64,000 nucleotides of DNA, taken from the NCBI GenBank assembly GCA_963827655.1, contig CAWHCF010000049.1, positions 365,824 through 429,823 of the forward strand. Reading direction: 5' to 3'. Shown here piece by piece: positions 1 to 64,000 of this stretch. Numbering within the stretch: position 1 is the stretch's first letter; each line of letters starts with the position of its first letter. The DNA is from an uncultured Acidobacteriota bacterium (GTDB lineage Bacteria; Acidobacteriota; UBA6911). The notes beneath the pieces were generated by a model that did not search any database, was not told where the DNA came from, and was given only the letters and a program-made list of their open reading frames with translations. The position numbers were made by a program, and so were the translations under genes.

Positions 1-80
1 AAGTAGTGAGAATCGACCTGGATGTCGGCGGTACAGGGAAGCCTAGAAAAAGAAAGTGCGATAGGCACCGCAAATAGGGG
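1..80 (+). other. Partial paralogous copy of a protease-gene segment (nt 5-48 are ~90% identical to nt 443-487 inside the S8 peptidase gene); short frame ends at TAG ~77-79
   Basis: Direct comparison: gtgagaatcgacctggatgtcggcggtacagggaagcctag vs gtgaaaatcgacctggatgttggcggtaccgggagcctag. Translates VVRIDLDVGGTG... like aa ~105-117 of the downstream protease, then diverges. Window edge prevents further interpretation. Confidence 0.3.
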
Positions 81-115
81 TCAATGGAGCTGAACGTCGT
101 GCTGCGAGGTGGGTC

Positions 116-1747
116 ATGAAAAATTTACTATGGCTTGGGATTCTCCTGGGGTTTGTCGGTGTTCGATTAGCTTCCGCACAGGAGAAAGTCGGTCAAGGCG
201 TTATCGAGATTCTACAAAGAGAGGGTGGGGCGAACGTAGTCATCGCACTCGTGGAGCCTCCATCCATGCGGGCATCGCAGATTGATCTGCCCATCTTGAG
301 GAGCGAGATTGCCAGTCTACAAGCTCAGGTGTTATCCACCTTATATGCTTCGGATTACCGTGAGAGACATAGATTCCGAGCTGTGCCCGCCTTGGCGGGC
401 CGGGTAAGCAGGGCTGGACTTGCAGAACTTGTAGCAAATCCCAACGTGGTGAAAATCGACCTGGATGTTGGCGGTACCGGGAGCCTAGCAAACAGTGTCC
501 CGCTCATTCGTGCTGATGATTGGCACGCACTCGGAATCACGGGTAGGGGGGTGGTAGTGGCCGTACTTGATACGGGGATTGATACGGATCATGTCGACCT
601 AGCCGATGATCTTGTTCACCAAGAATGTTTTCTTGATTTCGACGGAGCAATTAACGGGGTAGGGCGCTGTCCCAACGGTAGTGATAGACAATCGGGAGAC
701 GGCGCGGCAGAAAGCGGACTAAACCACGGGGTGATGACGACAGGGATAATCACTTCACGAGGGACCGTGAGTTCAGTTGGCGTTGCACCGGATGCTAAAA
801 TCGTGTCGATTAAGGTCCTCGATAACACCCAACCTGCTGGCATATTCGCATTTTTCTCAGAGTTAGTAGCCGCGTTGGATTTCATTATCAACAATCGCCC
901 CGATGTGAAAGTCATCAATATGAGCCTTGGGACGTTTGCTTTGTTCGCGGGTAACTGTGATAGCGCGACAGCCTTCAACATGGCCGGCGCAGCTGCCATC
1001 AATACGTTACGGAAAAATGGGGTAATCGCCTTTGCGGCTTCAGGTAATAATGGATCAGGAACTCAGATGACGTCTCCTGCCTGTATCAGTAACGTGGTAT
1101 CGGTGGGAGCTACGAATAATGTCGATAATGTAGCAGCTTTCACAAACAGTAATGCTTTTCTCGATCTTATGGCGCCCGGGGTTTATATCACATCTACGGC
1201 GTTGGCTAATGGAATCGCAACCGGGTCCGGAACGAGCTTCGCAAGTCCTCACGCGGCGGGTTGTGCCGCTCTGTTCGTTGATGCGGGGATAGCTGTAAGT
1301 CCTGCCCAGATTGAGGCGCGCCTAAAAGCATCGACGGTACGGATTACTGATCCGAAAAATGGTCTTGCATTTCCAAGGCTCGACTGCTTTGTTGGTGTGG
1401 AGATTGTTAACGACTTGGTCTCAGTGGCTCCATTAGTCACTTCCTCAAGTACTACTCCGGTTCCGAATGGTCCTGCTGGAATATTCGGTATTATAACAAC
1501 CTTTACCAACACCAGTTCCACTTCTATACTGAATCCATTCTTTGGAGTTGTAGAACTCTCCGGTGGAAACTTGTTGCTCAATGCCGATAGTGGTCCAGGT
1601 GGAGTTGGAGCCACTTTGACTCCTAATGTAGGCGCTGATCGGATTTTATCACCGGGAGAATCTTTTAATGTGATTTTTATAGTTGGTCTTCAATCCAGTC
1701 AGCGTTTCACATTCTTTGTCAATCTGTCAGGAGTGCCAGATCCATAA
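116..1747 (+). CDS. Secreted subtilisin-like serine peptidase (S8 family)
   Basis: 543-aa intact ORF with N-terminal signal peptide (MKNLLWLGILLGFVGVRLASA). S8 catalytic triad motifs are present: VAVLDTGID (Asp), HGVMTTGII (His), GTSFASPHAAGCAALF (Ser). SD-like gaggtggg lies 8 nt upstream of the ATG. Confidence 0.9.
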   Translation: MKNLLWLGILLGFVGVRLASAQEKVGQGVIEILQREGGANVVIALVEPPSMRASQIDLPILRSEIASLQAQVLSTLYASDYRERHRFRAVPALAGRVSRAGLAELVANPNVVKIDLDVGGTGSLANSVPLIRADDWHALGITGRGVVVAVLDTGIDTDHVDLADDLVHQECFLDFDGAINGVGRCPNGSDRQSGDGAAESGLNHGVMTTGIITSRGTVSSVGVAPDAKIVSIKVLDNTQPAGIFAFFSELVAALDFIINNRPDVKVINMSLGTFALFAGNCDSATAFNMAGAAAINTLRKNGVIAFAASGNNGSGTQMTSPACISNVVSVGATNNVDNVAAFTNSNAFLDLMAPGVYITSTALANGIATGSGTSFASPHAAGCAALFVDAGIAVSPAQIEARLKASTVRITDPKNGLAFPRLDCFVGVEIVNDLVSVAPLVTSSSTTPVPNGPAGIFGIITTFTNTSSTSILNPFFGVVELSGGNLLLNADSGPGGVGATLTPNVGADRILSPGESFNVIFIVGLQSSQRFTFFVNLSGVPDP

Positions 1748-1968
1748 CAGCCCGTGAAAGTTAATGAACTGGTAGGCCAACTCGACCGCGAGAGACTAGC
1801 AAAAGTAGAGAGGATCGCTCCCTGCCGCCGTAAACGTGCCGTTGTTATCGCTATCAGTCTCATTTCGACGCTCCTGGCGTAGTCATTCCCACGAGAAAAG
1901 AAATTCTCATTTTCCCTCACACAGCGGTCTGAGCTACGCTAGAGTCTTACAACCAATGGAGTCGGTCA

Positions 1969-2946
1969 ATGGCTCGCGATCCCTTCGTTTTTGTTGGCAC
2001 GCTAGGCCAGGGAATCTTTCGCTCCGATGACGGCGGGCTTTCGTTCGTTCGCAAGAGTGTCGGGATGAACTTCGAATGCGACGTGCGGGCTCTGGCGGTG
2101 CATCCCCAGAATCCGCGGCTGCTATATGCCGGAACCAACGAAGGGCTGTACCGCAGTGACGATGCCGGCGAGCATTGGGCCCGTCTCGATTCGCCCATGA
2201 ATCACCTGGTCACGTGGTGTGTGCTGGTCGATCCGCGGCAGCCGGAGGTATTGTTTGCCGGAACACGACCGGCGCGTATCTTCCGCTCGACAGACGCCGG
2301 TCGCAACTGGGTGCAGCTCGATGTCGCGATCGCCCAGCATTGCGACAACCTGGTCTACAATCGGGTGACCACACTGTTGCCCGATCCAAACGTCTTCGAA
2401 GGGTTGTGGGCCGGGATCGAGATTGATGGTATTTGGGGGAGCTCTGATCTCGGTGAAAGCTGGTCACGGCATAGTGCAGGGTTGTCTTCGCTCGATATCC
2501 ATTCGATGGTAATCGTTCCGCGCGACGGGGCTTCACGACGCATCTTCGCATCGACGAACAACGACCTGAACCTGAGTACCGATGAAGGCCGGATGTGGCG
2601 GCCGCAGAGTCTCCAGGCGAAGTTCGAACTGCCCTACTTTCGCGGAACCGCGCAGAAGTCCAATGACGCAAACGTCCTGCTTCTGGGCAACGGAGACGCG
2701 CCGCCAGGTCGCGTCGGGGCCCTGTGGCGATCCGGCGACGGCGGCATCACGTGGGACCAGGCACAGTTGCCGTGCGTGCCAAACAGCACGATCTGGGGGT
2801 TCGCGGTTCATCCCGCCGATCCTGACCGGATTTACACATACAGCGTCAGCGGCGAGCTGTACGGGTCGGTAGACGGCGGGATCGAATGGGAGAAGCTCCC
2901 GCGTGAGTTTGGCGAAATCCGGGCCGTCTTGTGGACTCCCGCTTGA
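1969..2946 (+). CDS. BNR/Asp-box repeat beta-propeller protein (Ycf48-like / sialidase-like fold)
   Basis: Six S-x-D-x-G-x-x-W Asp-box repeats: YRSDDAGEHW, FRSTDAGRNW, WGSSDLGESW, LSTDEGRMW, WRSGDGGITW, YGSVDGGIEW. 325-aa ORF. Confidence 0.75.
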   Translation: MARDPFVFVGTLGQGIFRSDDGGLSFVRKSVGMNFECDVRALAVHPQNPRLLYAGTNEGLYRSDDAGEHWARLDSPMNHLVTWCVLVDPRQPEVLFAGTRPARIFRSTDAGRNWVQLDVAIAQHCDNLVYNRVTTLLPDPNVFEGLWAGIEIDGIWGSSDLGESWSRHSAGLSSLDIHSMVIVPRDGASRRIFASTNNDLNLSTDEGRMWRPQSLQAKFELPYFRGTAQKSNDANVLLLGNGDAPPGRVGALWRSGDGGITWDQAQLPCVPNSTIWGFAVHPADPDRIYTYSVSGELYGSVDGGIEWEKLPREFGEIRAVLWTPA

Positions 2947-2955
2947 CCGTTTTGA

Positions 2956-3366
2956 GAACGAGCGAATGAAAGTGAAACCGAAAAACTCGGTTCCGTCCGA
3001 AAAGCGCTGGAGCAGGCCGACGGAAGCTACGACTGGAGCGCGCAGGTAGAAGTGCAGCGGCTGGCCGCTTCTGCCTGGGTGGCGCACGCGGAAGGAAACA
3101 ACGAGGAGGCAGTCCGGCTGATGCGCTCGGCTGCTGAGCTGGAAGACACGACCGGGAAACATCCAGTCACGCCGGGAGCGGTCCTTCCCGCACGGGAGCT
3201 GTTGGGAGATCTCTTCCTCGAGCTCGACCAGCCGACGCGGGCATTGCCTGAATTTGAAACTGCGCTCCGCAATTTGCCGAAGCGGTTCAATGCGACCTAC
3301 GGCGCTGCGCGCGCAGCCGAGCTGTCAGGCGACCGAAAAAGGCGAAAGAGCGTTACACGGAACTGA
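2956..3366 (+). pseudogene. C-terminal TPR-like gene fragment with no start codon (remnant)
   Basis: The frame is open from a TGA at 2953 with no ATG/GTG/TTG until 3052. The translation (…RKALEQADGSYDWSAQVEVQRLAASAWVAHAEGNNEEAVRLMRSAAELED…AAELSGD) resembles the C-terminal helices of a TPR protein. Begins immediately after the BNR gene stop. Confidence 0.4.
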
Positions 3367-3753
3367 TCGAACTTTGCGCCGATGCCGATTCTGCCAGGCT
3401 GGAACTGCAAAATGCGAGGGCATTCCTGCAGCGCTAAGGTCCCAGCCTCGCTGGTGAGGGCGCAGTCCGTTCTACCAGCTTCTAAGATATACAAGGTCCG
3501 CCGGCCGAGGGGGCCGGAGTTGTCTGACAATGATCGTAAAAGTGGTTGATCTAGCGGCTGGGCGCTCAAGGCAGGTACTGATCCCGACATCGCGGGTCGT
3601 GACATCGTCAACAGGGCTGATTTCCTGGACCGCCGTCGAAATCAACCATCGATCAGCTACGTCGCAACTTTACCCTGCGACACTCCAGTGGAGCGATGGT
3701 TTACGATGTGGCTACCGCCTGACGCCTACACCATGCTGCCCGGAACGTGGTTT

Positions 3754-4152
3754 CTAAATAGCGATCTTGAGCGCTATTTCACTGTAGAGCGTTTCTGGAA
3801 CCTTGACGCGACGCTTTCCAGCGCTTCGGCCTGCGGTCAACTTGACGACACCGTACCCCTCGAGGAGATGTAGATCCTCCTGAACGTTCTTTAGGTTCCG
3901 GTTCAGCTTCTTTGCGAGCTGGTAGATCGAGCTCGGGCGCTCGGTTCGGATCGCTCGGAGGAGGGCCAGGCGATTTGGCGTGAGGAGGTTGCGGGCTGCT
4001 TCGATGCTGGCGAAGTAAACGCCTTCTCGACGTCGAACTCGGCGGCCCGCATCCAGCGCTTTATACGCCTCTCGGAATTCTTTCATCGCCTTTTCCACAG
4101 GTTTGATCCTTATCGTTAAGGTCTTGGCCATTTTCTCTCGCCTACGATCCAT
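3754..4152 (-). CDS. Putative DNA-binding protein (HVO_A0114 / COG4190-like wHTH), antitoxin-like partner
   Basis: 132-aa ORF: KTLTIRIKPVEKAMKEFREAYKALDAG…LTPNRLALLRAIRTERPSSIYQLAKKLNRNLKNVQEDLHLLEGYGVV. This is the winged-HTH-like pattern typical of the small regulators that pair with DUF6516-like genes. Confidence 0.5.
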   Translation of the reverse strand: MDRRREKMAKTLTIRIKPVEKAMKEFREAYKALDAGRRVRRREGVYFASIEAARNLLTPNRLALLRAIRTERPSSIYQLAKKLNRNLKNVQEDLHLLEGYGVVKLTAGRSAGKRRVKVPETLYSEIALKIAI

Positions 4153-4436
4153 CTTACATCCGACGCAAAGTCCGCAAGGAGTCTGTCGACATCCACGAAC
4201 ACATAAGGCTCTTCGATCCCTTCGATGTGGCGATGGTGCCCTTTGGGCCGATGGTTGTCGTACAGTATCGCAGGGACAGTCTCGCCGCGCCGGATGAACG
4301 CCAACCGGTACCGCACCCCCGACGTGTTCTGGGACGTTGCGGGAACCTTCCAGAGCACCAGTTCCACGATGTTGCCCGCCTCATCTATGACCTTCTCGCG
4401 AAAGATCAGTGATGCACGCGCCATCGCAGCTTCCAA
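4116..4436 (-). CDS. Small toxin-like protein (DUF6516-like), upstream member of a two-gene module
   Basis: 106-aa ORF containing the His-rich motif AILYDNHRPKGHHRHIEG. Overlaps the downstream gene by ~37 nt in operon-like fashion. The family name is recalled from memory, not searched. Confidence 0.5.
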   Translation of the reverse strand: MEAAMARASLIFREKVIDEAGNIVELVLWKVPATSQNTSGVRYRLAFIRRGETVPAILYDNHRPKGHHRHIEGIEEPYVFVDVDRLLADFASDVRWIVGERKWPRP

Positions 4437-5052
4437 TATATGGCATTACGTGCCATGTATCAAGCCAAACATATCAACCCGGCGAGGCCTGGAAAGAGAG
4501 GGGCGTTCCGGGATGGACTCGGCCAGGTATTCATCCGTCGCGAATGCGGAAATCCTGCGCAGAACAGCGTACATGCTCGATACGCGGTTAAGAAAGGCGG
4601 AGGAAGATCAGAGATGGAAACTTTCTCCCGGTTAGACCAATTACCGCTGGGAAATCTAGGTCCTGCGTAAGGTGGTTCGAATTCTCAGCGATGGCTCCCA
4701 ACAATACTCTGGTCGGCAGCAGAGGCGTCAACCAGGAACGAGCACGACGTTGTAACCGAGAGAGCGCAGAAGCGCACACTTCGTCGCGATGAGACATGTC
4801 CGAAAGAAAGGTCAAAGTCATGAACCACCCGAAAACCTCAAACAAGCACTGTTGCTGACTCAGTGGGCTCCAACCGAGAAAAATGCGTGAGGCTTCGGCC
4901 GAGAAACTTGGATCTTCGTTCTGCGCATGCTCTGTGGTCGATTACCCGAACGAATGAAAACAGCCCGCCCTAGTCTGTCTGACCACTGCGAGCATGCTCG
5001 ATTCCTGGCAGGCTGTTGGCCTGAGATTTCTTCAAATACAAAGACCCTTCGG

Positions 5053-5665
5053 TTACTTGCGCATGGGACGCAGCTTGATATTGCGGAACTCGATCCGGTT
5101 GTCCTTCTGGCACTGGAAGCCAACCACACCGGAAGAGTGTTTGGACTCCCGCGCGTCGAGCAAAGTCTTGCCGTTAAGCACAACCACGAAGCGGTCGCCC
5201 TCGGCCGTGATCTCGTAGCTGTTCCACTGGTCCGGGAGGATCTTGGTAGCGGCTGCCTTGAGCGATCCTACCAGGCTGCCGGTGTTGAATCCCGCCGGCT
5301 GATAATCCCAGATCTGGAGTTCGTAGCCTGTGATGTGCGGCTGCCCTTCCTTCTGCGAGCGCAGGAAAATGCCGCTGTTCACCTTCTCCGGGCCGCGGAA
5401 CTCCAGCTTCAGAAGCGAAATCGGAGAACGATGCCGAAGTGCCAATCCAGCTCGGCATCGTCCCCGCGCAGACCATCGCTCCATTCTCCGCCTTCCAGTC
5501 TCCCGTCCCGTGCGTCTCCCATCCGTCGAGACTCTTGCCGTCGTATAAAAGCACCCAGCCTTCCGCCGCCTCTTTCTGAGTGAGCGTATTGGGCCGGTCC
5601 TGACCGCGGACCGCACTCGCCGCCAGCGCCACGAGACCGATCCCGATAACCAATTGGCGAACCAT
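5053..5665 (-). pseudogene. DUF1080 (3-keto-disaccharide hydrolase-like, LamG fold) secreted protein, interrupted by one frameshift near ~5415
   Basis: ORF 5174-5665 gives signal peptide + EGWVLLYDGKSLDGWETHGTGDWKAENGAMVCAG…SWIGT. ORF 5053-5616 in another frame gives the family C-terminus LLKLEFRGPEKV…GVVGFQCQKDNRIEFRNIKLRPM. The two frames abut at gatttcgcttctgaagctgga. Confidence 0.7.
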
Positions 5666-5743
5666 GAAAAAATACCTCCGTGTCTCCGGCTGATTATCCA
5701 GTTTCAGAACCGCCCATGACGGAGCGGCCGGTGGCCGTTCTCC

Positions 5744-6706
5744 TCACCACGGCATCGACCTCTTACTGAATTTCCGGCCTTTCTCGGCAGCCGCCTGACC
5801 GCCGGCGCAGATCATGACGCCCTCCTTGATCATGTCTTCGACGTTATTCTCACCGCAGGCGTTCAGGAAGAAGATCTTCGCCTCCTTGGTGGCCTTGAGG
5901 ACACGGGAGCGCGCCTGAAGCATCACCGGCGGAAACTGCCGTTCGCCTCCGCCCGGCCCCTCGCTCTGGGTCAGGCCGACCAGTGACCATCCCATGTCTC
6001 CGGGTCCCCACTCGGCAAACCCGACGCCCGGCACCTTGGACACCTTCTCGGCATTGGCCAGGGCATGCTTGTCTTCGATCTTCAGTCCCAGCAGGATCTC
6101 GCCATTCTTGTTAAGCGGCCAGGGATCGGCCTTTTTCAAGTACTCGGTGGCAGGGATGCCCCAGATCTGCGCCGCAAAACCCTGGCTGCCGCTGCCACGG
6201 AATCCTTCGCCAATTCCGACAACTTTTTCGGCAAACGGATACCGGCTGGCCTCGACCATGATCCGGATCGCCTCCGGGGAGCGCGCGTGACACAAAAGAA
6301 TCCCGTGGACCCCGCAGGCCAGCACCTGCTGCACGACCCAGTAATTCGCCCGCATGCTGATCTCGTCCAGACCCAGGACTGGAAGGGTGGCGATGACGGC
6401 CGGTGTCCGATGGCCGCTCTTGGTCGGGCCGCCTTCCACCAGACCGCGCATGAACTCGCGCAGAGCCGTCATGTCAAACGCGCCGTGCTCCATCTCGTAG
6501 TTGATGTAGTCGGCGTAGGTCTGGGCCAGTTTCTTCCCCTCCTCAAAGCCGCCGCGCCCGCCCGTGTAGTAAATCGGCTGGCCCTGCTCGAGCAGTTCAA
6601 TAGCCTTGTTGATTCGTTTAGGCTTTCCAGTCGCCGGGTTTTGCGCCGCCAGTGGCGCGGCAGCCAGCACGATGGCAATTAGCGTGAATACAAAAGATCT
6701 CTTCAT
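5744..6706 (-). CDS. HpcH/HpaI-family aldolase (2-keto-3-deoxy-sugar-acid aldolase/citrate-lyase-beta-like TIM barrel) with predicted signal peptide
   Basis: Start at MKRSFVFTLIAIVLAAAPLAAQ (internal M of the 333-aa ORF). Body shows HpcH/HpaI-like conservation (…LPVLGLDEISMRANYWVVQQVLACGVHGILLCHARSPEA…GLKIEDKHALANAEKV…). Confidence 0.7.
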   Translation of the reverse strand: MKRSFVFTLIAIVLAAAPLAAQNPATGKPKRINKAIELLEQGQPIYYTGGRGGFEEGKKLAQTYADYINYEMEHGAFDMTALREFMRGLVEGGPTKSGHRTPAVIATLPVLGLDEISMRANYWVVQQVLACGVHGILLCHARSPEAIRIMVEASRYPFAEKVVGIGEGFRGSGSQGFAAQIWGIPATEYLKKADPWPLNKNGEILLGLKIEDKHALANAEKVSKVPGVGFAEWGPGDMGWSLVGLTQSEGPGGGERQFPPVMLQARSRVLKATKEAKIFFLNACGENNVEDMIKEGVMICAGGQAAAEKGRKFSKRSMPW

Positions 6707-7277
6707 GTTCTCTTTCCTCCTGATGGGGGCTCGACCGGTGGCCAAACGCCAAGGCAGGTGAGCTTCGTCGCGTACTTGTACCGCTGTTTCTATCCCCGAC
6801 GCCGTGGGAGGCGCAAGCGAATTTTGGCAGGCGGGTCGGTAAGGCTGATCTCAGGCCATGCTCGAGCAGGAATGAATGCGCGGACAGCGCTCTATAACAC
6901 CGGTGCGGAATTCTCCCTTGCGGACGGAGATGGCAAAAGAATTTTCGGTGGCATGGACGTTTTTGAACTCAGATTCCGCCTTTATGGCTAAGGGCAGCAA
7001 TCAACTGGTCCCTGAGAGTGGTGAAGCCGTTCGGCAAGGACCGGCGCTACCCGAGTTCAACCCGCAGGCGAGCCATCAAACACCGGATATTGTGCGCAGC
7101 GTGACTGAGGCCGCGGCGACCGTGCTCCGGCTAACAGCGCCGGACCCGCAATGAGGCCGATTACTCTGACTCGGCCGCCTGCAAAGCTATCCAGGAGGGC
7201 GGTCCACGCCACTTCTACTCACAGCTCACCAAAAACAAACCTCAGGCCCTCGCCTGAGAGACGAAAGGAACACCACA

Positions 7278-7850
7278 ATGAAACGGACTATCAAAATCAC
7301 CCTGCTTGCTGTAGCCCTGGCTATTCTCGCCAGCCTGCCCGGTATAGTGCCCGGCTTCAGACCTCTGGTTGAACTGCCAGGTATCGTGAAGGCCGCCAAT
7401 AAACATAACCTCACCTTCGATGTAGCGTGCGACTGCCGCATGGCCTCACCGGCATTCATCAGTGGGAACCGGGGCGATGCTTGGATTGTTAGCGGCAAGA
7501 TCTTTCCTGCCGGGACGCTTCCAGCCGGAACCGCCACCAACGATCCGACTCTGCCCGTCCGCGGAGTCGCCCCGATCGGCGATTGGACCTGTCGCGGCCA
7601 AAGCGCTTTCCCATTTCCGCCTGCCGTCGCCGCGGCTTACAGCGCTACACCCTTCGCCTTCAACACCCAGTACTTCATCCTGAACGACGGCCGGGCGTTG
7701 ACCGTGGAAGGCTATGCCATTCCAACCGGAGAGCGATTGTCGCTGACAGGGGGCATCGGCGGCTTCAGTGGCGCCGGCGGTGACGTCGAAGAAGGGCCAT
7801 TCGGCACTAATGCCACCGGATGTCCGAACTTCCATCCGTCTGCGCAGTAA
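7278..7850 (+). CDS. Secreted hypothetical protein
   Basis: 190-aa ORF with clear signal peptide (MKRTIKITLLAVALAILASLPG) and an SD-like aaaggaac upstream. No recognisable domain. Confidence 0.5.
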   Translation: MKRTIKITLLAVALAILASLPGIVPGFRPLVELPGIVKAANKHNLTFDVACDCRMASPAFISGNRGDAWIVSGKIFPAGTLPAGTATNDPTLPVRGVAPIGDWTCRGQSAFPFPPAVAAAYSATPFAFNTQYFILNDGRALTVEGYAIPTGERLSLTGGIGGFSGAGGDVEEGPFGTNATGCPNFHPSAQ

Positions 7851-10498
7851 AGAAACGCGGCCAAAGCTGACTGGGTCACCCACGACAGCGGTCCAGTTAC
7901 GCGGCGATCTGTAGCCTTCCCAGCGCTTCTTCATCTCCGCCATGAACTGAAGGAAGGCAGGGTCTTTGCGGATCGGGTCCAGGAACGAGTCGCGCGCAAA
8001 GAGTGGATAGCAGGGGAAGCCTTCATTAACCGTTATGCGCAGCCACTTCACGGCTTCTTCACTCTTGCCTCCCAGCGCGTAGATGCGGGCGAGTTCGTAC
8101 GTGGAATGATGATACCCGCGGGATTGTTCGGACCTTTTCTAAAACTGAAAGGGCCACCGCTTCAGCCTCCTGGTGTTTCCCCTGCAAAGCCAGCAACAAT
8201 GCCCGGTATACGCGGGTCCACGGGCGGTTGGGATCTTGATACTCCTGCTCGACCCGCGGTTCGGCTTCCTTCAACATTCTCTTTTCGACGTAATATCTGA
8301 GATCGGGTCCCCGATTGAAAAATCTTTTGTTCGCCTCTAAACCCTCATCGGGTCTGGCCGATTGAAGATAGTGGACGACATAGTATTCTTTGGTCCGATC
8401 GTTATTAGGGTCTATCTTCAGGGCTAACTCAAACTCTTCGACCGCCTGCTTTTCCAGGCCGATGTGGTGGTAGAGGTCCGCTAGTTCGGAATGGCCCGCG
8501 TTAGGATCATGCTCTTGTGCCAGACGCAACTCGCGAATTGCAGTTTCAACCTGCCACCCTTCGTACTGGCTGAAGGAAATGAAATAACGCGCCGCGTGAA
8601 CTTCAGCCAGTTGCGGATCGAGTCTTTCCGCGATGCCAAGTTCCTGTTTCGCCTGTTCAATCAGAGTAGGATTGTTTTCCTGAAACACGGCTATCCGAGC
8701 ATAGGCATACCCAAGTTGAGCGTGAGCCAGGGCATATTTCGGATCAAGATCAATCGCTTTCTTAAAGAGATCGATCGCCAGTTCGGACTCTGATCACTAT
8801 TGAGACTGGGACCAATACCACCAGAGTGATAGATGGCCTTCGCGTAGTAGCTATAGGCTTCGAGGTTCGAGGTATAGCGGTTGGTGAGCCGTGCGTGCTG
8901 CGCCGGGCTGAGCTTGAGTGCTCAGACGCTGCGCCACCTGCTGCGAAACCTTGTCTCTGAATTGCGAACATGTCGGTCAAGCGCTCATCAAACTGCTCGG
9001 CCCACAACGAGGCGCTATCCTCGACTCTGATCAGATTCACGGTCACTCGCAACTGGTCGCCCACTTGCAGGAACGTGCTGTCGAGCACGGCATCCACCTT
9101 CAGCTCGCGGCCGCTGCGAGCGCGTCCATTTCCGGGTTAACATATTTGCGCACCGCGCTGGGCGGGCGCACCGTCAGTTCGCCGCTCTGGCTGACCTTCG
9201 TGATGATCTCGGTCGCGATGCCCAGTCCGAGGTAGTCCTCCGTCGGCTCACCGGATTGAGCGATTTGAACGGCAGCACTGCGAGTGATCTGATTTCAGGC
9301 TGTGACCCTGCCGGCGGGCTTCGCCAGAGCAACCAGGAGCCGAGTCCTGCCATCACGACCACGATCACCGCAGCCCAGGCCAGCCTGACGCGAGAGCTGA
9401 GCCAACCGCCCCACCTGAGGCCGGGCGCGCTGACTGTGCTGGTCACGGTTAACTCTTTCGCCCTTTCTTCCAGCTCCTGGTACAGGGCCTTCAGATCCCG
9501 GAGCACGTCCTTGATGGTTTGATAGCGCTCCTCACGGTCTTTGCGCAGCGCTTTCGTCACGATCCGCTCCAGCTCGACCGGAACCTCAGGTAAGAACTGG
9601 GTGAGTGGAAGCGGCTCCTTGGCCAGGAGCGCCGCAATCACGTCGCTCGAGGTCTTGCCTTCGAATGGGGCGCGCCCCGCGATCATCTCGTAGAGGACAA
9701 CGCCCAGGCTGAAGATGTCACTGCGCGCATCCACCTTCTGCCCCCGTGCCTGTTCCGGTGACATATAGTGCACGGTGCCCATCACCACGCCGGCCTCCGT
9801 GCTGACTTCGGCCAGCCGTCAATGCCGCAGTGTCTATGGCCTGCACGCGTGGCTCGGTCAACTTGGCCAGGCCAAAGTCCAAGACTTTGACGTACCCATC
9901 GCGCCGGAGCATGACGTTCTCGGGCTTGACGTCGCGATGCACAATCCCGGCCTCGTGCGCCGCGGCTAAAGCACTCGCAACTTGCACGGCCACGTCGAGG
10001 GCTTCTCTGATCTCGAGCCTCGCGCTCTTCATCCGCTGGCGCAGCGTCTGGCCGTCGATGAACTCGGTGACGAGGTAATGTCTCCCGTCAACTTGCCCGA
10101 TCTCGTGAATGGTGAGGATATTCGGATGGTTGAGCGCCGAGGCCGCCCGCGCCTCTTGCTCGAAGCGGCGCACTCGCTCGGCCTCTTGGGTGAAGCGGGC
10201 CGGCAGCAGCTTGAGCGCGACTTTACGTCTCAGCCTCTGATCCTCGGCCAGGTAGACTTCCCCCATCCCGCCCGCGCCGAGCAGCGAGAGAATCTGGTAG
10301 TGGCCAATCCGTTGCCCAATCAAGGCCGGCACTGAAGCCTGCAGCCTGCGCGCGCGACGCGATCAGCGACTCGACTTCCCGCCGCAGGGCCTCATCGCCG
10401 GCGCACGCTTGAGCAAGGAAAGCCGCCCGCTGACCAGGTTCCAGCTCCAAAGCCGCGTGAAAGATCTGGCCGATTTGCTGATGCCGCTCAGGCGTCAT
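7851..10498 (-). pseudogene. Ser/Thr protein kinase with acidobacterial-type N-terminal domain, TM segment, periplasmic domain and C-terminal TPR repeats, broken by ~5 frameshifts
   Basis: Consecutive minus-strand ORFs carry successive parts of one protein. 10223-10498: N-domain MTPERHQQIGQIFHAALELEPGQRAAF…. 9718-10332: kinase N-lobe GxGxxG…[11 protein letters not shown]…DFGLAK. 9174-9788: [10 protein letters not shown]… plus TM. 8762-9097: VGDQLRVTVNLIRVEDSASLWAEQFDE. 8059-8688: TPRs. 7446-8051: the first ~50 codons are the TPR-protein C-terminus (…FMAEMKKRWEGY). Frame junctions are near 10230-10330, 9775-9790, 9100-9170, 8690-8760 and 8110-8125. Confidence 0.75.
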
Positions 10499-10681
10499 AA
10501 ACAGAGTATGCGTGACGAGTCAGGATTATCAAAACAGTCCCTACTCACTCGTCACGGTTCACTGTTGGGCGAGGGCGTCCTCATCTCATCCCCTCAGGTG
10601 CCGAGCTGGTCATGGGATGGCAGAGATTATAACACCGGTGCGGAATTTCTCTTCTTCGCAGCCTCACCGAGATTTCTGGTA

Positions 10682-10740
10682 TTTCTTCGTGTCTTAGAGG
10701 TGTTTGTTTCGCAGCGCTAACCACGAAGACATGAAGAAAC
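10682..10740. repeat. REP-like extragenic repeat (inverted pair; core ACCACGAAGACATGAAGAAAC)
   Basis: tttcttcgtgtcttagagg … aaccacgaagacatgaagaaac, immediately 3' of the phosphodiesterase gene. Member of the family also seen at 14955, 28959, 30411, 32802, 39096, 40589, 48046, 53843 and 61156. Confidence 0.6.
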
Positions 10741-10749
10741 CGGGCATCG

Positions 10750-12129
10750 CTAACGGGCGAGCGCCTCGGAGAGCACCTTGCCCGGCAGGCCCGGCATGCT
10801 GAGGTCGAGCAGGTGCGCGATCGTCGGCGCCACATCGTAGTTCGTCGTGTGGGGCAGCCGCGCGCCGCGCCGGACCCGGTCTCCCGAAAGCACGAGCGCA
10901 GGATACATCCGCGGATGGCTCGGCAAGTAGCCGTGGCCGTGGTACGGCCTTTCTTTCGGCATCGGCCGGGTCGACTTTACAGACCGATCGGCGGCCAGGT
11001 GGGTGTCGATGTCGGCCAGGATCGCGTAATGTCCCTGCACGTAGGGACTCTCCTCGTAGCGCGGCAGGCCGAGCCCATGGAGATCTTCCGGGCGCACCAC
11101 GCGGGCGACGCCCTCGAGCTTGAGGGCCCGCTCGAAGACCTTCTCGAGGGCCGGGAGATCGCGCGTCCGGTCGAACTTCTGGTCGAGCTCGATCCAGAGT
11201 GTCCAGTCGCCTCCGTGGAGCCGGACACGGTCCGTGAGGCCGGCCTCTTCGAAGAGCGGGTAAAGGTTGACCTGGCGCGCTACCGTGTGGAAACCGTGGT
11301 CGGCGACGATGAAGAACGTAGTGCGCGCCTCGATTCCGGCGTCCCGGACCGCCTGGCGCAAAACCCCGACGCAGGCGTCGGCGTTGGTCAGAGCGGCGGC
11401 GGCCAGGTAGTGGTCCGGGCCATAGCTATGTTGCGCGTCGTCGGTCGCGAGAAAATGAATGGCAAGCAGGTTGGGACGGTGGGCGCGGATGGTATGGGCG
11501 GCCGCCCGCGCCAGAACCGCGTCGGCGGCCCCCTTGAAGCCCGGCGAGCGGTACCACTCGTAGTAAAGGTCGATCGGAACACCTGCCTGCCGCAGCGCCG
11601 CCAGGAAGCGAGGCTCGGCCCCGGTCGGGTCGGCATTGTTGCTCGAGTCGAGTGTCTCCGGCAGGTTATAGTCGATGGCCGGGTCCCCCTTGGTCTCGGG
11701 CCAGAAGAAAGCGGCCGTCGTCAGTCCTTTGCGCTTCGCGGCGTCGAAGAGCGTCGGGACCAGGATCGACTCCGATCGAAGCTTGTTGGTGGGGTGAAAC
11801 GACTCTCCGGTCGTGCGGTGGCGCAGGCGGTTGGAGAGAACGCCGTGGACCCGGGGCGCGACGCCGGTGATGAGCGTCGTATGGGCTGGATGCGTCACGC
11901 TTGGGAAGACGGTCTCGCTGCTGGCGGCCTGCGCACCCTCGGCAGCCAGCGCCCGGATGTTGGGGAGGGAGAGCTTCGGGTTGTCGAGATGATAGGCCGC
12001 GAAGCCGTCGATCGATACCAGCACCACGTACCCAACCTCGGCTCCGGGCGCGAGCGCGGCCACGATAATGACAAGCAGCGCGGGCAGTGCACGCAGGCAC
12101 AGAAATCGAGGCATAGTCATGAACCGCAT
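10750..12129 (-). CDS. Ectonucleotide pyrophosphatase/phosphodiesterase (type I phosphodiesterase, alkaline-phosphatase superfamily), secreted
   Basis: 459-aa ORF with signal peptide. Family motifs present: VVLVSIDGFAAYHL, PSVTHPAHTTLITG, FIVADHGF, GHGYLPSHPRM. Confidence 0.85.
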   Translation of the reverse strand: MRFMTMPRFLCLRALPALLVIIVAALAPGAEVGYVVLVSIDGFAAYHLDNPKLSLPNIRALAAEGAQAASSETVFPSVTHPAHTTLITGVAPRVHGVLSNRLRHRTTGESFHPTNKLRSESILVPTLFDAAKRKGLTTAAFFWPETKGDPAIDYNLPETLDSSNNADPTGAEPRFLAALRQAGVPIDLYYEWYRSPGFKGAADAVLARAAAHTIRAHRPNLLAIHFLATDDAQHSYGPDHYLAAAALTNADACVGVLRQAVRDAGIEARTTFFIVADHGFHTVARQVNLYPLFEEAGLTDRVRLHGGDWTLWIELDQKFDRTRDLPALEKVFERALKLEGVARVVRPEDLHGLGLPRYEESPYVQGHYAILADIDTHLAADRSVKSTRPMPKERPYHGHGYLPSHPRMYPALVLSGDRVRRGARLPHTTNYDVAPTIAHLLDLSMPGLPGKVLSEALAR

Positions 12130-12345
12130 CTTGTATCACGCGCGCGGTTAAATGGAAAGGACAGGGCTCGTTCGAGTCGCAGTCTGCGACCGGATCCCGC
12201 CCGGTCGACGTGCTCAATCGTCTGGTCCCGCGCCAATCAGGTTCGCGGCAATTGCGCTCCGACCGATTGAAGCGGCTAGAGGCAGTCCCGAATTCGCCGC
12301 ACGTGTGATAGAGTACCTCCCCCACGTAACCAAGGAGGTGATTCG

Positions 12346-12819
12346 ATGACCACCAGGAAGTTGTGTTTGCCTGGGCTCGGGATATGCGTGGCCTTGGGTA
12401 TCATTGGGGTAGGTAGAATCCCGGCCTCGACTCAAACTAAATCCGACCAGCCAAAGGCTCCCGACATCGAGACCATAACCGCCGAAGAGCTGAAAGCGAA
12501 AGTAGTCAAGAAAGAACCCGTCACAATCATAGATGTTCGCGCGAGCGACGCGTACGTCAGCAGCGAAAACAAGATCGAGGGTGCCATCTTTGTAAGGTTC
12601 AGAAGACTCAAAACCCGACTTGCCCAGCCGCCTCTCAAGGATGTTCCTCGCGACCGGGAAATCGTTACTTACTGCGCCTGCCCGAACGAGGAAACAAGCA
12701 TCCGCGCCGCGCAACTTTTCTTGGAAGCAGGCTTCCAGCGCGTACGGGTTTTGAAGGGGGGATGGCAGGCGTGGCTCAAGGCCAATGGCGGGATGGAATC
12801 ACGGCCGAAGGGGCCGTAA
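12346..12819 (+). CDS. Rhodanese-domain sulfurtransferase-like protein with signal peptide
   Basis: 157 aa. Rhodanese fold features: …VTIIDVRASDAYVS…REIVTYCACPNEETSIRAAQ…GGWQAW; active-site Cys lies in the CACP loop. Confidence 0.8.
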   Translation: MTTRKLCLPGLGICVALGIIGVGRIPASTQTKSDQPKAPDIETITAEELKAKVVKKEPVTIIDVRASDAYVSSENKIEGAIFVRFRRLKTRLAQPPLKDVPRDREIVTYCACPNEETSIRAAQLFLEAGFQRVRVLKGGWQAWLKANGGMESRPKGP

Positions 12820-12888
12820 GTACGGTTGAGGGGCATGGGCGCGATCGTGACGAAGACAGAAAAAAAACGCGATCAGAACGTTTTTCTC

Positions 12889-12950
12889 TTGACATCGCCG
12901 TCAAGGATTCAATAAATTGGCCGCCTTCACGTTCCGTTCAATAAATTGTC
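12889..12950 (+). promoter_or_regulatory. Putative promoter-like element with duplicated 12-mer TTCAATAAATTG
   Basis: TTGACA at 12889 followed by two direct copies of ttcaataaattg (~12905 and ~12938) in the AT-richer spacer, at the start of the ~800-bp non-coding region upstream of the DUF1111 gene. Confidence 0.25.
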
Positions 12951-13623
12951 GTTCTCTCTGCAACCGCATTCACCAGAGGGAGCGGTCGCAAGAGAGTTCA
13001 AGCAGCCTCTGGCACACTTTTGAACTATTAGGTTTGGTCGCCAGATGAAGGGGAAGCAGCGGCCGGTACGTGGGTTTGCCCCGCGTCGTTTAACCTGTAG
13101 TTCCTCCGGATTTCCGCGGCACACGAGCACGGTAGCTCCGTCATCGTCGTTGCCGGCCGAAACCACCAACTAAGTCTTCCTCGTAAGCTTCTCATCCGAC
13201 GGTCTTCAAGCGACTCGAGAAGCTTGATCTGCCGGTTTTGTTTTTACGGCATCGCTCCCTCTAGGGTAGAGCGATCACCTGAAATGCGGTTTTTCAACCG
13301 ATTCAGGTCTCTAGCGCTTTTCCAGCACAAAGTAAACAGCTAGGCTCGGCTAGTAACCACAACTGTGGCTAGAAGCCTGGGCGAAACTTCCAGGATCGCC
13401 CACGATACCTGTGTGCCCGGATGTTTCCAGGGCACGCCGGCAGTTGAGTTGCCCGTGCTTCGACGGTAGAGGTGTGCCTCGCGGAGTTGCGAGCGAGACA
13501 CCTGGCAAAGGCCGTGCTGTGCGACAAGCGACTGCCGTCCAGTTTCGCGGTGCTCGAGGTGCGCCCTCTTGGTTTCTACTCCAGGCTGCTAGGGCAGTCT
13601 TCCTAAGAAGGGGGAAACTAACA

Positions 13624-14900
13624 ATGAAGCTTCTGAAAATCTCTGTGTCGTTGGTTTTTATGATCGTGTTGTTCTGGCCAATGATCTGAATTCCGTCACG
13701 GGAGACGATTCCGCCAGAGAAGCTCCCACTACTGACTTGAACGTCCTTACCGACGATATTTTCAACGGGTTCGGCGACAAGGGCCGTCCTGTGGACGAAT
13801 GCTCGAATCCGCCGGTGGCGAACCGCTCGTTCGAAGATAACAAGTTCATATTCGACGAGCGCGAGACTCCGGAGGACGGGCTGGGTCCGGTCTATAACGA
13901 TCTCGGCTGCGGCTCCTGCCATCAGAACCCGGAGAGCGGCGGCATCAGCCAGATCAACGAACTGCGGGCCGGACATGTGTCTAAGCGGCAACTTCGTTGA
14001 TCCTCCAGGTGGTTCGCTGATTCAACTGCGGGCGCTCGCCGCCCCCATACAGGAGCGTCTGGACGACGCCCCGCTCGAAAACATCAGGACCTTTCGAACG
14101 ACTCTCAACGTCATCGGCGACGGCTTCATCGAGGCCATCGCCAACAGTAAAATCGAAGAGATTCAGGATCGACCAGCCGTCAGGCTTCCAGGGCACCATC
14201 ATCAGGGTTCCGGTGGTCGAAGACCGCGGTACGCTTCGCGTGGGCCGCTTCGGCTGGAAGAACCAGCATGCCAGTCTGGTGTCGTTCTCCGGTGATGCAT
14301 ATTTCAACGAAATGGGCATCACCAATCCGTTTGACGGGAATGGCGGAAGGAGAGAGAACACCTCTCTGGGCGACTCGGTCGCAGCATTCGACCGAGTAGC
14401 AGACCCCGAGGACGATGGCGAGGATGTCGAAGCCTTCGCCAATTTCATGAGAGCCACCAGCGCTCCCGGCCGCGGGCCGATCACACTCCGCGGTTCGTCG
14501 CGGTGAGGATCTGTTTGAGGAAGTATCCTGCTCTCAATGTCACACTCCGACGATGACTACCGCAGAACCCGGCACCCTTATCAACGGCGGCCAGTTCAGA
14601 GTGCCGTCAGAGCTGGGCAACAAGATCATCCACCCGTTCAGCGATTTCCTGCTGCACGACATCGGGACCGGTGACGGGATCGTCCAGAACGGCGGTCAGG
14701 CCACCCGGAACATGGTGCGAACGCCGCCGCTTTGGGGTGTGCGCACTCGCCCGATGCTGATGCACGACGGGCAGTCGTTCACCTTCAACGAGGCGATTCA
14801 GCGCCACGCGGGTGTGGGCGGCACAATTTCAAGGAACTCCTTTAACGCCCTGTCCTCCTCGCAAAAGGCGGATCTTATTGCGTTCCTGAAGTCGCTGTGA
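13624..14900 (+). pseudogene. DUF1111 / di-heme cytochrome-c peroxidase-like (thiol oxidoreductase-like) secreted protein, broken by ~4 frameshifts
   Basis: Five consecutive plus-strand pieces. 13624-13689: signal peptide MKLLKISVSLVFMIVLF. 13737-14000: CGSCHQNPESGG heme motif. 13975-14295, then 14213-14506: GRFGWKNQHASL. 14553-14900: DFLLHDIGTGDG…TPPLWG…MHDGQSFTFNEAIQRHAG…ADLIAFLKSL. Frames run 1->0->1->2->0. Confidence 0.7.
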
Positions 14901-14954
14901 AGTCACCGGCCTCAGGGTCAGGTGGAGAATATGGACAGAGGCTCGCCGCTGAGT

Positions 14955-15000
14955 TTTTGGGCGAGCCTCTCGTCTTATCTAAAGCCACCACGAAGACACG
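14955..15000. repeat. REP-like extragenic repeat (CCACCACGAAGACACGAAGACAC)
   Basis: Located 3' of the DUF1111 gene; same family as 10682-10740. Confidence 0.55.
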
Positions 15001-15086
15001 AAGACACAATTCATGAAGTAGCCAGGTCATGTATATGATGTCAGAACTACCAAACAAACTCTTTAATGTAGTCTGTTCTTGCCGGG

Positions 15087-15878
15087 GTGTGCATCCTTTC
15101 GCTCAGTTGCTCCAAGCCGCCGGAGACAAGCAAGGTGGAGCCACCGCCCCGAGCTGAGTCAAGATCAACTCCAGCGCCGGTCACGCCCAGGGGGATGCTC
15201 AACCCTCCGCCGCCCGAACCTGAGGAAGTCAACAGGGCGGTTAGACGCGTGTTCAAGGATGCCGTGATCATTGATACCAGGAGCAGCCCCTATTTCATGG
15301 CAGGCGACTTCAACGGGGACCTTACACAGGACATCGCTGTAGTGGTGAAGCCCACCGTGGCCCGGCTGCCGGAGATCAATGACGAACTGGCCAACTGGAT
15401 ACTGGTGGACCTGAAGAACTCGTATCAGTCCAGGCCTCACGCTGGAATGGTGAGGCTGCCGCCAAGAGTTCGCGTGAACGACGGAGACATTCTGTTGGCA
15501 GTCATTCACGGGTTTGGATTCAATGGCTGGAGGGACGATCAGGCAACCCAGACCTACGTGCTCAAGAATGCCGCCGGTGCCGGGATGAGGACCGAGGCGC
15601 GCCAGCAGGTGGTCAGGCCCGACACCCAGGACAAGCTGCCACGCATCCGGGGTGACGTGATCGCGCAGAGCATGGAGGGGCAGGCCGGCTTCCTCTATTA
15701 CAACGGGGCCAGGTACGCCTGGTACGATCCGCGCACTTACAAGGCGGACGCGCTGGCCGGGCGGCCCACGGCAGGACACACGAGACGATGCGGTAGCGGG
15801 CAAGGCACTGAGGGTCGTGCGGTTTTCGGTGTGCGTCGGGCAAAACATTCAAGCTTTGCGGGCGGCGACGTGTGGTAA
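15087..15878 (+). CDS. Hypothetical protein with an FG-GAP-like motif (possible lipoprotein)
   Basis: 263-aa ORF with GTG start; contains FMAGDFNGDLTQDIAVVVKP. The C-terminal tail is Arg-rich, so the true stop may be earlier. No clear RBS. Confidence 0.4.
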   Translation: MCILSLSCSKPPETSKVEPPPRAESRSTPAPVTPRGMLNPPPPEPEEVNRAVRRVFKDAVIIDTRSSPYFMAGDFNGDLTQDIAVVVKPTVARLPEINDELANWILVDLKNSYQSRPHAGMVRLPPRVRVNDGDILLAVIHGFGFNGWRDDQATQTYVLKNAAGAGMRTEARQQVVRPDTQDKLPRIRGDVIAQSMEGQAGFLYYNGARYAWYDPRTYKADALAGRPTAGHTRRCGSGQGTEGRAVFGVRRAKHSSFAGGDVW

Positions 15879-16100
15879 GCGGTCCGGAGAGTGCGCGACC
15901 GGCGATGTTGATGTCATCAGCCGGCCACGCGCTCGGTTGCTGCTCTATGGGTCGAGGTGGTGCGCCCCGTCAGCGCTCGACCGGCGGGACCCAGCGGAGA
16001 AGTTTCTCTCCAGGGGCTGGGTCTCTGCTGGCTGAGGATTCTCCAGAAGGGTTCCGGTACTCTTCGCACCGGCACACATCCCGAATCAACGGATCGCCGT

Positions 16101-16418
16101 CTCAGGGCAGGGCAGAACCGAACCGTGCGCCCGAACTGAGGGTTCCGGCTACGACATTACCCGCAGCGTCCTGAGCGCCCTGATGCCAGAACTGATTGCC
16201 GATGACGCCCAGATGTTCGAGGATAGTACACTCGGGAGATTCCCTGCCGCCGGTGAGGCGTAGATTACATTGATTGCGCCGGCATTCGTGAATCCCGCGA
16301 CGTCTTCTTCCGCGACGCCGATGGCGAGGTCTGCAGCACCGTCACCGTTAAAGTCTCCGGTGGTGAGGGCCGACCCGAAGCGGTCGTTCTCCTCAGCCTC
16401 ATCTAAGATCGCAGAACT
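16101..16418 (-). pseudogene. FG-GAP/VCBS repeat gene remnant (no start, internal frameshift)
   Basis: Minus-strand translation ILDEAEENDRFGSALTTGDFNGDGAADLAIGVAEEDVAGFTNAGAINVIYAS… Then, in another frame, …GNQFWHQGAQDAAGNVVAGTLSSGARFGSALP*. All three frames carry stops just upstream at ~16419-16425. Confidence 0.45.
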
Positions 16419-16867
16419 TCACACTGGGCGAAATCAGTCATCGATCATGGACCAAACTGCTGCGGCTCGCAGGCTGCTCGCAACTCGCACGGTCGCATCC
16501 GACGATCCGAGCCTGGAGCATGCCGAAGGACATGCTGCCTGATCCAGTCCGGCCGAAGCTGGCCATGGCGCGTCGGATGAAGCTGAAGATACGCCATGGT
16601 CGTGAACGTGTCTGGAAAATCGTAGAGACACGGGATCTTTTGGCGTAGAATCTGCGCGAACAAGGGGCCTGGCCGCTCAGATCACGCGCGGATTGTCCGT
16701 CGTTCGCAGAACGCGACATAATCCTGAACGTGGAAGCAGAGGCAGTCACGGCCTGGGCTTAGATGCCAAAGTGCCGCTTGTTTTTTCTATCCGCTCCCAC
16801 GCGGAGTCTTTGCTGAGGAACGTGGTGCCGGGGAACCCGGAGGACCTGCTGGAAAAGGAGTATGCCC

Positions 16868-19800
16868 ATGAGCGATGACGCCGACGGCGTCATGAACCGC
16901 GGCGCCGGTAGACCGCCGACCGACGAAGCCGAGGTGCGGGCAGCCGTCGAGCGAGCGCATGCGCTCCTCGGCGGCGCGGCCGGCCGTCGACGCCGACGAC
17001 GTCGAGGCGCGCCTTACTCGCATCGGCGAGATGATCCGCCTGGCCAGGCGCCTGGAGCGGCCCGGCGGGCAGGACCAGGTGGCACGAGCGCTCGTCGAAA
17101 ACGCACGGGCAGCCGCGATGGATCTGGCGCAGCGTCTCGACCTCGACCAATTCTCGGAACGCGCGAGGGATGGAACGGCCTCGATCGATGACTTCGCCGG
17201 GCTACGGCGGCGCATCGACCACACCATACGCGTGTCCAGACACCTCGAGTATTTCGGTGAGCGAACTCACGCACGGACACTGTTGGCCAGCGCGCGGGTC
17301 GCTGCCATCAATCTCGCTGTTGACATCCTTCGCGGCGCCGGGAGCACGCCAGGCGAGACCTTGGCCCTGGCTAAGCTCCTCGACCGCCTTGACGAGTTCA
17401 ACTTCGCGTGGAGGATTCTCGACAAGGCCCGCGAGCATCGTGACTTCGGCAGAGAGCCCGGCGAGCGGATCCGGATCGTCCAGAAGCGGGCACTCTACAC
17501 ATACAAGGATGTCACCCAGCCTCTCGGCAAGCGGCTCGACGAGGCGCTGACATTTCTTGAGAACGAGGCAGAGCTGAAGACAACGACAGATCAGGAGACG
17601 CTCGGCCTGGCGGGGGCTATCCACAAGCGGAAATGGGAGCTCACCAAGAACGACCGCCACCTGAACGACTCGTACGCCTATTACCATAAGGGATACGCCC
17701 AGAAGCCGTGGAAGGATCAGGGGTATACGAGCATCAACGCCGCCTACCTCCTGGACTTGCTCGCCCAGGCGCATCGAGCCCTGCCGGAGCAGGCCGAGGC
17801 ACACCGTCATCGGGCAGACGAGATCAGGGCGGAGATCATCTCCGTCGTCCCCGAGATGCCGAAGCAGCCCGGTCAGGAGTGGCTGGAGGACATGTGGTTC
17901 TTCTACAGCACGGTCGGCGAGGCGTACTTCGGCCGTGGCGATTTCGACAAGGCTCACCTGTGGCTGGTGACCAAGCCGGAGCTGCGCGGTGTGCGCCCGC
18001 CGGACTGGGAGTTCGAGACGACGGCGCGACAGCTTGCCGAATTGGTGCGGATCCGAAATCCCGACGTCGACTTCGCGTCGACGCCGGCATGGATGGCCTT
18101 CAGGCAGTTCCTCTCTGAAAGCCCGCTCGGCGGGGGAGGCGACGTGAGCAGCGAGGCTGTGGGGCGGCTCGCCGACGGCAAGGCAGGCCTGGCCCTCTCA
18201 GGCGGCGGTTTTCGCGCTTCTCTCTTTCACATCGGCGTCCTCGCTCGACTCGCCGAGCTGGACGTGCTCCGCCGCGTCGAGGTCCTGTCGTGCGTCTCAG
18301 GAGGTTCCATCGTCGGCGCCCACTACTACCTGGAGGTCAGAAAGCTCCTCAGTGAGAAGCCCGACCATCAGATTGAAAAGAAGGACTACATCGAGATTGT
18401 CCAGCGTCTCGAGAAGGAGTTCCTCACCGGTGTGCAGACCAACATCCGCATGAGCGTGGTCACCGAGGCTAAGGCAGTCCGGCGGATGCTCCACCGGAGC
18501 TATTCGCGGACGGTGCGCCTGGGAGAGCTCTACGAGGAGCAGCTCTACTCGCGCGTCGCCCCCATCGAGGGCGAGAAGGTGGATGCGGACAACGGGGTGC
18601 GCGAGCGTTACATGCATGAGCTGGCGATCCACCCCAAGCTCGCGAAGGGTGGTCAATGGACCGACTTTGCGCCAAGGAATCACAACTGGCGGCGCGAGGC
18701 CAAAGCCCCGATCCTTATTCTAAACGCCGCCGCCCTGAATACCGGTCACAACTGGCAGTTCACGGCCAGCTACATGGGCGAGGCGCCCGCCACCATTCAC
18801 CGTGAGATCGACAGCGTCTCGCGGCTGCGTCGCAAGTACTACACAGATGCCCCTCACAGCGCGGCCGCTCCACAGAAGGTGCGGCTCGGCGCCGCGGTGG
18901 CCGCGTCATCCTGTGTGCCCGGTTTGTTCGAGCCCTTGGTGTTCGCGGACATGTACGAGACGCGAGGCAGCGGGCAGCCCATCGACGTCACGCTCGTCGA
19001 CGGCGGCGTCTGCGACAATCAGGGCGTGGCCGGTCTCATCGAACAGGATTGCACCGTCCTGCTCGTCAGTGACGGGAGCGGCCAGATAGACGCGCTGGAC
19101 GCGCCAAGCGCCAGGGCGCTGATGGTGGCCTTGCGCACGAACGGGATCTTGCAGTCGCGTGTCCGCGGCACCCAGTACCGCGAGCTGGATGCGCGGCGCG
19201 GCGCCCTGATGCTGAACGGGTTGATGTTCGTCCATCTTAAGAAGGACCTCGACAACCAACCGGTAGACTGGAAGGACTGCCCTCCGGAGTTGAGGCTCCG
19301 CGCTCCCGATGATCGTGAGGTGCTGACCAAGTACCGAATCTCGAAGGACGTACAGCGGCGGCTGGCCGCCATCCGCACCGATCTCGATTCGTTTTCCGAT
19401 CAGGAGGCCTACGCCCTGATGCTGAGCGGCTATCGGATGACCGAGTATGAGTACGCGAACAGATTCGCTCCCGTGGCCGCGGCCCCCGAGCCGCAGGCCT
19501 GGCGCTTTCGTGCGATCGAGCATGCGATGACGCGGCCGGGTGAAGCTCAGGACTACCTCAACACGATCCTCGACGCCGGGAGCAGCCTCGCCTTCAAGGT
19601 CTGGAAGCTCGATGCGCGGCTCCGGAGCCGCGCGCAGCGCCTGAAGCAGCTGGTAGTCGCGGCTGGCGCGGTCGCCGGGCTCGTCACCTTGCTCGTGCTG
19701 GCCGCTCTGCTGCAGGCCGTGTGGTCACTGTTGGGGGGTGGCGCCTCGGTGTTGCCGGCCGCCGCGCTGACGGGGCTCGGTGCGATCGTCACCGTGGTGG

Positions 19801-20030
19801 CGGTGGTGGTCGTCCTCGGGTCGCTGTTCGCCCTGCTGTTCTATGCGGTGAGGCTGCGAGGGAAGGGCGACGCCGTGGCTCATTTCGCAGTCGGCGCGTT
19901 GCTGCTGTTCGTCGGCGGTCCGGTGGCGCGACACCACATGAGGAAGTACGAGCCAGCGTACCTGGAGCGGGGAAGCATCCGGAAGCTGCCCGGTCCGTCC
20001 AGGGCCGCGTTTAGAACTGCCGCGCGCTGA
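16868..20030 (+). CDS. Patatin-like phospholipase with N-terminal DUF4071-type TPR-like domain and C-terminal 4-helix membrane anchor (putative effector); probable frameshift near 16975 between an SD-equipped ATG at 16868 and the annotated 16959 start
   Basis: Patatin motifs: GGGFRAS (oxyanion loop), CVSGGSIVGAHY (GxSxG nucleophile), DGGVCDNQGV (catalytic Asp). aa ~150-400 align with the TPR region of the 441-aa gene opposite (GAIHKRKWE vs GRIYKDQWE; SYAYYHKGYAQKPWKDQGYTSINAAYL vs AIETYLQGFEADWRDAYPGINAVTL). The C-terminus has four hydrophobic helices (LVVAAGAVAGLVTLLVLAALL…). An aaggag SD sits 7 nt before the ATG at 16868, in frame 2; the annotated ATG 16959 is in frame 0 and has no SD. Confidence 0.8.
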
Positions 20031-20217
20031 TCTCGATTCCCCGGCGCGGATGCCGTCCGGTCGCGGGTCCCTTCGAGCGTCTTCGGGTATAGCAGGAGTC
20101 AACAATGAGTCACCCGGTCAAGCACAACATCCCGTACGCGGAGAGCGACAAGGGAGCGCTACGCCCGATTGAGTTAGCGTCTCGAAGCGCACCTTGAATT
20201 GCTTGGCTGCTCTTAGA

Positions 20218-20240
20218 ACTTCGTGAGGCCTCACGGGGCG
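20218..20240. terminator. Perfect palindrome CGTGAGGCCTCACG (with G run) between convergent genes; candidate bidirectional terminator
   Basis: actt-cgtgaggcctcacg-gggcg lies midway between the patatin stop (20030) and the minus-strand gene stop (20278). Confidence 0.4.
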
Positions 20241-20277
20241 CTTAAATTCGGAGTCGAGTTCAGAAACATATAAAGAA

Positions 20278-21603
20278 TTATTTCGAGTGCTCTAGTAGCT
20301 TCCTCTCAATTTCATCCGCCCAACGAACCTCGTCGTTTCGCTGTTTGCGCGCTTCTCGGATAAGACCCAAGTTTCTCGCCGTGGTTGCTGGTTCCCAGGA
20401 TTCCCGTATTAAGGTCAGCGCAACAGTTAATGAGCTAGTCGCTTGTTGTTGATCTTTGGCTAAGACCGCCAACTCAACCAGAGTGGCATAATCCCAGTAA
20501 TCAGGCTTACCCGTCGCGATACGACGCTCAACCGCGTACGCAACAACCGGGACCAGCCTTTGCTGGCGCGTATCCGGCGGTTCCCTCAGCTCCATCAATG
20601 TAACGGCATTGATTCCAGGGTAAGCGTCTCGCCAGTCAGCCTCGAATCCTTGGAGATAGGTTTCTATGGCCTTTTCCAGCAGGCTCTTTGCGACTGATAT
20701 GTCCTTTCTTTTTGATGCTTCCTCCCATTGATCTTTGTAGATACGCCCAAGAATGCTGCAACTTTCGCTGCTGGGCCCTCGCTTTTCAATCAACTCCTTT
20801 AAAGTCTCTTCGGCTTGGCGTCTCTCGCCGAGGCGATTGAGCGCGAGGGCGAGCTGTTCTTGCACCATGACGGTTGACGCCAAGGGTCGTGACATTTTGT
20901 TTACTAGATCGGTCATTTCCTTCCAGGCCTGAACAGCGCGATAGGAAAGAAGGAGATCAATAACCACTCCAGTGTCACAATGTTCAATGTTGCCAAGCTC
21001 GGCTTCTATTGCGCGCAGCGCTTCAATGTTTTTACCTTTCCGCGCCGCCGCAAGTTGAGCTTTCCTCTCTGGCGAGTATGCTACTACTTCTCGGAAGACG
21101 TCAGTTTTCGTGTGGGCAATACCAGGGTAATTTTCCACCAGCTCATAGATCGAACTGCCAGGAGCCGACTCTCGAACTTCTTTCAATTGAAAAGCCAGCG
21201 CAGCCTTAGCACCCTGAACGTCTTTCAGAGATCCGTTGGAAGTTAGCGCGTAGGTTAAGGTCCGGAGCGTACCGTGGTCAAGGGTCACGCCGCTCGCCTC
21301 GGAAAGGATGACCACCGTAGAGTTCGGACGCACTGCATCCCGCGCACCCAGCTCATAGATCGCGTTGGCATTGGCTGTCGTCAGGTCCACGACCGCGTAC
21401 TCGCAAAGAATAGCTTGCTCAACCATAGGCTTGTGAATCATTCCCCCGATCACCGGCTCATCGGGCCGAATCGCCTCGAGCCCCGCTTCTTTTATTGCAG
21501 GCGCCACCAGGTCTCGATAAATCCCTTCAAAATCGATCGTGAACCCCTTTCCGTCGGCTTTCTGGCCATAGGGCATAAAAACAAAGCAAAGTGGTCGACT
21601 CAT
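20278..21603 (-). CDS. NDT-like (nucleoside 2-deoxyribosyltransferase/TIR-like Rossmann) domain + DUF4071-type TPR protein (ASK1 N-terminal-like)
   Basis: 441-aa intact ORF. N-terminus MSRPLCFVFMPYGQK…AILCEYAVVDLTTANANAIYELGARDAVRP is an NDT-like signature with Glu in an E-[LA]-G context. C-terminal ~250 aa are TPR-like and homologous to the N-terminus of the patatin protein. ~50% GC versus ~63% in flanking genes. Confidence 0.8.
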   Translation of the reverse strand: MSRPLCFVFMPYGQKADGKGFTIDFEGIYRDLVAPAIKEAGLEAIRPDEPVIGGMIHKPMVEQAILCEYAVVDLTTANANAIYELGARDAVRPNSTVVILSEASGVTLDHGTLRTLTYALTSNGSLKDVQGAKAALAFQLKEVRESAPGSSIYELVENYPGIAHTKTDVFREVVAYSPERKAQLAAARKGKNIEALRAIEAELGNIEHCDTGVVIDLLLSYRAVQAWKEMTDLVNKMSRPLASTVMVQEQLALALNRLGERRQAEETLKELIEKRGPSSESCSILGRIYKDQWEEASKRKDISVAKSLLEKAIETYLQGFEADWRDAYPGINAVTLMELREPPDTRQQRLVPVVAYAVERRIATGKPDYWDYATLVELAVLAKDQQQATSSLTVALTLIRESWEPATTARNLGLIREARKQRNDEVRWADEIERKLLEHSK

Positions 21604-21693
21604 AAAATCAGGACCCGTCTCCCTGCACCTCGGCTGAAAAACACCGACGGCTATGAAAACCCGTGCTCTCTCGAGCCACCTGACAATTCGTCT

Positions 21694-22963
21694 TTAAAGC
21701 TCCCAATTCAACACGCGCCGACGGTAAGGATAAGCGATGCGATGCAGAATACCTAACAACTCAACGTCATCGGAGTAAAAGAAGACCTGCTGATCGCGGA
21801 ACATGAACGGAGGGCGACGGCGTGGCGATCGTGCAACCAAATAGAGTTTTGCATCAGCTCCCCGAGCGATACCAGCTTCTATGCAAGTGTTCAAGTTGTC
21901 TTCCGAGATGTCTGAGGCCACCATCGATGCCTTCGCGATTCGCTCAATAATGGTCTGCTGGATCTGGCCCTCGCGAATATCATCGCCCACAACACACGGA
22001 GTTCCCGTGACGCGCTGAAGAATCTGTTTGATGACCTGATTCCGCACTCGGTTTTGATCGTCGAAATTGGTGGAGAGAAAAGTATAGTGGGGCCGTGGAG
22101 GTCGTTTCCATTCATCAGAGATCCACTCAATGCCTTTGCGCAAGCTATTCGCAACTGTGCTGTTGAAACCTCCGTCTGAAGGCGCGACCCGTATTAGACG
22201 TTGCATCGAGCCCTCGGTTACCTGAACACTCGGTTCCGCGATAACAAGGCAAGGCAGGCCGAGCGCTCCAGCAATCTCAATTTCCTGTAGCATGTACTTT
22301 GAAGTCTCACCGTTACCACGATCTGGAAGGATGGCGACCAGTCCCCCACAGCTCGAAATGATGCTCTGAATCCGAGTTGCCTCGACTCCTGGCCAATCCT
22401 TCGAGTCACCAACAAGCCTGAAATCAGCCTGGGCGAGAACTTCTTTGCATATACCGTCGGCCAGGGACGACTCACTTTCTCTCCACGTTCGACTGACGTA
22501 GACGTCACGGGTTTTTTCGAAATCCAGATCCACTTCGTCGTAATACAGATCCGCGAGAAACTGACCATAGGTGACCACTTCTCTCTTATCTTGGACAAGG
22601 TCAACCCACTTGGTCGTTTGCAGGAACCCGGGCACTTGGCATTCGTCAATGCGCACTGGAATAACGCGAAAATCTTTGAGTTGCGTCCGCTGGCCAATCG
22701 CCGCTTCATACTCCTCTCTGACCCAACCCGAATTGATAGAAGCGCTCGATAATACGATGATCATGGAACGGCATTGAGTGACGGATTCCGCGAGTCGTGT
22801 CGCGATGGTAGCGCCGGCGGGTAGATGGCGGGCGTCGTACCAGATCGGAATTCCTGATACCTCACTCAGCCACTTATGCAGACCGTCAACAAATGACTTG
22901 TCGGCATGCGCGTGGCTAAGAAAGGCACAGAACTTGCGCTTGTTTAATGGCAGTTCCCGCCAA
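21694..22963 (-). CDS. TIR-domain protein with two C-terminal NDT-like domains; N-terminal 66 codons of the TIR domain lie upstream of the annotated ATG (22764) with no in-frame canonical start (probable frameshift near 22950, or CTG start)
   Basis: Manual translation upstream of M22764 in the same frame gives a canonical TIR N-half: …LPLNKRKFCAFLSHAHADKSFVDGLHKWLSEVSGIPIWYDARHLPAGATIATRLAESVTQCRSMIIVLSSASINSGWVREEYEAA. A perfect SD aaggagg (22970-22976) and a TTG (22963-22961) sit in a different frame that stops after 15 codons. Downstream domains: DVYVSRTW…CLVIAEP and HYTFLSTNF…ASMVASDISEDNLNTCIEAGIARGADAKLYLV; the second matches the partner gene's NDT-like motif. Confidence 0.75.
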
Positions 22964-23095
22964 AATGTCCCTCCTTGAACTCAAGTATGTCCAGAAAGTC
23001 TACTGTCGATGCCGCAAATTCGAGCTCGAAGATGCCGAATATAGCAGTACTGTTCTTGATGTGCGATCAGTATTTCCGTGGGCTAATTTCCTTGG

Positions 23096-23155
23096 AGTGC
23101 GGTAGCAAGCTTGCTACTGCCTTAGGTCGGCGAAGCTTGCTTCGCCGACGCCAAA
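23096..23155. repeat. GCAAGCTTGC-type palindromic repeat pair (tagcaagcttgcta … cggcgaagcttgcttcgccg)
   Basis: Two adjacent perfect hairpins sharing the HindIII-like core; related copies at 24846-24910 and 58424-58470. Confidence 0.5.
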
Positions 23156-23247
23156 CCTTACAGGCGGTGCGAGCGCATGAACCGGGAGCTTTTTCAACGC
23201 GCTCTGATGACCCGTTCCACAGACCCAATCTTTCACAGCTTCTCAGG

Positions 23248-23324
23248 GCGGGGATCTTGAAGACTCCCCTGACACGAGGTCCGAAGGACCGGCGCGCCGG
23301 CTGTGTCGCAGCTTTGGCGCTCTT
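23248..23324. repeat. ~75-bp dispersed hairpin-rich repeat (copy 1)
   Basis: cccctgacacgaggtccgaaggaccggcgcgccggctgtgtcgcagctttggcgctc is >90% identical to 48240-48298. Contains the ggtccgaaggacc hairpin. Confidence 0.6.
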
Positions 23325-23482
23325 CTTGACCAGCGCGGACGGCCGGCGAACTTGATTCGGCATCCACCTCTTTTGACCAACCCGAGAGTGTTTGACATCG
23401 ACCGGCGAAATAGCTAACCTCAATACGCTTTCACAGGCCGAATTCCAATTGACGACTCATTGGCACTTGCCGCGGAGGTCTT

Positions 23483-24832
23483 ATGAACCGTCGCCAGTTT
23501 CTCGAAGGAACCGCTGCCGCGAGCGTGGCAGCGACTCTATCAAGGCCGGGTGCCTCAGTCGCGAGCCCGAACGATATGGTAAACGTGGCTATCGTCGGAA
23601 TTCGAGGCGAAAGCCAGGGGCAGCCGACGTGGACCCGGCTCGGCCGAGGGCAGGATCACTACGCCGGCCTATCGCATGTGAAGAACGCCCGGATTACGCA
23701 CGTGGTCGACATCGACGAGCGCCACTTTGCGACGGTGCTTCCCAAGCTCCGGTCACGGTGGGGCGGGGATCCGAAGACCGAGACCGACATTCGGCGCATC
23801 CTGGATAATCGCGATGTCGACGCCATCACGATCGCGGTTCCCGATCACTGGCACGCGTTGATGACGGTCTGGGCCTGCCAGGCGGGCAAGGACGTTTATG
23901 TCGAGAAGCCGGTGTGCCACAACCTCTTCGAAGGCCGCAAGATGGTCGAAGCGGCGCGAAAGTACAAGCGCGTTGTGCAGGCGGGCACGCAGCGCCGCAG
24001 CAACCAGCTTACGAAAGAAGCGGTAAAGTTCCTCCAGTCCGGAGGGCTGGGGAAGCTGTACGCCGCACGCTGCTCCGTGCTGCGGCCGCGCGACCCGATA
24101 GGACACAAGGTCGACGGTCCCGTTCCAGAGGGAGTCCACTACGACCTTTGGCTGGGGCCCGCGCCCCTACGCCCCTTCAACGAGTTGCGCTTCCACTACA
24201 CCTGGCACTGGTTTTGGGACTACGGTGACGCGGACCTGGGGAACAACGGTGTGCACGTGCTCGACATCCTGCGCTGGGCGATCGGCAAGCGGGAGCATCC
24301 GCGCCGTATCCACTGCACGGGCGGGCTGTTCGACAAGGGCGCACCCACCGACCAGGAGACCCCGAACACCCAGTACGTCACGTTCGAGTATGCCGACGGC
24401 ACGAACCTGCGCTGCGACGTGCAGGGCTGGTACGGCGGGAGCGACGGAGGCGGGAGTTTCATCTATGGCACCGAGGGTTGGATGGATCTCGGCGGCAGGG
24501 AAGGCCCCCGGATCTTCTTGGGACGCAAGAATGAGCCCGGGCCCGACCTGCGCAAGCTGGCCGGGGGCGGTCAGGGCGATGACGAGGGTCCCGACCCGCA
24601 CTTCCAGAACTTCATCGAATGCGTCCGGTCGCGCAAGTGGCAGGAACTGGCCGCCGACATCGAAGAGGGGTACATGTCAACCGCGCTGTGTCACCTGGGA
24701 AACATCTCCTACCGGCTCAAACGCCCGCTGGTCTTCGACGGGCGCAGCGAGCGCTTCCCGGACGACGCGGAGGCCAACCGGTTCCTCACTCGCGAATATC
24801 GCCGGCCGTTCGTCGTCCCCGAGAAGGTGTGA
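23483..24832 (+). CDS. Gfo/Idh/MocA-family NAD(P)-dependent oxidoreductase with Tat signal
   Basis: Tat motif NRRQFLEGTAAASVAA. N-terminal Rossmann VNVAIVGIRG…; …DVDAITIAVPDHWHA…VYVEKP. 449 aa. Confidence 0.9.
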   Translation: MNRRQFLEGTAAASVAATLSRPGASVASPNDMVNVAIVGIRGESQGQPTWTRLGRGQDHYAGLSHVKNARITHVVDIDERHFATVLPKLRSRWGGDPKTETDIRRILDNRDVDAITIAVPDHWHALMTVWACQAGKDVYVEKPVCHNLFEGRKMVEAARKYKRVVQAGTQRRSNQLTKEAVKFLQSGGLGKLYAARCSVLRPRDPIGHKVDGPVPEGVHYDLWLGPAPLRPFNELRFHYTWHWFWDYGDADLGNNGVHVLDILRWAIGKREHPRRIHCTGGLFDKGAPTDQETPNTQYVTFEYADGTNLRCDVQGWYGGSDGGGSFIYGTEGWMDLGGREGPRIFLGRKNEPGPDLRKLAGGGQGDDEGPDPHFQNFIECVRSRKWQELAADIEEGYMSTALCHLGNISYRLKRPLVFDGRSERFPDDAEANRFLTREYRRPFVVPEKV

Positions 24833-24845
24833 CGGCTCGCTTTTG

Positions 24846-24910
24846 GAGTGCGCAAGCTTGCTAAGCTTGCTTGCGCCTTGTGTTGCGGCAGCTTGCTGCT
24901 GCAGCACGGA
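24846..24910. repeat. GCAAGCTTGC-type palindromic repeat (gtgcgcaagcttgctaagcttgcttgcgccttgtgttgcggcagcttgctgctgc)
   Basis: Shares gcttgcgccttgtg..gcgg.a.cttgctgc.gc with 58424-58470. Lies immediately after the oxidoreductase stop and overlaps the annotated first ~20 codons of the next ORF. Confidence 0.5.
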
Positions 24911-25747
24911 ATCGCTAGACTCCAGGCGCTTTCGCCATTCCAGATACGTTATCGTAATTGCGAAAGCATCCCTGCGCCGAAGAAAAAAGCCTTGAGCCGT
25001 CAGCCGTCCGAGCCCGATGTCCTCCGCTGCGATTTCTGTGGTAAATCGCAGTCTGACGTGAGGAAATTGATTGCCGGGCCGCACGTCTACATCTGCGACG
25101 AGTGCGTGGAGATATGCGTTGAAATCCTGGGCGACGAAGGCGTGAACGTCACGATCGTCCCAGAACCAACAGTCAAGAATGAGAGGATCCCGGACCATAC
25201 CATACTCTGGCGCAGATTGGACCAGGCGGGCCATGAGTCAGCGCGGCTGTCCTATCGAGATTTCTCCTGGCATCTGAACGGAACGTCGGTGTTTGCGCAT
25301 CAACAGCAGCCGTGCCGGCTCGACTACCTGGTGATCTGCAACCGGAAATGGCAGACCGTGTTCGGGCGGGTTAACGGCTGGGTCGGGGACCGGCCCATCA
25401 ATATCGAAATCTCGGCGGACACTTCACGACGCTGGCAGCTCAACGGGAAAGAGAATCCCGAAGTTGAGGGGTGCATCGACCTGGACCTTAACTTCAGCCC
25501 GTCGACCAACCTGCTTCCGATTCGACGGCTGGACCTGGCGGTCGGAAACGAAGCCAACGTACGGGCAGCCTGGCTTCGCTTTCCCGCTTTCACGTTTGAA
25601 CCACTCGACCAGCTCTACCGCCGTACGGATCGCGCGACCTACCATTACGAAAGTGGGGGTGGCGCCTTCGTCGCTGAACTCAGGGTGAGTGAGGCAGGGT
25701 TCGTCACGCATTACTCAGACTTTTTTGAGATCGTCGCGCCGTCATAG
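24848..25747 (+). CDS. ClpX-type C4 zinc-finger fused to a putative glycolipid-binding-like (PF06475-like) domain; true start probably downstream of 24910
   Basis: [36 protein letters not shown] is a ClpX-N-type zinc finger. C-terminal ~190 aa (…[11 protein letters not shown]…[19 protein letters not shown]…) resemble the glycolipid-binding family; family assignment is from memory. Confidence 0.55.
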
Positions 25748-25810
25748 CCAGTCCACCGGCTCTCGGACGCGGCACGAGATCGTCCTGTTCGTGCCTCAAC
25801 GCCACACAAA

Positions 25811-26092
25811 ATGCCCGTACGAGCAAAACAGATCAGAGTTCACGGCAGAGTCCAGGGCGTGGGGTTTCGTTATTTTGTGCAACGGGCCGGCAACCGCCTC
25901 GGTCTCACAGGGAATGTGCGCAATTGCCCGGACGACACCGTGGAGATCGTGGTGGCAGGTGACCCAGAATTGATAGAAGAATTCTTGAAGGAGGTCACCA
26001 AGGGGCCGCCACTCTCCAGGGTCGAGCGTCTTGAGATCAACGACGTAGCTCCGGTCGAGAAGTTCCGAAGTTTTCAAATTGAGGGATGGTGA
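25811..26092 (+). CDS. acyP: Acylphosphatase
   Basis: 93 aa; signature VHGRVQGVGFRYFV and GNVRNCPDDTVEIVV. Confidence 0.9.
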   Translation: MPVRAKQIRVHGRVQGVGFRYFVQRAGNRLGLTGNVRNCPDDTVEIVVAGDPELIEEFLKEVTKGPPLSRVERLEINDVAPVEKFRSFQIEGW

Positions 26093-26610
26093 TCATGCGA
26101 GATCTGAAAGCGGCGATCCGCCAGATTCCTGATTGGCCCCGCAAGGGAATTCTCTTTTACGACGTGACTACTCTCCTCAAGGACGGGCAATGCTTTCGGC
26201 AGGTCGTTGATGCTCTGGTAGCCCCATTTCAGGATAAACCGGTGGAGGTGGTCGTCGGAATTGAGGCCCGCGGATTCATCTTCGCGCCGACCGTGGCCTA
26301 CGGCCTCAATGCGGGTTTTGTTCCTGTGCGGAAGCCGGGGAAACTGCCGGCGCCGACTCACCGAGCCGTGTACCAGCTCGAATATGGGACCGATAGCCTG
26401 GAGATCCATCAGGATGCGATTCAGCCGGGACAAAGAGTCTTGATTGTGGATGACCTCATCGCCACCGGAGGTACGGCGAAGGCGGTCGCCGACCTGGTTC
26501 AGGTGATGGGAGGAATTGTCTTGGGATTCGCTTTCCTGGTCGAGCTTGAATTTCTGAATGGGCGCGACAGGCTGGCGGATTACCAGATCACGAGCGTTCT
26601 GAAATACTGA
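26086..26610 (+). CDS. apt: Adenine phosphoribosyltransferase
   Basis: 174 aa; PRPP-binding motif VLIVDDLIATGGTAKA; …IPDWPRKGILFYD…. Confidence 0.9.
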   Translation: MVIMRDLKAAIRQIPDWPRKGILFYDVTTLLKDGQCFRQVVDALVAPFQDKPVEVVVGIEARGFIFAPTVAYGLNAGFVPVRKPGKLPAPTHRAVYQLEYGTDSLEIHQDAIQPGQRVLIVDDLIATGGTAKAVADLVQVMGGIVLGFAFLVELEFLNGRDRLADYQITSVLKY

Positions 26611-26638
26611 AGGTTGAAGACCCGAAGCGGGAGCCTCC

Positions 26639-28063
26639 ATGCCGGAGTTTCATGCCGAACCTTATGTCTACCTGGCTGGACTGACTCACAAAGCGGCGCT
26701 CATTGCGTGGGGAGGTTTCTACTTCCGAGTCCGAGATCAAAAATCGGATGGAAGTTGGAAACTCGTAGACGACCGTGACCTGGAACATGTTCACCCGCCC
26801 CGGCGCGAAAGCATCGGGGCGAGGTCGGAGCCGTATGGGCCGGCTAAGGTCGAAGTTTTTGATGCCTCCGGAACGCTGGTTTCATCGGCTGAAACCGCCA
26901 CGACCAACCACGTCTGGGTTCCAGGACTCGCACCCGACACGGAATACACCTATCGCGTCATTGTGAATGGCGAAGTTTGGGGAGACGGCGAGCGCCGCGA
27001 CTGGGTCACTGGTTCGGACGGTCAAGGTCTGGTCCGCACCGGCCGGAGGTACGAGAATCGTTTCCGAACTCATCCCCATCCGGAGGAATCCGCCTCGCTG
27101 ACGTTCGCAGTGCTGGGCGACTTCGGAACCGGCGTTCGCAAATCGTCCAAGCCGGAGAAGAGACAACGCGAGGTGGCACGGGCGCTCGACCGGGCCATCG
27201 ATGAAAGAGGAGTGCGCCTGATCATCACAACCGGTGACAACATCTATGCCGGCAAAACCTTTCTCGGGTTGCCCGTGGGGGCCACGGGCGACGAAGACGA
27301 TGACTGGTTTTTCACTTTCTATCAGCCCTACCGATACATCATCAATCGCATTCCGGTTTACCCTTCCGTGGGCAACCACGACAGCAACGAATCGGAAGCG
27401 AGCGACGACCGCCAGCAACTGATCGACAATTTCTATCTTGCGGAGCGTTTTTCGGGCGAAGAAGCAGCCGGTCGAGCGTCCATAAACCCCGGCCTCTTTT
27501 ACCGCTTCCACTATGGCGCCGAAATCGAGTTCATCTGCATAGACACGTCGCGGCAGTCGAGCCTGTTCTCAAAACGGTTTTTCGAGCATCCGAATCACAT
27601 CGCGTTCGTGGAAGCATCATTTCCCGCATCGGGCGCCGCGGCCAGCGACTCGCCGGCCTGGCGCATCCCTTTTTCACACCACCCTCCATATTGTGCGGGC
27701 CCTCGACATTTCAATTCGCGCTCGATGATCGAGAAGCTCGTGCCGTTGTTTGAACGCGCGGGAGTCCGGGCTGCCTTCAGCGGACACGAGCACAATTTTC
27801 AGTATTCGCGCGCGGGCAAGATTCACTACTTCGTCACGGGCGCCGGGGGCAAGGTCCGGCTCGAGACGCCTTCAGAGTTCAGCAAGGCGCAAACGTCCGC
27901 ATGGGCGAGCGCCGGCCATTTCTTACTCGTGGAGGTGGACCGACGGCAAATGATCGTGAGTCCGATCGGAGAAATTGGTTCAGACGACACTCTGTCAAAC
28001 CTGCGCATCGTGAGCCCGGACAATCAGGCCATAACGACGCCAATCATCATTCCCCGGGCATGA
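26639..28063 (+). CDS. Purple acid phosphatase-like metallophosphoesterase (calcineurin-like) with N-terminal FN3-like domain
   Basis: Motifs GDFG, GDNIY, GNHD, GHEHNFQY (metallophosphatase signature). 474 aa. Confidence 0.85.
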   Translation: MPEFHAEPYVYLAGLTHKAALIAWGGFYFRVRDQKSDGSWKLVDDRDLEHVHPPRRESIGARSEPYGPAKVEVFDASGTLVSSAETATTNHVWVPGLAPDTEYTYRVIVNGEVWGDGERRDWVTGSDGQGLVRTGRRYENRFRTHPHPEESASLTFAVLGDFGTGVRKSSKPEKRQREVARALDRAIDERGVRLIITTGDNIYAGKTFLGLPVGATGDEDDDWFFTFYQPYRYIINRIPVYPSVGNHDSNESEASDDRQQLIDNFYLAERFSGEEAAGRASINPGLFYRFHYGAEIEFICIDTSRQSSLFSKRFFEHPNHIAFVEASFPASGAAASDSPAWRIPFSHHPPYCAGPRHFNSRSMIEKLVPLFERAGVRAAFSGHEHNFQYSRAGKIHYFVTGAGGKVRLETPSEFSKAQTSAWASAGHFLLVEVDRRQMIVSPIGEIGSDDTLSNLRIVSPDNQAITTPIIIPRA

Positions 28064-28124
28064 CGCCGAGCGCACGGGCTCGAGCGTTTTCGAGGGCAGG
28101 GGGGATGATTTCGAGACAGCTCAT

Positions 28125-28958
28125 ATGAGGCCGACTACCTTCACACTCGCCCTGATCGTGATCTTCGGTACGGCCTGCAGCCGCGCGCCTTCCGATAATC
28201 CTGAGGGAGAGCGGCGAGCCAACCCTGGCGTGCATGACGCCCTGAAAGCGAAAAACCCGGGCTACAGCGGCCAGGGGCAATTCGAGCCACGAGCCGGCGG
28301 GTTTGCAGCCACGTTGCGTGAGAGCGGGATCAGCGATCTCAGTCCCTTGAAAGAAATGCCCCTGAGAGAACTCGATCTCCAGAATAATCCCGTCACTGAC
28401 TTGAGCCCGCTGCAGGGGTTGCCGCTGGAAGCGCTTTACCTCGAGGGAACTCAGGTCAGCGATCTTCGACCGCTCAAAGGCATGTCGCTGCGCGTTCTCT
28501 ATCTCAGTGGAACCAAGGTGAGCGACCTTTCGCCCCTCAGAGGTGTGCCTCTGCGCGAACTCAATCTGCTGGGCACGCAGGTCACGGATCTCGCGCCTCT
28601 CTACGGCGCGCCGCTGGAGATCGCGTGGCTCAACGAAACACCGGTGCGCGATCTGACCCCGCTCGAAGCTTCGCCACTCGTCAGCCTGACAATCCACCGG
28701 ACACGCGTCGAGAATCTCAGCCCGATTCGCAAGTTGAAAACCCTCCAGCGGCTCCATCTGGCTGAGACCCCGGTCAGTGATCTGACGCCGCTTGAAGGCA
28801 TGGAACTGGTTCGATTGATTTTTTCGCCCGGGCGCATTCGGAAGGGGATCGGGGTAGCGAGGAAGATGAGTTCGATCCGCGAAATCGGCACCGACCTTGA
28901 GGGACGACTCTCACCCGCTGTATTCTGGGAGATGTACGATAAGGGGGAATTCAAGTAA
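28125..28958 (+). CDS. Leucine-rich-repeat (LRR) lipoprotein
   Basis: Signal/lipobox-like LALIVIFGTAC followed by ~9 tandem 22-aa LRRs (LxxLxLxxTxVSDLxPL). Confidence 0.8.
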   Translation: MRPTTFTLALIVIFGTACSRAPSDNPEGERRANPGVHDALKAKNPGYSGQGQFEPRAGGFAATLRESGISDLSPLKEMPLRELDLQNNPVTDLSPLQGLPLEALYLEGTQVSDLRPLKGMSLRVLYLSGTKVSDLSPLRGVPLRELNLLGTQVTDLAPLYGAPLEIAWLNETPVRDLTPLEASPLVSLTIHRTRVENLSPIRKLKTLQRLHLAETPVSDLTPLEGMELVRLIFSPGRIRKGIGVARKMSSIREIGTDLEGRLSPAVFWEMYDKGEFK

Positions 28959-29029
28959 GCGTCTTCGTGTCTCAGCGGTTAGTACTGAAAAACCAAAGCC
29001 ACCGCCAAGACACGAGGACACAAAGAAGC

Positions 29030-29036
<7 letters not shown>
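28959..29036. repeat. REP-like extragenic inverted repeat pair (gcgtcttcgtgtctcagcgg … ccaccgccaagacacgaggacacaaagaagcttag)
   Basis: Between the convergent LRR and monooxygenase genes; same family as 10682-10740. Confidence 0.6.
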
Positions 29037-30337
<1,301 letters not shown>

Positions 30338-30371
30338 CGAGTTACCTTTCGGGTTTTGACCAGCGAGCTTA

Positions 30372-30392
30372 AGATGACATTTTGTCATTATA
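30372..30392 (-). promoter_or_regulatory. Candidate -10 (TATAAT) followed by perfect palindrome ATGACAAAATGTCAT upstream of the monooxygenase gene
   Basis: Minus-strand reading ttcttctgTATAATgacaaaatgtcatcttaag, ~35-50 nt upstream of the start at 30337. The palindrome overlaps the expected +1 and is operator-like. The -35 is poor. Confidence 0.35.
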
Positions 30393-30410
30393 CAGAAGAA
30401 ACTTGGCGCC

Positions 30411-30461
30411 GCGAAACAAATACCACGACGAAACAAAGACACGAAGAAACGCTAAGCGACC
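30411..30461. repeat. REP-like extragenic repeat (gcgaaacaaataccacgacgaaacaaagacacgaagaaacgctaagcgacc)
   Basis: Near-identical to 61156-61205 (gcgaaacaaataccaccaggatccaaagacacgctagcgc). Confidence 0.6.
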
Positions 30462-30788
30462 GATTCTAATCGTGATGCGCGGGTACGATTGACAAAACGT
30501 GAAAGCGATGCCATTAATAATTCGTTTTTAGTCGCCTAAGTTGTCCTCCCTTCCTGGGGGTCAACGCGGGGGAACCAGATCCTCGAAGTAATTCGAGGCG
30601 GGGCTTATGATCGCATGTGAGTGCGACCACGGCAACTTCCAATGCCGAGCCCGTCAGCTAACCTCGCCGGCATTTGGAAGGGCGATCCTCTAGGGTTGAA
30701 TTCCCAATACCCAAGATCTCCCCAGAAAAACGGCATTGAGCGGTGGAAGCCGCTTGCATCGGGATGCGATTCCCTGGGAGAGGTGCGT

Positions 30789-32776
30789 ATGTCTGGCGGA
30801 GCAACAATACTTTTGACAGTCGTGTTCGCAGGGTTAGCGCTTTTTGTCGGCGCCCTGGTGGTTCTGTTTTCGATTCGCAGGATTGGTCCTACTGAGGTGG
30901 GGTTGGTCACGAAGAGATTTTCGGGAAAGAAGCTCGCCAATGACAATCCGATCGCTTTCGCTGGCGAGGCCGGCTACCAGGCCGCGTTGTTAATGCCTGG
31001 ATTGAGATGGAAACCATGGCCGTTGTACAAAGTTGAAAAGTTCACCTGGATCCAGGTGCCGGCCGGTGAAATCGGCGTGGTCATCGCGCAGGTGGGCCAG
31101 CCTTTGCCTATAGGCGCCAAATCCGCCCTGTATAAGGCCGAGTTCGGCACCTTCGCCGATCTCGAGAGCTTCATCGTTAACGGCGGGCAGAAGGGCGTGC
31201 AACGGCCCGTGCTTTCCCTGGGACGTTGGTCCCGATTCATCCCGTAGGTTTCCTTGTCATTACCAAGAGCAAGGTGTACGGGCTGCCGGTTTCGCCCGAA
31301 TTGAAGCGGAGCGCCAGGCTCACTGCGGAATCCTTCGGGCTAAAGCCGGAGCAGCTGGATCTCATGAGGATCTCGCCCCAGCCAAGAGGAGGGCAACACG
31401 GAGTGATTGACACGATCGGCATCGTCACTGTCTTTGAAGGCGACCCTTTGCCTTCCGGCGACATTGCAAGTCGTCTGGGTGGTTTCACCGATGTGGAGCA
31501 GATGGAACAATCCGGAGTCGAAGACGCTCAGATCATCGAGAGACTCCTGGGAAACAAGAACCACCTGCACAATAACTACCAGGATTTTCAGGCGTTCCTG
31601 GACAATGGCGGAAAGATCGGTCTGCAGCATGATCCGCTGATGTACGGCGCCTACGCCTTGAATCCGTTTCTGGTGAGCGTTGAACTTGTCCCAATGCTGG
31701 TTGTGAAGCAAGGAGAGGTGGCGGTGATCAAAGCTTATGTCGGCCTGGTTACCCAGGATACATCTGGCGCTGAATTCAAATTCGGCTCACTGGTAAGGCC
31801 GGGTCATCGAGGGATATGGCAAGAGGCGCTGCGGACCGGCAAATACCCGATCAATCCGCGCTGCTACGAAGCAGAAATCGTTCCGACGGCGATCTTGACC
31901 CTCAATTGGGCAGACGCCGTTTCCCAGGCCCACAACCTGGATGCCCAGCTGAAGCAGATCCGGGCCAAGAGCGGCGAGGGCTTTGTGTTCGATATCGACC
32001 TCCAGGTGCAAATCCATGTTCCGGATACCAAGGCCCCTAGAGTCATCACCATGGTTGGTACCATGAGGAATCTTGTCAATGAGGTTTTGCAGGCGGCAGT
32101 GGGAAACCATTTCAGAGACAAGCTCCAGAGCATGCCCGCGATCAAGTTCATCGAGATGCGGCAGCAAGTCCAGGTGGATGCCTTCAACCACATCAAAACG
32201 GAGCTGGAGCAATATCAGGTCGAGACGCGCGGCGTCTACATTCAGGATGTCATTCTGCCTCAGGATCTGGTCAAGGTTCTGACCGAACGCGAGATCGCGA
32301 ATCAGGAGATCCAGACCTTCAGGAGGCAGAAGGAGGCTCAGGACCAGAGAATCGACATGGAGCGCGCCACCGGGATCGCAGACATGCAGGCTCAATTAGC
32401 CAAGTCGACGGTCGGCGTCGAGATCGAAAAGAATAATGCCAACGCAAGAAAAGCGCAGGCCGATGGCGAGTCGGCGTATATTCGTGAAACCGGCGCCGCC
32501 AAAGGGGCCGAGGTTGAGGCTATCGGACTGGCCCGCGCCAAGGGTTACGAGTCCCAGGTGAAGGCTCTGGGCCCTGGCTCGACGACGATTGTAAACGCCC
32601 TGAATGCCCTGGCCGAGAGCAGGGTCCGGTTCGTTCCCGATGTCCTGGTTTCGGGGGGCAGCAGCGTGACGGCTATTGACGCGCTCGCCGGTGTCCTCAC
32701 GAAATACGTCAATGGGCATAACGGGCAGACTGTACCTGGCAACTCGTCCGATTGCGGAAAAAGCATCGCGACTTAG
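30789..32776 (+). pseudogene. Flotillin-like SPFH/band-7 membrane protein, one frameshift near 31222 (pseudogene or indel error)
   Basis: SD gggagagg + ATG at 30789; TM helix ILLTVVFAGLALFVGALVVLF. 30789-31247 ends …GGQKGVQRPVLSLGR, then 31226-32776 continues VPIHPVGFLVITKSKVYGLP… with the long coiled-coil/EA-rich flotillin tail. Confidence 0.7.
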
Positions 32777-32801
32777 GCGGCGAGTGCGGCCCAGGATTCC
32801 C

Positions 32802-32872
32802 GGTGTTTCCTCATGGCTTCGCGTCTTAGTGGTTCGAGCTGCAGAGCAAAGACCACAAGACGCGAAGAACAA
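32802..32872. repeat. REP-like extragenic inverted repeat pair
   Basis: ggtgtttcc…ttcgcgtcttagtggtt … caaagaccacaagacgcgaagaacaag, between the flotillin and TonB-receptor 3' ends. Confidence 0.55.
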
Positions 32873-32882
32873 GTTTCAGTGG

Positions 32883-35800
32883 TTAGAAGCTCAGCCGGAA
32901 ACCAATCTGAATTCTTCGAGGATCGAACGCGGAGGTGTACCCCAGCGCGACGCTCGGGCCCACGTCCTTTCTGGCCTTGACCCTGTACGGCGGGGCGAAG
33001 CTTGGGCCCACGGTGTTGTTTACGCTGGCGAAGTTCAGGCGATTGAAAAGATTGAAGGCCTCGAAGATTAACTCCAGATTTCGACTCTCTGACCCAAGAC
33101 CGATCCGGCGACCCAGGCGCAAGTCGAGTGTCCAGAAATTCGGGCCTATGCCGGTATTGCGCCCGGCAAAGACAGGACGGTCGGTGGTTGAATGGCGATC
33201 GCCGTTGAGCTCGCCTCCGACCAGCAGATTGAAGGGCCGCGTGCTGTTGGCGCGGAAGATCGGAGTCAGGACAAAGTCTGCGAGGACATTTGAGAGCGCC
33301 GAGTTGCCGGATCCCGACCGATACGGACTCTGAAGAAAGGCATAAATGACGAACTTGTGCCTCTGGTCGAACGCGGAAAGGGCGCGCTCGAGCCGCACGT
33401 TAGTCTGGTCATTAGGCTGGAAATCGCTGTTGTAGTCGGTCACTTCATCAATAGCCTTGCTGAAAGTGTAGCTTCCCGACAGGCTGACATTACCGTGGAA
33501 GCGTTTGCTGATCTCCACGATCATGCCGTGGTAAAAAGCCCTGGCCGAAGATTCGTAGACATTCTCCTGAAACAGCAGCGGGTCTCGAAAGCAAGCGGTG
33601 ATCCCGGCACCCGCGCACCCGGATGCAGCCGTCCAGTCCGAGAATTCCAAGGGGCCCTACCGGGCGTGGAAGGACGTTGATATCCCGGGCGCGCGTAATC
33701 TTGAGGGTACTGCGCGAAGATGTAGTTAGCCGCCGTGCTGAAGCCCGACGCGAACTCGTGTTCGATACCAAGGCTGGCCTGTTGCGAATACGCGTTCCGA
33801 TAGTTCGGGTCGGGCCGGAAGAGCACGGTAAGCGGCGGCCGGGGTCCGGTCTGCGAGACGATGATCCCGAACTGAGCAAGGTCTGCAGGTGTGATCGTCC
33901 GGGTGGTTTGCGGGACGCCAATCACCCCCTGGGCCCGCAGCGTCTGGAATATATTGATGGGGCCGTTCACTGCCAGGGGATTTGCGGCATTGAGCGTGGT
34001 CAAGACCTGCGCAATCTGACGGAAGCCGTCGATTTCGTTCAGGGCATCCACTACATAGTCGATCTGATAGTAGATGGGAGAGTAAAAGATGCCGTAACCG
34101 CCGCGGATAACCGTTCGCTTGTTGTTCCACGGGTCCCACGCGAATCCGAACCGGGGTGCGAAGTTGTTCTTATCTGTGGGAAGCGGGTCGCGGCGATCGT
34201 CCAGTTCGTAACGCAGGCCGTAGTTGAGCGTCAGGTTGGAGCGCAAGTTCCAGCTGTCCTGTGCGTAAAAGGCGACGAAAGGGTCGGTGCTTGCAATCGT
34301 CGGGTCACCGAATCCGGTCTGGTAGGACTGGGGCAGGCCGAGATCGAATGCCTGGAGAGCAGTGATGGGGGCGGCCCCGAGAGCCGGGCTGACGAGAGCG
34401 CCCGGCAGGGTCCCGAATCCGAATCGGCCGCCGAAGAATGTGTGGGACTCGAATTCTCCCCCGCGGATAAGGACGACGGCACCCAATTTAAATCGATGCT
34501 TCCCGCGCGAAAGGATCAGGTTGTCTGCTGCTTCGTACCGTCGCTCGGTATTGAAGGATGGCAGAAAAATATCCCGGTTGAAGAAACCGAAGCCGGTAAT
34601 GTTGAACTCCGGGCCGTTGGGCTCGTTCGGCCGCACATTGTACTTCCGGTAATTCCATTGAAAACGCGCTTCGTTCACCAGGCTCGGACTGAAGATACGG
34701 GTCCAGCCCGCGACCGCGTTACTGTCGAGCCCATGAACGTTGTTCGACCGCGAAAAGCCCAGCAGCGCCCGCGTGCTCTGGTTCCCCTCGTCGGTGTTGG
34801 AGTAGTTGTAGCGCAGGAACAGCTGGTCACTGGTGCTGGCGCTGTGGTCGATTCGCACCGAGAAGGCTTTCGAGTTTGTGGTGAAAGGAAAAACGCCGCT
34901 GTTGGCCCGGAACAGGTCGACGGTGCTTTGCTTGCTGGTCAAAGCCCCGCGTAACACTGTCGCGCAGACCGCGGGTGGCAGCATCGCAGCAGCCGGCACC
35001 GCCGGCAGGCACGCGATCGGAGCGGTGCTGGTATTGGAAGCCAGGGCACTCAGGATTGCGGTTTGAGCCGTCGTGGGCTGAAAGATCGGAAAGGTCGGTC
35101 AGAACCGGCACGGCCGATGATTCGTCGCGATTGAGTCCCTCGAAACCTCCAAAGAAAAAAGTTCGATCCTTCCGCACGGGGAAGCTCAGGGTCCCGCCGT
35201 ACTGCTGCCGTTGGGAAGGTGGCTTGATGCGCTGCGGCGTGGTTCCGACCAGCTCGATGGCAAAGGGATCCCCCGCATCCAGCTTGTCGTGGCGGAAGAA
35301 ACCAAAGGCGCGGCCGTGAAAGTTATTGCTGCCTGACTTGGAGACGATATTGATCACGCCACCACTGGCCCCGCCAAATTCTGCCGCGTAGTTGCTCCGG
35401 TTTATCTGGAACTCCTGCACCGCCTCCTGGCTGAGCGTTGAACGCACGCCGCCGCCCGCGTCGTTTGCCTCCGCTCCGTCCACGGTTACGCTGTTTCCGC
35501 GCCCGTTGCTGCCGTAAAACGAGAGGCCGCTTTGCGCGGCTCTGCGTCACACGAAAGTCGGTATTGTCGGCCAGAGCGTTGGAATCGACCACTCCAGGCG
35601 CCAGGAGGGTAAAGCTCAGGTAGTCGCGGCGATCGATCGGAAGATTGCGAATGTAGTTTTCTTCGATCGTGTTGGATTGTGTGGCGCGCTCGGTCTCAAT
35701 TGCCGGTGGTTCCCCTGAGACGGTGATGGTCTGGGCCGATGTGCCGACCTGAAGGCGAAAGTCGATGGCAAGAGTCTGGCCCACGGTGACGTGAGCGCTG

Positions 35801-36076
35801 CGTACTTGAGCGGCAAAGCCGCTCAACTCGACTCGGACTTCGTAAGCGCCGGGAGGGAGGAGGAGGATGCGGTATTCGCCCCGTTCATCTGTGATAGCGG
35901 TACGCGAGAAACCCGTATCGGTGTTTGTAACCGTGACGGTTGCTCCGGGCACGACCGCCGCCCGAAGCATCGGTGGTGGTTCCCTTGATTTCTCCTGAGG
36001 AGGCGTTGGACTGTGGCAGCGCATGCAGGCAACAGAAGAGAACGGCGACGAATGCGAGCAAGATTGTCTTCCACAT
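32883..36076 (-). pseudogene. TonB-dependent receptor (CarboxypepD_reg-like N-domain + plug + 22-strand barrel, ~1060 aa) broken by ~4 frameshifts
   Basis: Five minus-strand pieces. Signal peptide MWKTILLAFVAVLFCCLHALPQSNASSGEIKGTTTDASGG (ATG 36076, SD aaggag). 35323-36024: GATVTVTNTDTGFSRTAITDERGEYRI…. 34827-35483: VDGAEANDAGGGVRS…FFFGGFEG. 33521-34999: barrel. 32883-33650: C-terminus ending …RRIQIGFRLSF*. Confidence 0.75.
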
Positions 36077-36295
36077 ATTTTTCTCCTTGGAGGGGAAGGG
36101 TGTATGCATCCCGTTTACAAGCAGGCCCTTTAATGTCCTCATTCTCCCCTAAATAGCCGCGTCCAGCAAGTGTCTCCAGATTCCTGGTGCTTCCTCCTGT
36201 CTTCGCGGCCTGGCGGTATTTGTGTCGACGACTCTAATAAACGCATACGTAGAACACTCTTGTTCCGGAATATACTATGGGCGCGCTCGACAACT

Positions 36296-37513
36296 ATGCC
36301 CGATCCTTCTCTCATTCACCGGCAGTCGTTCTTCGGCTTTGCCTCGCTGCGGCTGCTGGGAGCTTCTTCTGCAGCGGCCTCGAACCTGAAAATCGAGGGG
36401 ATGGAAGTCTTCGTGGTCGATGTCAGTCCCAAAGGCAACTGGATTTTCGTTCGCCTCAAGACGAACCGGCATCTGACCGGATTGGGGGAGGCTTCGCACG
36501 GGTTTGGCGCCAGCCACACACATGCTGCCGACGCCGAGCGCATGACAGGCGCGCTCAAAGAGTTTTTTGAGCTGATTCGAGAGCAGAGTCCATTCGAACT
36601 TGAAGAGTATCGGCGTCGCGCCAGGACCCGGGCGAAATCCGGCGGCCTCATGCTGGCGACGGCATTCAGCGCACTGGAACAGGCTCAGTGGGATCTGGTG
36701 GGAAAAGCGCTGGGCGTTCCGGTGAACAGGTTGTTCGGCGGCGAGGCGCGTAGCGAGCTTCCGCTCTACGCGAACATCAACCGCGCCACGATCGAACGGT
36801 CGCCGGCAGCATTCGCCGCGAATGCCGCCAAGGCGGCGGAGCAAGGATTTCGCGCGATCAAGGCGGCGCCTTTCGACGGGTTCCCGCCCTTGACGGCTCC
36901 ACGAGAGCTGATCGCAAGAGCTGTGGACGACGGCATCGCGAGCGTCGCCGCGATGCGCCGGGCTATCGGTCCGGAGGTGGATTTGATGATCGACTGTCAC
37001 AGCAAGTTCGACGTCGACCTATCGATCGAGATCGCGCGCCGTCTGGCGCCGCATGATCTTGCGTGGTATGAGGAGCCGGTAGCTCCGGAACAGACCGAGG
37101 AGACAAAGATCATCCGTTCATCGATCAAACAGCGCATGGCAGGCGGCGAACTACTCTTCGGCGTCGAGGGATTCGCTCCATTGTGTCGCGATCATGGATT
37201 GGACGTCATCATGCCTGACGTCAAGCATTGCGGGGGAATCCTGGAAGGACAGGAGATTGCCGCGCTGGCCCAACTCGAGAATCTCGAGGTTTCACCCCAC
37301 AACCCGAGCGGTCCCGTGGCCACTGCGGCCAGCGTCCAGTGGTGCGCAGGGATGCCAAACTTCACTCTTCTCGAGTACCAGTGGAATGAGGTTCCGTGGC
37401 GCAGTGACCTCATCACGCCTCCCGAGCGCTTCCACCACGGCCGCATTCGCGTGCCCGCCGAACCGGGGTTCGGCATCGAGTTGAACGATAGGGTAGTGCA
37501 GGCGCATAGCTGA
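36296..37513 (+). CDS. Enolase-superfamily enzyme (mandelate racemase/muconate lactonizing enzyme family; sugar-acid dehydratase-like) with signal-like N-terminus
   Basis: Start at MPDPSLIHRQSFFGFASLRLLGASSAAA. MR/MLE N-domain (KIEGMEVFVVDVSPKGNWIFVRLKTNRHLTGLGEA) and barrel residues (…DCHSKFD…AWYEEPV…). Confidence 0.8.
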   Translation: MPDPSLIHRQSFFGFASLRLLGASSAAASNLKIEGMEVFVVDVSPKGNWIFVRLKTNRHLTGLGEASHGFGASHTHAADAERMTGALKEFFELIREQSPFELEEYRRRARTRAKSGGLMLATAFSALEQAQWDLVGKALGVPVNRLFGGEARSELPLYANINRATIERSPAAFAANAAKAAEQGFRAIKAAPFDGFPPLTAPRELIARAVDDGIASVAAMRRAIGPEVDLMIDCHSKFDVDLSIEIARRLAPHDLAWYEEPVAPEQTEETKIIRSSIKQRMAGGELLFGVEGFAPLCRDHGLDVIMPDVKHCGGILEGQEIAALAQLENLEVSPHNPSGPVATAASVQWCAGMPNFTLLEYQWNEVPWRSDLITPPERFHHGRIRVPAEPGFGIELNDRVVQAHS

Positions 37514-37882
37514 AGCCTTTCAACTGCATCACGAACACGCTTGCGGATACGAATCGTGTCATCGTCGTCGGCGTGCGATTTAACTTTTGAAATTCCCATC
37601 ACGACGTGAAGAAACCCCAGGAATAGCACCTCAAAACTTCTCTTTTCCCATGAATTAGTGAAACGAAACCGGGTGGTCGATCATAGAAGTATGTGGATAC
37701 CGTGGGATTTGCCAATGGGAACGTTCTCTTTGAGCGGAAAGTAATTTGAACCGAATACGCGGTTTCGACGTCGATTGCAATTGAACTTCCCCTGATTTCG
37801 ATGGCGGGTTTTTGCTGCGTTTCTCGCTTAATAATATGCGGTGAGGTTTTCTTTGGAGATCTGCTTCTTGAAAGGTACGACC

Positions 37883-39097
37883 ATGCGGTCGAGGGTTTTA
37901 ATACCGGCTTTTTGTTTAATATTGTTGGTGGTTTCGGGCGCAAGTGCTCAGACTTCAGATGATTTCTTCAGCCCTAATGAACTACATGAGATTCGCCTCT
38001 ACATCCATCCGGTCGATTGGGCTAAGCTGCGCGCAAATTACCTGGACAACACCTACTACGACTGCACCTTTGTGTGGCGCTCCGGGCAGTACGAAGTCGC
38101 CTCCGAGTACATCCAGGTTCGCTCGCGCGGTCTGGGGAGCCGCAGCCCAGACAAACCAGGTCTTCGACTGGATTTCGACCCTTTCAGCGATAGACCCCAG
38201 AGGTTCTTGGGACTCAAGTCTTGCGTCCTGGACAACCTGGTCCAGGACCCTTCCATGCTCAGAGAACGGTTGAGCATGCAACTCTTTGAACGGCTGGGAC
38301 TACCCATCTCCCGCGAAGCCAATGCCCGCCTCTACGTCAACGATCAGTACCTTGGGCTTTACACAATTGTGGAATCCGTGGATAAGGATTTCCTCAAACG
38401 CAACTTCGGCGAAAATGACGGTTATCTTTACGAGTACCAGTGGGTGTATCCCTACTACTTCACCTGGCTGGGCGACGATCTCTCGCGTTATCAAGAGCTG
38501 TTCGACCCCAAGACCCATGAAAAGGATTCCAAGGCGGCGCTCTACGGTCCGATCGAAGCCATGATTCGCGCCATAAATCAGTCCGGCCAGGAAAACCTCG
38601 AGAACTCCATGGCCGGATACCTCGATCTGAGGATGTTCGTAACCCTTGCCGCCGTCGAGAGCTTCCTCGCGGAGGCCGATGGCATCCTGGGCTATGCCGG
38701 GATGAACAACTTTTATTTGTACCGTTTTGAAGGCAAGGATCTGTTCCAGTTCATTCCCTGGGATATGGACAACTCAATCAGGTCGATTAACAGTTCGATC
38801 TGGGACCGGGTCAACGAAAATGAGTTAATGCGCCAGGCGCTGGAGATTCCCGAACTGCGCAGCCTGTTCCTGGAAACATTGTTGACCTGCGCGGATGTGG
38901 CAGGCGGACCCGAGGGATGGCTCGAAGGCGAAATCGAGCGCGAGTACCAGCAGATCCGCGACGCCGCACTCGCCGACCCCCACAAGCCCTATTCGAACGA
39001 CGACTTCGAGAATGAGGTGAATTTCCTGAGGCAGTTTGCCCGCGAGCGCAGCGCAAACGTCTGGAGCGAAGTTGTGGCGAACCTTCCACAACCCTAG
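37883..39097 (+). CDS. CotH-kinase-family secreted protein
   Basis: Signal peptide MRSRVLIPAFCLILLVVSGASA. CotH-like conservation (…NNFYLYRFEGKDLFQFIPWDMDNS…). Confidence 0.75.
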   Translation: MRSRVLIPAFCLILLVVSGASAQTSDDFFSPNELHEIRLYIHPVDWAKLRANYLDNTYYDCTFVWRSGQYEVASEYIQVRSRGLGSRSPDKPGLRLDFDPFSDRPQRFLGLKSCVLDNLVQDPSMLRERLSMQLFERLGLPISREANARLYVNDQYLGLYTIVESVDKDFLKRNFGENDGYLYEYQWVYPYYFTWLGDDLSRYQELFDPKTHEKDSKAALYGPIEAMIRAINQSGQENLENSMAGYLDLRMFVTLAAVESFLAEADGILGYAGMNNFYLYRFEGKDLFQFIPWDMDNSIRSINSSIWDRVNENELMRQALEIPELRSLFLETLLTCADVAGGPEGWLEGEIEREYQQIRDAALADPHKPYSNDDFENEVNFLRQFARERSANVWSEVVANLPQP

Positions 39098-39128
39098 CTT
39101 TTCTTCGCGTCTTAGCGGTGACTTCGAA
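39096..39128. repeat. REP-like extragenic repeat (ttcttcgcgtcttagcggtgacttcg)
   Basis: Immediately 3' of the CotH gene; same family as 10682-10740. Confidence 0.45.
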
Positions 39129-39931
39129 TGAGTTCGAGATCAGCCATATCGGGGCGGTACGTGTATTCAAGGAGGCGGCTGCGCGATGTGCTGCACAGGC
39201 AGGAAACGCGGCGGGGCCTGCTGATTGCCTTCGAGGGACCGGATGGCGCGGGCAAGACGACCCAGCGAAAACTTTTCAAAGAGTGGCTGAAGAGCGAGGG
39301 TCACGAGGTCGTTACAACCAAGTGGAAATCGTCGCCTGTGATCAAGCCACTTCTCACGGCGCGGAAGGCTGCGCGCGCTCTCAATCCCGAAGAGTTCTGC
39401 TTGCTTCACGCCGCCGACTTTCGGCACCGGCTGGAAAACGTGATTCTGCCGGCGTTGTGGCAAGGGAAGATGGTGGTGGCGGACCGGTACTTGTTCACAG
39501 GTCTGGCGCGCGACGGGGCGCGGGGTTTGACACTGGACTGGATGATGTCTGTCTATGGTCCGTTGCTGTGGCCGGACGTGGTCTTCTACTTCTCGGTCTC
39601 TCCGGAGACCTCGGGCCGCCGCGTCACCGCGAGTCGCACACCAAAGTTCTACGAGGCAGGCCAGGACATCACCGATATCGAGGATCCGCTCGAAAGCTTC
39701 AGGCAGTTTACCGGACGTGTGATTGAAGAATACGAAGCGCTGGCGCTGATCTTCCGATTCGTTAAGGTGGACGCCGAGCAGTCGATTCATGAACAGCATC
39801 GATTGATTCGTCAAGTATTCCAGGAGGGGCAGCGGCGTCCCTGGGCCGAATGGAATGTGGATGCGGTGCTGGACTGGCTGGCGAGTAAACCCGTGATGGA
39901 CCTTGGAATGGAGATCCCAATTGGGGCGTGA
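39128..39931 (+). CDS. Thymidylate-kinase-family P-loop kinase (alternative GTG start at 39188 is more likely)
   Basis: P-loop LIAFEGPDGAGKTTQ and DRY motif VVADRYLFTGLA. The ~20-aa N-terminal extension has no counterpart in the family. Confidence 0.75.
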   Translation: MSSRSAISGRYVYSRRRLRDVLHRQETRRGLLIAFEGPDGAGKTTQRKLFKEWLKSEGHEVVTTKWKSSPVIKPLLTARKAARALNPEEFCLLHAADFRHRLENVILPALWQGKMVVADRYLFTGLARDGARGLTLDWMMSVYGPLLWPDVVFYFSVSPETSGRRVTASRTPKFYEAGQDITDIEDPLESFRQFTGRVIEEYEALALIFRFVKVDAEQSIHEQHRLIRQVFQEGQRRPWAEWNVDAVLDWLASKPVMDLGMEIPIGA

Positions 39932-40553
39932 CTCTATACCAAAAGGGCAACTGATTGCCGTTGAAGGCGGGCAGGGGCGCTACGTTGGCGCTGCGGCCCG
40001 GTTCTTGCTGCGCTATTCAAAAGTAGAAGCGGGAATCAGCGCATGGGATGCCTCCAGCATCTTCTATGAAATGCGATGCGGCAATCCCGGCGATTCCGGT
40101 CTGTCGCCAAGGGTGCTGGTACTGCTTTATGCTGCGGATCTGGCGTTCAGACTTCGATGGGACATTCGCCCCGCGCTCGAGGAAGGGCGCTGCGTGATCG
40201 CGGCGCCTTACGTCGAAACCGCCATCGCTTTCGGCCGGGCCGCCGGCCTGCCGCATCGCTGGCTGGTTCAGTTGTTCCGATTCGCGATCAAACCTCACGC
40301 CTGCTACCGCATCGGTGGACGGTCTGAATCACCGCTGGACGAACCCGCCGCCGGTTATCTGGAGTTTTGCTGCTCGACGCTGAGCGCTGGCTCTCCCTCT
40401 TGGAATTCGGCAGAACTACTCCGGAGATTTGGAAACTACCTTGACCGACTGGAGCGGCGAAGCGCGCGCACGACGATGGTCGTGCAGCCGTTGCCTCCGG
40501 CGGATCGATCACCCGGTTTTGCCCGCCACGATCTTCGCAGCACTGCCCGATAA
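39903..40553 (+). CDS. Degenerate thymidylate-kinase-like paralog (pseudokinase-like), overlapping the upstream gene by 29 nt
   Basis: Same fold signatures as the upstream gene (LIAVEGGQGRYVG in place of the P-loop; LLYAADLAFRL vs LLHAADFRHRL; APY replaces DRY). Confidence 0.55.
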   Translation: MEWRSQLGRDSIPKGQLIAVEGGQGRYVGAAARFLLRYSKVEAGISAWDASSIFYEMRCGNPGDSGLSPRVLVLLYAADLAFRLRWDIRPALEEGRCVIAAPYVETAIAFGRAAGLPHRWLVQLFRFAIKPHACYRIGGRSESPLDEPAAGYLEFCCSTLSAGSPSWNSAELLRRFGNYLDRLERRSARTTMVVQPLPPADRSPGFARHDLRSTAR

Positions 40554-40588
40554 AAATTCTTCCGCCTTCCCCTTCAGCCTGCTCCGAA

Positions 40589-40633
40589 CCTTAGTCGGCT
40601 GGTGTTTCTTCGTGTCTTTGTGTCTTTGTGGTT
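40589..40633. repeat. REP-like extragenic repeat (ggtgtttcttcgtgtctttgtgtctttgtggtt)
   Basis: Reverse-orientation copy of the AACCACAAAGACACAAAGACACGAAGAAACACC family. Confidence 0.55.
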
Positions 40634-40825
40634 ACTTTCCCCTCAGCACTTTTTACTTTTCACTCTCCACAGGAGTTCTGCCAAATTTCCTTGTCCGGAA
40701 TGAGCGGCGATAATAAGATCGACGCACCGGGAACGTCGAGATGCACTAACGCCTGCGCATGTTAGCATTCGCAAAAAGGGGGTGGGGGATGAAGCTTGTC
40801 TGCATATTATGCTCCGCCTGGGTGA

Positions 40826-40984
40826 GCCTGGCCGCAGTCGCGGCATCTGGACGAAAGCGGCGATCTCAAGATGACCACTGATTTCCGGCGCGTTTACGCG
40901 ACGATGCTGGACGAATGGATGGGATGCAAAGATATCCGCTCGCTCTTGCGCGGCGACTATTCCGCCCTGGGAGTTTTCAGCTAA
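40826..40984 (+). pseudogene. 3'-terminal remnant (~50 codons) of a DUF1501-family gene
   Basis: Frame opens after TGA at 40823: …RHLDESGDLKMTTDFRRVYATMLDEWMGCKDIRSLLRGDYSALGVFS*. This matches the characteristic DUF1501 C-terminus (…TTDFRSVYATVLE.WLG…). No upstream coding continuation in any frame. Confidence 0.5.
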
Positions 40985-41221
40985 GGGTTCGCGCAGAAAT
41001 AAGTTCGCATTCTGCTGCAGGCCCCCAGGCCCGCTGGCGAGACGCGAGCGACGATGCGTACCCGGCGCGGTACGTGAGGAGCTAGCAACAAAGCCAGCGG
41101 GCCTGCGGGCCGCAGCCCGAAGGGGCGCGATCCTCGGCGGCTTAGCGAACAGAAACCGGTTCATGATTTGACCACCAACTCTCGCGCCAGAATGTGAAGT
41201 TATTTCTGTGCGAGCCCTAAG
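40981..41221. mobile_element. MITE-like element: 241 bp bounded by ~34-bp imperfect terminal inverted repeats, internal nested palindromes, flanked by direct 9-mer GGAGTTTTC
   Basis: Left arm ctaagggttcgcgcagaaataagttcgcattctg and right arm cagaatgtgaagttatttctgtgcgagccctaag match 29/34 as an inverted repeat. Internal palindromes: aggcccgctggc/gccagcgggcct and gtacccggcgcggtac. ggagttttc occurs at 40970-40978 and 41228-41236. Confidence 0.4.
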
Positions 41222-41284
41222 ATTCTCGGAGTTTTCGGGTCCACTCACGAAGACCTGACGCTACCCGTATCACCGGAGAGCAGG

Positions 41285-42574
41285 ATGAGTCTTGCAAGGA
41301 TCGTATTCTGCGCTGTTTCGATAATTCTGGGGCTGCCCCTCAAGGGGCAGGAGCCGGTGCCGGGCAATCCCGCCGATGTTATCCGGGAGGGTCAAAATCA
41401 GAAGAGAGCGTTAAGAATCGTCGAGGGTGTCTATCAGGCGGTTGGTTTCGGCAACACCTTCATGGTGACCACGAGCGAAGGGAACGTGATCATCGATACC
41501 TCGCTCGCCGCGGGAGCTGCCCACCACGTTAAACTCCTCAAGGCCGAGAATGCCGGGCCGATCCGATATATCATTCTGACCCATGGGCACGGAGACCACA
41601 CCGGCGGTGTGGGGCTGTGGAGAGAACCGGGCACCGCTATCATTGCGCAAAGAAACCATGTTGAATTCATGCACTACCAGGCGCGACTGCACGGATTCTT
41701 CGGATTGCGTAATGCGGCACAGTTCGCTCTGCCCAGGCCGGCGGGCCGCGAGTGGCCCGGCAACTACGGCGCGAAGATCGAGCCCAGCCTCTTGTTCGAC
41801 GACAGACATGAGTTCACCCTCGGCGCGACCAAATTCGAGCTGTATCACACGCCGGGCGAAACACCGGATCATCTCACGGTGTGGCTGCCGCAGAGTAAGG
41901 CCGCCTTCGTGGGCGATAACTATTACCAGTCATTTCCCAACATCTACACCTTGCGCGGCACGCAGCCGCGGTGGGCATTGGACTACATCCATTCGCTTGA
42001 CAAGGTCCTGTCGCTCAAGCCCGAGGTCGTTCTGCCGAGTCACGGTCCGCCTATCCACGGCAATGCGGAGATTACCCGCCTTCTGACGCGCTACCGCGAT
42101 GCCGTTCAATACGTACACGACGAGACGGTGAAAGGGATGAACGCGGGCAAGGATGTTTTTACCCTGATGCGCGAGATCAAGCTTCCCGCCGCACTGGATG
42201 TGGGTGAAGGTTACGGCAAGTTGAGCTGGTCGATACGAGGCATTTACGAAGGGTACGCCGGATGGTTTGACTTGAATCCGGCCACGATGTACGAGGTGCC
42301 TTCGTCTTCTGTTCACGCGGACCTTGTAAGGCTTGCCGGCGGGGCTGGTGCCATTGTCAAGCTGGCGACGGAACGAGTCGAGGGCGGCCGGGCCGTCGAG
42401 GCATTACACCTGATCGAGGCCGCTCTGGCTGCTGATCCGGACAGCCGCCCGGCGCTCGAGGTCCGGCTCAAGGCGCTCCAGTCTCTTCGGGACCGGTCCC
42501 GCAACAGCAATGAGCGCGGGTGGCTGGATTACAGCATAGGCGTTACCAAAGGTAAGCTTGTGGGAAAACAATGA
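41285..42574 (+). CDS. Secreted MBL-fold metallo-hydrolase, alkyl/aryl-sulfatase-like (MBL + dimerisation + SCP2-like C-domain architecture)
   Basis: Signal peptide; YIILTHGHGDHTGG metallo-beta-lactamase motif; ~430 aa, consistent with the SdsA1-like layout. Confidence 0.75.
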   Translation: MSLARIVFCAVSIILGLPLKGQEPVPGNPADVIREGQNQKRALRIVEGVYQAVGFGNTFMVTTSEGNVIIDTSLAAGAAHHVKLLKAENAGPIRYIILTHGHGDHTGGVGLWREPGTAIIAQRNHVEFMHYQARLHGFFGLRNAAQFALPRPAGREWPGNYGAKIEPSLLFDDRHEFTLGATKFELYHTPGETPDHLTVWLPQSKAAFVGDNYYQSFPNIYTLRGTQPRWALDYIHSLDKVLSLKPEVVLPSHGPPIHGNAEITRLLTRYRDAVQYVHDETVKGMNAGKDVFTLMREIKLPAALDVGEGYGKLSWSIRGIYEGYAGWFDLNPATMYEVPSSSVHADLVRLAGGAGAIVKLATERVEGGRAVEALHLIEAALAADPDSRPALEVRLKALQSLRDRSRNSNERGWLDYSIGVTKGKLVGKQ

Positions 42575-42648
42575 GGGAAAGGGTCCACCTCTCTTGACGG
42601 GCTTTCCCGCTGCGCTGGAGACGCGAATGTATTGAGGCTTGACGGCCG

Positions 42649-43089
42649 TTGAGAGGGTTGAGCGCTATGGGACGAAGCGTATTGGCCGTGTTGCTGGGTG
42701 TCGTAGTTGGCGGTCTTCTGGTTGCAGCAGTCGAATTCGTGAGCCATTTGATCTATCCGCCGCCACCGGGCCTGGACCCAGCCAACATCGAGGCATTGAA
42801 GGCGGCGATGGCGAACGCTCCGGCCGGTGCTCTTCTGTTTGTCCTGCTCGCATGGGCCTTAGGCAGTCTTGGGGGAGGCTGGCTCGCGGCGAGCATTGCG
42901 CGCCGCTCTCACACACGGCACGCCCTGATTGTGGGGGCAGTCCTGATGGCGATGGGAATCCTGAATATGGTGATGATTCCCCATCCACCATGGTTCTGGC
43001 TTGCCGCGCTGGTACTTTTTCTTCCCGCCGCCTACCTGGGAGCGAGGCTGGCCAGGCCGGGAGTGCCGCCGGAAACCTCGCGTGCGTGA
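42649..43089 (+). CDS. Small integral membrane protein (3-4 TM helices), unknown function
   Basis: Hydrophobic helices: VLAVLLGVVVGGLLVAAV, ALLFVLLAWALGSLGGGWLAA, ALIVGAVLMAMGILNMVMI, WFWLAALVLFLPAAYLGA. Confidence 0.5.
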   Translation: MRGLSAMGRSVLAVLLGVVVGGLLVAAVEFVSHLIYPPPPGLDPANIEALKAAMANAPAGALLFVLLAWALGSLGGGWLAASIARRSHTRHALIVGAVLMAMGILNMVMIPHPPWFWLAALVLFLPAAYLGARLARPGVPPETSRA

Positions 43090-43386
43090 ACGATCCGGGC
43101 ACATATTCCTTGCCCAAGAATCGGTTTTGGTCTACGTTACTCTCCAGCGCGGCGCCCAATTGGGATCGCGGCGAATGCCTATGATTGTCGTCTGATTTTG
43201 AGCAGGTTGTAGCCGGCTTCGGGCGGCGGAATGAACGCCGCTTGCCAGACGGTAAGGTCTGCTCAACCCTCCACTCGAAAAACACCAGCCATTTCCGGCG
43301 TTGTTCGCTTCGCGAGCAGCGGATCGCCTCGTCTACGTGACGAGGCTGGCTGCCCTGCTGTTGTGATCCGACAACCGAAACCAGAA

Positions 43387-44493
43387 ATGGCAAAACAGAA
43401 CATCGATTCTCTCAGACTCAGGAGACAGAAAGTGGCGACGCTCGAAGCATTAGGGTGGAATTCGTTTTTTGCGGAGCAAGCGCGCAGGTTTCCTGGCCTC
43501 GCGCCCGCGCGGGTGACGGTAGAGCACAAGCATTTCTATCGTGTCGTCGTGGAGTGCGGCGAGATGCGTGCGGAGGTGGCTGGCCGGCTGCGTCATCAGG
43601 CGACAGGAAGGGACGGCTTTCCGGCGGTGGGCGACTGGGTGCTCGTCCAGCCTCGGCCACTGGAGAAGCGCGCGACGATTCATCGCATTCTTGATCGCCG
43701 AAGCAAGCTCTCGCGCAAGGCAGCCGGCCTCGAGACGCAGGAGCAGATCCTCGTCGCGAACATCAATACCGTGTTTCTGCTCCAGTCGCTCAACCGGGAC
43801 TTCAACCCGCGGCGCCTGGAGCGCTATCTCACGATGGCGTGGGATAGCGGCGCGAATCCGGTTGTGCTGTTGACGAAGCTGGATCTCTGCCGGGACGTGA
43901 GGCCCTTTCTTGACCAGGTGGAAGTCGTTGCCGCCGGCGTCCCGGTTCATGCCTTGAGCGCGATCACCGGTGACGGGCTCGAAAGCCTCGACCCGTATCT
44001 CGGGATCGGCCAATCCGTGGTGATGCTGGGCTCATCCGGTGTCGGAAAGAGCACGCTGGTTAACCACCTCGCAGGCGCCCATCTCCTCGAGGTTGGGGAA
44101 ATCCGGTACGACGATGATCGAGGCCGGCATACAACCGCACAGCGGCAGCTGATCCTTCTTCCGCGCGGCGGCATCGTGATCGACACGCCCGGAATGCGCG
44201 AGCTTCAACCGTGGGCCGCCGGACTCGATAGGACGTTTGCCGACGTCGAAGATCTTGCGCGCGAGTGCCGTTTCCGCGATTGCAAGCACGAAGCCGAGCC
44301 CGGTTGCCGCGTGCGGACCGCCCTCCAGGAGGGGATCCTCGATGCGGCGCGCTTTCACAGCTACCGGAAGCTGGGTGCGGAGTTGAAGTACCTCGAGCGC
44401 CGGCGCGACGCATTCGGCATGGCGCAAGAGAAAGAGAAGTGGAAAAAGATTCACAAGGCCCACAACAGGATGATGCGCGAGCGCGGCCGCTGA
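43387..44493 (+). CDS. rsgA: Ribosome small-subunit-dependent GTPase A
   Basis: OB-fold N-domain. Circularly permuted GTPase motifs: LLTKLDL (G4), MLGSSGVGKSTLVN (G1), DTPG (G3). C-terminal zinc-finger cysteines CRFRDCKHEAEPGC. ATG 43387 chosen within the longer ORF. Confidence 0.9.
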   Translation: MAKQNIDSLRLRRQKVATLEALGWNSFFAEQARRFPGLAPARVTVEHKHFYRVVVECGEMRAEVAGRLRHQATGRDGFPAVGDWVLVQPRPLEKRATIHRILDRRSKLSRKAAGLETQEQILVANINTVFLLQSLNRDFNPRRLERYLTMAWDSGANPVVLLTKLDLCRDVRPFLDQVEVVAAGVPVHALSAITGDGLESLDPYLGIGQSVVMLGSSGVGKSTLVNHLAGAHLLEVGEIRYDDDRGRHTTAQRQLILLPRGGIVIDTPGMRELQPWAAGLDRTFADVEDLARECRFRDCKHEAEPGCRVRTALQEGILDAARFHSYRKLGAELKYLERRRDAFGMAQEKEKWKKIHKAHNRMMRERGR

Positions 44494-44620
44494 ACGGACG
44501 AGTGGGCCGATCGTAACCATTTAGATGAATCTTGGTTACCGTTTGCCACCGGCGAACAGCGTGTCTAGTGGTCTTCTGTTTCGTGTCACTGCGTGGTCAT
44601 CTTATGAGTCTTCGGCGACA

Positions 44621-47600
44621 TTACAGGCGGATTTCGGCCTCGCGGGCAGGCAGGATGCGCACCGGCCCCAGGAGCCCGGATGCGAGCAGCGGCGTGCTCT
44701 TATTCCAGCGCGCGTTGGTGCGCGCAAGCTCCGATGCTTCCGACAGCGCCTGACCGGTCAAGCGATTTGACCACGTGTTGGCCACTTCCACCTCCAGGCG
44801 GTTCGTGCCGGCGTCTGCCGCTTGAGTGATCTCGAGCCGGAACGGTCGGGTCCAGCAGATTCCTGCTTCTTTGCCGTTAAGGCGGAGGCGGGCGATCACG
44901 CGCACATCACCCAGGTCGAGAAACAGGCGCAGACCGGGTTCGAAAAGCTCACCAGGGAGGTCGACCGTCTTACTGTAAGTGGCGATTCCGGAGAAATACT
45001 TGATCCCCGGCTCGGTGTTTTCCGTCCATGACACCAGCCTCGGGAAAGTTGTCGAGACGGGCGCTCCCCAGCCCTCGCCGAAACGAACGTCCCACGGTCC
45101 GGCGATCTCAACTGCCGGAGGCATCCTGTCCAGCGTACAGTTCGACTGCCGACCGGCACGGACCCGGTAAGAGCCGGGACTGAACGAGAGCAGCTTCACG
45201 CGGTCTTGATCCGGCATCGACACTTCAACCGATGGGAGATGCTCGATCGCCATGTTGGCCGCGACCGCCTGTCCATCGCGGACAATTGTTAAAGGTTCCG
45301 AGTTCGTGGACCGGTCGAACACCACGAACGACGAGCCGAGGGGTGGGAGAACGAGTGGAACGCGCGTACCGCCGCCGTCGGCTCCGGATACGGGCAGCGG
45401 GTGCCTGACACCGGTCACGGGATCCCAGAGATTCGGCCGGCCCTTTTGCGCGAAAGACGCAATCAGCCGGGGCCCATTCTTCGCCCTTGTTGCGGACGAA
45501 GTAGACGTCGCGAGGGCCGTCCCGGCGATGGATGTAATCGAGATCGATTTGGCCGCCACGGCCCGAGAAAGAGAAATCCGGCCGCAATCCGCGGCGTCGC
45601 AGAATCTCGGCGATGGACACGCCGCAATAGACCATGCCCTTACCGTGCGCCCGCTCTCGGATCCGTACGCCATCGCAATCGCCCCAGAGCCTGGAAGCAA
45701 GATCCCGCACCCTGGCGTCGCAATCGGGATAGTCCCTCAGGCCTGTGGCGCGCCGGGGCCTCGGCCCGGAAACAGTCGCGCCTTCGCGGACCAGTTGCTC
45801 GATCCGTTCGAGAACCTCGACATCCAGGTCGCGGCGATCAGGCAAGACGAGCACTTCGTAGCTCAAACCATCAGGGAGGACCAACCTGCGGTTTTTGACC
45901 ACGATTCGGTTCAGGAGCGCATCCGAGTTCGTGGTGTCGAAGTCGTAGCCGGTGGGCAAGCCGATTTCGGCCGCGGAGCTTTTTTCAGGCGCGAAGTTGA
46001 AGCCCCGCTCGCCGTAGTAGTAGCAGATGTCGGCGACGAACAAGCCCTGCCGCAGGAACCAGGAGCAGCGGGCAAGGTAATCGAGAAACGGGTTGACCAT
46101 TGGCCACCAGGTTTCGTTCGGGCCGAAGTGAGTGCCGGCGTGATAGACCCATCCAGGCTTGCCCGCCTGCTCGGGCACGTGCGGCATGGTATGCCAGACG
46201 AAGTGATTGGCGCCGTCGCAGAAAGCGCGGTCGGCAATTTCTTTGATGTCACGTGGGCCGTCCTGCCAGTGCCGGAAGCTGGTGAATGCTTCCATTTGCA
46301 CCAGAGGCCGGCCGTAAATGTGGGCTGCCGAAGCGGTCTCTTTCACCACCCAGGTCTGCCGTCCCTTCCAGAATTCGCCTCGGGGAATGTCCAGAGCGCC
46401 CTGGGCTCTGAGCGCATCGACGGGGACCTGGTGCAATGGCCAGCCGGGGCCGCCGGCTTCGGCGACCAGCTTCAGCCCGTACTCTGAAGCGGTCTCCCGG
46501 GTCACGCGGTAGAAGTTATCGATAAACAGGTCACTGACGGTGCGACGGTAATCGATGCGGAAGCGTTCCGACACGTCTTCGTCTGCAACTACGGCGCCCG
46601 CCAGTACCGGCAGATAGCGGCGCGGGTCGTAGCCGCGCCGGCGACGGAATTCCTCGATAAAGTTCGGAGTCCAGATCGAGCCACGGACCTCGTAGCTGCA
46701 CGCATAAAAATACTTCAGCGCCGTCTTGCGAAGATCGCCCAGCTCCGCGCGCAGGCGCTCCAGCATATGCCGCGTGTGCATGCGGGCTGCATCCGCGCTG
46801 AAGTGATCGATAATGAAACCATCGGAGTGCGGGCTGGGGGCTTTCAGCTTTTCTCCGTTATTGGCCGCGATGAATCGGTACACAATCCATTTTCCGGCAG
46901 GGACGTCCCAGGTGAGGCGGTTGTGCGCGTCGAGACGGCTCGTCAGGTCCAGGATCTCCGATGGATCTCTGACCAGGGGAGGAGCCCCGCTCACGGCGGC
47001 CCAGCTACCCTCGGGGCCGGTCAACCGCCCATCATAGATATTTTCGGCCATCCACTCGCGCTCGAGGCCAGCCTCCGTGGTGAAGCGCACCAGGCCCCCG
47101 ACCGTCTTGCGGCCGTCGGCCGTCTGGACTGTCACGACGTTGTGGCGTCGGCCGAGAACGCTTCGAACTCAGCCAGCGCCACGCGGCCACCGGGATCATG
47201 ACCGGAGACGACGCGGAGCTTCAGGAACTTCGCGCGAGCGGGCGGAATCGTAAAGGATTGTGCTCCCGTGCGGGCCTGCAGGGTACCGCGAAATGCTTCA
47301 CGGAAATCCGAGGCATCGCTTCCCGATTCCGAAGCGTAGATGACAAACTCTTTGACGGATGAGTCCGACGCGGCATTGTGCAGCGTCACGCGGTTCACGG
47401 TGTGAGTCCCCGGGGCGAGATCGAAGACGAAGTCGAAACCCGGCCAGCTCTCATCAGCCGAAAGTGCGAGCACGGCCACGTCGTTGTAGTAGGCGGGCGA
47501 GCCGTCGAGGTTTCGCGGCACCGGCGCGGGAAGCTTCGGGAAGGGCAATACCTCGGAGAAAGTGGCAGGTCCCTGGACGGTCATGCGCGACCAATACAGT

Positions 47601-48025
47601 CCCTTGCTTGCGTGGTTCGGGCCGACCCACGATCCGCCGGAGTTCCAACTGCTGGCGTTGGTAAGGCCGACTTCCATGCCTAGACGTCCGGCTTCGCGCA
47701 CGGCGTGAGCGATCGCCTGGAGAGACTCCGTCCCCATGTATGCAGGTCCGGCTGGCACGCGATCGCCCGCGCGAGCCCCGATTTCCAGGATGTAGACGGC
47801 GCTGATGCCTGCTTTCTTCAGCTCCTCCAGTTCGCGGGTCATGCTGCGCCTGTCGGTGAATCCATTCAGCCATACCCAGTAGGTGGACGGGCGCGCCTCC
47901 CAGGGCGGATCGGCGAAGTGGGATACGTCCGCGTCGGCGCGCAGTTGTCGCGCTGCCAGCAAGGCGCCGCCGGCAATGAGAAATTCGCGGCGATTCAATC
48001 GGGTCTCCGCCATGGCCTCGCTCAA
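44621..48025 (-). pseudogene. Large (~1130 aa) Tat-secreted glycoside-hydrolase-like protein with inserted discoidin-like domain and GH2-type sugar-binding-like C-terminal domain; split over 3 ORFs (4-nt overlap at 47132-47135; frame change within 45225-45700)
   Basis: 47132-48025: Tat signal RREFLIAGGALLAA, TIM-barrel start (YWVWLNGF…AVYILEIG) and an F5/8-type-C-like segment. 45225-47135: …KYFYACSYEVRGSIWTPNFIEEFRRRRGYDPRRYLPVLAG…. 44621-45700: …RLFLDLGDVRVIARLRLNGKEAGICWTRPFRLEIT…NRLEVEVANTWSNRL. Could alternatively be 2-3 translationally coupled genes. Confidence 0.55.
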
Positions 48026-48045
48026 AAATAGAAGCGCAACGCGCC

Positions 48046-48130
48046 TGGTGCTTCTTCGTGTCTTTCAGTCTTAACGGTATTTGTCAGACAGCTCCAACCA
48101 CGAAGACACGAAGGAACACTAAGTCGGTTG
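48046..48130. repeat. REP-like extragenic inverted repeat pair (ggtgcttcttcgtgtctttcag … aaccacgaagacacgaaggaacactaag)
   Basis: Two arms in opposite orientation separated by ~30 nt. Same family as 10682-10740. Confidence 0.6.
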
Positions 48131-48226
48131 GTTCATAATTACGCCGACGTATTGGGCAGAGTCGGAGTCGGCTGTGTTGTTGCCTAGGGCCGAAGGCCCG
48201 TCAGTGAGTAGCCCCGCCCGTAAGGG

Positions 48227-48300
48227 CGGGGTTTTCAAAGGGTCCCTGACACGAGGTCCGAAGGACCGGCACTCCGGCTGTGTCGCACCTTCGGCGCTCC
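48227..48300. repeat. ~75-bp dispersed hairpin-rich repeat (copy 2), preceded by ccccgcccgtaagggcgggg and gggccgaaggccc hairpins
   Basis: ccctgacacgaggtccgaaggaccggcactccggctgtgtcgcaccttcggcgctcc matches 23265-23322. Confidence 0.6.
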
Positions 48301-48435
48301 TTTTTAATATTGCAAGTATGATCCCGGCCTTACGGCCGGGCCTACTCTCTGGCGGCCCTTCAGGCCTTACTGCCAAAATACAGTCACCGTAATTGCGAAC
48401 AGCAGCACTAAGGACGAATTTTTGAAGCTCTGTAC

Positions 48436-49428
48436 TCAGGTTGCGCTCCGCTGCATCTCTCGTCCGCTGTCGGGGAGGTTAAGCTTCCACCAGGATTCCG
48501 CGTGGGTTTGGGTCCAGCGGGCTCCCAATTCCACCTTATTCAATTCTTCCCAGAGTTCCAAGGCTGAAGAAGGCCTATCCGTTGGCAGCTTTTCCAGGCA
48601 GGCGAGAACGATGTCGTCAAGAGTTGCGGGAATGTGGAGCTTGCACTCTTGCGATGGCGGGGAAGGTTTCCGCTGAGTATGCTCGAGCATCAGTTGGACC
48701 ACGTTGTCGGCTTCAAAAGGAGGTCGTCCGGTCAGCATCCAGTAAGCCACGCACCCGACGCCGTACAAGTCCGCCCTGTGGTCCACCGCCTGTCCGAGGA
48801 TTACTTCCGGTGCCGCGAAGGCAGGCGTCCCCACGAAGCCGCCGGTGCCGGTAACCGTCGTCTGCTCGCACGCTGCCCCCTCCTTGACCATTCCAAAATC
48901 CAGTACCTTGAGAAAGTCGTATTCGGAACCCATCTTGCACACGAAAATGTTGCCCGGCTTGATATCTCGATGGACGAGTCCGGCTTCGTGCGCCTCGGTC
49001 AGGGAACGGCACGTCTGTTGCAACAACATGGCGGCGAGCTGCATGGCCATCATCCCGGTATAGTGCATGGCGCCGATTCCAAGACCCATCAACATGCCAC
49101 TCAGCAGGAGAAGCGGAACACTCCACTGCTTCCGGCTCATCATCAACAAAACGACTCCTGCCGCCAGAACCGATGGGATCACCGACAACAACGTTGTCTG
49201 GATATCGTAGGTGACAGGAATCGGCAGGCGCAGGGCCAGCATGCCGATGAAGTGCATTGCCCATACGCCCATTCCCATAGTCGCGGCGCCGGCGACGAGC
49301 CAGGCGGCGAGGGTCGACGTTTTCTCCGATCCCTTAATGCGACCGGACAGTCCGAAGACCGCATAAGAGGCGATGGAAGCAATCACAACGGAGACTGCTA
49401 CAAGCTCCGGGTTGTAGGAAGCTGGCAG
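48436..49428 (-). CDS. Chimeric MHYT-domain (membrane sensor) N-terminus fused in-frame to a Ser/Thr-kinase C-lobe lacking the ATP-binding N-lobe; probable CTG start with strong SD
   Basis: MHFIGM and MHYTGM motifs in TM helices, then directly …AAMLLQQTCRSLTEAHEAGLVHRDIKPGNIFV…DFGMVK…APE… (kinase subdomains VIb-XI only). Upstream in frame there is no ATG/GTG/TTG, but aaggag + 7 nt + CTG at 49428 gives LVPIKFLTGSSSVDLALPASYNPELVAVSV…, the typical MHYT N-terminus. Confidence 0.55.
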   Translation of the reverse strand: MPASYNPELVAVSVVIASIASYAVFGLSGRIKGSEKTSTLAAWLVAGAATMGMGVWAMHFIGMLALRLPIPVTYDIQTTLLSVIPSVLAAGVVLLMMSRKQWSVPLLLLSGMLMGLGIGAMHYTGMMAMQLAAMLLQQTCRSLTEAHEAGLVHRDIKPGNIFVCKMGSEYDFLKVLDFGMVKEGAACEQTTVTGTGGFVGTPAFAAPEVILGQAVDHRADLYGVGCVAYWMLTGRPPFEADNVVQLMLEHTQRKPSPPSQECKLHIPATLDDIVLACLEKLPTDRPSSALELWEELNKVELGARWTQTHAESWWKLNLPDSGREMQRSAT

Positions 49429-49820
49429 GGCCAGGTCAACGGAAGAACTGCCGGTTAGAAACTTGATGGGAACCAGTTGCTGACTCCTTTCACGGCCATG
49501 CGGGAGGGCACATCAATCGGATACTCGACCTCGGTCGCATTTTGCAACTCTGATAGGAAGGGCTCCCTCTCCAGGGTCGAATCGACCATGAGAAGGTCTG
49601 TCCGGCATTCAGGTATTTCAGTTCCGCTATACGGCAGCATGCCGCATTATAACCCTGTCCGCTGGTTATGAGATGCCTGGACGGCCGAGGCCTGCCGCTG
49701 CAGGACAATCCAGATGCGTAGCCGACTTAATGTTTTTCCTGGTCCGGCGAACACGCCGGCCTTGGTCCAAAGCAGGCGTTGCAGGTAACGTAGCTCGGAG
49801 ATCACGCGAGGGGGGATTGA

Positions 49821-50087
49821 GTGTCCTTTCTACTTAAGTGCCCTAATTGCGGTGAACGCAGCGTGTACGAATTTCGCTTCGGGGGAGAATACCGGCCGCG
49901 TCCCGCACGGGATGCGCCGGATTCTGCGTGGGTCGAATACGTGTATTCACGAGAAAACAAAAACGGCGTGCACCGGGAGTGGTGGTACCACCGCGACGGG
50001 TGCGGAGCCTGGTTTCTGGCCCAGAGGGACACGGTCACCAATAACGTTCTGACAACCGTATGGCCCGAGAGTGCCACACAGGATTAA
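49821..50087 (+). CDS. soxD: Sarcosine oxidase delta subunit
   Basis: 88 aa; GTG start with SD gagggggg; N-terminal C-P-N-C-G zinc ribbon (LLKCPNCGERSVYEFRFGGEY) typical of SoxD. Confidence 0.8.
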   Translation: MSFLLKCPNCGERSVYEFRFGGEYRPRPARDAPDSAWVEYVYSRENKNGVHREWWYHRDGCGAWFLAQRDTVTNNVLTTVWPESATQD

Positions 50088-50090
50088 TGC

Positions 50091-52988
50091 ATGAGTGAAA
50101 ACGGCGTTCGACTTCCCGCGGCGCCCTCGCGACAGGTCGATTATTCCCGGAGAGTGACCTTCTATTTCGAGGGTCAGCCGCTCGAAGCCTTTACCGGAGA
50201 AACGGTGGCCATGGCGCTGTTTGCCGCCGGACGCCGGATTTTCAGCCGCAGTTTCAAATATCACCGGCCCCGAGGCCTGCTCTGTTGTTCGGGAGATTGT
50301 CCCAACTGCCTTATGCACGTTGCCGGGCGCCCCAACCAGCGCGCCTGCCGCGTTCCCGTCCGTGAAGGTCTGCAGGTTTCGGCCCAGCATGCGTGGCCGT
50401 CGCTCGATCGCGATCTCCTTCACGGCATCGAGCTCTTCAGCCGGCTGATGCCTGTGGGTTTCTACTACAAGACGCTCTACCGGCCGAGGTTTCTCTGGAA
50501 GCTGGCTGAGCCGGTCATTCGTCATCTGGCCGGTTTGGGGCAGATAGATATCAACGATCAGGGCCACGGCGAGTACGAACATAGCCATGAGTTCACGGAT
50601 GTGACCGTTGTAGGCGGCGGACCGGCCGGCATCCAGGCGGCTCTCCGCGCGGCGAAGGCAGGCGTTTCCGTGACTCTGGTCGACGGCGAAGCCCGGCTCG
50701 GGGGACACCTCTGCTACCAAACGCTGCCCTGTGATCCTGGTGGTATGCCAGGCTATGAGGCGGCCGGCGAGATGGCGGCTGCCGTGCGGGAGCAATCCAA
50801 CATTCGTGTTATGGAATCTTCCTCCGCCGTTGGAGCCTACGAAGGTGGTCTGATTCCGATCCTTCAGGAGAACACCCTGGTTCACTTAAGGACCAGGTGC
50901 CTGATTGCCGCCACGGGTTGCCACGAATATCCGCTGGTTTTTCGCAACAACGATGTGCCGGGTGTGATGTTGGGCCGCGCCGCTCTACGGATGATAAACA
51001 TCTTTGGAATCCGGCCTGGCCGCCGCGCCGTCGTTGTGACAGCCAACGATCATGGCTATGCAGTGGCGCTGGAGTGCGCGCGCAGCGGAATTGAGATTGC
51101 GGAAGTCGTCGATGCGCGCCACCAAGTCTCAAATTCTCATGAAGCATCCCGGTTGCGGCAGCAAGGGATTTCCGTCAGCCAGGGACACACTGTACGCGAG
51201 GTTATCGGAAAACGCGCGGTCCGCGCGGCACGCCTGGGTCGTGTCGATGCCGACGGACGGCACATAGCCGGCGGCAGCAGGGAGATCCGCTGTGATCTGG
51301 TGCTTGTTTCGGCCGGCTGGCAGCCGGCCGCGTCTCTCCTGTATCAAGCCGGCTGCCGTATGGAATTCGATCCTTTGCTGGGTCAGGCTGTGCCGCGCAA
51401 GCTTGCGCCCGGAGTGTTTGCAGCGGGCGAGGTGATAGGGCTTCGCGATCTGGCAGACATCCTTCTGTCGGGAGAAAAGGCTGCCGAGGCTGCCATCGCG
51501 TTCTTGAACGGGGATGTTGCGGTCAGCGGAAGGGACGACGTGGAAGAGTCGCTCGATCGCCTTCGCCGCGCCTCTCCGGCATTTTCCATCGACAGCAGCA
51601 CGGGCCAGGAGCGGAACTTTGTTTGCTGGTGCGAGGATGTGGTCGAGAAGGACCTGAAGCAGGCCGTCGTTGAGGGCTACGATGAAATAGAGACGCTCAA
51701 GCGCTACACCACGGTGTCCATGGGACCGTGCCAGGGTCGCATGTGCGCCCGCGCTGCAGCCGAGATCTGCGCGCGCGCAACCGGTAAAGAGCTGCGCACC
51801 ATTGGTACTACTACGTCACGACCGCCGCTCGTTCCTGTCCCGCTGGGAGCCCTGGCTGGACAGGAGCTCCATCCGGTGAAGCTCGGCAGCATCCATTACA
51901 AACATGCGGCTCTCACCCACCGGATGATGAACATGGGGGTGTGGCAACGACCCGGCGTTTACTCTTCTGTTCAGGAAGAGTACGACGCCGTGCGTAACCA
52001 TGCGGGTTTGATCGACGTGAGCACTCTTGGGAAGCTTGTCGTAAAGGGCCGAGACGCGGCAAGTCTTCTCGACAAGGTCTACACCCATTGGTTTTCGACG
52101 CTTAAGTCGGGGCGCGTCCGTTACGGAGTTATTTGTGACGAGAGCGGCACTATTCTTGACGATGGCACTGTGTCGCGCCTGGCGGAGGACCATTACTACA
52201 TCACAACCTCCACCGGCAATGTCGATTTCGTCGAGCAGTGGCTCAAGTGGTGGGCGGCCGGCACCGGATGGTGTGTGCATGTTGTCAACGTGACGGCCGC
52301 TTACGCCGCGCTGAATCTTGCCGGACCGAAGGCCAGGGAAGTCCTCGCCACATTGACCGACATGGATTTGTCGCCGGCGGCATTTCCCTACATGGCCTGC
52401 GTGGAAGGCAGAGTCGCCGGCGTCCCGGCTCTGTTGTTGCGCATCGGCTTCGTCGGAGAAACCGGCTGGGAAATACACTTTCCGGCCGAGTGCGGCGAGT
52501 ATCTTTGGGATCGTCTCCTGGAGTCGGGACGCCAATCCGGCTGCCGGCCATTCGGCGTTGAAACCCAGCGATTGCTCCGGTTGGAGAAGAAGCATGTGAT
52601 CGTAGGCCAGGATACGGATGCGCTTTCCAACCCCTACGAGGCGGACATGTCCTGGATCGTCAGACTCGACAAGGAAGACTTTGTCGGGCGGCACGCGCTG
52701 GCAAATCTTCAGAGACGAGAGATAAGAAACCGCCTCGTCGGCTTCCGAATGTCGGATGGTGGTTGCCCTCAGGATGGCAATGCCGTTGTGATTGCAGGAA
52801 AGCTGGCCGGGCGAGTAACCAGCGCCCGTTTCAGCCCGGCGTGGAATGAGTATGTAGGGATGGCCTGGGTTCCCGCGGAGTTCGCCAAAGAGGGAACGCG
52901 GATTGAAGTCCACGTGGATGGCAGGCTGGGATCTGCGACGATCGTCGAAAAACCCTTCTATGATCCTGATGGGTTACGGTTGAAATGA
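50091..52988 (+). CDS. soxA: Sarcosine oxidase alpha subunit (2Fe-2S/FAD/NAD-binding + GcvT-like folate-binding domain)
   Basis: 965 aa. Cys cluster CCSGDCPNCLMHV; Rossmann VTVVGGGPAGIQAALRAAKAGVSVTLVD; C-terminal aminomethyltransferase-like region. Confidence 0.9.
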   Translation: MSENGVRLPAAPSRQVDYSRRVTFYFEGQPLEAFTGETVAMALFAAGRRIFSRSFKYHRPRGLLCCSGDCPNCLMHVAGRPNQRACRVPVREGLQVSAQHAWPSLDRDLLHGIELFSRLMPVGFYYKTLYRPRFLWKLAEPVIRHLAGLGQIDINDQGHGEYEHSHEFTDVTVVGGGPAGIQAALRAAKAGVSVTLVDGEARLGGHLCYQTLPCDPGGMPGYEAAGEMAAAVREQSNIRVMESSSAVGAYEGGLIPILQENTLVHLRTRCLIAATGCHEYPLVFRNNDVPGVMLGRAALRMINIFGIRPGRRAVVVTANDHGYAVALECARSGIEIAEVVDARHQVSNSHEASRLRQQGISVSQGHTVREVIGKRAVRAARLGRVDADGRHIAGGSREIRCDLVLVSAGWQPAASLLYQAGCRMEFDPLLGQAVPRKLAPGVFAAGEVIGLRDLADILLSGEKAAEAAIAFLNGDVAVSGRDDVEESLDRLRRASPAFSIDSSTGQERNFVCWCEDVVEKDLKQAVVEGYDEIETLKRYTTVSMGPCQGRMCARAAAEICARATGKELRTIGTTTSRPPLVPVPLGALAGQELHPVKLGSIHYKHAALTHRMMNMGVWQRPGVYSSVQEEYDAVRNHAGLIDVSTLGKLVVKGRDAASLLDKVYTHWFSTLKSGRVRYGVICDESGTILDDGTVSRLAEDHYYITTSTGNVDFVEQWLKWWAAGTGWCVHVVNVTAAYAALNLAGPKAREVLATLTDMDLSPAAFPYMACVEGRVAGVPALLLRIGFVGETGWEIHFPAECGEYLWDRLLESGRQSGCRPFGVETQRLLRLEKKHVIVGQDTDALSNPYEADMSWIVRLDKEDFVGRHALANLQRREIRNRLVGFRMSDGGCPQDGNAVVIAGKLAGRVTSARFSPAWNEYVGMAWVPAEFAKEGTRIEVHVDGRLGSATIVEKPFYDPDGLRLK

Positions 52989-53710
52989 ATGACATCTACA
53001 AGCTGACCCCTATCCATCACTGGCATCAGCAACATGGTGCCCGTTTCGTGCTGGAGGCAGGGTGGAAGCGGGTCGAAAGCTACGGCAACCCGGAACAGGA
53101 GGTGTCGCAGGTTTCCACGGCGGCCGGCATCTGCGACGCCACCCCGCTGACCAAAATCGATCTTCAAGGTAAGGATGCAGCCGCTTTCCTGGCCAGGCAG
53201 CTGCCTGGAGCCGCCATCCCCGCGTTGGGATTTCACAACCGCGTCCGCCTCTCCGGCGATGAGAAAGGCGGTGAACTTCAAGTTGCCCGCTTGAAGACCG
53301 AGCGTTTGCTGGTCTTTGGCCCTCCTGATGCACGGGATGTTTTAGTTCCACGCTTCGCCGAGCGCGCTACTAGCCTGGAATGCTCGCACGTCACCGACTT
53401 GACCTCGGCCTTTGCTGCGATGCGTCTGGTCGGTCCTTCAAGCGCCGCCGTGCTGAAGAAAATCTGCCCGCTTGATTTGGATCGACTGGCCTCTGGGCGG
53501 TGTGCCCAGGCGCCGGTTGCGCGAGTGGGGGCGGTGGTGCTGCGGGATGACCTCATGGGATGGATGGGCTACCTGATCCTGGTTTCCAGGGACTATGGCG
53601 AATATGTCTGGAAAAGCATGCTGTCCGCCGGGGAAGGGCTTCATATGGGTTATTTCGGTTTGACGGCGGAAAAGAGAGTGAAAAGTAAAAAAGTAAAAAG
53701 TGCTGAGTAG
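52985..53710 (+). CDS. soxG: Sarcosine oxidase gamma subunit (GcvT-like)
   Basis: 241 aa; ATGA overlap with soxA (translational coupling); MNDIYKLTPIHHWHQQHGARF… resembles SoxG/aminomethyltransferase N-terminus. Confidence 0.8.
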   Translation: MNDIYKLTPIHHWHQQHGARFVLEAGWKRVESYGNPEQEVSQVSTAAGICDATPLTKIDLQGKDAAAFLARQLPGAAIPALGFHNRVRLSGDEKGGELQVARLKTERLLVFGPPDARDVLVPRFAERATSLECSHVTDLTSAFAAMRLVGPSSAAVLKKICPLDLDRLASGRCAQAPVARVGAVVLRDDLMGWMGYLILVSRDYGEYVWKSMLSAGEGLHMGYFGLTAEKRVKSKKVKSAE

Positions 53711-53842
53711 AAAGTGCTGAGGGGAAAGTAGGGAGGAAGCGATGGCGGAGAGAAAAAGAGTCGAACGGTTTGAGGATTTGATTGCGTGGCAGAAGGCGCG
53801 CGTTGAGGCTCTCTGCCCTCAAGCGGAGGAGGTGAACATCGG

Positions 53843-53875
53843 TCGCTTAGCGTTTCTTTGTGTCTTTGTGTCTTG
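53843..53875. repeat. REP-like extragenic repeat (cgcttagcgtttctttgtgtctttgtgtcttgg)
   Basis: Between soxG and soxB; same family as 10682-10740. Confidence 0.55.
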
Positions 53876-53901
53876 GAGGTTGTTTTTTCCGCCGAGCACT
53901 T

Positions 53902-55101
53902 ATGAATAGCGAACCCATGTGGCGCAAGGCACCGCTGCGAGATCGATATGATGTGGTTATCGTCGGCGCCGGAGTGCATGGCCTGGCCATCGCATACTAT
54001 CTCTGCAAACGCGGAATCAGAAATATCGCGGTCCTGGAGCGAGGGTACCTTGGCATCGGCAACAGCGGGCGAAACACGGCCATCCTGCGCTCGAACTACA
54101 GGACCCCGGAAGCTATTCCTTTCTACAACGAAAGTATCAAACGGTGGGAGGGCCTCTCGGCGGAACTGGAATTCAACCTGCTGTTTTCTCAGCAGGGCCA
54201 CCTCACCCTCGCGCACACCGATTCGGCCCTGAACGGGCTCCGGGTGCGCGCCGACGCCAACCGGCTGCTTGGGGTCGACAGCTACCTCGTCGGTCCGCAG
54301 GAGATCAAGAGACTGGTACCGGCCATCGATATCAGTTCCCATGTGCGCTATCCCATTGAGGGCGGTCTGTATCATCCTCCGGGAGGAATCATCCGTCACG
54401 ATGCGGTGGTGTGGGCTTACGCTCGGGCCGCCAGCCGGATGGGAGCCGAAATCCACACCCATACCGAGGTCGTGGGAATCGGAAGAGGCAACAATCAAAT
54501 CGAATCGGTTAAAACCAGTCGGGGGGACATCAACACGGGGGTCGTTGTCAATGCCACGTCGGGCTGGTGCACGACCGTGGCCCGGATGGCGGGCGTTTCC
54601 TTGCCGGTGACGTCGCACCCGCTGCAAGCCTGCGTCACGGAGACTCTCAACCCTTTTTTGAGCAAAGTGGTGGTTTCGGCAAACCTGCACGTTTACGTGA
54701 ATCAGACCGATCGAGGCGAGGTGGTCCTTGGCTCTGAAATTGATCCCTATGCTTCTTACAGCCAGCGTTCCACGCTTCCAACCCTGGAGATGATTGCTGC
54801 CCATACCCTGGATTTGTTTCCCTGTCTGCGTCACGTGTGCGTGATGCGCCAGTGGACCGGCGTGTGCGACATGACTCCGGATTTCAGCCCTATCATCGGG
54901 GAGGCGCCCGGCGTGAAAGGATTCATCCTGGATGTGGGCTGGGGGACTTACGGTTTCAAAAGCGGCCCGGTCGCCGGATATCGGGTCGCCGAGTTGATTG
55001 ACACGGGGAAAACTCCCGACCTGATACGTCCGTTCGCGCTCTCCAGGTTCAGCGAAGATCGACTGGTAGGCGAGAAAGCCGCGGCCGCGGTTTCTTCATG
55101 A
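53902..55101 (+). CDS. soxB: Sarcosine oxidase beta subunit (FAD-dependent oxidoreductase)
   Basis: Start at MNSEPMWRK; dinucleotide fold YDVVIVGAGVHGLAIAYYL; …SGRNTAILRSNY… typical SoxB. Confidence 0.9.
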   Translation: MNSEPMWRKAPLRDRYDVVIVGAGVHGLAIAYYLCKRGIRNIAVLERGYLGIGNSGRNTAILRSNYRTPEAIPFYNESIKRWEGLSAELEFNLLFSQQGHLTLAHTDSALNGLRVRADANRLLGVDSYLVGPQEIKRLVPAIDISSHVRYPIEGGLYHPPGGIIRHDAVVWAYARAASRMGAEIHTHTEVVGIGRGNNQIESVKTSRGDINTGVVVNATSGWCTTVARMAGVSLPVTSHPLQACVTETLNPFLSKVVVSANLHVYVNQTDRGEVVLGSEIDPYASYSQRSTLPTLEMIAAHTLDLFPCLRHVCVMRQWTGVCDMTPDFSPIIGEAPGVKGFILDVGWGTYGFKSGPVAGYRVAELIDTGKTPDLIRPFALSRFSEDRLVGEKAAAAVSS

Positions 55102-55368
55102 CAAGAAAAATGGATCGGCGAGTCCTCGACGCCGCAGGTTCTCACCGGCGCAGCTCATTCTGTCGCCGAGGAAATGTCGGTAACAATGGTGCCCCCCTGG
55201 TTCGGAGCTTCCGTCATCAATCGTGGTGAAGACCAATCCGGATTTTTTTGGTCGTCGCCGATTGTCCGAATCTGTCCGTCTGAAGCTCCCGCAACGGAGA
55301 GTGCGGCTATTTTTCGATCATTGAACCGGCAAAAGTGGGCTGCTCTTTCGAGCCAGCGATCAAGATTT

Positions 55369-55944
55369 TCATGAGTTCTTAGACCCAGCCTCTCCACCGT
55401 CTTCAGGCGGATAATAATAATGAGGCACTGGGTCTAAACGCCGGAACAGGACCACGCCTCCCTCGAATGGCTCAGCGCGGAGCACGTCCTGCCGGTGGCG
55501 GGCCGCCTCGAGACCAGGCACGTCGTCCGCCACCAGCGTGATTCCGAACAAGGTATCGGCTTGGTACTCCTCGGGATCAATATCGGCTTCGGCCTCCTCA
55601 TCGAAGAACACGTACTGCAGGTGGAGGCGCCGCAGGAGTTCTTCTCCGATGTGAATCAAGGTGCGCGTCAGTTCTTTCCGCCCATGCCGGTTCCCCACCG
55701 CCTCGAACAGTTCTTCGTCAATGTCCAGCGTAGAAGCGACCCATCCGTCCCGCTGGTAGGATCGGCAGGTCATCGGCAGGCCCTCCCCGACGAAGGAAAG
55801 AATCCACTGCCTCACTCGCATCCCATCCATCGAAACGCCGGCGTCGCCGGGATTCAGCCCGGCGTGTTCCAGAGCCTGATCCAAAGTGGCGGCATCCTCG
55901 AGCGATCCCGGCCAACCAAAGGCTAAGCTGACAAAGGCACCCAT
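55369..55944 (-). CDS. Acidic small protein immediately downstream of the toxin-like gene (putative immunity protein)
   Basis: 191 aa. SD ggtgagg 6 nt upstream of ATG. Start lies 3 nt after the stop of the upstream gene. Acidic stretch FFDEEAEADIDPEEYQ. Confidence 0.45.
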   Translation of the reverse strand: MGAFVSLAFGWPGSLEDAATLDQALEHAGLNPGDAGVSMDGMRVRQWILSFVGEGLPMTCRSYQRDGWVASTLDIDEELFEAVGNRHGRKELTRTLIHIGEELLRRLHLQYVFFDEEAEADIDPEEYQADTLFGITLVADDVPGLEAARHRQDVLRAEPFEGGVVLFRRLDPVPHYYYPPEDGGEAGSKNS

Positions 55945-55947
55945 CGG

Positions 55948-56928
55948 CTACCTCACCCGGAAGTTCGAAGCGCCTGACGGTGGCGCAGTCAGTTTGACGC
56001 CGGCCAGTTTGTTGGCCGCATTGGTCCAGCCGCTAATGAAATTCCCCGAAAGATCGGTGACCACGATCTGATTCCCCTTAAAGGCATGCACGGCCCATGG
56101 AGAATTGTGATACGGACCGAGATAGACTTCATCGGCTTTGGCGACCACTTCGTCCACGGCGTTCTTAAACTGGGCATGGGCTGCCTTATCCGTCGCCTTC
56201 CACGACGTCGCGACACCGAAGTCGGCAGCATGTTTCCACTTCTTCTGGAGGCTCGACGCGGACATCGTCGTGGCCGTGAGCGCAGCGGCCTTGTCGAGAT
56301 CGGCCTTGCCAACCTTTTGAAGCGCTTCGCCCCCATATTTGATCATCGCATCGGCGCCGTCCTGCGTGACGAGCTTGACGAAGTCATCCACGCCGACCTT
56401 GGCGATCGTGTCCTTGAGGGTCAGCCCGTGGAACGTCGTCGCGTCCATACTCTTGAACAGGCGCTCGGTGACGCTGGCGCCTAGCTCTTTGGTCAGTTTC
56501 TCGACGACGTTCTGGCCCAATTCCTTGAGTAACTTGCCCGCGGCTTCCGCGCCAAACTTGTCTACAAGACCCTTGAGACCCGCCGCCGTCATGTCGGCGG
56601 TGAGATCGCCCACCGCTTTGGCTCCCATCTCCCGCGTCAGCGCCTGAACCGCGTCCACGCCAAGCGTGTCCACAAGCTCCTTCAACCCCTTAGCTCCGAG
56701 GCGGTCGGTAAGTTCCTTGACGGCGTTCACTCCGAGCTTCTCTACGACGGTTTTGAGCGTCGCCGAGCCAAGCGTCTCGGCGAGTTGTTTCACGCCCTGG
56801 GTGCCGAGGTTATCTACGACTTGTTTCAAAGTTCGTGGGCTGAGCTCCTCGGCTAGTTCGGCTGTCAGCTTAGGGCCGAGTTCCTTCGCCAGCTTCTCGA
56901 AGCCTTCCTTGCCGAACTCTTTGATCAT
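55948..56928 (-). CDS. Helical-repeat protein (LGxxAVKxLxxxLG ~12-aa repeats) with distinct C-terminal ~110-aa toxin-like domain
   Basis: 326 aa. ~14 tandem repeats, then …KKWKHAADFGVATSWKATDKAAHAQFKNAVDEVVAKADEVYLGPYHNSPWAVHAFKGNQIVVTDLSGNFISGW… ATGA overlap with the upstream 85-aa ORF. The upstream frame also reads sensibly (…VTREMIKEFGK), so this may be one fused protein. Confidence 0.5.
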   Translation of the reverse strand: MIKEFGKEGFEKLAKELGPKLTAELAEELSPRTLKQVVDNLGTQGVKQLAETLGSATLKTVVEKLGVNAVKELTDRLGAKGLKELVDTLGVDAVQALTREMGAKAVGDLTADMTAAGLKGLVDKFGAEAAGKLLKELGQNVVEKLTKELGASVTERLFKSMDATTFHGLTLKDTIAKVGVDDFVKLVTQDGADAMIKYGGEALQKVGKADLDKAAALTATTMSASSLQKKWKHAADFGVATSWKATDKAAHAQFKNAVDEVVAKADEVYLGPYHNSPWAVHAFKGNQIVVTDLSGNFISGWTNAANKLAGVKLTAPPSGASNFRVR

Positions 56929-57182
56929 CTCGCGGGTAACCGTTTGCCGCTCAGGCGTATCGTGACCTCCAACGCGGCGATCTTACCCGCGACCTTGCTA
57001 CGCACCAGCTTGCTCAGCCACTTCACGCCCTTACCAATCCCCTTGGCGCCCTTGGCCACATATTTCAGAAGGTTGCCCAGCCCTGGGATCGCGAAAATGC
57101 CGGAGATGATCCGGCCGACGATGCCGACTTTCTCCCCCGTAACGGGATTGACGCCGGTCACAGCAATGATGGCATCCTTCAC
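56925..57182 (-). CDS. Pre-toxin TG (PT-TG)-like segment
   Basis: …FAPGVSNVKDAIIAVTGVNPVTGEKVGIVGRIISGIFAIPGLGNLLKYVAKGAKGIGKGVKWLSK matches the PT-TG pattern (TGxDPxTGE + Gly/Lys-rich tail). Frame is sensible upstream of the GTG, back to ~57215 (DFAPGVSN). Confidence 0.45.
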   Translation of the reverse strand: MKDAIIAVTGVNPVTGEKVGIVGRIISGIFAIPGLGNLLKYVAKGAKGIGKGVKWLSKLVRSKVAGKIAALEVTIRLSGKRLPAR

Positions 57183-58068
57183 ATTGCTTACTCCCGGGGC
57201 GAAATCGGTCCCAGATCGGCGATGATTTCTCCGACATCGGTTTTATCCTCCTTCTCTCAGGTTTCTGCTCTCGCTCCTCTTCGGAAAGAGGCGGCGCCGA
57301 AGACAGCGGGGCGGGAAACATGTAGGGTTGTCCGGCGTTCTTGTCGGACCGGGGCGAGAAGACGTAAACGTCATAATCGAAGGGTTGCTTCAGCCAGAGC
57401 TTGGAGTCAGGCTCGCGCTCAGGGTGGTACCCGACGCGTTCCGCGAACGCGCGCGCGACAATCCCTTTGGTGGGGTGCCGAAAGGCCGTGTAGGATGGGC
57501 GAATCGTGCCGCCCTTCACGTACTTGCGATAGACGAAACTCGCCGTGGTTTCCGCTAAGAGATCGCGATCAATCCCGGCGTTCTCGGCGATGATGGCGCG
57601 AACGAGCAGTGCGCCGGGCTTTGTGCTGTAGAACGTAGATCCAGCCCGGTGCCAGCGATATCCAGGGAAGCTCTCCTCATCGATGGGGTCGGTTGCTTCG
57701 GTGGGAGATTTGTCATCAGGATGACGTTGAAGCGTGGGCGACGCCGTAGCTCCTATCTGGAGGCCTGCGTTGGCGGGCGCCTGGAGTAAACGCTGCATGT
57801 AGCGGTTGCCGTAATGCTGCTGCAGCCGCTCGGCCAGTGCGTGCTGCACTGGACGGCTGGCCGGGCTACCGCGTTGCCGGCCAGTGAGGAGGGAGCGGTG
57901 GCGTTCGACGGGCGGATTCGTCAGTCTTCCGCCGCCGTTCGTCTGCGTCGAAGCCGCATCGGCCACGCGCTGTGCCGGTGTCAACTGCGGTTGTGGTGCG
58001 AGCTCCGGTTCGGTGGAGTGCTTAAGCTCTTCGGTTTTCTTACTCGTGGATTCTCTGCTCGCCGTCAT
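57031..58068 (-). CDS. N-terminal region of a polymorphic-toxin-like protein with DUF4157-type leader (…ALAERLQQHYGNRYMQRLL…LQRHPDD)
   Basis: 345-aa ORF. Protein-like to ~57215, then Arg/Cys-rich nonsense (…CEGCHHCCDRRQSR…) while the PT-TG frame becomes sensible. This implies a frameshift near 57205-57215 and a single large protein 58068->55948. Confidence 0.5.
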   Translation of the reverse strand: MTASRESTSKKTEELKHSTEPELAPQPQLTPAQRVADAASTQTNGGGRLTNPPVERHRSLLTGRQRGSPASRPVQHALAERLQQHYGNRYMQRLLQAPANAGLQIGATASPTLQRHPDDKSPTEATDPIDEESFPGYRWHRAGSTFYSTKPGALLVRAIIAENAGIDRDLLAETTASFVYRKYVKGGTIRPSYTAFRHPTKGIVARAFAERVGYHPEREPDSKLWLKQPFDYDVYVFSPRSDKNAGQPYMFPAPLSSAPPLSEEEREQKPERRRIKPMSEKSSPIWDRFRPGSKQCEGCHHCCDRRQSRYGGESRHRRPDHLRHFRDPRAGQPSEICGQGRQGDW

Positions 58069-58423
58069 TGAGCGGATAGGTAGGGCAAGGAGCCTTTTTC
58101 GGGGGTAGTTCTGCGGCGGCTTTCCTCAACGGTTTCTGAGTTCAGCTAACTTCCGGCAGTTCCTGCACCGTTGCCAATCGGGCCGGAAGGGCTATCTTAC
58201 CTCGATCGATGCCGACAACGGTGGAGTTTTCGCACACTCCGTCTTCCGGCGCGAGCTGCGGGCGCTACTCGAGGAGCAGCGAGCGAACCAGCGTGGTCCG
58301 AGGTCCGAGGGATCGGCCCTCCGAATGTACAGGACCTTCGGCACGTATACGACCTTCAGCGCTCATGGTTGTGAGCCCCAATTTTCCCGGCCTCAGTCCG
58401 GGTATAGCGAAGCAACGCCTGGG

Positions 58424-58470
58424 GCGGTAGCAAGCTTGCGCCTTGTGCCGCGGGCACCTTGCTGCCGCGA
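58424..58470. repeat. GCAAGCTTGC-type palindromic repeat (gcggtagcaagcttgcgccttgtgccgcgggcaccttgctgccgcg)
   Basis: Matches 23096-23120 and 24850-24905; preceded by hairpin cccggcctcagtccggg. Confidence 0.5.
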
Positions 58471-58796
58471 AATGACCAATCTCCAGGCGCGGGTCTGATC
58501 GGCGCCACACAAGCCAAAACGCTCCGGTCAATCGAGAACTGTTCACTGAATTGTTCACACTTCTCACAGACGGGCTAGTACGGTTGGCCCTTGTGGCTTT
58601 CCCCGTCTTCGTTCTCGGCCAGCGAGCACTGTCTGAATCTCAGGACTGTATTTGGTGGAGATAGATTTTCCTTTCGGGAATAATGCAAATCAGCCGCTTC
58701 CCGTGGGATCACCCGAACGAGGAATCACTGTCCCGACGGATCGCGCGGCGAAAATCTTGTTGATACTGGATGAATCAAAGGGAGGTGGCCGTACCC

Positions 58797-61154
58797 ATGC
58801 TTCGAATTCTACCGCTTCTTTTCCTTGTTTCCGCGGCGCTCGCCCAGACACCCGATCGCGCGCCGGCTTCCGACGAGTGGGGATACCGGCCGCTCGACGG
58901 TTCGATGGTCTCGCTGAACCCGCCTTCTTTGACCTGGGTACACGAACCCGAGAGCGCTTCGTACGTTCTCGAATGGTCACAGGACGCTGATTTCAAGGAC
59001 GTCGCGACCGTGAAAGACCTGCCCTGGAGCGTCTACACGTACAACCAGCCGTTGTCAGCCGGAACGTATCACTGGCGCTACCGGATTATCAGGCGAAATG
59101 GCGACCCGTCACCGTGGAGCCGCATCCGGCGATTCACGGTGCCGGCTGACGCAGTGGTTTTTCCGCAGCCGAGCATGGATGAATTGCGCCGCAGGATTCC
59201 CAGCCAGCACCCGCGCGTATTCGTCACCCAGGGAGACCTTGTGCGCCTTCGGACGTGGGCGGAAGGCGAGGGCCAGCAAGCCTTCCAGAAGCTCCTGCGA
59301 AGGGCGGACGAACTGCTCGTCAGCGAGCCGACAGCCGAACCTTCCGTACGCGCCAGCGCGTCCGATCCGGCGACCAACCAGTTCTGGTGGTCCAATCGTC
59401 TCCAGGCGATCCGGGCTGCCCAGGAGGCCGAGGTCCTGTCATTCGTTTACCTTCTGACTGGAAACGAAAAATACAAGGCGCCAACCCGGCGCCGGATTCT
59501 TGGTCTGGCCTCATGGGATCCTGATGGGCCGACCAACTGGAAGGTGAACTGCGAAGCCGCGAAACCCATGCTCCATCGCCTTGCGCGCGTCTATGACTGG
59601 GGATACGCAACACTCAGCGATGAGGAACGCCGGAGGGTGCAGGCGGTTCTGCTACGGCGGGCGATGGATGCGTGGAACAGCGGTGAAGTGAGACAGGGCG
59701 CCGGTCACCTGAACCAGCCCTACAACAGCCACGGCAACCGTACCTGGCACAAGCTCGCTGAAAACGCGCTCGCCACTTTCGGCGAAACGCCCGAGTCCGA
59801 GAAGTTTTTGCACTATGCGGTCTCGAAGTTTTTCGCCGCATACCCCGTTTGGGCCGATGACGATGGCGGCTGGCACGAAGGCCTCAACTATTGGGCGGGC
59901 TACATGGCCAAGGCTACGTGGTGGTTGTCGCTGGCTAAAACAACGCTTGGTATCGACGGCTTCAAGAAACCATTCTTTACCCATTTCGCGGATTACGCGC
60001 TGTACACGGCTCCGCCGGGCTCGCCGAACATGGGCCTCGGTGACCTCGCCTACCGACCGCCTTCCCCTTCCTGGTCATTCCTCTATTACGTGATTCGCGA
60101 GACCCGGCAACCGTCTTGGGCCTGGTGGGCCGGGCAATGGAAGATCCAGACCGAGCCGGATGAACCGGTGCTTGCCTTCCTGTGGGGCGCCGCGCCGCCG
60201 GTCGAGCCTCGGACTCCCGCGGACCTGCCTTCGTCCAAGGTCTTTAGCGGCATCGGCGTCGCCATCTTGAACAGCACGCTCATCGACGCCGCTACCAATG
60301 TGCAGGTCCGCTTCAAGTCGAGTCCGTTTGGCAGCCGCAGCCATGGACTGGACCCCCAGAATTCTTTCACCTTCACAGCCTACGGAGAACCGCTCCTTGT
60401 CAACAATACGTATCGCGATTTGTACGGAAGTCCGTTTCATAAGGGTTGGTGCTGGACCACCAGGGCTCATAATGCCGTGCTGGTGAATGGCGAGGGTCAA
60501 AAGTCCCGTTCGCCGGATCCGGCGGGCCGCATCGTTTCATGGAGTTTTCAGGACGGCCTGGACCACGTGGCAGGCGATGGAACCGCCTCTTATGAAGGCA
60601 GGCTAAAGCGCGCCGTGCGGCATGTTCTCTTCGTCAAGCCTGATCTGGCCATCATCGTTGACGATCTGGAAGCGCCACGGCCGAGCACGTTTCAGTGGAT
60701 GCTGCACGGACTCAACCCCTTCAAGATTGATGAACAGGCCGCGCGTCTGGAGCGAAACAACGCCAGCGTTCTGGTTGACTACGTCAGTTCCCAACCGCTC
60801 AGTCTCCGTCAGTGGACTGGTTACGACCCGCCGCCTGACGCGCGGTACCTCGCCTCCATCAATCACCCGGGAATTCCGGAACAGTGGCACCTGGAAGCCG
60901 CCACATCTTCGCCTGCCGAACGCAGTTTCACCCTGACTGTGCTCCGTCCTTTTCGCCGCGATCAACCTCCGGCATCGAAAATCAAAGTGGAACAGAACGA
61001 CACGGCAGTTCTGCTGCGGGTTCATGGTGATTCCGAAACTACGGTCGCGTTGCGCAAACCCGGCGCCGCAAAAGCGCTGATCGGCAGTCTGTCATTTAGT
61101 GATTTCGCCCTCGTGCGCAAGGCCGCTCGGGAGTGGAGGGTGAAAGCGGAGTAG
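58797..61154 (+). CDS. Heparinase II/III-like polysaccharide lyase family protein (alginate-lyase-like N-domain + Hepar_II_III C-domain), secreted
   Basis: SD aagggagg + ATG 58797 (MLRILPLLFLVSAALA signal peptide). Large alpha/alpha toroid + beta-sandwich pattern with W-rich motifs (…WHEGLNYWAGYMAKATWW…HGLDPQNSFTFTAYGEPLLVN…). Confidence 0.7.
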   Translation: MLRILPLLFLVSAALAQTPDRAPASDEWGYRPLDGSMVSLNPPSLTWVHEPESASYVLEWSQDADFKDVATVKDLPWSVYTYNQPLSAGTYHWRYRIIRRNGDPSPWSRIRRFTVPADAVVFPQPSMDELRRRIPSQHPRVFVTQGDLVRLRTWAEGEGQQAFQKLLRRADELLVSEPTAEPSVRASASDPATNQFWWSNRLQAIRAAQEAEVLSFVYLLTGNEKYKAPTRRRILGLASWDPDGPTNWKVNCEAAKPMLHRLARVYDWGYATLSDEERRRVQAVLLRRAMDAWNSGEVRQGAGHLNQPYNSHGNRTWHKLAENALATFGETPESEKFLHYAVSKFFAAYPVWADDDGGWHEGLNYWAGYMAKATWWLSLAKTTLGIDGFKKPFFTHFADYALYTAPPGSPNMGLGDLAYRPPSPSWSFLYYVIRETRQPSWAWWAGQWKIQTEPDEPVLAFLWGAAPPVEPRTPADLPSSKVFSGIGVAILNSTLIDAATNVQVRFKSSPFGSRSHGLDPQNSFTFTAYGEPLLVNNTYRDLYGSPFHKGWCWTTRAHNAVLVNGEGQKSRSPDPAGRIVSWSFQDGLDHVAGDGTASYEGRLKRAVRHVLFVKPDLAIIVDDLEAPRPSTFQWMLHGLNPFKIDEQAARLERNNASVLVDYVSSQPLSLRQWTGYDPPPDARYLASINHPGIPEQWHLEAATSSPAERSFTLTVLRPFRRDQPPASKIKVEQNDTAVLLRVHGDSETTVALRKPGAAKALIGSLSFSDFALVRKAAREWRVKAE

Positions 61155-61155
61155 C

Positions 61156-61205
61156 GCTGCGAAACAAATACCACCAGGATCCAAAGACACGCTAGCGCTT
61201 CTTCC
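61156..61205. repeat. REP-like extragenic repeat (gcgaaacaaataccaccaggatccaaagacacgctagcgcttcttcc)
   Basis: Directly after the heparinase-like stop; ~80% identical to 30411-30461. Confidence 0.55.
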
Positions 61206-61376
61206 GGTGCACCAACGACCCGGTTGCCGGCGCCAGGCCGAAATTCGTTTGTTCCGTGGCCGCCCGCGTGATAGAAACGGTTATCCTCGGCGAAGGCAGG
61301 AGAGAAATCAAACGTTGCAGGGCAACTATTGATGAATTGTCAGCCGCGGCACCGGTTACGGGGAGGCAGCCGTTGT

Positions 61377-63062
61377 ATGGTCCTGCCCGTCATGCGAGGA
61401 TTGTTGCCGCTGATCCCTATTCTCACGCTCCTTGCCTGGGCGGATCTTCCATCGCGCAGGCCTTTTCCGGGACAAACGCGCGTCAAGCTGGCGATTCGCA
61501 CGCCGCAAGGAAAACCCACGGGCTTGCGTTTGCGCGTGACCGACGCCTCGGGAGCCTACTTCGCGCCTCTCGGTCACGCTTCGATCGCAGAAAGCCGCCG
61601 GTCCGCCGGCGACGTACTTTTCGGCGACGGCAAGACCTCGCCTTTCGAGCTAGCCGCCCTGGTCTACGACGGCGCACAAATCGATCTTCCGCCCGGATCG
61701 TATAAATTTGCCGCCCGCAAGGGCTTCGAGTACGAGCCCGTCGACATGCAGGTCTCGATCGGGACGGCGCCGGAGCAGACGGTGACGCTTCCCTTGCGGA
61801 AGTTCGCCGATTTCGAGGCGCAAGGCTGGTACCCGGGCGACACGCACATGCACTTTCCCGATCCATCCGGCATCCGCTACGAGATGGAGTGCGAGGGCCT
61901 GCGGGTTTGCAGCCTCCTCATTTATAAGAACGGCTACGCCCGCCCGCCTCGCCCCGGCGAGGGGGTGTTCCTGAACGTCGAGCACTTCACCGGCAAGTTG
62001 TCCCCCGTCTCGGACGCGGAGCATTTCGTGAAGGTGGGCGAAGAGTTTCGCAATGGCCTGTTGGCCCACCTCATCTTCCAGAACCTGAAGCAGATCGTCT
62101 GGCCGGTGTCGACCGGCGGCCTGCGTGAGAGCGGCACCGGAGGTTACGACTGGCCCTTGATGCTGGGCGCGTCCGACGACGCCCGCGCGCAGCGCGCGCT
62201 CGTCACCTGGGCGCACTGGCCCTACCCCAGCATGGAGGCGCCGCTAGACATCGCGCTCGGGCGCATCGACTCGCTGGACATCCTCACGACCGGCAATCCG
62301 TTCGAGCACCATCCCGAACTGGTCCAGATTTATAAGATGCACGGACCGAAAGCCTACAGCACGCCGCCCATCGAGATGTACTACCACTACCTCAACTGCG
62401 GCTTCCGCCTGGCCGTGTCGTCGGGTTCGGACAAGATGGCCCAGAACCCGCCCATGGGCAGCGCTCGGGTTTACGTCAAGACCAAGGGACGCCTCGACTA
62501 CGATTCGTGGATCGAGGGCATCAGGGAGGGACGGACCTTCATCAGCAACTACCCCCTGCTCGAGATGTCCGTCGACGGAAAAATCGCCGGGGACACGCTG
62601 CGCCTTTCGCCGGGCAAGGCCAAGTTGCACGTACGCGCCCGCGCCCGCTCGATCGAGCCCTACGAGGTGCTGGAGATCATCGTCAACGGTGCCGTGGTGG
62701 CGAAGTCCACGCCCGGGGGCCCCGGCACCCGATACGAAGCGGCTCTCGATCAGGTGATCGAAGTCGAACGCGGCGGCTGGATCGCGGCGCGGGCGCATGG
62801 ACCGATGATGCTGCCTTACGGGGCCACCTGGTGGCAGATGCCGGTCTTCGCCCACACCTCGCCGATCTACCTCGACATGCCGGGTCGTCCGGCGATTGCG
62901 GAGAAATCGGCCGAGATTCTCCTCGAACAGCTGGGATATCTCGAGCGCTGGGCCAAGGAGAAGGCCAACTTTCCCACCGCCGATGCCCGCGCCCAGGCGC
63001 TCGACTACATCGCCCAGGCCACGAAGGTATACGAGGACGCGAAGGCCGGCTCGGGGAAGTAG
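61377..63062 (+). CDS. CehA/McbA-family metallohydrolase (PHP-like) with signal peptide
   Basis: MVLPVMRGLLPLIPILTLLAWA. Metal motif GWYPGDTHMHF. ~560 aa, typical of the family. Confidence 0.75.
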   Translation: MVLPVMRGLLPLIPILTLLAWADLPSRRPFPGQTRVKLAIRTPQGKPTGLRLRVTDASGAYFAPLGHASIAESRRSAGDVLFGDGKTSPFELAALVYDGAQIDLPPGSYKFAARKGFEYEPVDMQVSIGTAPEQTVTLPLRKFADFEAQGWYPGDTHMHFPDPSGIRYEMECEGLRVCSLLIYKNGYARPPRPGEGVFLNVEHFTGKLSPVSDAEHFVKVGEEFRNGLLAHLIFQNLKQIVWPVSTGGLRESGTGGYDWPLMLGASDDARAQRALVTWAHWPYPSMEAPLDIALGRIDSLDILTTGNPFEHHPELVQIYKMHGPKAYSTPPIEMYYHYLNCGFRLAVSSGSDKMAQNPPMGSARVYVKTKGRLDYDSWIEGIREGRTFISNYPLLEMSVDGKIAGDTLRLSPGKAKLHVRARARSIEPYEVLEIIVNGAVVAKSTPGGPGTRYEAALDQVIEVERGGWIAARAHGPMMLPYGATWWQMPVFAHTSPIYLDMPGRPAIAEKSAEILLEQLGYLERWAKEKANFPTADARAQALDYIAQATKVYEDAKAGSGK

Positions 63063-63692
63063 CTCACGGCCCCCTCCACCTCCACAAGCACGAGACCGCT
63101 TCAGTCAGAAAGGCCGATGATCACCTCTGCCGTGGCCTTCTAGGCGGCGCGAACGAGTACTACCACCTCGTGGTCAATTCCCGACCAGTTGCGGCACGAG
63201 GAACTTGCCGGCCGCCCGCTGCCACCGCGACCAAGACTCTCATCGCGGCGGCTCCGCCAGGGGGCGGTCTGTCGCCAGCACGGGTGAAGCGGACGCCGGA
63301 TGTTCATAGCAGCGGCCTGACTTCCTCGAATCGATCCGCCGACCTGCGCCCAAACAGGACGGTCTCCATGCCGCGGCATGTAGATCGCTCGCCTTGCTGA
63401 CTTCACTACGGTATCCGGAGCTGTGCGTGCTCAGAGCCTCAAGACGTCTAGATGTCACTTCGTCTGCCTTGCCGAATGGACCGGCGGCAGGGCAAGAAAC
63501 GTGTTGTTCGTTCCTCAGTTTCGGTTAAACTTGGTATTGCGCTGACAGACGCAGCGACAACCGACCGAGCCACTGGCGTGGCGCATGTAAGTCCGGGACT
63601 TGATCAACTGCTGACAGGTACCAGGCAATGACGAGCGACCTTTTCACTCCATCATTTCCGCACCTATCAGCTTGCCTCCAATGAGGTGAGCC

Positions 63693-64000
63693 ATGAACGT
63701 CTCTATTTTTCTTACTGCCAAGATCGAGGGCAGAAAGCTCTCGCTGGTTACCTGCTACGATTACACCTTTGCCCGGCTGCTGTCGAAGAGCTCCGTTGAT
63801 GCGATCCTTGTCGGTGACAGCGCGGCTATGGTGATGCACGGACATCCCTCGACTCTTCAGGCGACTCTGGAGATCATGCGCCTCCACACCGAGGCGGTTG
63901 TGCGCGGGGCTGGAAAAAAATGTGTTATCGCCGATATGCCGTTTCTGACATTCCGGAAAGGAGTTCCGGCTGCCCTTGAAGTTGCGCAAGCGCTCATGAG
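63693..64000 (+). CDS. panB: 3-methyl-2-oxobutanoate hydroxymethyltransferase, 5' partial (runs off window end)
   Basis: Absent from the ORF track (no stop). ATG 63693: MNVSIFLTAKIEGRKLSLVTCYDYTFARLLSKSSVDAILVGDSAAMVMHGHPSTLQATLEIMRLHTEAVVRGAGKKCVIADMPFLTF… is the canonical PanB N-terminus. Confidence 0.85.
   Translation, partial: MNVSIFLTAKIEGRKLSLVTCYDYTFARLLSKSSVDAILVGDSAAMVMHGHPSTLQATLEIMRLHTEAVVRGAGKKCVIADMPFLTFRKGVPAALEVAQALM

Follow-up and report, generated by a model that had tools for sequence, protein, structure and literature searches.

On the minus strand of a 64,000-nucleotide stretch of DNA from an uncultured Acidobacteriota bacterium (hereafter, the window), a single open reading frame runs from transmembrane helices with MHYT motifs directly into the second half of a protein kinase, and the question that it raises is whether such a frame represents a new kind of sensor protein, a fusion of two genes, or the remainder of a larger gene. 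The initial annotation had described an in-frame chimera of an MHYT N-terminus and a kinase C-lobe, and the chimera is real: Pfam assigns MHYT and Pkinase within one open frame. Its extent was revised in part; the stop end at 48436 is retained, the start at 49428 was slightly short, the homologous N-terminus beginning at 49476, and the strand label was wrong, the feature being on the minus strand. The features used below are as follows.

49476 to 48436, minus strand: fused MHYT/kinase C-lobe open reading frame, 346 residues counted from the CTG
49513 to 49515, minus strand: in-frame TGA that closes the frame 5' of the CTG
49484 to 49489, minus strand: Shine-Dalgarno-like AAGGAG, 7 nt before the CTG, conserved in the related contigs L001 and L002
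49474 to 49476, minus strand: CTG at the ancestral start-codon position, either a non-canonical start of low strength or an ATG that has mutated
49384 to 49386, minus strand: GTG, the first canonical in-frame start, inside TM1 and used in the public gene call P0360 (316 aa)
49030 to 49476, minus strand: MHYT remnant, 149 codons, TM1-TM4 (Pfam PF03707 and alignment to the intact protein P0361)
49257 to 49240, minus strand: MHYT motif 1, MHFIGM (script-verified)
49068 to 49051, minus strand: MHYT motif 2, MHYTGM (script-verified)
49027 to 49035, minus strand: deletion junction GCCGCC/ATG, break at 49030/49029 (BLAST of L002 against the window with flanks)
48439 to 49029, minus strand: kinase C-lobe remnant, 197 codons, Hanks subdomains ~VIa to XI (Pfam PF00069 and alignments)
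48972 to 48964, minus strand: HRD (in HRDIKPGN), residue 169
48900 to 48892, minus strand: DFG, residue 193
48813 to 48805, minus strand: APE, residue 222
48436 to 48438, minus strand: stop codon TGA of the fused frame

The minus-strand frame is free of stops from 49512 to the terminating TGA (48438-48436), and neither a stop nor a frameshift interrupts the 346 codons. PF03707 is matched in three stretches over residues ~20-149 (E 4e-27; 94.4 bits, cutoff 21) and PF00069 over residues 138-304 (E 5.6e-29; NCBIfam concordant), both with scores far above chance level. Of the 263 positions of the Pkinase profile, only 90-254 are matched; thus, the kinase N-lobe is absent. Both MHYT motifs that had been noticed initially, MHFIGM and MHYTGM, were located. 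They are 2 of the three MH(Y/F)xGM motifs of the domain, which is incomplete in the window: the third motif, GMHYTGM (present in L002, P0121 and P0361), lies inside the segment that is deleted here, and the third repeat (TM5-6) and TM7 are gone. The window frame contains four hydrophobic segments; TM5-7 are found in L002, in the MHYT-histidine kinase L087 and in P0361, and not here.

In the C-lobe, the catalytic-loop HRDxKxxN, DFG and APE are all kept, the subdomain XI arginine is retained (DRPSS, residue 300), and the tail is the family-typical ELGxxWTQxHAExWW. The missing Gly-loop and VAIK lysine, which had also been pointed out from the sequence, agree with the Pkinase match that begins at position 90 and with the alignments, in which the window has a gap opposite G(R/T)GGMGEVW of P0361 and L002 and, for the lysine and the alphaC glutamate, opposite PVAIKLI and RFQREAQ of L002. 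Conventional ATP binding would be impossible, as had been supposed, with the N-lobe lost. Pfam detected no AAA+ or Sigma54_activat match in the frame. Hence the frame fails as an active Hanks kinase, as a complete MHYT domain and as a member of the three-domain MHYT - AAA+ - STK family described below; it is an orthologous remnant of that family.

The parent gene was recognized in two relatives. The top match in the exhaustive HMMER search was P0361, an intact single ORF of 844 aa (GCA_027296245.1, contig JAPUJJ010000409.1, here L167, positions 5492-8043) in which a three-repeat MHYT domain is followed by Sigma54_activat, AAA_lid_14 and a full Pkinase domain. P0361 has in common with the window the MHYT helices of the N-terminus, the C-lobe of the kinase and the C-terminal tail (59% identity over the shared parts), and the window is without the equivalent of P0361 residues ~144-638 (alignment A4). 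The start site is equal in the two, but is ATG in P0361/L167 and CTG in the window. The second relative, L002, is a 6.3-kb ENA contig that was reached through P0122 in a search with the MHYT half. L002 positions 1-769 correspond to window 49808-49031 and positions 2238-6297 to window 49036-44623, with an extra 1.47 kb between them in L002; collinearity holds left and right of the deletion and extends into the GH106 gene, which lies 3' of the parent gene as in the window, with 92-98% nucleotide identity. The MHYT remnant is 94% identical to L002 in amino acids, and the C-lobe is 97.5% identical in nucleotides without a gap. The extra DNA in L002 codes for the third motif GMHYTGM with TM7, a coiled-coil linker, a sigma54-type AAA+ module with lid, and the kinase N-lobe. 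L002:1057-2838 is an AAA+-kinase ORF of 593 aa, the domains of which were confirmed with Pfam, and when L087 was aligned across the frames of L002, MHYT TM7 was found to continue into the start of this ORF; thus, MHYT, AAA+ and kinase formed one gene. This gene spans 334-2838 in L002, with ~4 frameshifts in the MHYT part of the L002 assembly. The parent with MHYT input was found intact once (P0361), and only damaged copies were found in the clade of the window.

By alignment with these undeleted genes, where the initial annotation had proposed alignment with intact MHYT proteins and STKs, the break was placed at 49030/49029. The protein reads QLAA/MLLQQ at this point (...MHYTGMMAMQLAA/MLLQQTCRSLTEAHEAGLVHRDIKPGN) and the window DNA across the join is ...CAGCTCGCCGCC/ATGTTGTTGCAACAG..., for comparison with the L002 flanks ...CAGCTCGCCGCTGAAATGTAC... 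(left) and ...GCGCGGTCGTGTTGTTGCAACAG... (right); the two flanks have no more than 1-2 nt of microhomology where they meet. The segment that is not in the window is ~1467 nt long (~490 codons; L002 ~771-2237) and comprises the third MHYT repeat with TM7, the coiled-coil linker, all of the AAA+ module, and the N-lobe of the kinase as far as alphaD/E. The event is regarded as an ordinary illegitimate deletion, because the join lacks flanking repeats, no recombinase is present, and only 1-2 nt are shared. Recombination of an MHYT gene with an STK gene had been suggested; the rearrangement scar stands, and the origin from separate genes does not, the scar being that of an internal deletion of ~1.47 kb in one three-domain gene. 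L001, a 648-kb ENA contig that is 98.9% identical to the window, has the identical junction, which indicates that the deletion is older than the split of the window and L001 and is not a one-off misassembly.

Programmed excision was also considered and was rejected, because the missing 1.47 kb codes only for the gene's own domains, no recombinase or flanking repeats are present, and microhomology does not exceed 1-2 nt. A tblastn search with the missing segment detected no displaced or frame-shifted N-lobe or AAA+ fragment elsewhere in the window, including the frame-shifted upstream N-lobe that had been envisaged. Its only match was an unrelated Ser/Thr kinase gene at ~9862-10317 (minus strand), which is 33-36% identical to the N-lobe and core of the parent kinase.

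The start of the frame was examined separately. As had been noted, AAGGAG (49489-49484) is followed by a 7-nt spacer and CTG (49476-49474). No canonical start precedes the GTG at 49386: between the TGA at 49515-49513 and this GTG there is no in-frame ATG, GTG or TTG. The CTG aligns with Met1 of P0124 (MHHLRFLDG), P0129 (MHYLRFLDS), L087 (MHMLQFLGA) and L167 (MEHFRFLDGS); in the intact gene on L167 the start is ATG at 5492 with GGGAG 6 nt upstream, and CTG is common to the window, L001 and L002 at this position. For the MHYT part, the comparison of the window with L002 gave pS 0.24, pN 0.028 and pN/pS 0.11, a ratio that shows the mark of purifying selection and indicates that the MHYT part has been translated for most of the time since the window/L002 split, although all carry CTG. 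In L002, indels of -1 and -2 nt at the TGA site let the reading frame extend to an ATG that lies 49 codons upstream; the TGA at 49515-49513 separates the frame of the window and L001 from this ATG. The start can thus be read in two ways: either CTG would work weakly in the clade, or the ATG 49 codons upstream would be used as in L002. Because of the alignment to Met1 of intact homologues, the conserved Shine-Dalgarno-like sequence and the pN/pS of 0.11, weak initiation of the window frame at CTG is plausible, if unproven.

Scanning of 48000-49900 for sigma70-like promoters gave none, and the terminator-like matches in the same interval were within shuffle expectation or inside coding sequence. 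An ORF of 61 codons (window 49455-49640, minus strand; MLPYSGTEIPEC...) overlaps with the MHYT gene leader; L002 reads the same DNA in another frame, as an N-terminal MHYT extension MPDRPSHG.... Neither frame has homologues, and 49455-49640 is therefore probably non-coding.

Between the window and L001, the C-lobe differs at 2 of 597 nt (one synonymous and one non-synonymous), and in L001 the C-lobe alone has been called as a gene (P0002, 204 aa). The MHYT part behaves differently in this comparison (pN 0.115 > pS 0.069, of which the L001-private changes may be assembly error). L001 9560-10000 (= window 49030-49476) contains ~40 private differences in ~400 nt with at least 10 indels, the CTG frame of L001 stops after 6 codons, and the window and L002 agree at the L001-private positions; in the flanking 14 kb, L001 and the window differ by ~1%. 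The density of the private changes is ~10x the local background, which is too high for neutral drift between strains that are 1% divergent, and part of it may be poor consensus. If the consensus of this segment is in fact poor, one argument for relaxed constraint would fall away. Diversity-generating or targeted hypermutation was considered for these changes and was set aside, as most of them are indels and neither a template repeat nor an adenine bias is present. Scattered indels, as in long-read assemblies, occur in all three contigs (window, L001 and L002).

Two features of the neighbouring DNA are recorded here. The GH106 gene (window 44624-48013, minus strand) is split into three frames by +2 nt (CA, ~47142) and +1 nt (T, ~45431), while it is an intact ORF of 1129 aa in L001 and L002; the split either marks a second, adjacent pseudogene or stems from indel error in the assembly of the window. 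Between the kinase stop and the GH106 start, the window has an insertion of ~354 nt relative to L002 (48081-48434), which L001 has too. It contains imperfect inverted repeats (48186-48230 and 48323-48367; 45 nt, 82%) and a further repeat pair (48131-48148 and 48383-48400), a partial copy is present at 23245-23322 (86% over 78 nt), and from these features it looks like a MITE or REP-type element.

The same gene has been shortened elsewhere in another manner. A search with the whole protein gave, besides P0002, a second informative match, P0001. P0001 (335 aa, on a 2255-bp contig of JGI 3300056388) has a different in-frame deletion, with the join ...SVLAAGVVL/CGMGEVW... from TM3 to the middle of the Gly-loop, so that VAIK and most of the N-lobe are kept; it is without the equivalent of P0361 residues ~105-541 (alignment A4). 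In P0001 the invariant APE is replaced by APK, and the glutamate is lost. The different in-frame deletion together with this loss indicates that the locus decays repeatedly. An RsgA GTPase gene lies directly 3' of P0001; in the window the GH106 gene lies between the two, and it is not in the P0001 contig.

The existence of orthologues sharing the truncated architecture had been raised initially as evidence for a true domain family. No such family was found either by the exhaustive HMMER search (1.84 billion representatives) or by the word-indexed search (5.8 billion proteins/clusters): both protein searches yielded only P0001, with its other junction, and the window's own clade, and the junction of the window occurs only in the near-identical L001. 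When JGI metagenome contigs were scanned with P0001, none of the 80 loci listed had MHYT and kinase in one gene, and the contig of P0001 itself was not among them. When GTDB species genomes were scanned with the reconstructed 840-aa parent, only MHYT-histidine-kinase relatives (~50% identity) were among the matches listed, in a scan dominated by the WAMHFIGM pattern; the species of the window was not among them.

From these data we consider the frame to be the remnant of an in-frame intragenic deletion of ~1.47 kb, most likely a recent, non-functional and not yet decayed pseudogene, with a probability of about 0.8. The comparison with the relatives shows an ancestral gene of ~840 codons, in which a membrane MHYT sensor (7 TM, three motifs) was followed by a coiled-coil linker, then by a degenerate sigma54-type AAA+ module and, at the C-terminus, by a Hanks Ser/Thr kinase. 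One illegitimate deletion of ~1467 nt turned it into the in-frame remnant of MHYT TM1-TM4 and C-lobe. The product, if made from CTG, could presumably not bind or position ATP, because the Gly-loop, the lysine and the alphaC glutamate are missing; the hinge is also absent. In the published topology (PMC9683572), an MHYT domain crosses the membrane seven times, its motifs lie at the outer face and the output is cytosolic. With four TM segments, with the loop charges (RIKGSEK and SRKQ on the inside) and with the motif side taken as the outer face as in that topology, the chain would leave the membrane after TM4 on the outer/periplasmic face, which would set the C-lobe on the wrong side. Loss of the ATP site and a C-lobe on the wrong side together make the remnant most likely a pseudogene, and essential parts have been lost: ~490 codons are gone relative to L002/P0361, and the ancestral ATG is now CTG. 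The window copy, which has no lesion besides the deletion and the CTG, and the C-lobe difference of 2/597 nt are what a recent deletion would look like and do not prove retention. Against the pseudogene reading it must be said that the intact frame, the kept C-lobe motifs and the Shine-Dalgarno-like sequence with CTG serve 'recent, not yet decayed' and 'retained because useful' equally; the Shine-Dalgarno-like sequence with CTG could permit low-level translation.

Several other explanations were weighed. If the fused protein is made, from CTG or an internal start, it might have gained a new non-catalytic role, e.g., as a membrane-anchored docking or decoy module, a KIND-like pseudokinase fragment, that would interfere with paralogous AAA+-STK proteins. 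This would be in keeping with the intact in-frame ORF, the ideally spaced Shine-Dalgarno-like sequence before CTG at the ancestral start, the MHYT pN/pS of 0.11 against L002 though all three sequences carry CTG, the near-identity of the C-lobe in L001, and the second in-frame MHYT-kinase deletion variant, P0001. However, the predicted topology sets the C-lobe outside the cytoplasm, the architecture is limited to two near-identical strains, and the MHYT frame is destroyed in L001; moreover, the low pN/pS stems mostly from the period that preceded the deletion, or from the L002 lineage, in which the gene is undeleted, and a protein search detects only in-frame variants as fusions, which is an ascertainment bias. 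We thus regard a functional fusion as improbable. A particular form of it, which we consider even less probable, is a CTG-translated, membrane-tethered, non-catalytic C-lobe that would be a bacterial counterpart of KIND and a decoy or docking partner for AAA+-STK proteins; if it were true, repeated in-frame deletions (window/L001 and P0001) would be a route to such modulators. In eukaryotes, KIND is the kinase non-catalytic C-lobe domain found in Spir, PTPN13 and v-KIND; the family is old and conserved, and its role in binding other proteins has been demonstrated. The likeness consists in a kinase C-lobe that persists as a module without its N-lobe; the window C-lobe, in contrast, is a recent deletion product in two near-identical strains, with its catalytic motifs still present. 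Expression of the C-lobe alone is also very unlikely; in this reading, translation would begin at an internal ATG (MAMQLAAM...; ATGs at 49053-49041) and yield a soluble protein of ~204 aa, the MHYT part being an untranslated leader. A public gene caller did call it so in L001 (P0002), where the C-lobe is clean and the MHYT part is scrambled, but no Shine-Dalgarno-like sequence precedes the internal ATGs, the ATP site would be missing with the N-lobe interface exposed, and the protein searches found no stand-alone C-lobe family.

The junction could instead be an assembly artefact, namely, a consensus in which a mixed population has been collapsed or chimerically joined, the real gene being full length. 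Indel noise is present in all three related contigs, with two frameshifts in the window GH106 gene; the L001 MHYT segment looks like poor consensus; and the accession that supplied the full-length allele L002 is next to the one of the L001 assembly. We give this explanation very little weight, because the identical junction occurs in two separately assembled contigs (482 kb and 648 kb) that differ at 1.1% of sites, the join is clean and in frame, and a third, differently placed deletion (P0001) is found in an unrelated JGI data set. Another proposal is compatible with the pseudogene reading and would refine it: the deletion may have occurred during the import of divergent DNA by homology-facilitated illegitimate recombination, in which the DNA from upstream through the 5' part of MHYT would stem from a less closely related donor, with an illegitimate join placing it within the kinase domain of the resident gene. 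In comparison with L002, synonymous divergence is 0.24 to the left of the junction (window 49030-49808) and 0.065 in the C-lobe (window 48435-49029), i.e., ~3.7x (Fisher p ~1e-4), and that of GH106 is 0.063 (L001 vs L002). Because the excess is synonymous, it is not sequencing noise, and the jump at or near the junction indicates that the two sides have different histories and that the locus is a mosaic recombinant. The minimal microhomology at the join also accords with import. On the other hand, the L002 sequence reaches only 200 nt upstream of the gene, with the other edge of the divergent block beyond it, and L002, not the window, could be the recombinant. We therefore hold import to be possible only tentatively, and retain the pseudogene reading with or without it.

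As for known systems, literature searches gave nothing relevant on fusions of MHYT with protein kinases or of sigma54-type AAA+ modules with Hanks kinases, and no description of the input - AAA+ - Hanks kinase architecture of the parent. YkoW, NbdA, MucR, CdgB and the MHYT-histidine kinases (L087) share with the window the MH(Y/F)xGM motifs in alternate helices, and the N-terminal pattern M-x-x-L-(R/Q)-F-L-(D/G)-G is common to the classical MHYT proteins and the window. The classical proteins have three repeats with TM7 and a cytosolic GGDEF/EAL, HisKA or MCP output, whereas the window has two repeats and exits after TM4. The closest likeness to the parent gene on the output side is the set P0241-P0253 (~700 aa; one named 'response regulator', Vicinamibacteria), in which a REC/PAS/GAF input precedes a degenerate sigma54-type AAA+ module, and a Hanks kinase forms the C-terminus. 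The coiled-coil linker, the AAA+ module and the kinase with its ELGxPWTxxxAxxWW tail are shared by the parent gene and this set; the input is soluble (REC, PAS or GAF) in P0241-P0253 and is the membrane MHYT in the parent, while the window keeps no AAA+. In the parent set, Walker A of the AAA+ module reads GPPGAGQE or GSDHE (the lysine is replaced), GAFTGA is absent, and the DE of Walker B is changed to EG or EN; judging from these residues, the module of the input-AAA+-STK proteins looks ATPase-dead.

A 'chimera' that was striking in the raw sequence was thus traced, via an undeleted orthologue, to a simple intragenic deletion. The public gene calls of 316 aa and 204 aa at this locus should not be annotated as Ser/Thr kinases. 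The remnant itself is ordinary; only the parent architecture and the small series of deletions merit further work. The series is a natural one and comprises, at one locus, the full-length gene, the TM3-to-Gly-loop deletion and the TM4-to-alphaE deletion. The parent architecture is the more interesting, as it couples a putative gas- or metal-sensing MHYT domain to a Hanks kinase through a sigma54-type AAA+ module that appears ATPase-dead, and the family may deserve a study of its own.

Follow-up and report, generated by a model that had tools for sequence, protein, structure and literature searches.

Colicin D of Escherichia coli, which is plasmid-borne and carries colicin translocation and receptor domains, has the tRNA-Arg isoacceptors as its substrate and is followed directly downstream by the gene of its small acidic inhibitor, ImmD. 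Five residues of colicin D are essential (K607, K608, H611, D614, and S677), and they recur in the Tox-ColD toxins of PVC/eCIS type, which end in a C-terminal RNase of the colicin D fold and have Imm64 as their published immunity family (PMC3482391). The DUF4157/eCIS_core metallopeptidase domain (PF13699) marks eCIS toxins (PMC8213781), and loading into AlgoCIS requires a disordered N-terminus, DUF4157 being dispensable (bioRxiv 10.64898/2026.05.27.728243).

In the 64-kb stretch of DNA analyzed here (the window), we confirmed a polymorphic toxin/immunity pair on the minus strand (58068-55369; Table 1). The toxin/immunity cassette proposed in the first-pass annotation is borne out by a PT-TG domain, a colicin-D-type tip, variable tips in the relatives, and a conserved immunity linkage. 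As judged from sequence, the locus has the order trafficking, pre-toxin, repeat, and toxin segments, and an adjacent immunity gene. It is a recognizable polymorphic-toxin type of an already known kind and leaves current concepts unchanged; the toxin tip can now be named as colicin-D-type tRNase. As a whole, we consider it probable that a genomic island carries a polymorphic toxin with its immunity gene, that the toxin takes an eCIS route and cleaves tRNA, and that its gene has been broken here by deletions.

Table 1 Features of the toxin/immunity locus in the window
Feature	Position	Strand	Length or basis
ORF1	58068-57031	minus	345 aa
ORF2	57182-56925	minus	85 aa
ORF3	56928-55948	minus	326 aa
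ORF4 (putative immunity gene)	55944-55369	minus	191 aa, pI 4.5, intact
Toxin gene (707 aa when intact), split into ORF1/ORF2/ORF3	55948..58068	minus	comparison with L001
Polar, probably disordered leader	57712..58068	minus	composition; motif conservation
Leader motif LQQHYGNRYMQRLL	57825-57784	minus	
Leader motif LQRHPDD	57732-57712	minus	
Post-core alpha/beta domain	57274..57741	minus	~155 aa (about aa 110-265)
PT-TG pre-toxin domain (PF14449)	57021..57230	minus	Pfam match; interrupted by frameshift 2
Helical 12-aa repeats (xxLxxxLGxxxxKx)	56299..56928	minus	~12 clear and 3-4 degenerate
Predicted colicin-D-type tRNase domain (ORF3 aa 221-306) and conserved tail ending NFRVR	55951..56268	minus	PF11429
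Frameshift 1	57258	minus	1-nt deletion, GG to G versus L001
Frameshift 2	57212	minus	1-nt deletion, GGGG to GGG versus L001, within PT-TG
Frameshift 3	56941	minus	1-nt deletion, GGG to GG versus L001; ORF1 frame restored
Strain-variable island with toxin and immunity genes	55102..58643	no strand	presence/absence versus related strains

All of the minus-strand ORFs described in the first-pass annotation are present; taking them as a series of separate ORFs, it missed that the first three make up one 707-aa gene split by three single-base deletions. At the syntenic site of a related strain (L001; ERZ25039531 contig_54840, 3874-5997), a single intact 707-aa ORF contains both PT-TG and Colicin_D, and a second intact 707-aa gene is found in a JGI contig (sample 3300067032). 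The window is 99.5% identical to L001 over the toxin stretch and differs from the intact gene by exactly three 1-nt deletions, all of G. Aligned in this way, ORF1, ORF2, and ORF3 are evidently fragments of one gene. Programmed −1 frameshifting was rejected, as the sites (CCT-GAG, TCT-GGG, and AAC-GGT) are not slippery heptamers and the relative uses one frame. The deletions split the toxin gene and cut PT-TG, so that the leader is no longer joined to the RNase; most likely, the strain retains immunity and has lost a deliverable toxin.

Alternatively, the three deletions might be assembly or base-calling errors, the organism itself having an intact gene for a functional 707-aa toxin as in L001. 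Indeed, every deletion shortens a G run, the contig name of the relative resembles long-read assembler output, the MHYT-kinase gene of the relative contains a locally noisy stretch, and only 10 substitutions in 2124 nt of the toxin gene give no evidence of a long neutral decay, which counts for such errors. The affected runs are, however, short (2–4 nt). Moreover, in the ~23 kb aligned, the indels outside the toxin gene, GH106, and the noisy MHYT-kinase stretch are all intergenic or in a last codon, with zero indels relative to L001 in ~13 kb of other coding sequence, whereas random errors would be expected mostly in genes. GH106, the second gene broken in the window, has non-homopolymer insertions (+CA and +T) and is split in further assemblies too (L016 and L017). 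We therefore regard errors in all three places as unlikely, and the deletions are presumably biological.

The distinct C-terminal domain of ~110 aa, to which no name had been given in the first-pass annotation, proved to be Colicin_D (PF11429), matched by ORF3 at 51.8 bits with a curated cut-off of 25 bits. Comparison of the tip with the colicin D structures 1V74, 1TFO, and 5ZNM gave E values of 1e-7 to 1e-6 (1.6e-7 for 1V74), and the KKxKHAxDFG and FxSGW motifs are common to both proteins. Residues K229, K230, H233, D236, and S299 of ORF3 align, in this order, with the five essential residues of colicin D, which are also conserved in the alignment of five other loci. These results suggest that the tip is an RNase cleaving the anticodon loops of tRNAs. 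A phage-tail or structural protein at the C-terminus, named earlier among the findings that would speak against a toxin, was not seen and is ruled out by the Colicin_D match. Unlike colicin D, the toxin has no colicin translocation or receptor domains, is encoded on the chromosome, and possesses at its C-terminus an additional conserved tail (…NKLAG…APP…NFRVR).

As in colicin D/ImmD, a small acidic gene lies directly downstream of the toxin gene. ORF4 starts 3 nt behind the toxin stop (TAG CCG ATG), has its own Shine-Dalgarno sequence (GGTGAGG) just upstream, and encodes a protein with a net charge of −19, all in line with the initial description. None of the ~30 clusters of ORF4 homologues has a Pfam domain. 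In six of six independent loci (L001, L005, L007, L009, L011, and L014), an ORF4-family gene directly follows, by 0–3 nt, a gene ending in Colicin_D, the architectures of the preceding toxins being otherwise different; in L007, for example, the family member is paired with an eCIS_core plus Colicin_D toxin. Through this invariable linkage, a small family of unannotated proteins is connected with ColD immunity, and we infer that ORF4 neutralizes the ColD RNase. A search of genome contigs with the immunity profile gave at least three MAG loci. The presence of an immunity gene also sets the locus apart from the many eCIS toxins that have none.

The Tox-ColD/Imm64 systems likewise have their immunity gene directly downstream, and the similarity of ORF4 to Imm64 (PF15600) is below the threshold (15.9 bits and E 0.012; cut-off, 25). 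Sub-threshold matches to Imm64 were given by 8 of 24 members of the ORF4 family (best E, 9.2e-5), and no other family recurs among them; conversely, the ORF4-family profile search recovered no Imm64-annotated protein. An NCBIfam search gave nothing useful. The AlphaFold2 (AF2) model of ORF4 (pLDDT 91.4) had no PDB match at E ≤ 0.001 in Foldseek, and ImmD-type immunity was discarded since ORF4 matches ImmD in neither sequence nor fold. The EEAEA loop (E116-A120 in ORF4), invariant in the ORF4 family, whose proteins measure 180-190 aa, is a candidate for the contact that blocks the RNase.

The ATG of ORF3 overlaps the stop of ORF2 (ATGA); the ColD domain of ORF3 is intact, and so is the immunity gene behind it. 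ORF3 and ORF4 could accordingly be imagined to work inside the cell as a toxin-antitoxin or abortive-infection pair, with a truncated 326-aa RNase made from an internal ATG. The ATG is, however, an ordinary internal Met in the intact protein (VTREMIKEF), the relatives are built like exported polymorphic toxins, and neither an independent promoter nor a strong Shine-Dalgarno sequence was found for ORF3; scans of the relevant strand for promoters and terminators gave nothing over shuffled background. Such a role appears highly improbable.

The N-terminal part of the toxin points to its relationship with eCIS toxins. The leader (aa 1-110) comprises 65% disorder-promoting residues by composition and has no hydrophobic segment, the modelled segment begins at an AF2 pLDDT of ~50, and neither a Sec signal nor a hydrophobic N-terminus is evident from the composition. 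The leader motif is kept in P0006, P0031, P0033, P0042, and P0044. Together with the post-core domain, the leader (LQxxxGNxxxxRLL...LQRxPD) is homologous to the flanks of eCIS_core/DUF4157 in a rare set of toxins. Thus, the DUF4157-type leader of the first-pass annotation stands as far as homology to these flanks is concerned, whereas the Pfam domain itself is absent: PF13699 gave no match in ORF1 at E ≤ 1 and none in the intact L001 protein at E ≤ 0.001, and the toxin sequence contains no HExxH motif.

Only 15 relatives of the post-core domain were detected among 1.84 billion representative proteins, and the domain has no fold match in the PDB; a word-indexed search for relatives of the N-terminus returned a single match, the rest requiring a full HMMER scan. 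In P0033-P0041, the post-core domain stands directly behind eCIS_core, which links the toxin to the DUF4157 eCIS toxins (PMC8213781); the tips of the eCIS_core relatives include Ntox4 (PF15541) and OmpA domains as well as a deaminase match that is weak and below the threshold. The homologous N-terminal module and the variable C-terminal tips among relatives are thus like those of the PVC-metallopeptidase (DUF4157/eCIS_core) toxins. Unlike the Tox-ColD PVC toxins, the toxin here has no metallopeptidase, with PT-TG and 12-aa helical repeats inserted instead; loss of the metallopeptidase and gain of PT-TG are seen in three family members (this toxin, P0006, and P0031). Toxins related to eCIS_core proteins can therefore lack the marker domain used in genome screens, and such screens undercount the cargo.

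We propose that the N-terminal module would steer the toxin into a device for export or injection, an eCIS of the PVC/eCIS type being the most likely one. Once inside the target cell, the ColD domain, which is basic, would cut tRNA anticodon loops, bringing translation to a stop, while the acidic protein of 191 aa, probably coupled translationally to the toxin, would bind and block the RNase in the producer. The arrangement of a disordered N-terminus, a folded module, and an effector at the C-terminus resembles that of Cgo1 and Cgo2, which are cargo of AlgoCIS, and of the DUF4157 eCIS toxins, although the toxin here lacks DUF4157.

The delivery route is unproven, as PT-TG is also found in toxins exported by other routes. 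The toxin could be genuine and yet not be eCIS cargo, either using another pathway that reads the leader, post-core domain, or PT-TG, or being released by bacteriocin-like lysis. It has no eCIS_core domain, the defining part of PVC-type toxins, P0006 and P0031 share this loss together with the gain of PT-TG, and the island is surrounded by metabolic genes; no eCIS, T6SS, or T7SS genes were found among the 20 largest other ORFs of the window, in which the locus differs from the Tox-ColD/Imm64 systems, as it does in its frameshifted toxin gene. On the other hand, relatives of the N-terminal module could be detected only among eCIS_core proteins (of 10 scanned, 9 were either eCIS_core or PT-TG toxins), genes for eCIS cargo often lie apart from the operon for the particle, AlgoCIS loading dispenses with DUF4157, and the toxin has no Sec signal. 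The contigs of P0039 and P0031 are too short to show eCIS genes. We judge a route other than eCIS to be somewhat improbable, and delivery by an eCIS/PVC-like device is inferred. More speculatively, the leader and the ~155-aa post-core domain might form a self-sufficient trafficking or loading module that works without DUF4157, with the ORF4 family as a new type of ColD inhibitor acting via the EEAEA loop. This extension appears rather doubtful; if true, a new sub-class of toxins, injected or exported, would be defined in a soil lineage that has been little studied and is possibly Gemmatimonadales. The single taxonomic hint to this order is a cluster mate at ≥90% identity that bears the annotation Gemmatimonadales.

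The cassette varies among closely related strains. Alignments of L017 and L018 to the window stop at 55101, the end of the DAO gene, and restart at ~58644, the ends being separated in these strains by ~230 nt that contain no toxin or immunity gene; the 3.5-kb cassette absent from this site in other related strains is present in L001 and L015. Orphan toxin-tip/immunity arrays are frequent in polymorphic toxin systems, not obligatory. Such pairs, which the first-pass annotation had suggested looking for downstream, do not occur in the window: ORF4 is separated by only ~270 nt from the convergent DAO gene, and tblastn detected no further copies in the 64 kb. With the toxin broken, the immunity gene kept, and the island present or absent in near-identical strains, the locus represents a small natural case of toxin-arsenal turnover.

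Tip polymorphism is also evident in the PT-TG branch of the family. P0006 and P0031 have the leader, post-core domain, PT-TG, and first repeats in common with the toxin here, whereas their tips are unrelated and Cys-rich, and the small gene downstream of P0031 is unrelated to ORF4. The PT-TG-like segment noted earlier was verified in ORF2 (35.3 bits; curated cut-off, 23.5 bits), where the match covers profile positions 19-68 of 68 only; the intact L001 protein scored 48 bits over positions 4-68. The helical repeats, estimated earlier at ~14, were likewise found, with a 12-aa period. Weak MgtE_N-like Pfam matches were also obtained in the repeat region.

Four successive minus-strand ORFs were called in the window from 58068 to 55369, confirming the series that the first-pass annotation had read as a polymorphic toxin with an immunity gene. 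This reading is supported by the domains of the toxin, by the varied tips of its relatives P0006 and P0031, and by the conserved linkage to the immunity gene; the cassette belongs to a kind already known, Tox-ColD polymorphic toxins paired with Imm64-like immunity, and is related to the toxins of PVC/eCIS systems. ORF2 matched PT-TG (PF14449; 35.3 bits against a Pfam cut-off of 23.5), as had been proposed, and the distinct C-terminal domain, which the annotation could not name, is Colicin_D (PF11429; ORF3 residues 227–306; 51.8 bits against a cut-off of 25). An NCBIfam search of the cassette ORFs gave nothing beyond the Pfam result. Colicin D nuclease structures (1V74, 1TFO, 1TFK, and 5ZNM) matched the same domain with E-values of 1.6e-7 to 1.7e-6, and the essential colicin D residues K607, K608, H611, D614, and S677 (Zhang et al. 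2012, PMC3482391) are all kept in the alignment, as ORF3 K229, K230, H233, D236, and S299. From these structure matches and kept residues, the ORF3 tip is a colicin-D-type (BECR-fold) RNase, a putative tRNase, and looks catalytically competent. In the middle of the toxin, repeats recur with a period of 12 aa (xxLxxxLGxxxxKx), about 12 of them clear and 3–4 degenerate.

Coordinates of the cassette and of other features in the window (unless a locus is named)
Feature	Position	Strand	Description
ORF1	58068–57031	-	345 aa
ORF2	57182–56925	-	85 aa, GTG start
ORF3	56928–55948	-	326 aa
ORF4	55944–55369	-	191 aa
Deletion 1	57258	-	GG to G
Deletion 2	57212	-	GGGG to GGG
Deletion 3	56941	-	GGG to GG
Accessory island	~55102–58643		
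GH106 alpha-L-rhamnosidase gene	44621–48025	-	ORFs of 297, 636, and ~359 aa
GH106 insertions	47144; 45431		+2 nt; +1 nt
Kinase-like gene	48436–49386	-	316 aa
Kinase-like gene	L015 9783–10615		split, 72 + 204 aa
Kinase-like gene	L016 6875–9298		807 aa
Gene at island position	L016 15072–16406	-	444 aa
P0031	L020 193–2205 (with the gene that follows)		508 aa
Stretch with alkyl sulfatase gene	~40932–42546		1.6 kb; gene 41285–42574
23S_rRNA_IVP (PF05635) gene	L002 2299–3012; L017 13482–13913; L018 13669–14088		window equivalent ~53710–53860
TPR-S + patatin phospholipase	16959–20030	+	1023 aa
MAP3K_TRAF_bd + TPR-S protein	20278–21603	-	441 aa
TIR-domain ORF	21694–22764	-	TIR domain begins upstream of first in-frame ATG/GTG/TTG

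ORF1, ORF2, and ORF3 are pieces of one broken gene. The PT-TG match of ORF2 begins only at profile position 19, and three-frame translation pointed to shifts from ORF1 to ORF2 to ORF3. The exact ORF4 sequence falls in a 90%-identity cluster with proteins of other assemblies; a contig carrying a member of this cluster (ENA ERZ25039531 contig_54840) shows synteny with the window (99% identity across 12.6 kb) and has a single 707-aa gene (PT-TG plus Colicin_D) followed by the same 191-aa gene. A second intact 707-aa gene lies on a JGI contig. Aligned base by base with its intact relative, the window toxin gene has 10 substitutions; its only indels are three 1-nt deletions, each the loss of a G from a short G run. 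PT-TG in the intact protein (48 bits) spans profile positions 4–68, so that deletion 2 cuts through this domain. As the deletions sum to −3, ORF3 is back in the ORF1 frame, although stop codons intervene between the two. Programmed frameshifting is unsupported, since the deletion sites are not slippery heptamers. In the window genome, the toxin gene is thus split by three 1-nt deletions, and the immunity gene is intact.

Because all three deletions are contractions of G runs, they may be homopolymer errors in possibly long-read assemblies. Over the ~23 kb of window–relative alignment, however, indels were all intergenic or in a terminal codon, save those in the toxin gene, the GH106 gene, and one noisy stretch of the relative's MHYT-kinase gene, while ~13 kb of other aligned coding sequence contained none; this is the distribution that selection on real polymorphisms would leave, and not the one expected of random base-calling error. 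Moreover, the GH106 gene is a second multiply broken gene of the window, and its two insertions relative to the intact gene (1129 aa) of L015, a related locus with the island, are not homopolymer changes. Given the indel distribution and this second broken gene, genuine inactivation of the toxin gene is favoured and fairly probable. Two other assemblies likewise have a split GH106 (L016, 953 + 186 aa; L017, 753 + 385 aa), so that the gene either decays repeatedly or is difficult to assemble. The adjoining kinase-like gene is split in L015, where indels and mismatches are densely clustered, and encodes an MHYT + sigma54-activator + Pkinase protein in L016; this region is, in several strains, either decaying or poorly assembled.

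ORF4 is the small acidic ORF previously described, strongly so at pI 4.5 and net charge −19, whereas the toxin's ColD domain has a basic pI of 9.7. It starts 3 nt beyond the stop codon of the toxin, and GGTGAGG closely precedes this start. Homologues of ORF4 comprise about 30 clusters among 5.8 billion sequences (34–64% identity; 175–193 aa), none with a Pfam domain. ORF4 itself matched only Imm64, weakly (15.9 bits, under the cut-off of 25), and sub-threshold matches to this family, one of the two published for Tox-ColD immunity (PMC3482391), recurred in 8 of 24 ORF4-family members (best E-value 9.2e-5), with no other Pfam family recurring. ImmD did not match ORF4, and Foldseek returned no match at E ≤ 0.001, so that the fold evidence is suggestive only. 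In every inspected locus (6/6), the ORF4 homologue lies 0–3 nt 3' of a gene ending in Colicin_D, the rest of which differs: the 707-aa architecture in the 99%-identical relative (L001), LG-repeat proteins in Thermomicrobiales MAGs (L005 and L011), a 2179-aa protein with eCIS_core (L007), a 258-aa protein (L009), and 1151 aa with apolipoprotein-like repeats in a Rickettsiales MAG (L014). The six toxins' ColD domains group tightly as a subfamily and have an extra C-terminal tail in common (…NKLAG…APP…NFRVR). An EEAEA loop (E116–A120), invariant in the ORF4 family, could plausibly contact the basic active site of ColD.

The leader had been described as DUF4157-type; modules that flank this domain are present, but the domain proper (now eCIS_core in Pfam, formerly 'PVC-metallopeptidase') is absent, ORF1 having no Pfam match at E ≤ 1. 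Toxin residues 1 to ~110 are polar, with few order-promoting residues and no hydrophobic segment, and hence no Sec signal. A word-indexed search with the N-terminus found one relative; when 1.84 billion representative proteins were scanned exhaustively with HMMER, 15 relatives of the N-terminal module emerged. In seven of ten scanned (P0033–P0036 and P0038–P0040), the homologue of ORF1 residues ~110–265 lies directly C-terminal to eCIS_core; an eighth (P0041) has eCIS_core too, but its match starts ~20 residues further on. Among the tips of the eCIS_core relatives are Ntox4 and OmpA domains, besides a deaminase match that is weak and sub-threshold. The leaders of these relatives have two motifs in common, LQRxxGNQAxxRxL and, immediately ahead of the shared post-core domain, LQRxPD. 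P0006 and P0031 have the window architecture (leader, post-core domain, PT-TG, and LG repeats) without eCIS_core, but end in unrelated Cys-rich tips; the same N-terminal half with differing tips is the classic polymorphic-toxin pattern. The 159-aa gene 7 nt after P0031, unrelated to ORF4, is a candidate immunity gene for an unnamed small toxin tip. New, if minor, are the uncharacterised post-core domain and the unnamed immunity family.

Of the markers of eCIS-associated toxins, DUF4157 is the most specific (PMC8213781; PMC3482391), and its absence from the toxin speaks against an eCIS-type route. In AlgoCIS, a disordered N-terminus is needed for tube loading and DUF4157 is dispensable (bioRxiv 10.64898/2026.05.27.728243), and the PVC-type toxin list already includes Tox-ColD (PMC3482391). 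Together with the eCIS_core-flanking homology in the relatives, these studies tentatively suggest eCIS-type delivery as the most likely route. Sheath, tube, baseplate, and AAA+ domains were absent from the 20 largest window ORFs outside the cassette, and tblastn turned up no additional copy of a toxin, eCIS_core, or immunity sequence in the window.

A sarcosine-oxidase cluster (SoxD, SoxA, SoxG, and a DAO-family subunit) flanks the cassette on one side and a heparinase II/III-like gene on the other. A protein that clusters at ≥90% identity with a neighbouring protein carries a Gemmatimonadales annotation, the one hint at taxonomy. In the related strains' loci L017 and L018 (flanks 95–96% identical), the DAO gene is followed after only ~230 nt by the heparinase-like gene, and a third related strain (L016) has other genes at the site. 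The cassette is therefore part of an accessory island that is polymorphic for presence or absence, the behaviour expected of conflict genes. Orphan toxin-tip/immunity pairs, which the first-pass annotation had suggested seeking downstream, do not follow ORF4. The L016 gene at the island position has no Pfam match, is unlike the toxin or immunity protein, and is followed by a Pkinase/RDD protein and an ECF sigma factor. Some related strains have a small 23S_rRNA_IVP gene between their SoxG-like and DAO genes; the window and L001 lack it. Another presence/absence polymorphism is the stretch with a metallo-beta-lactamase-type alkyl sulfatase, missing in 99%-identical L015 and present in L016 and L018. 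Elsewhere in the window, a cluster of conflict-type domains (16959–22764) may be an anti-phage defence island.
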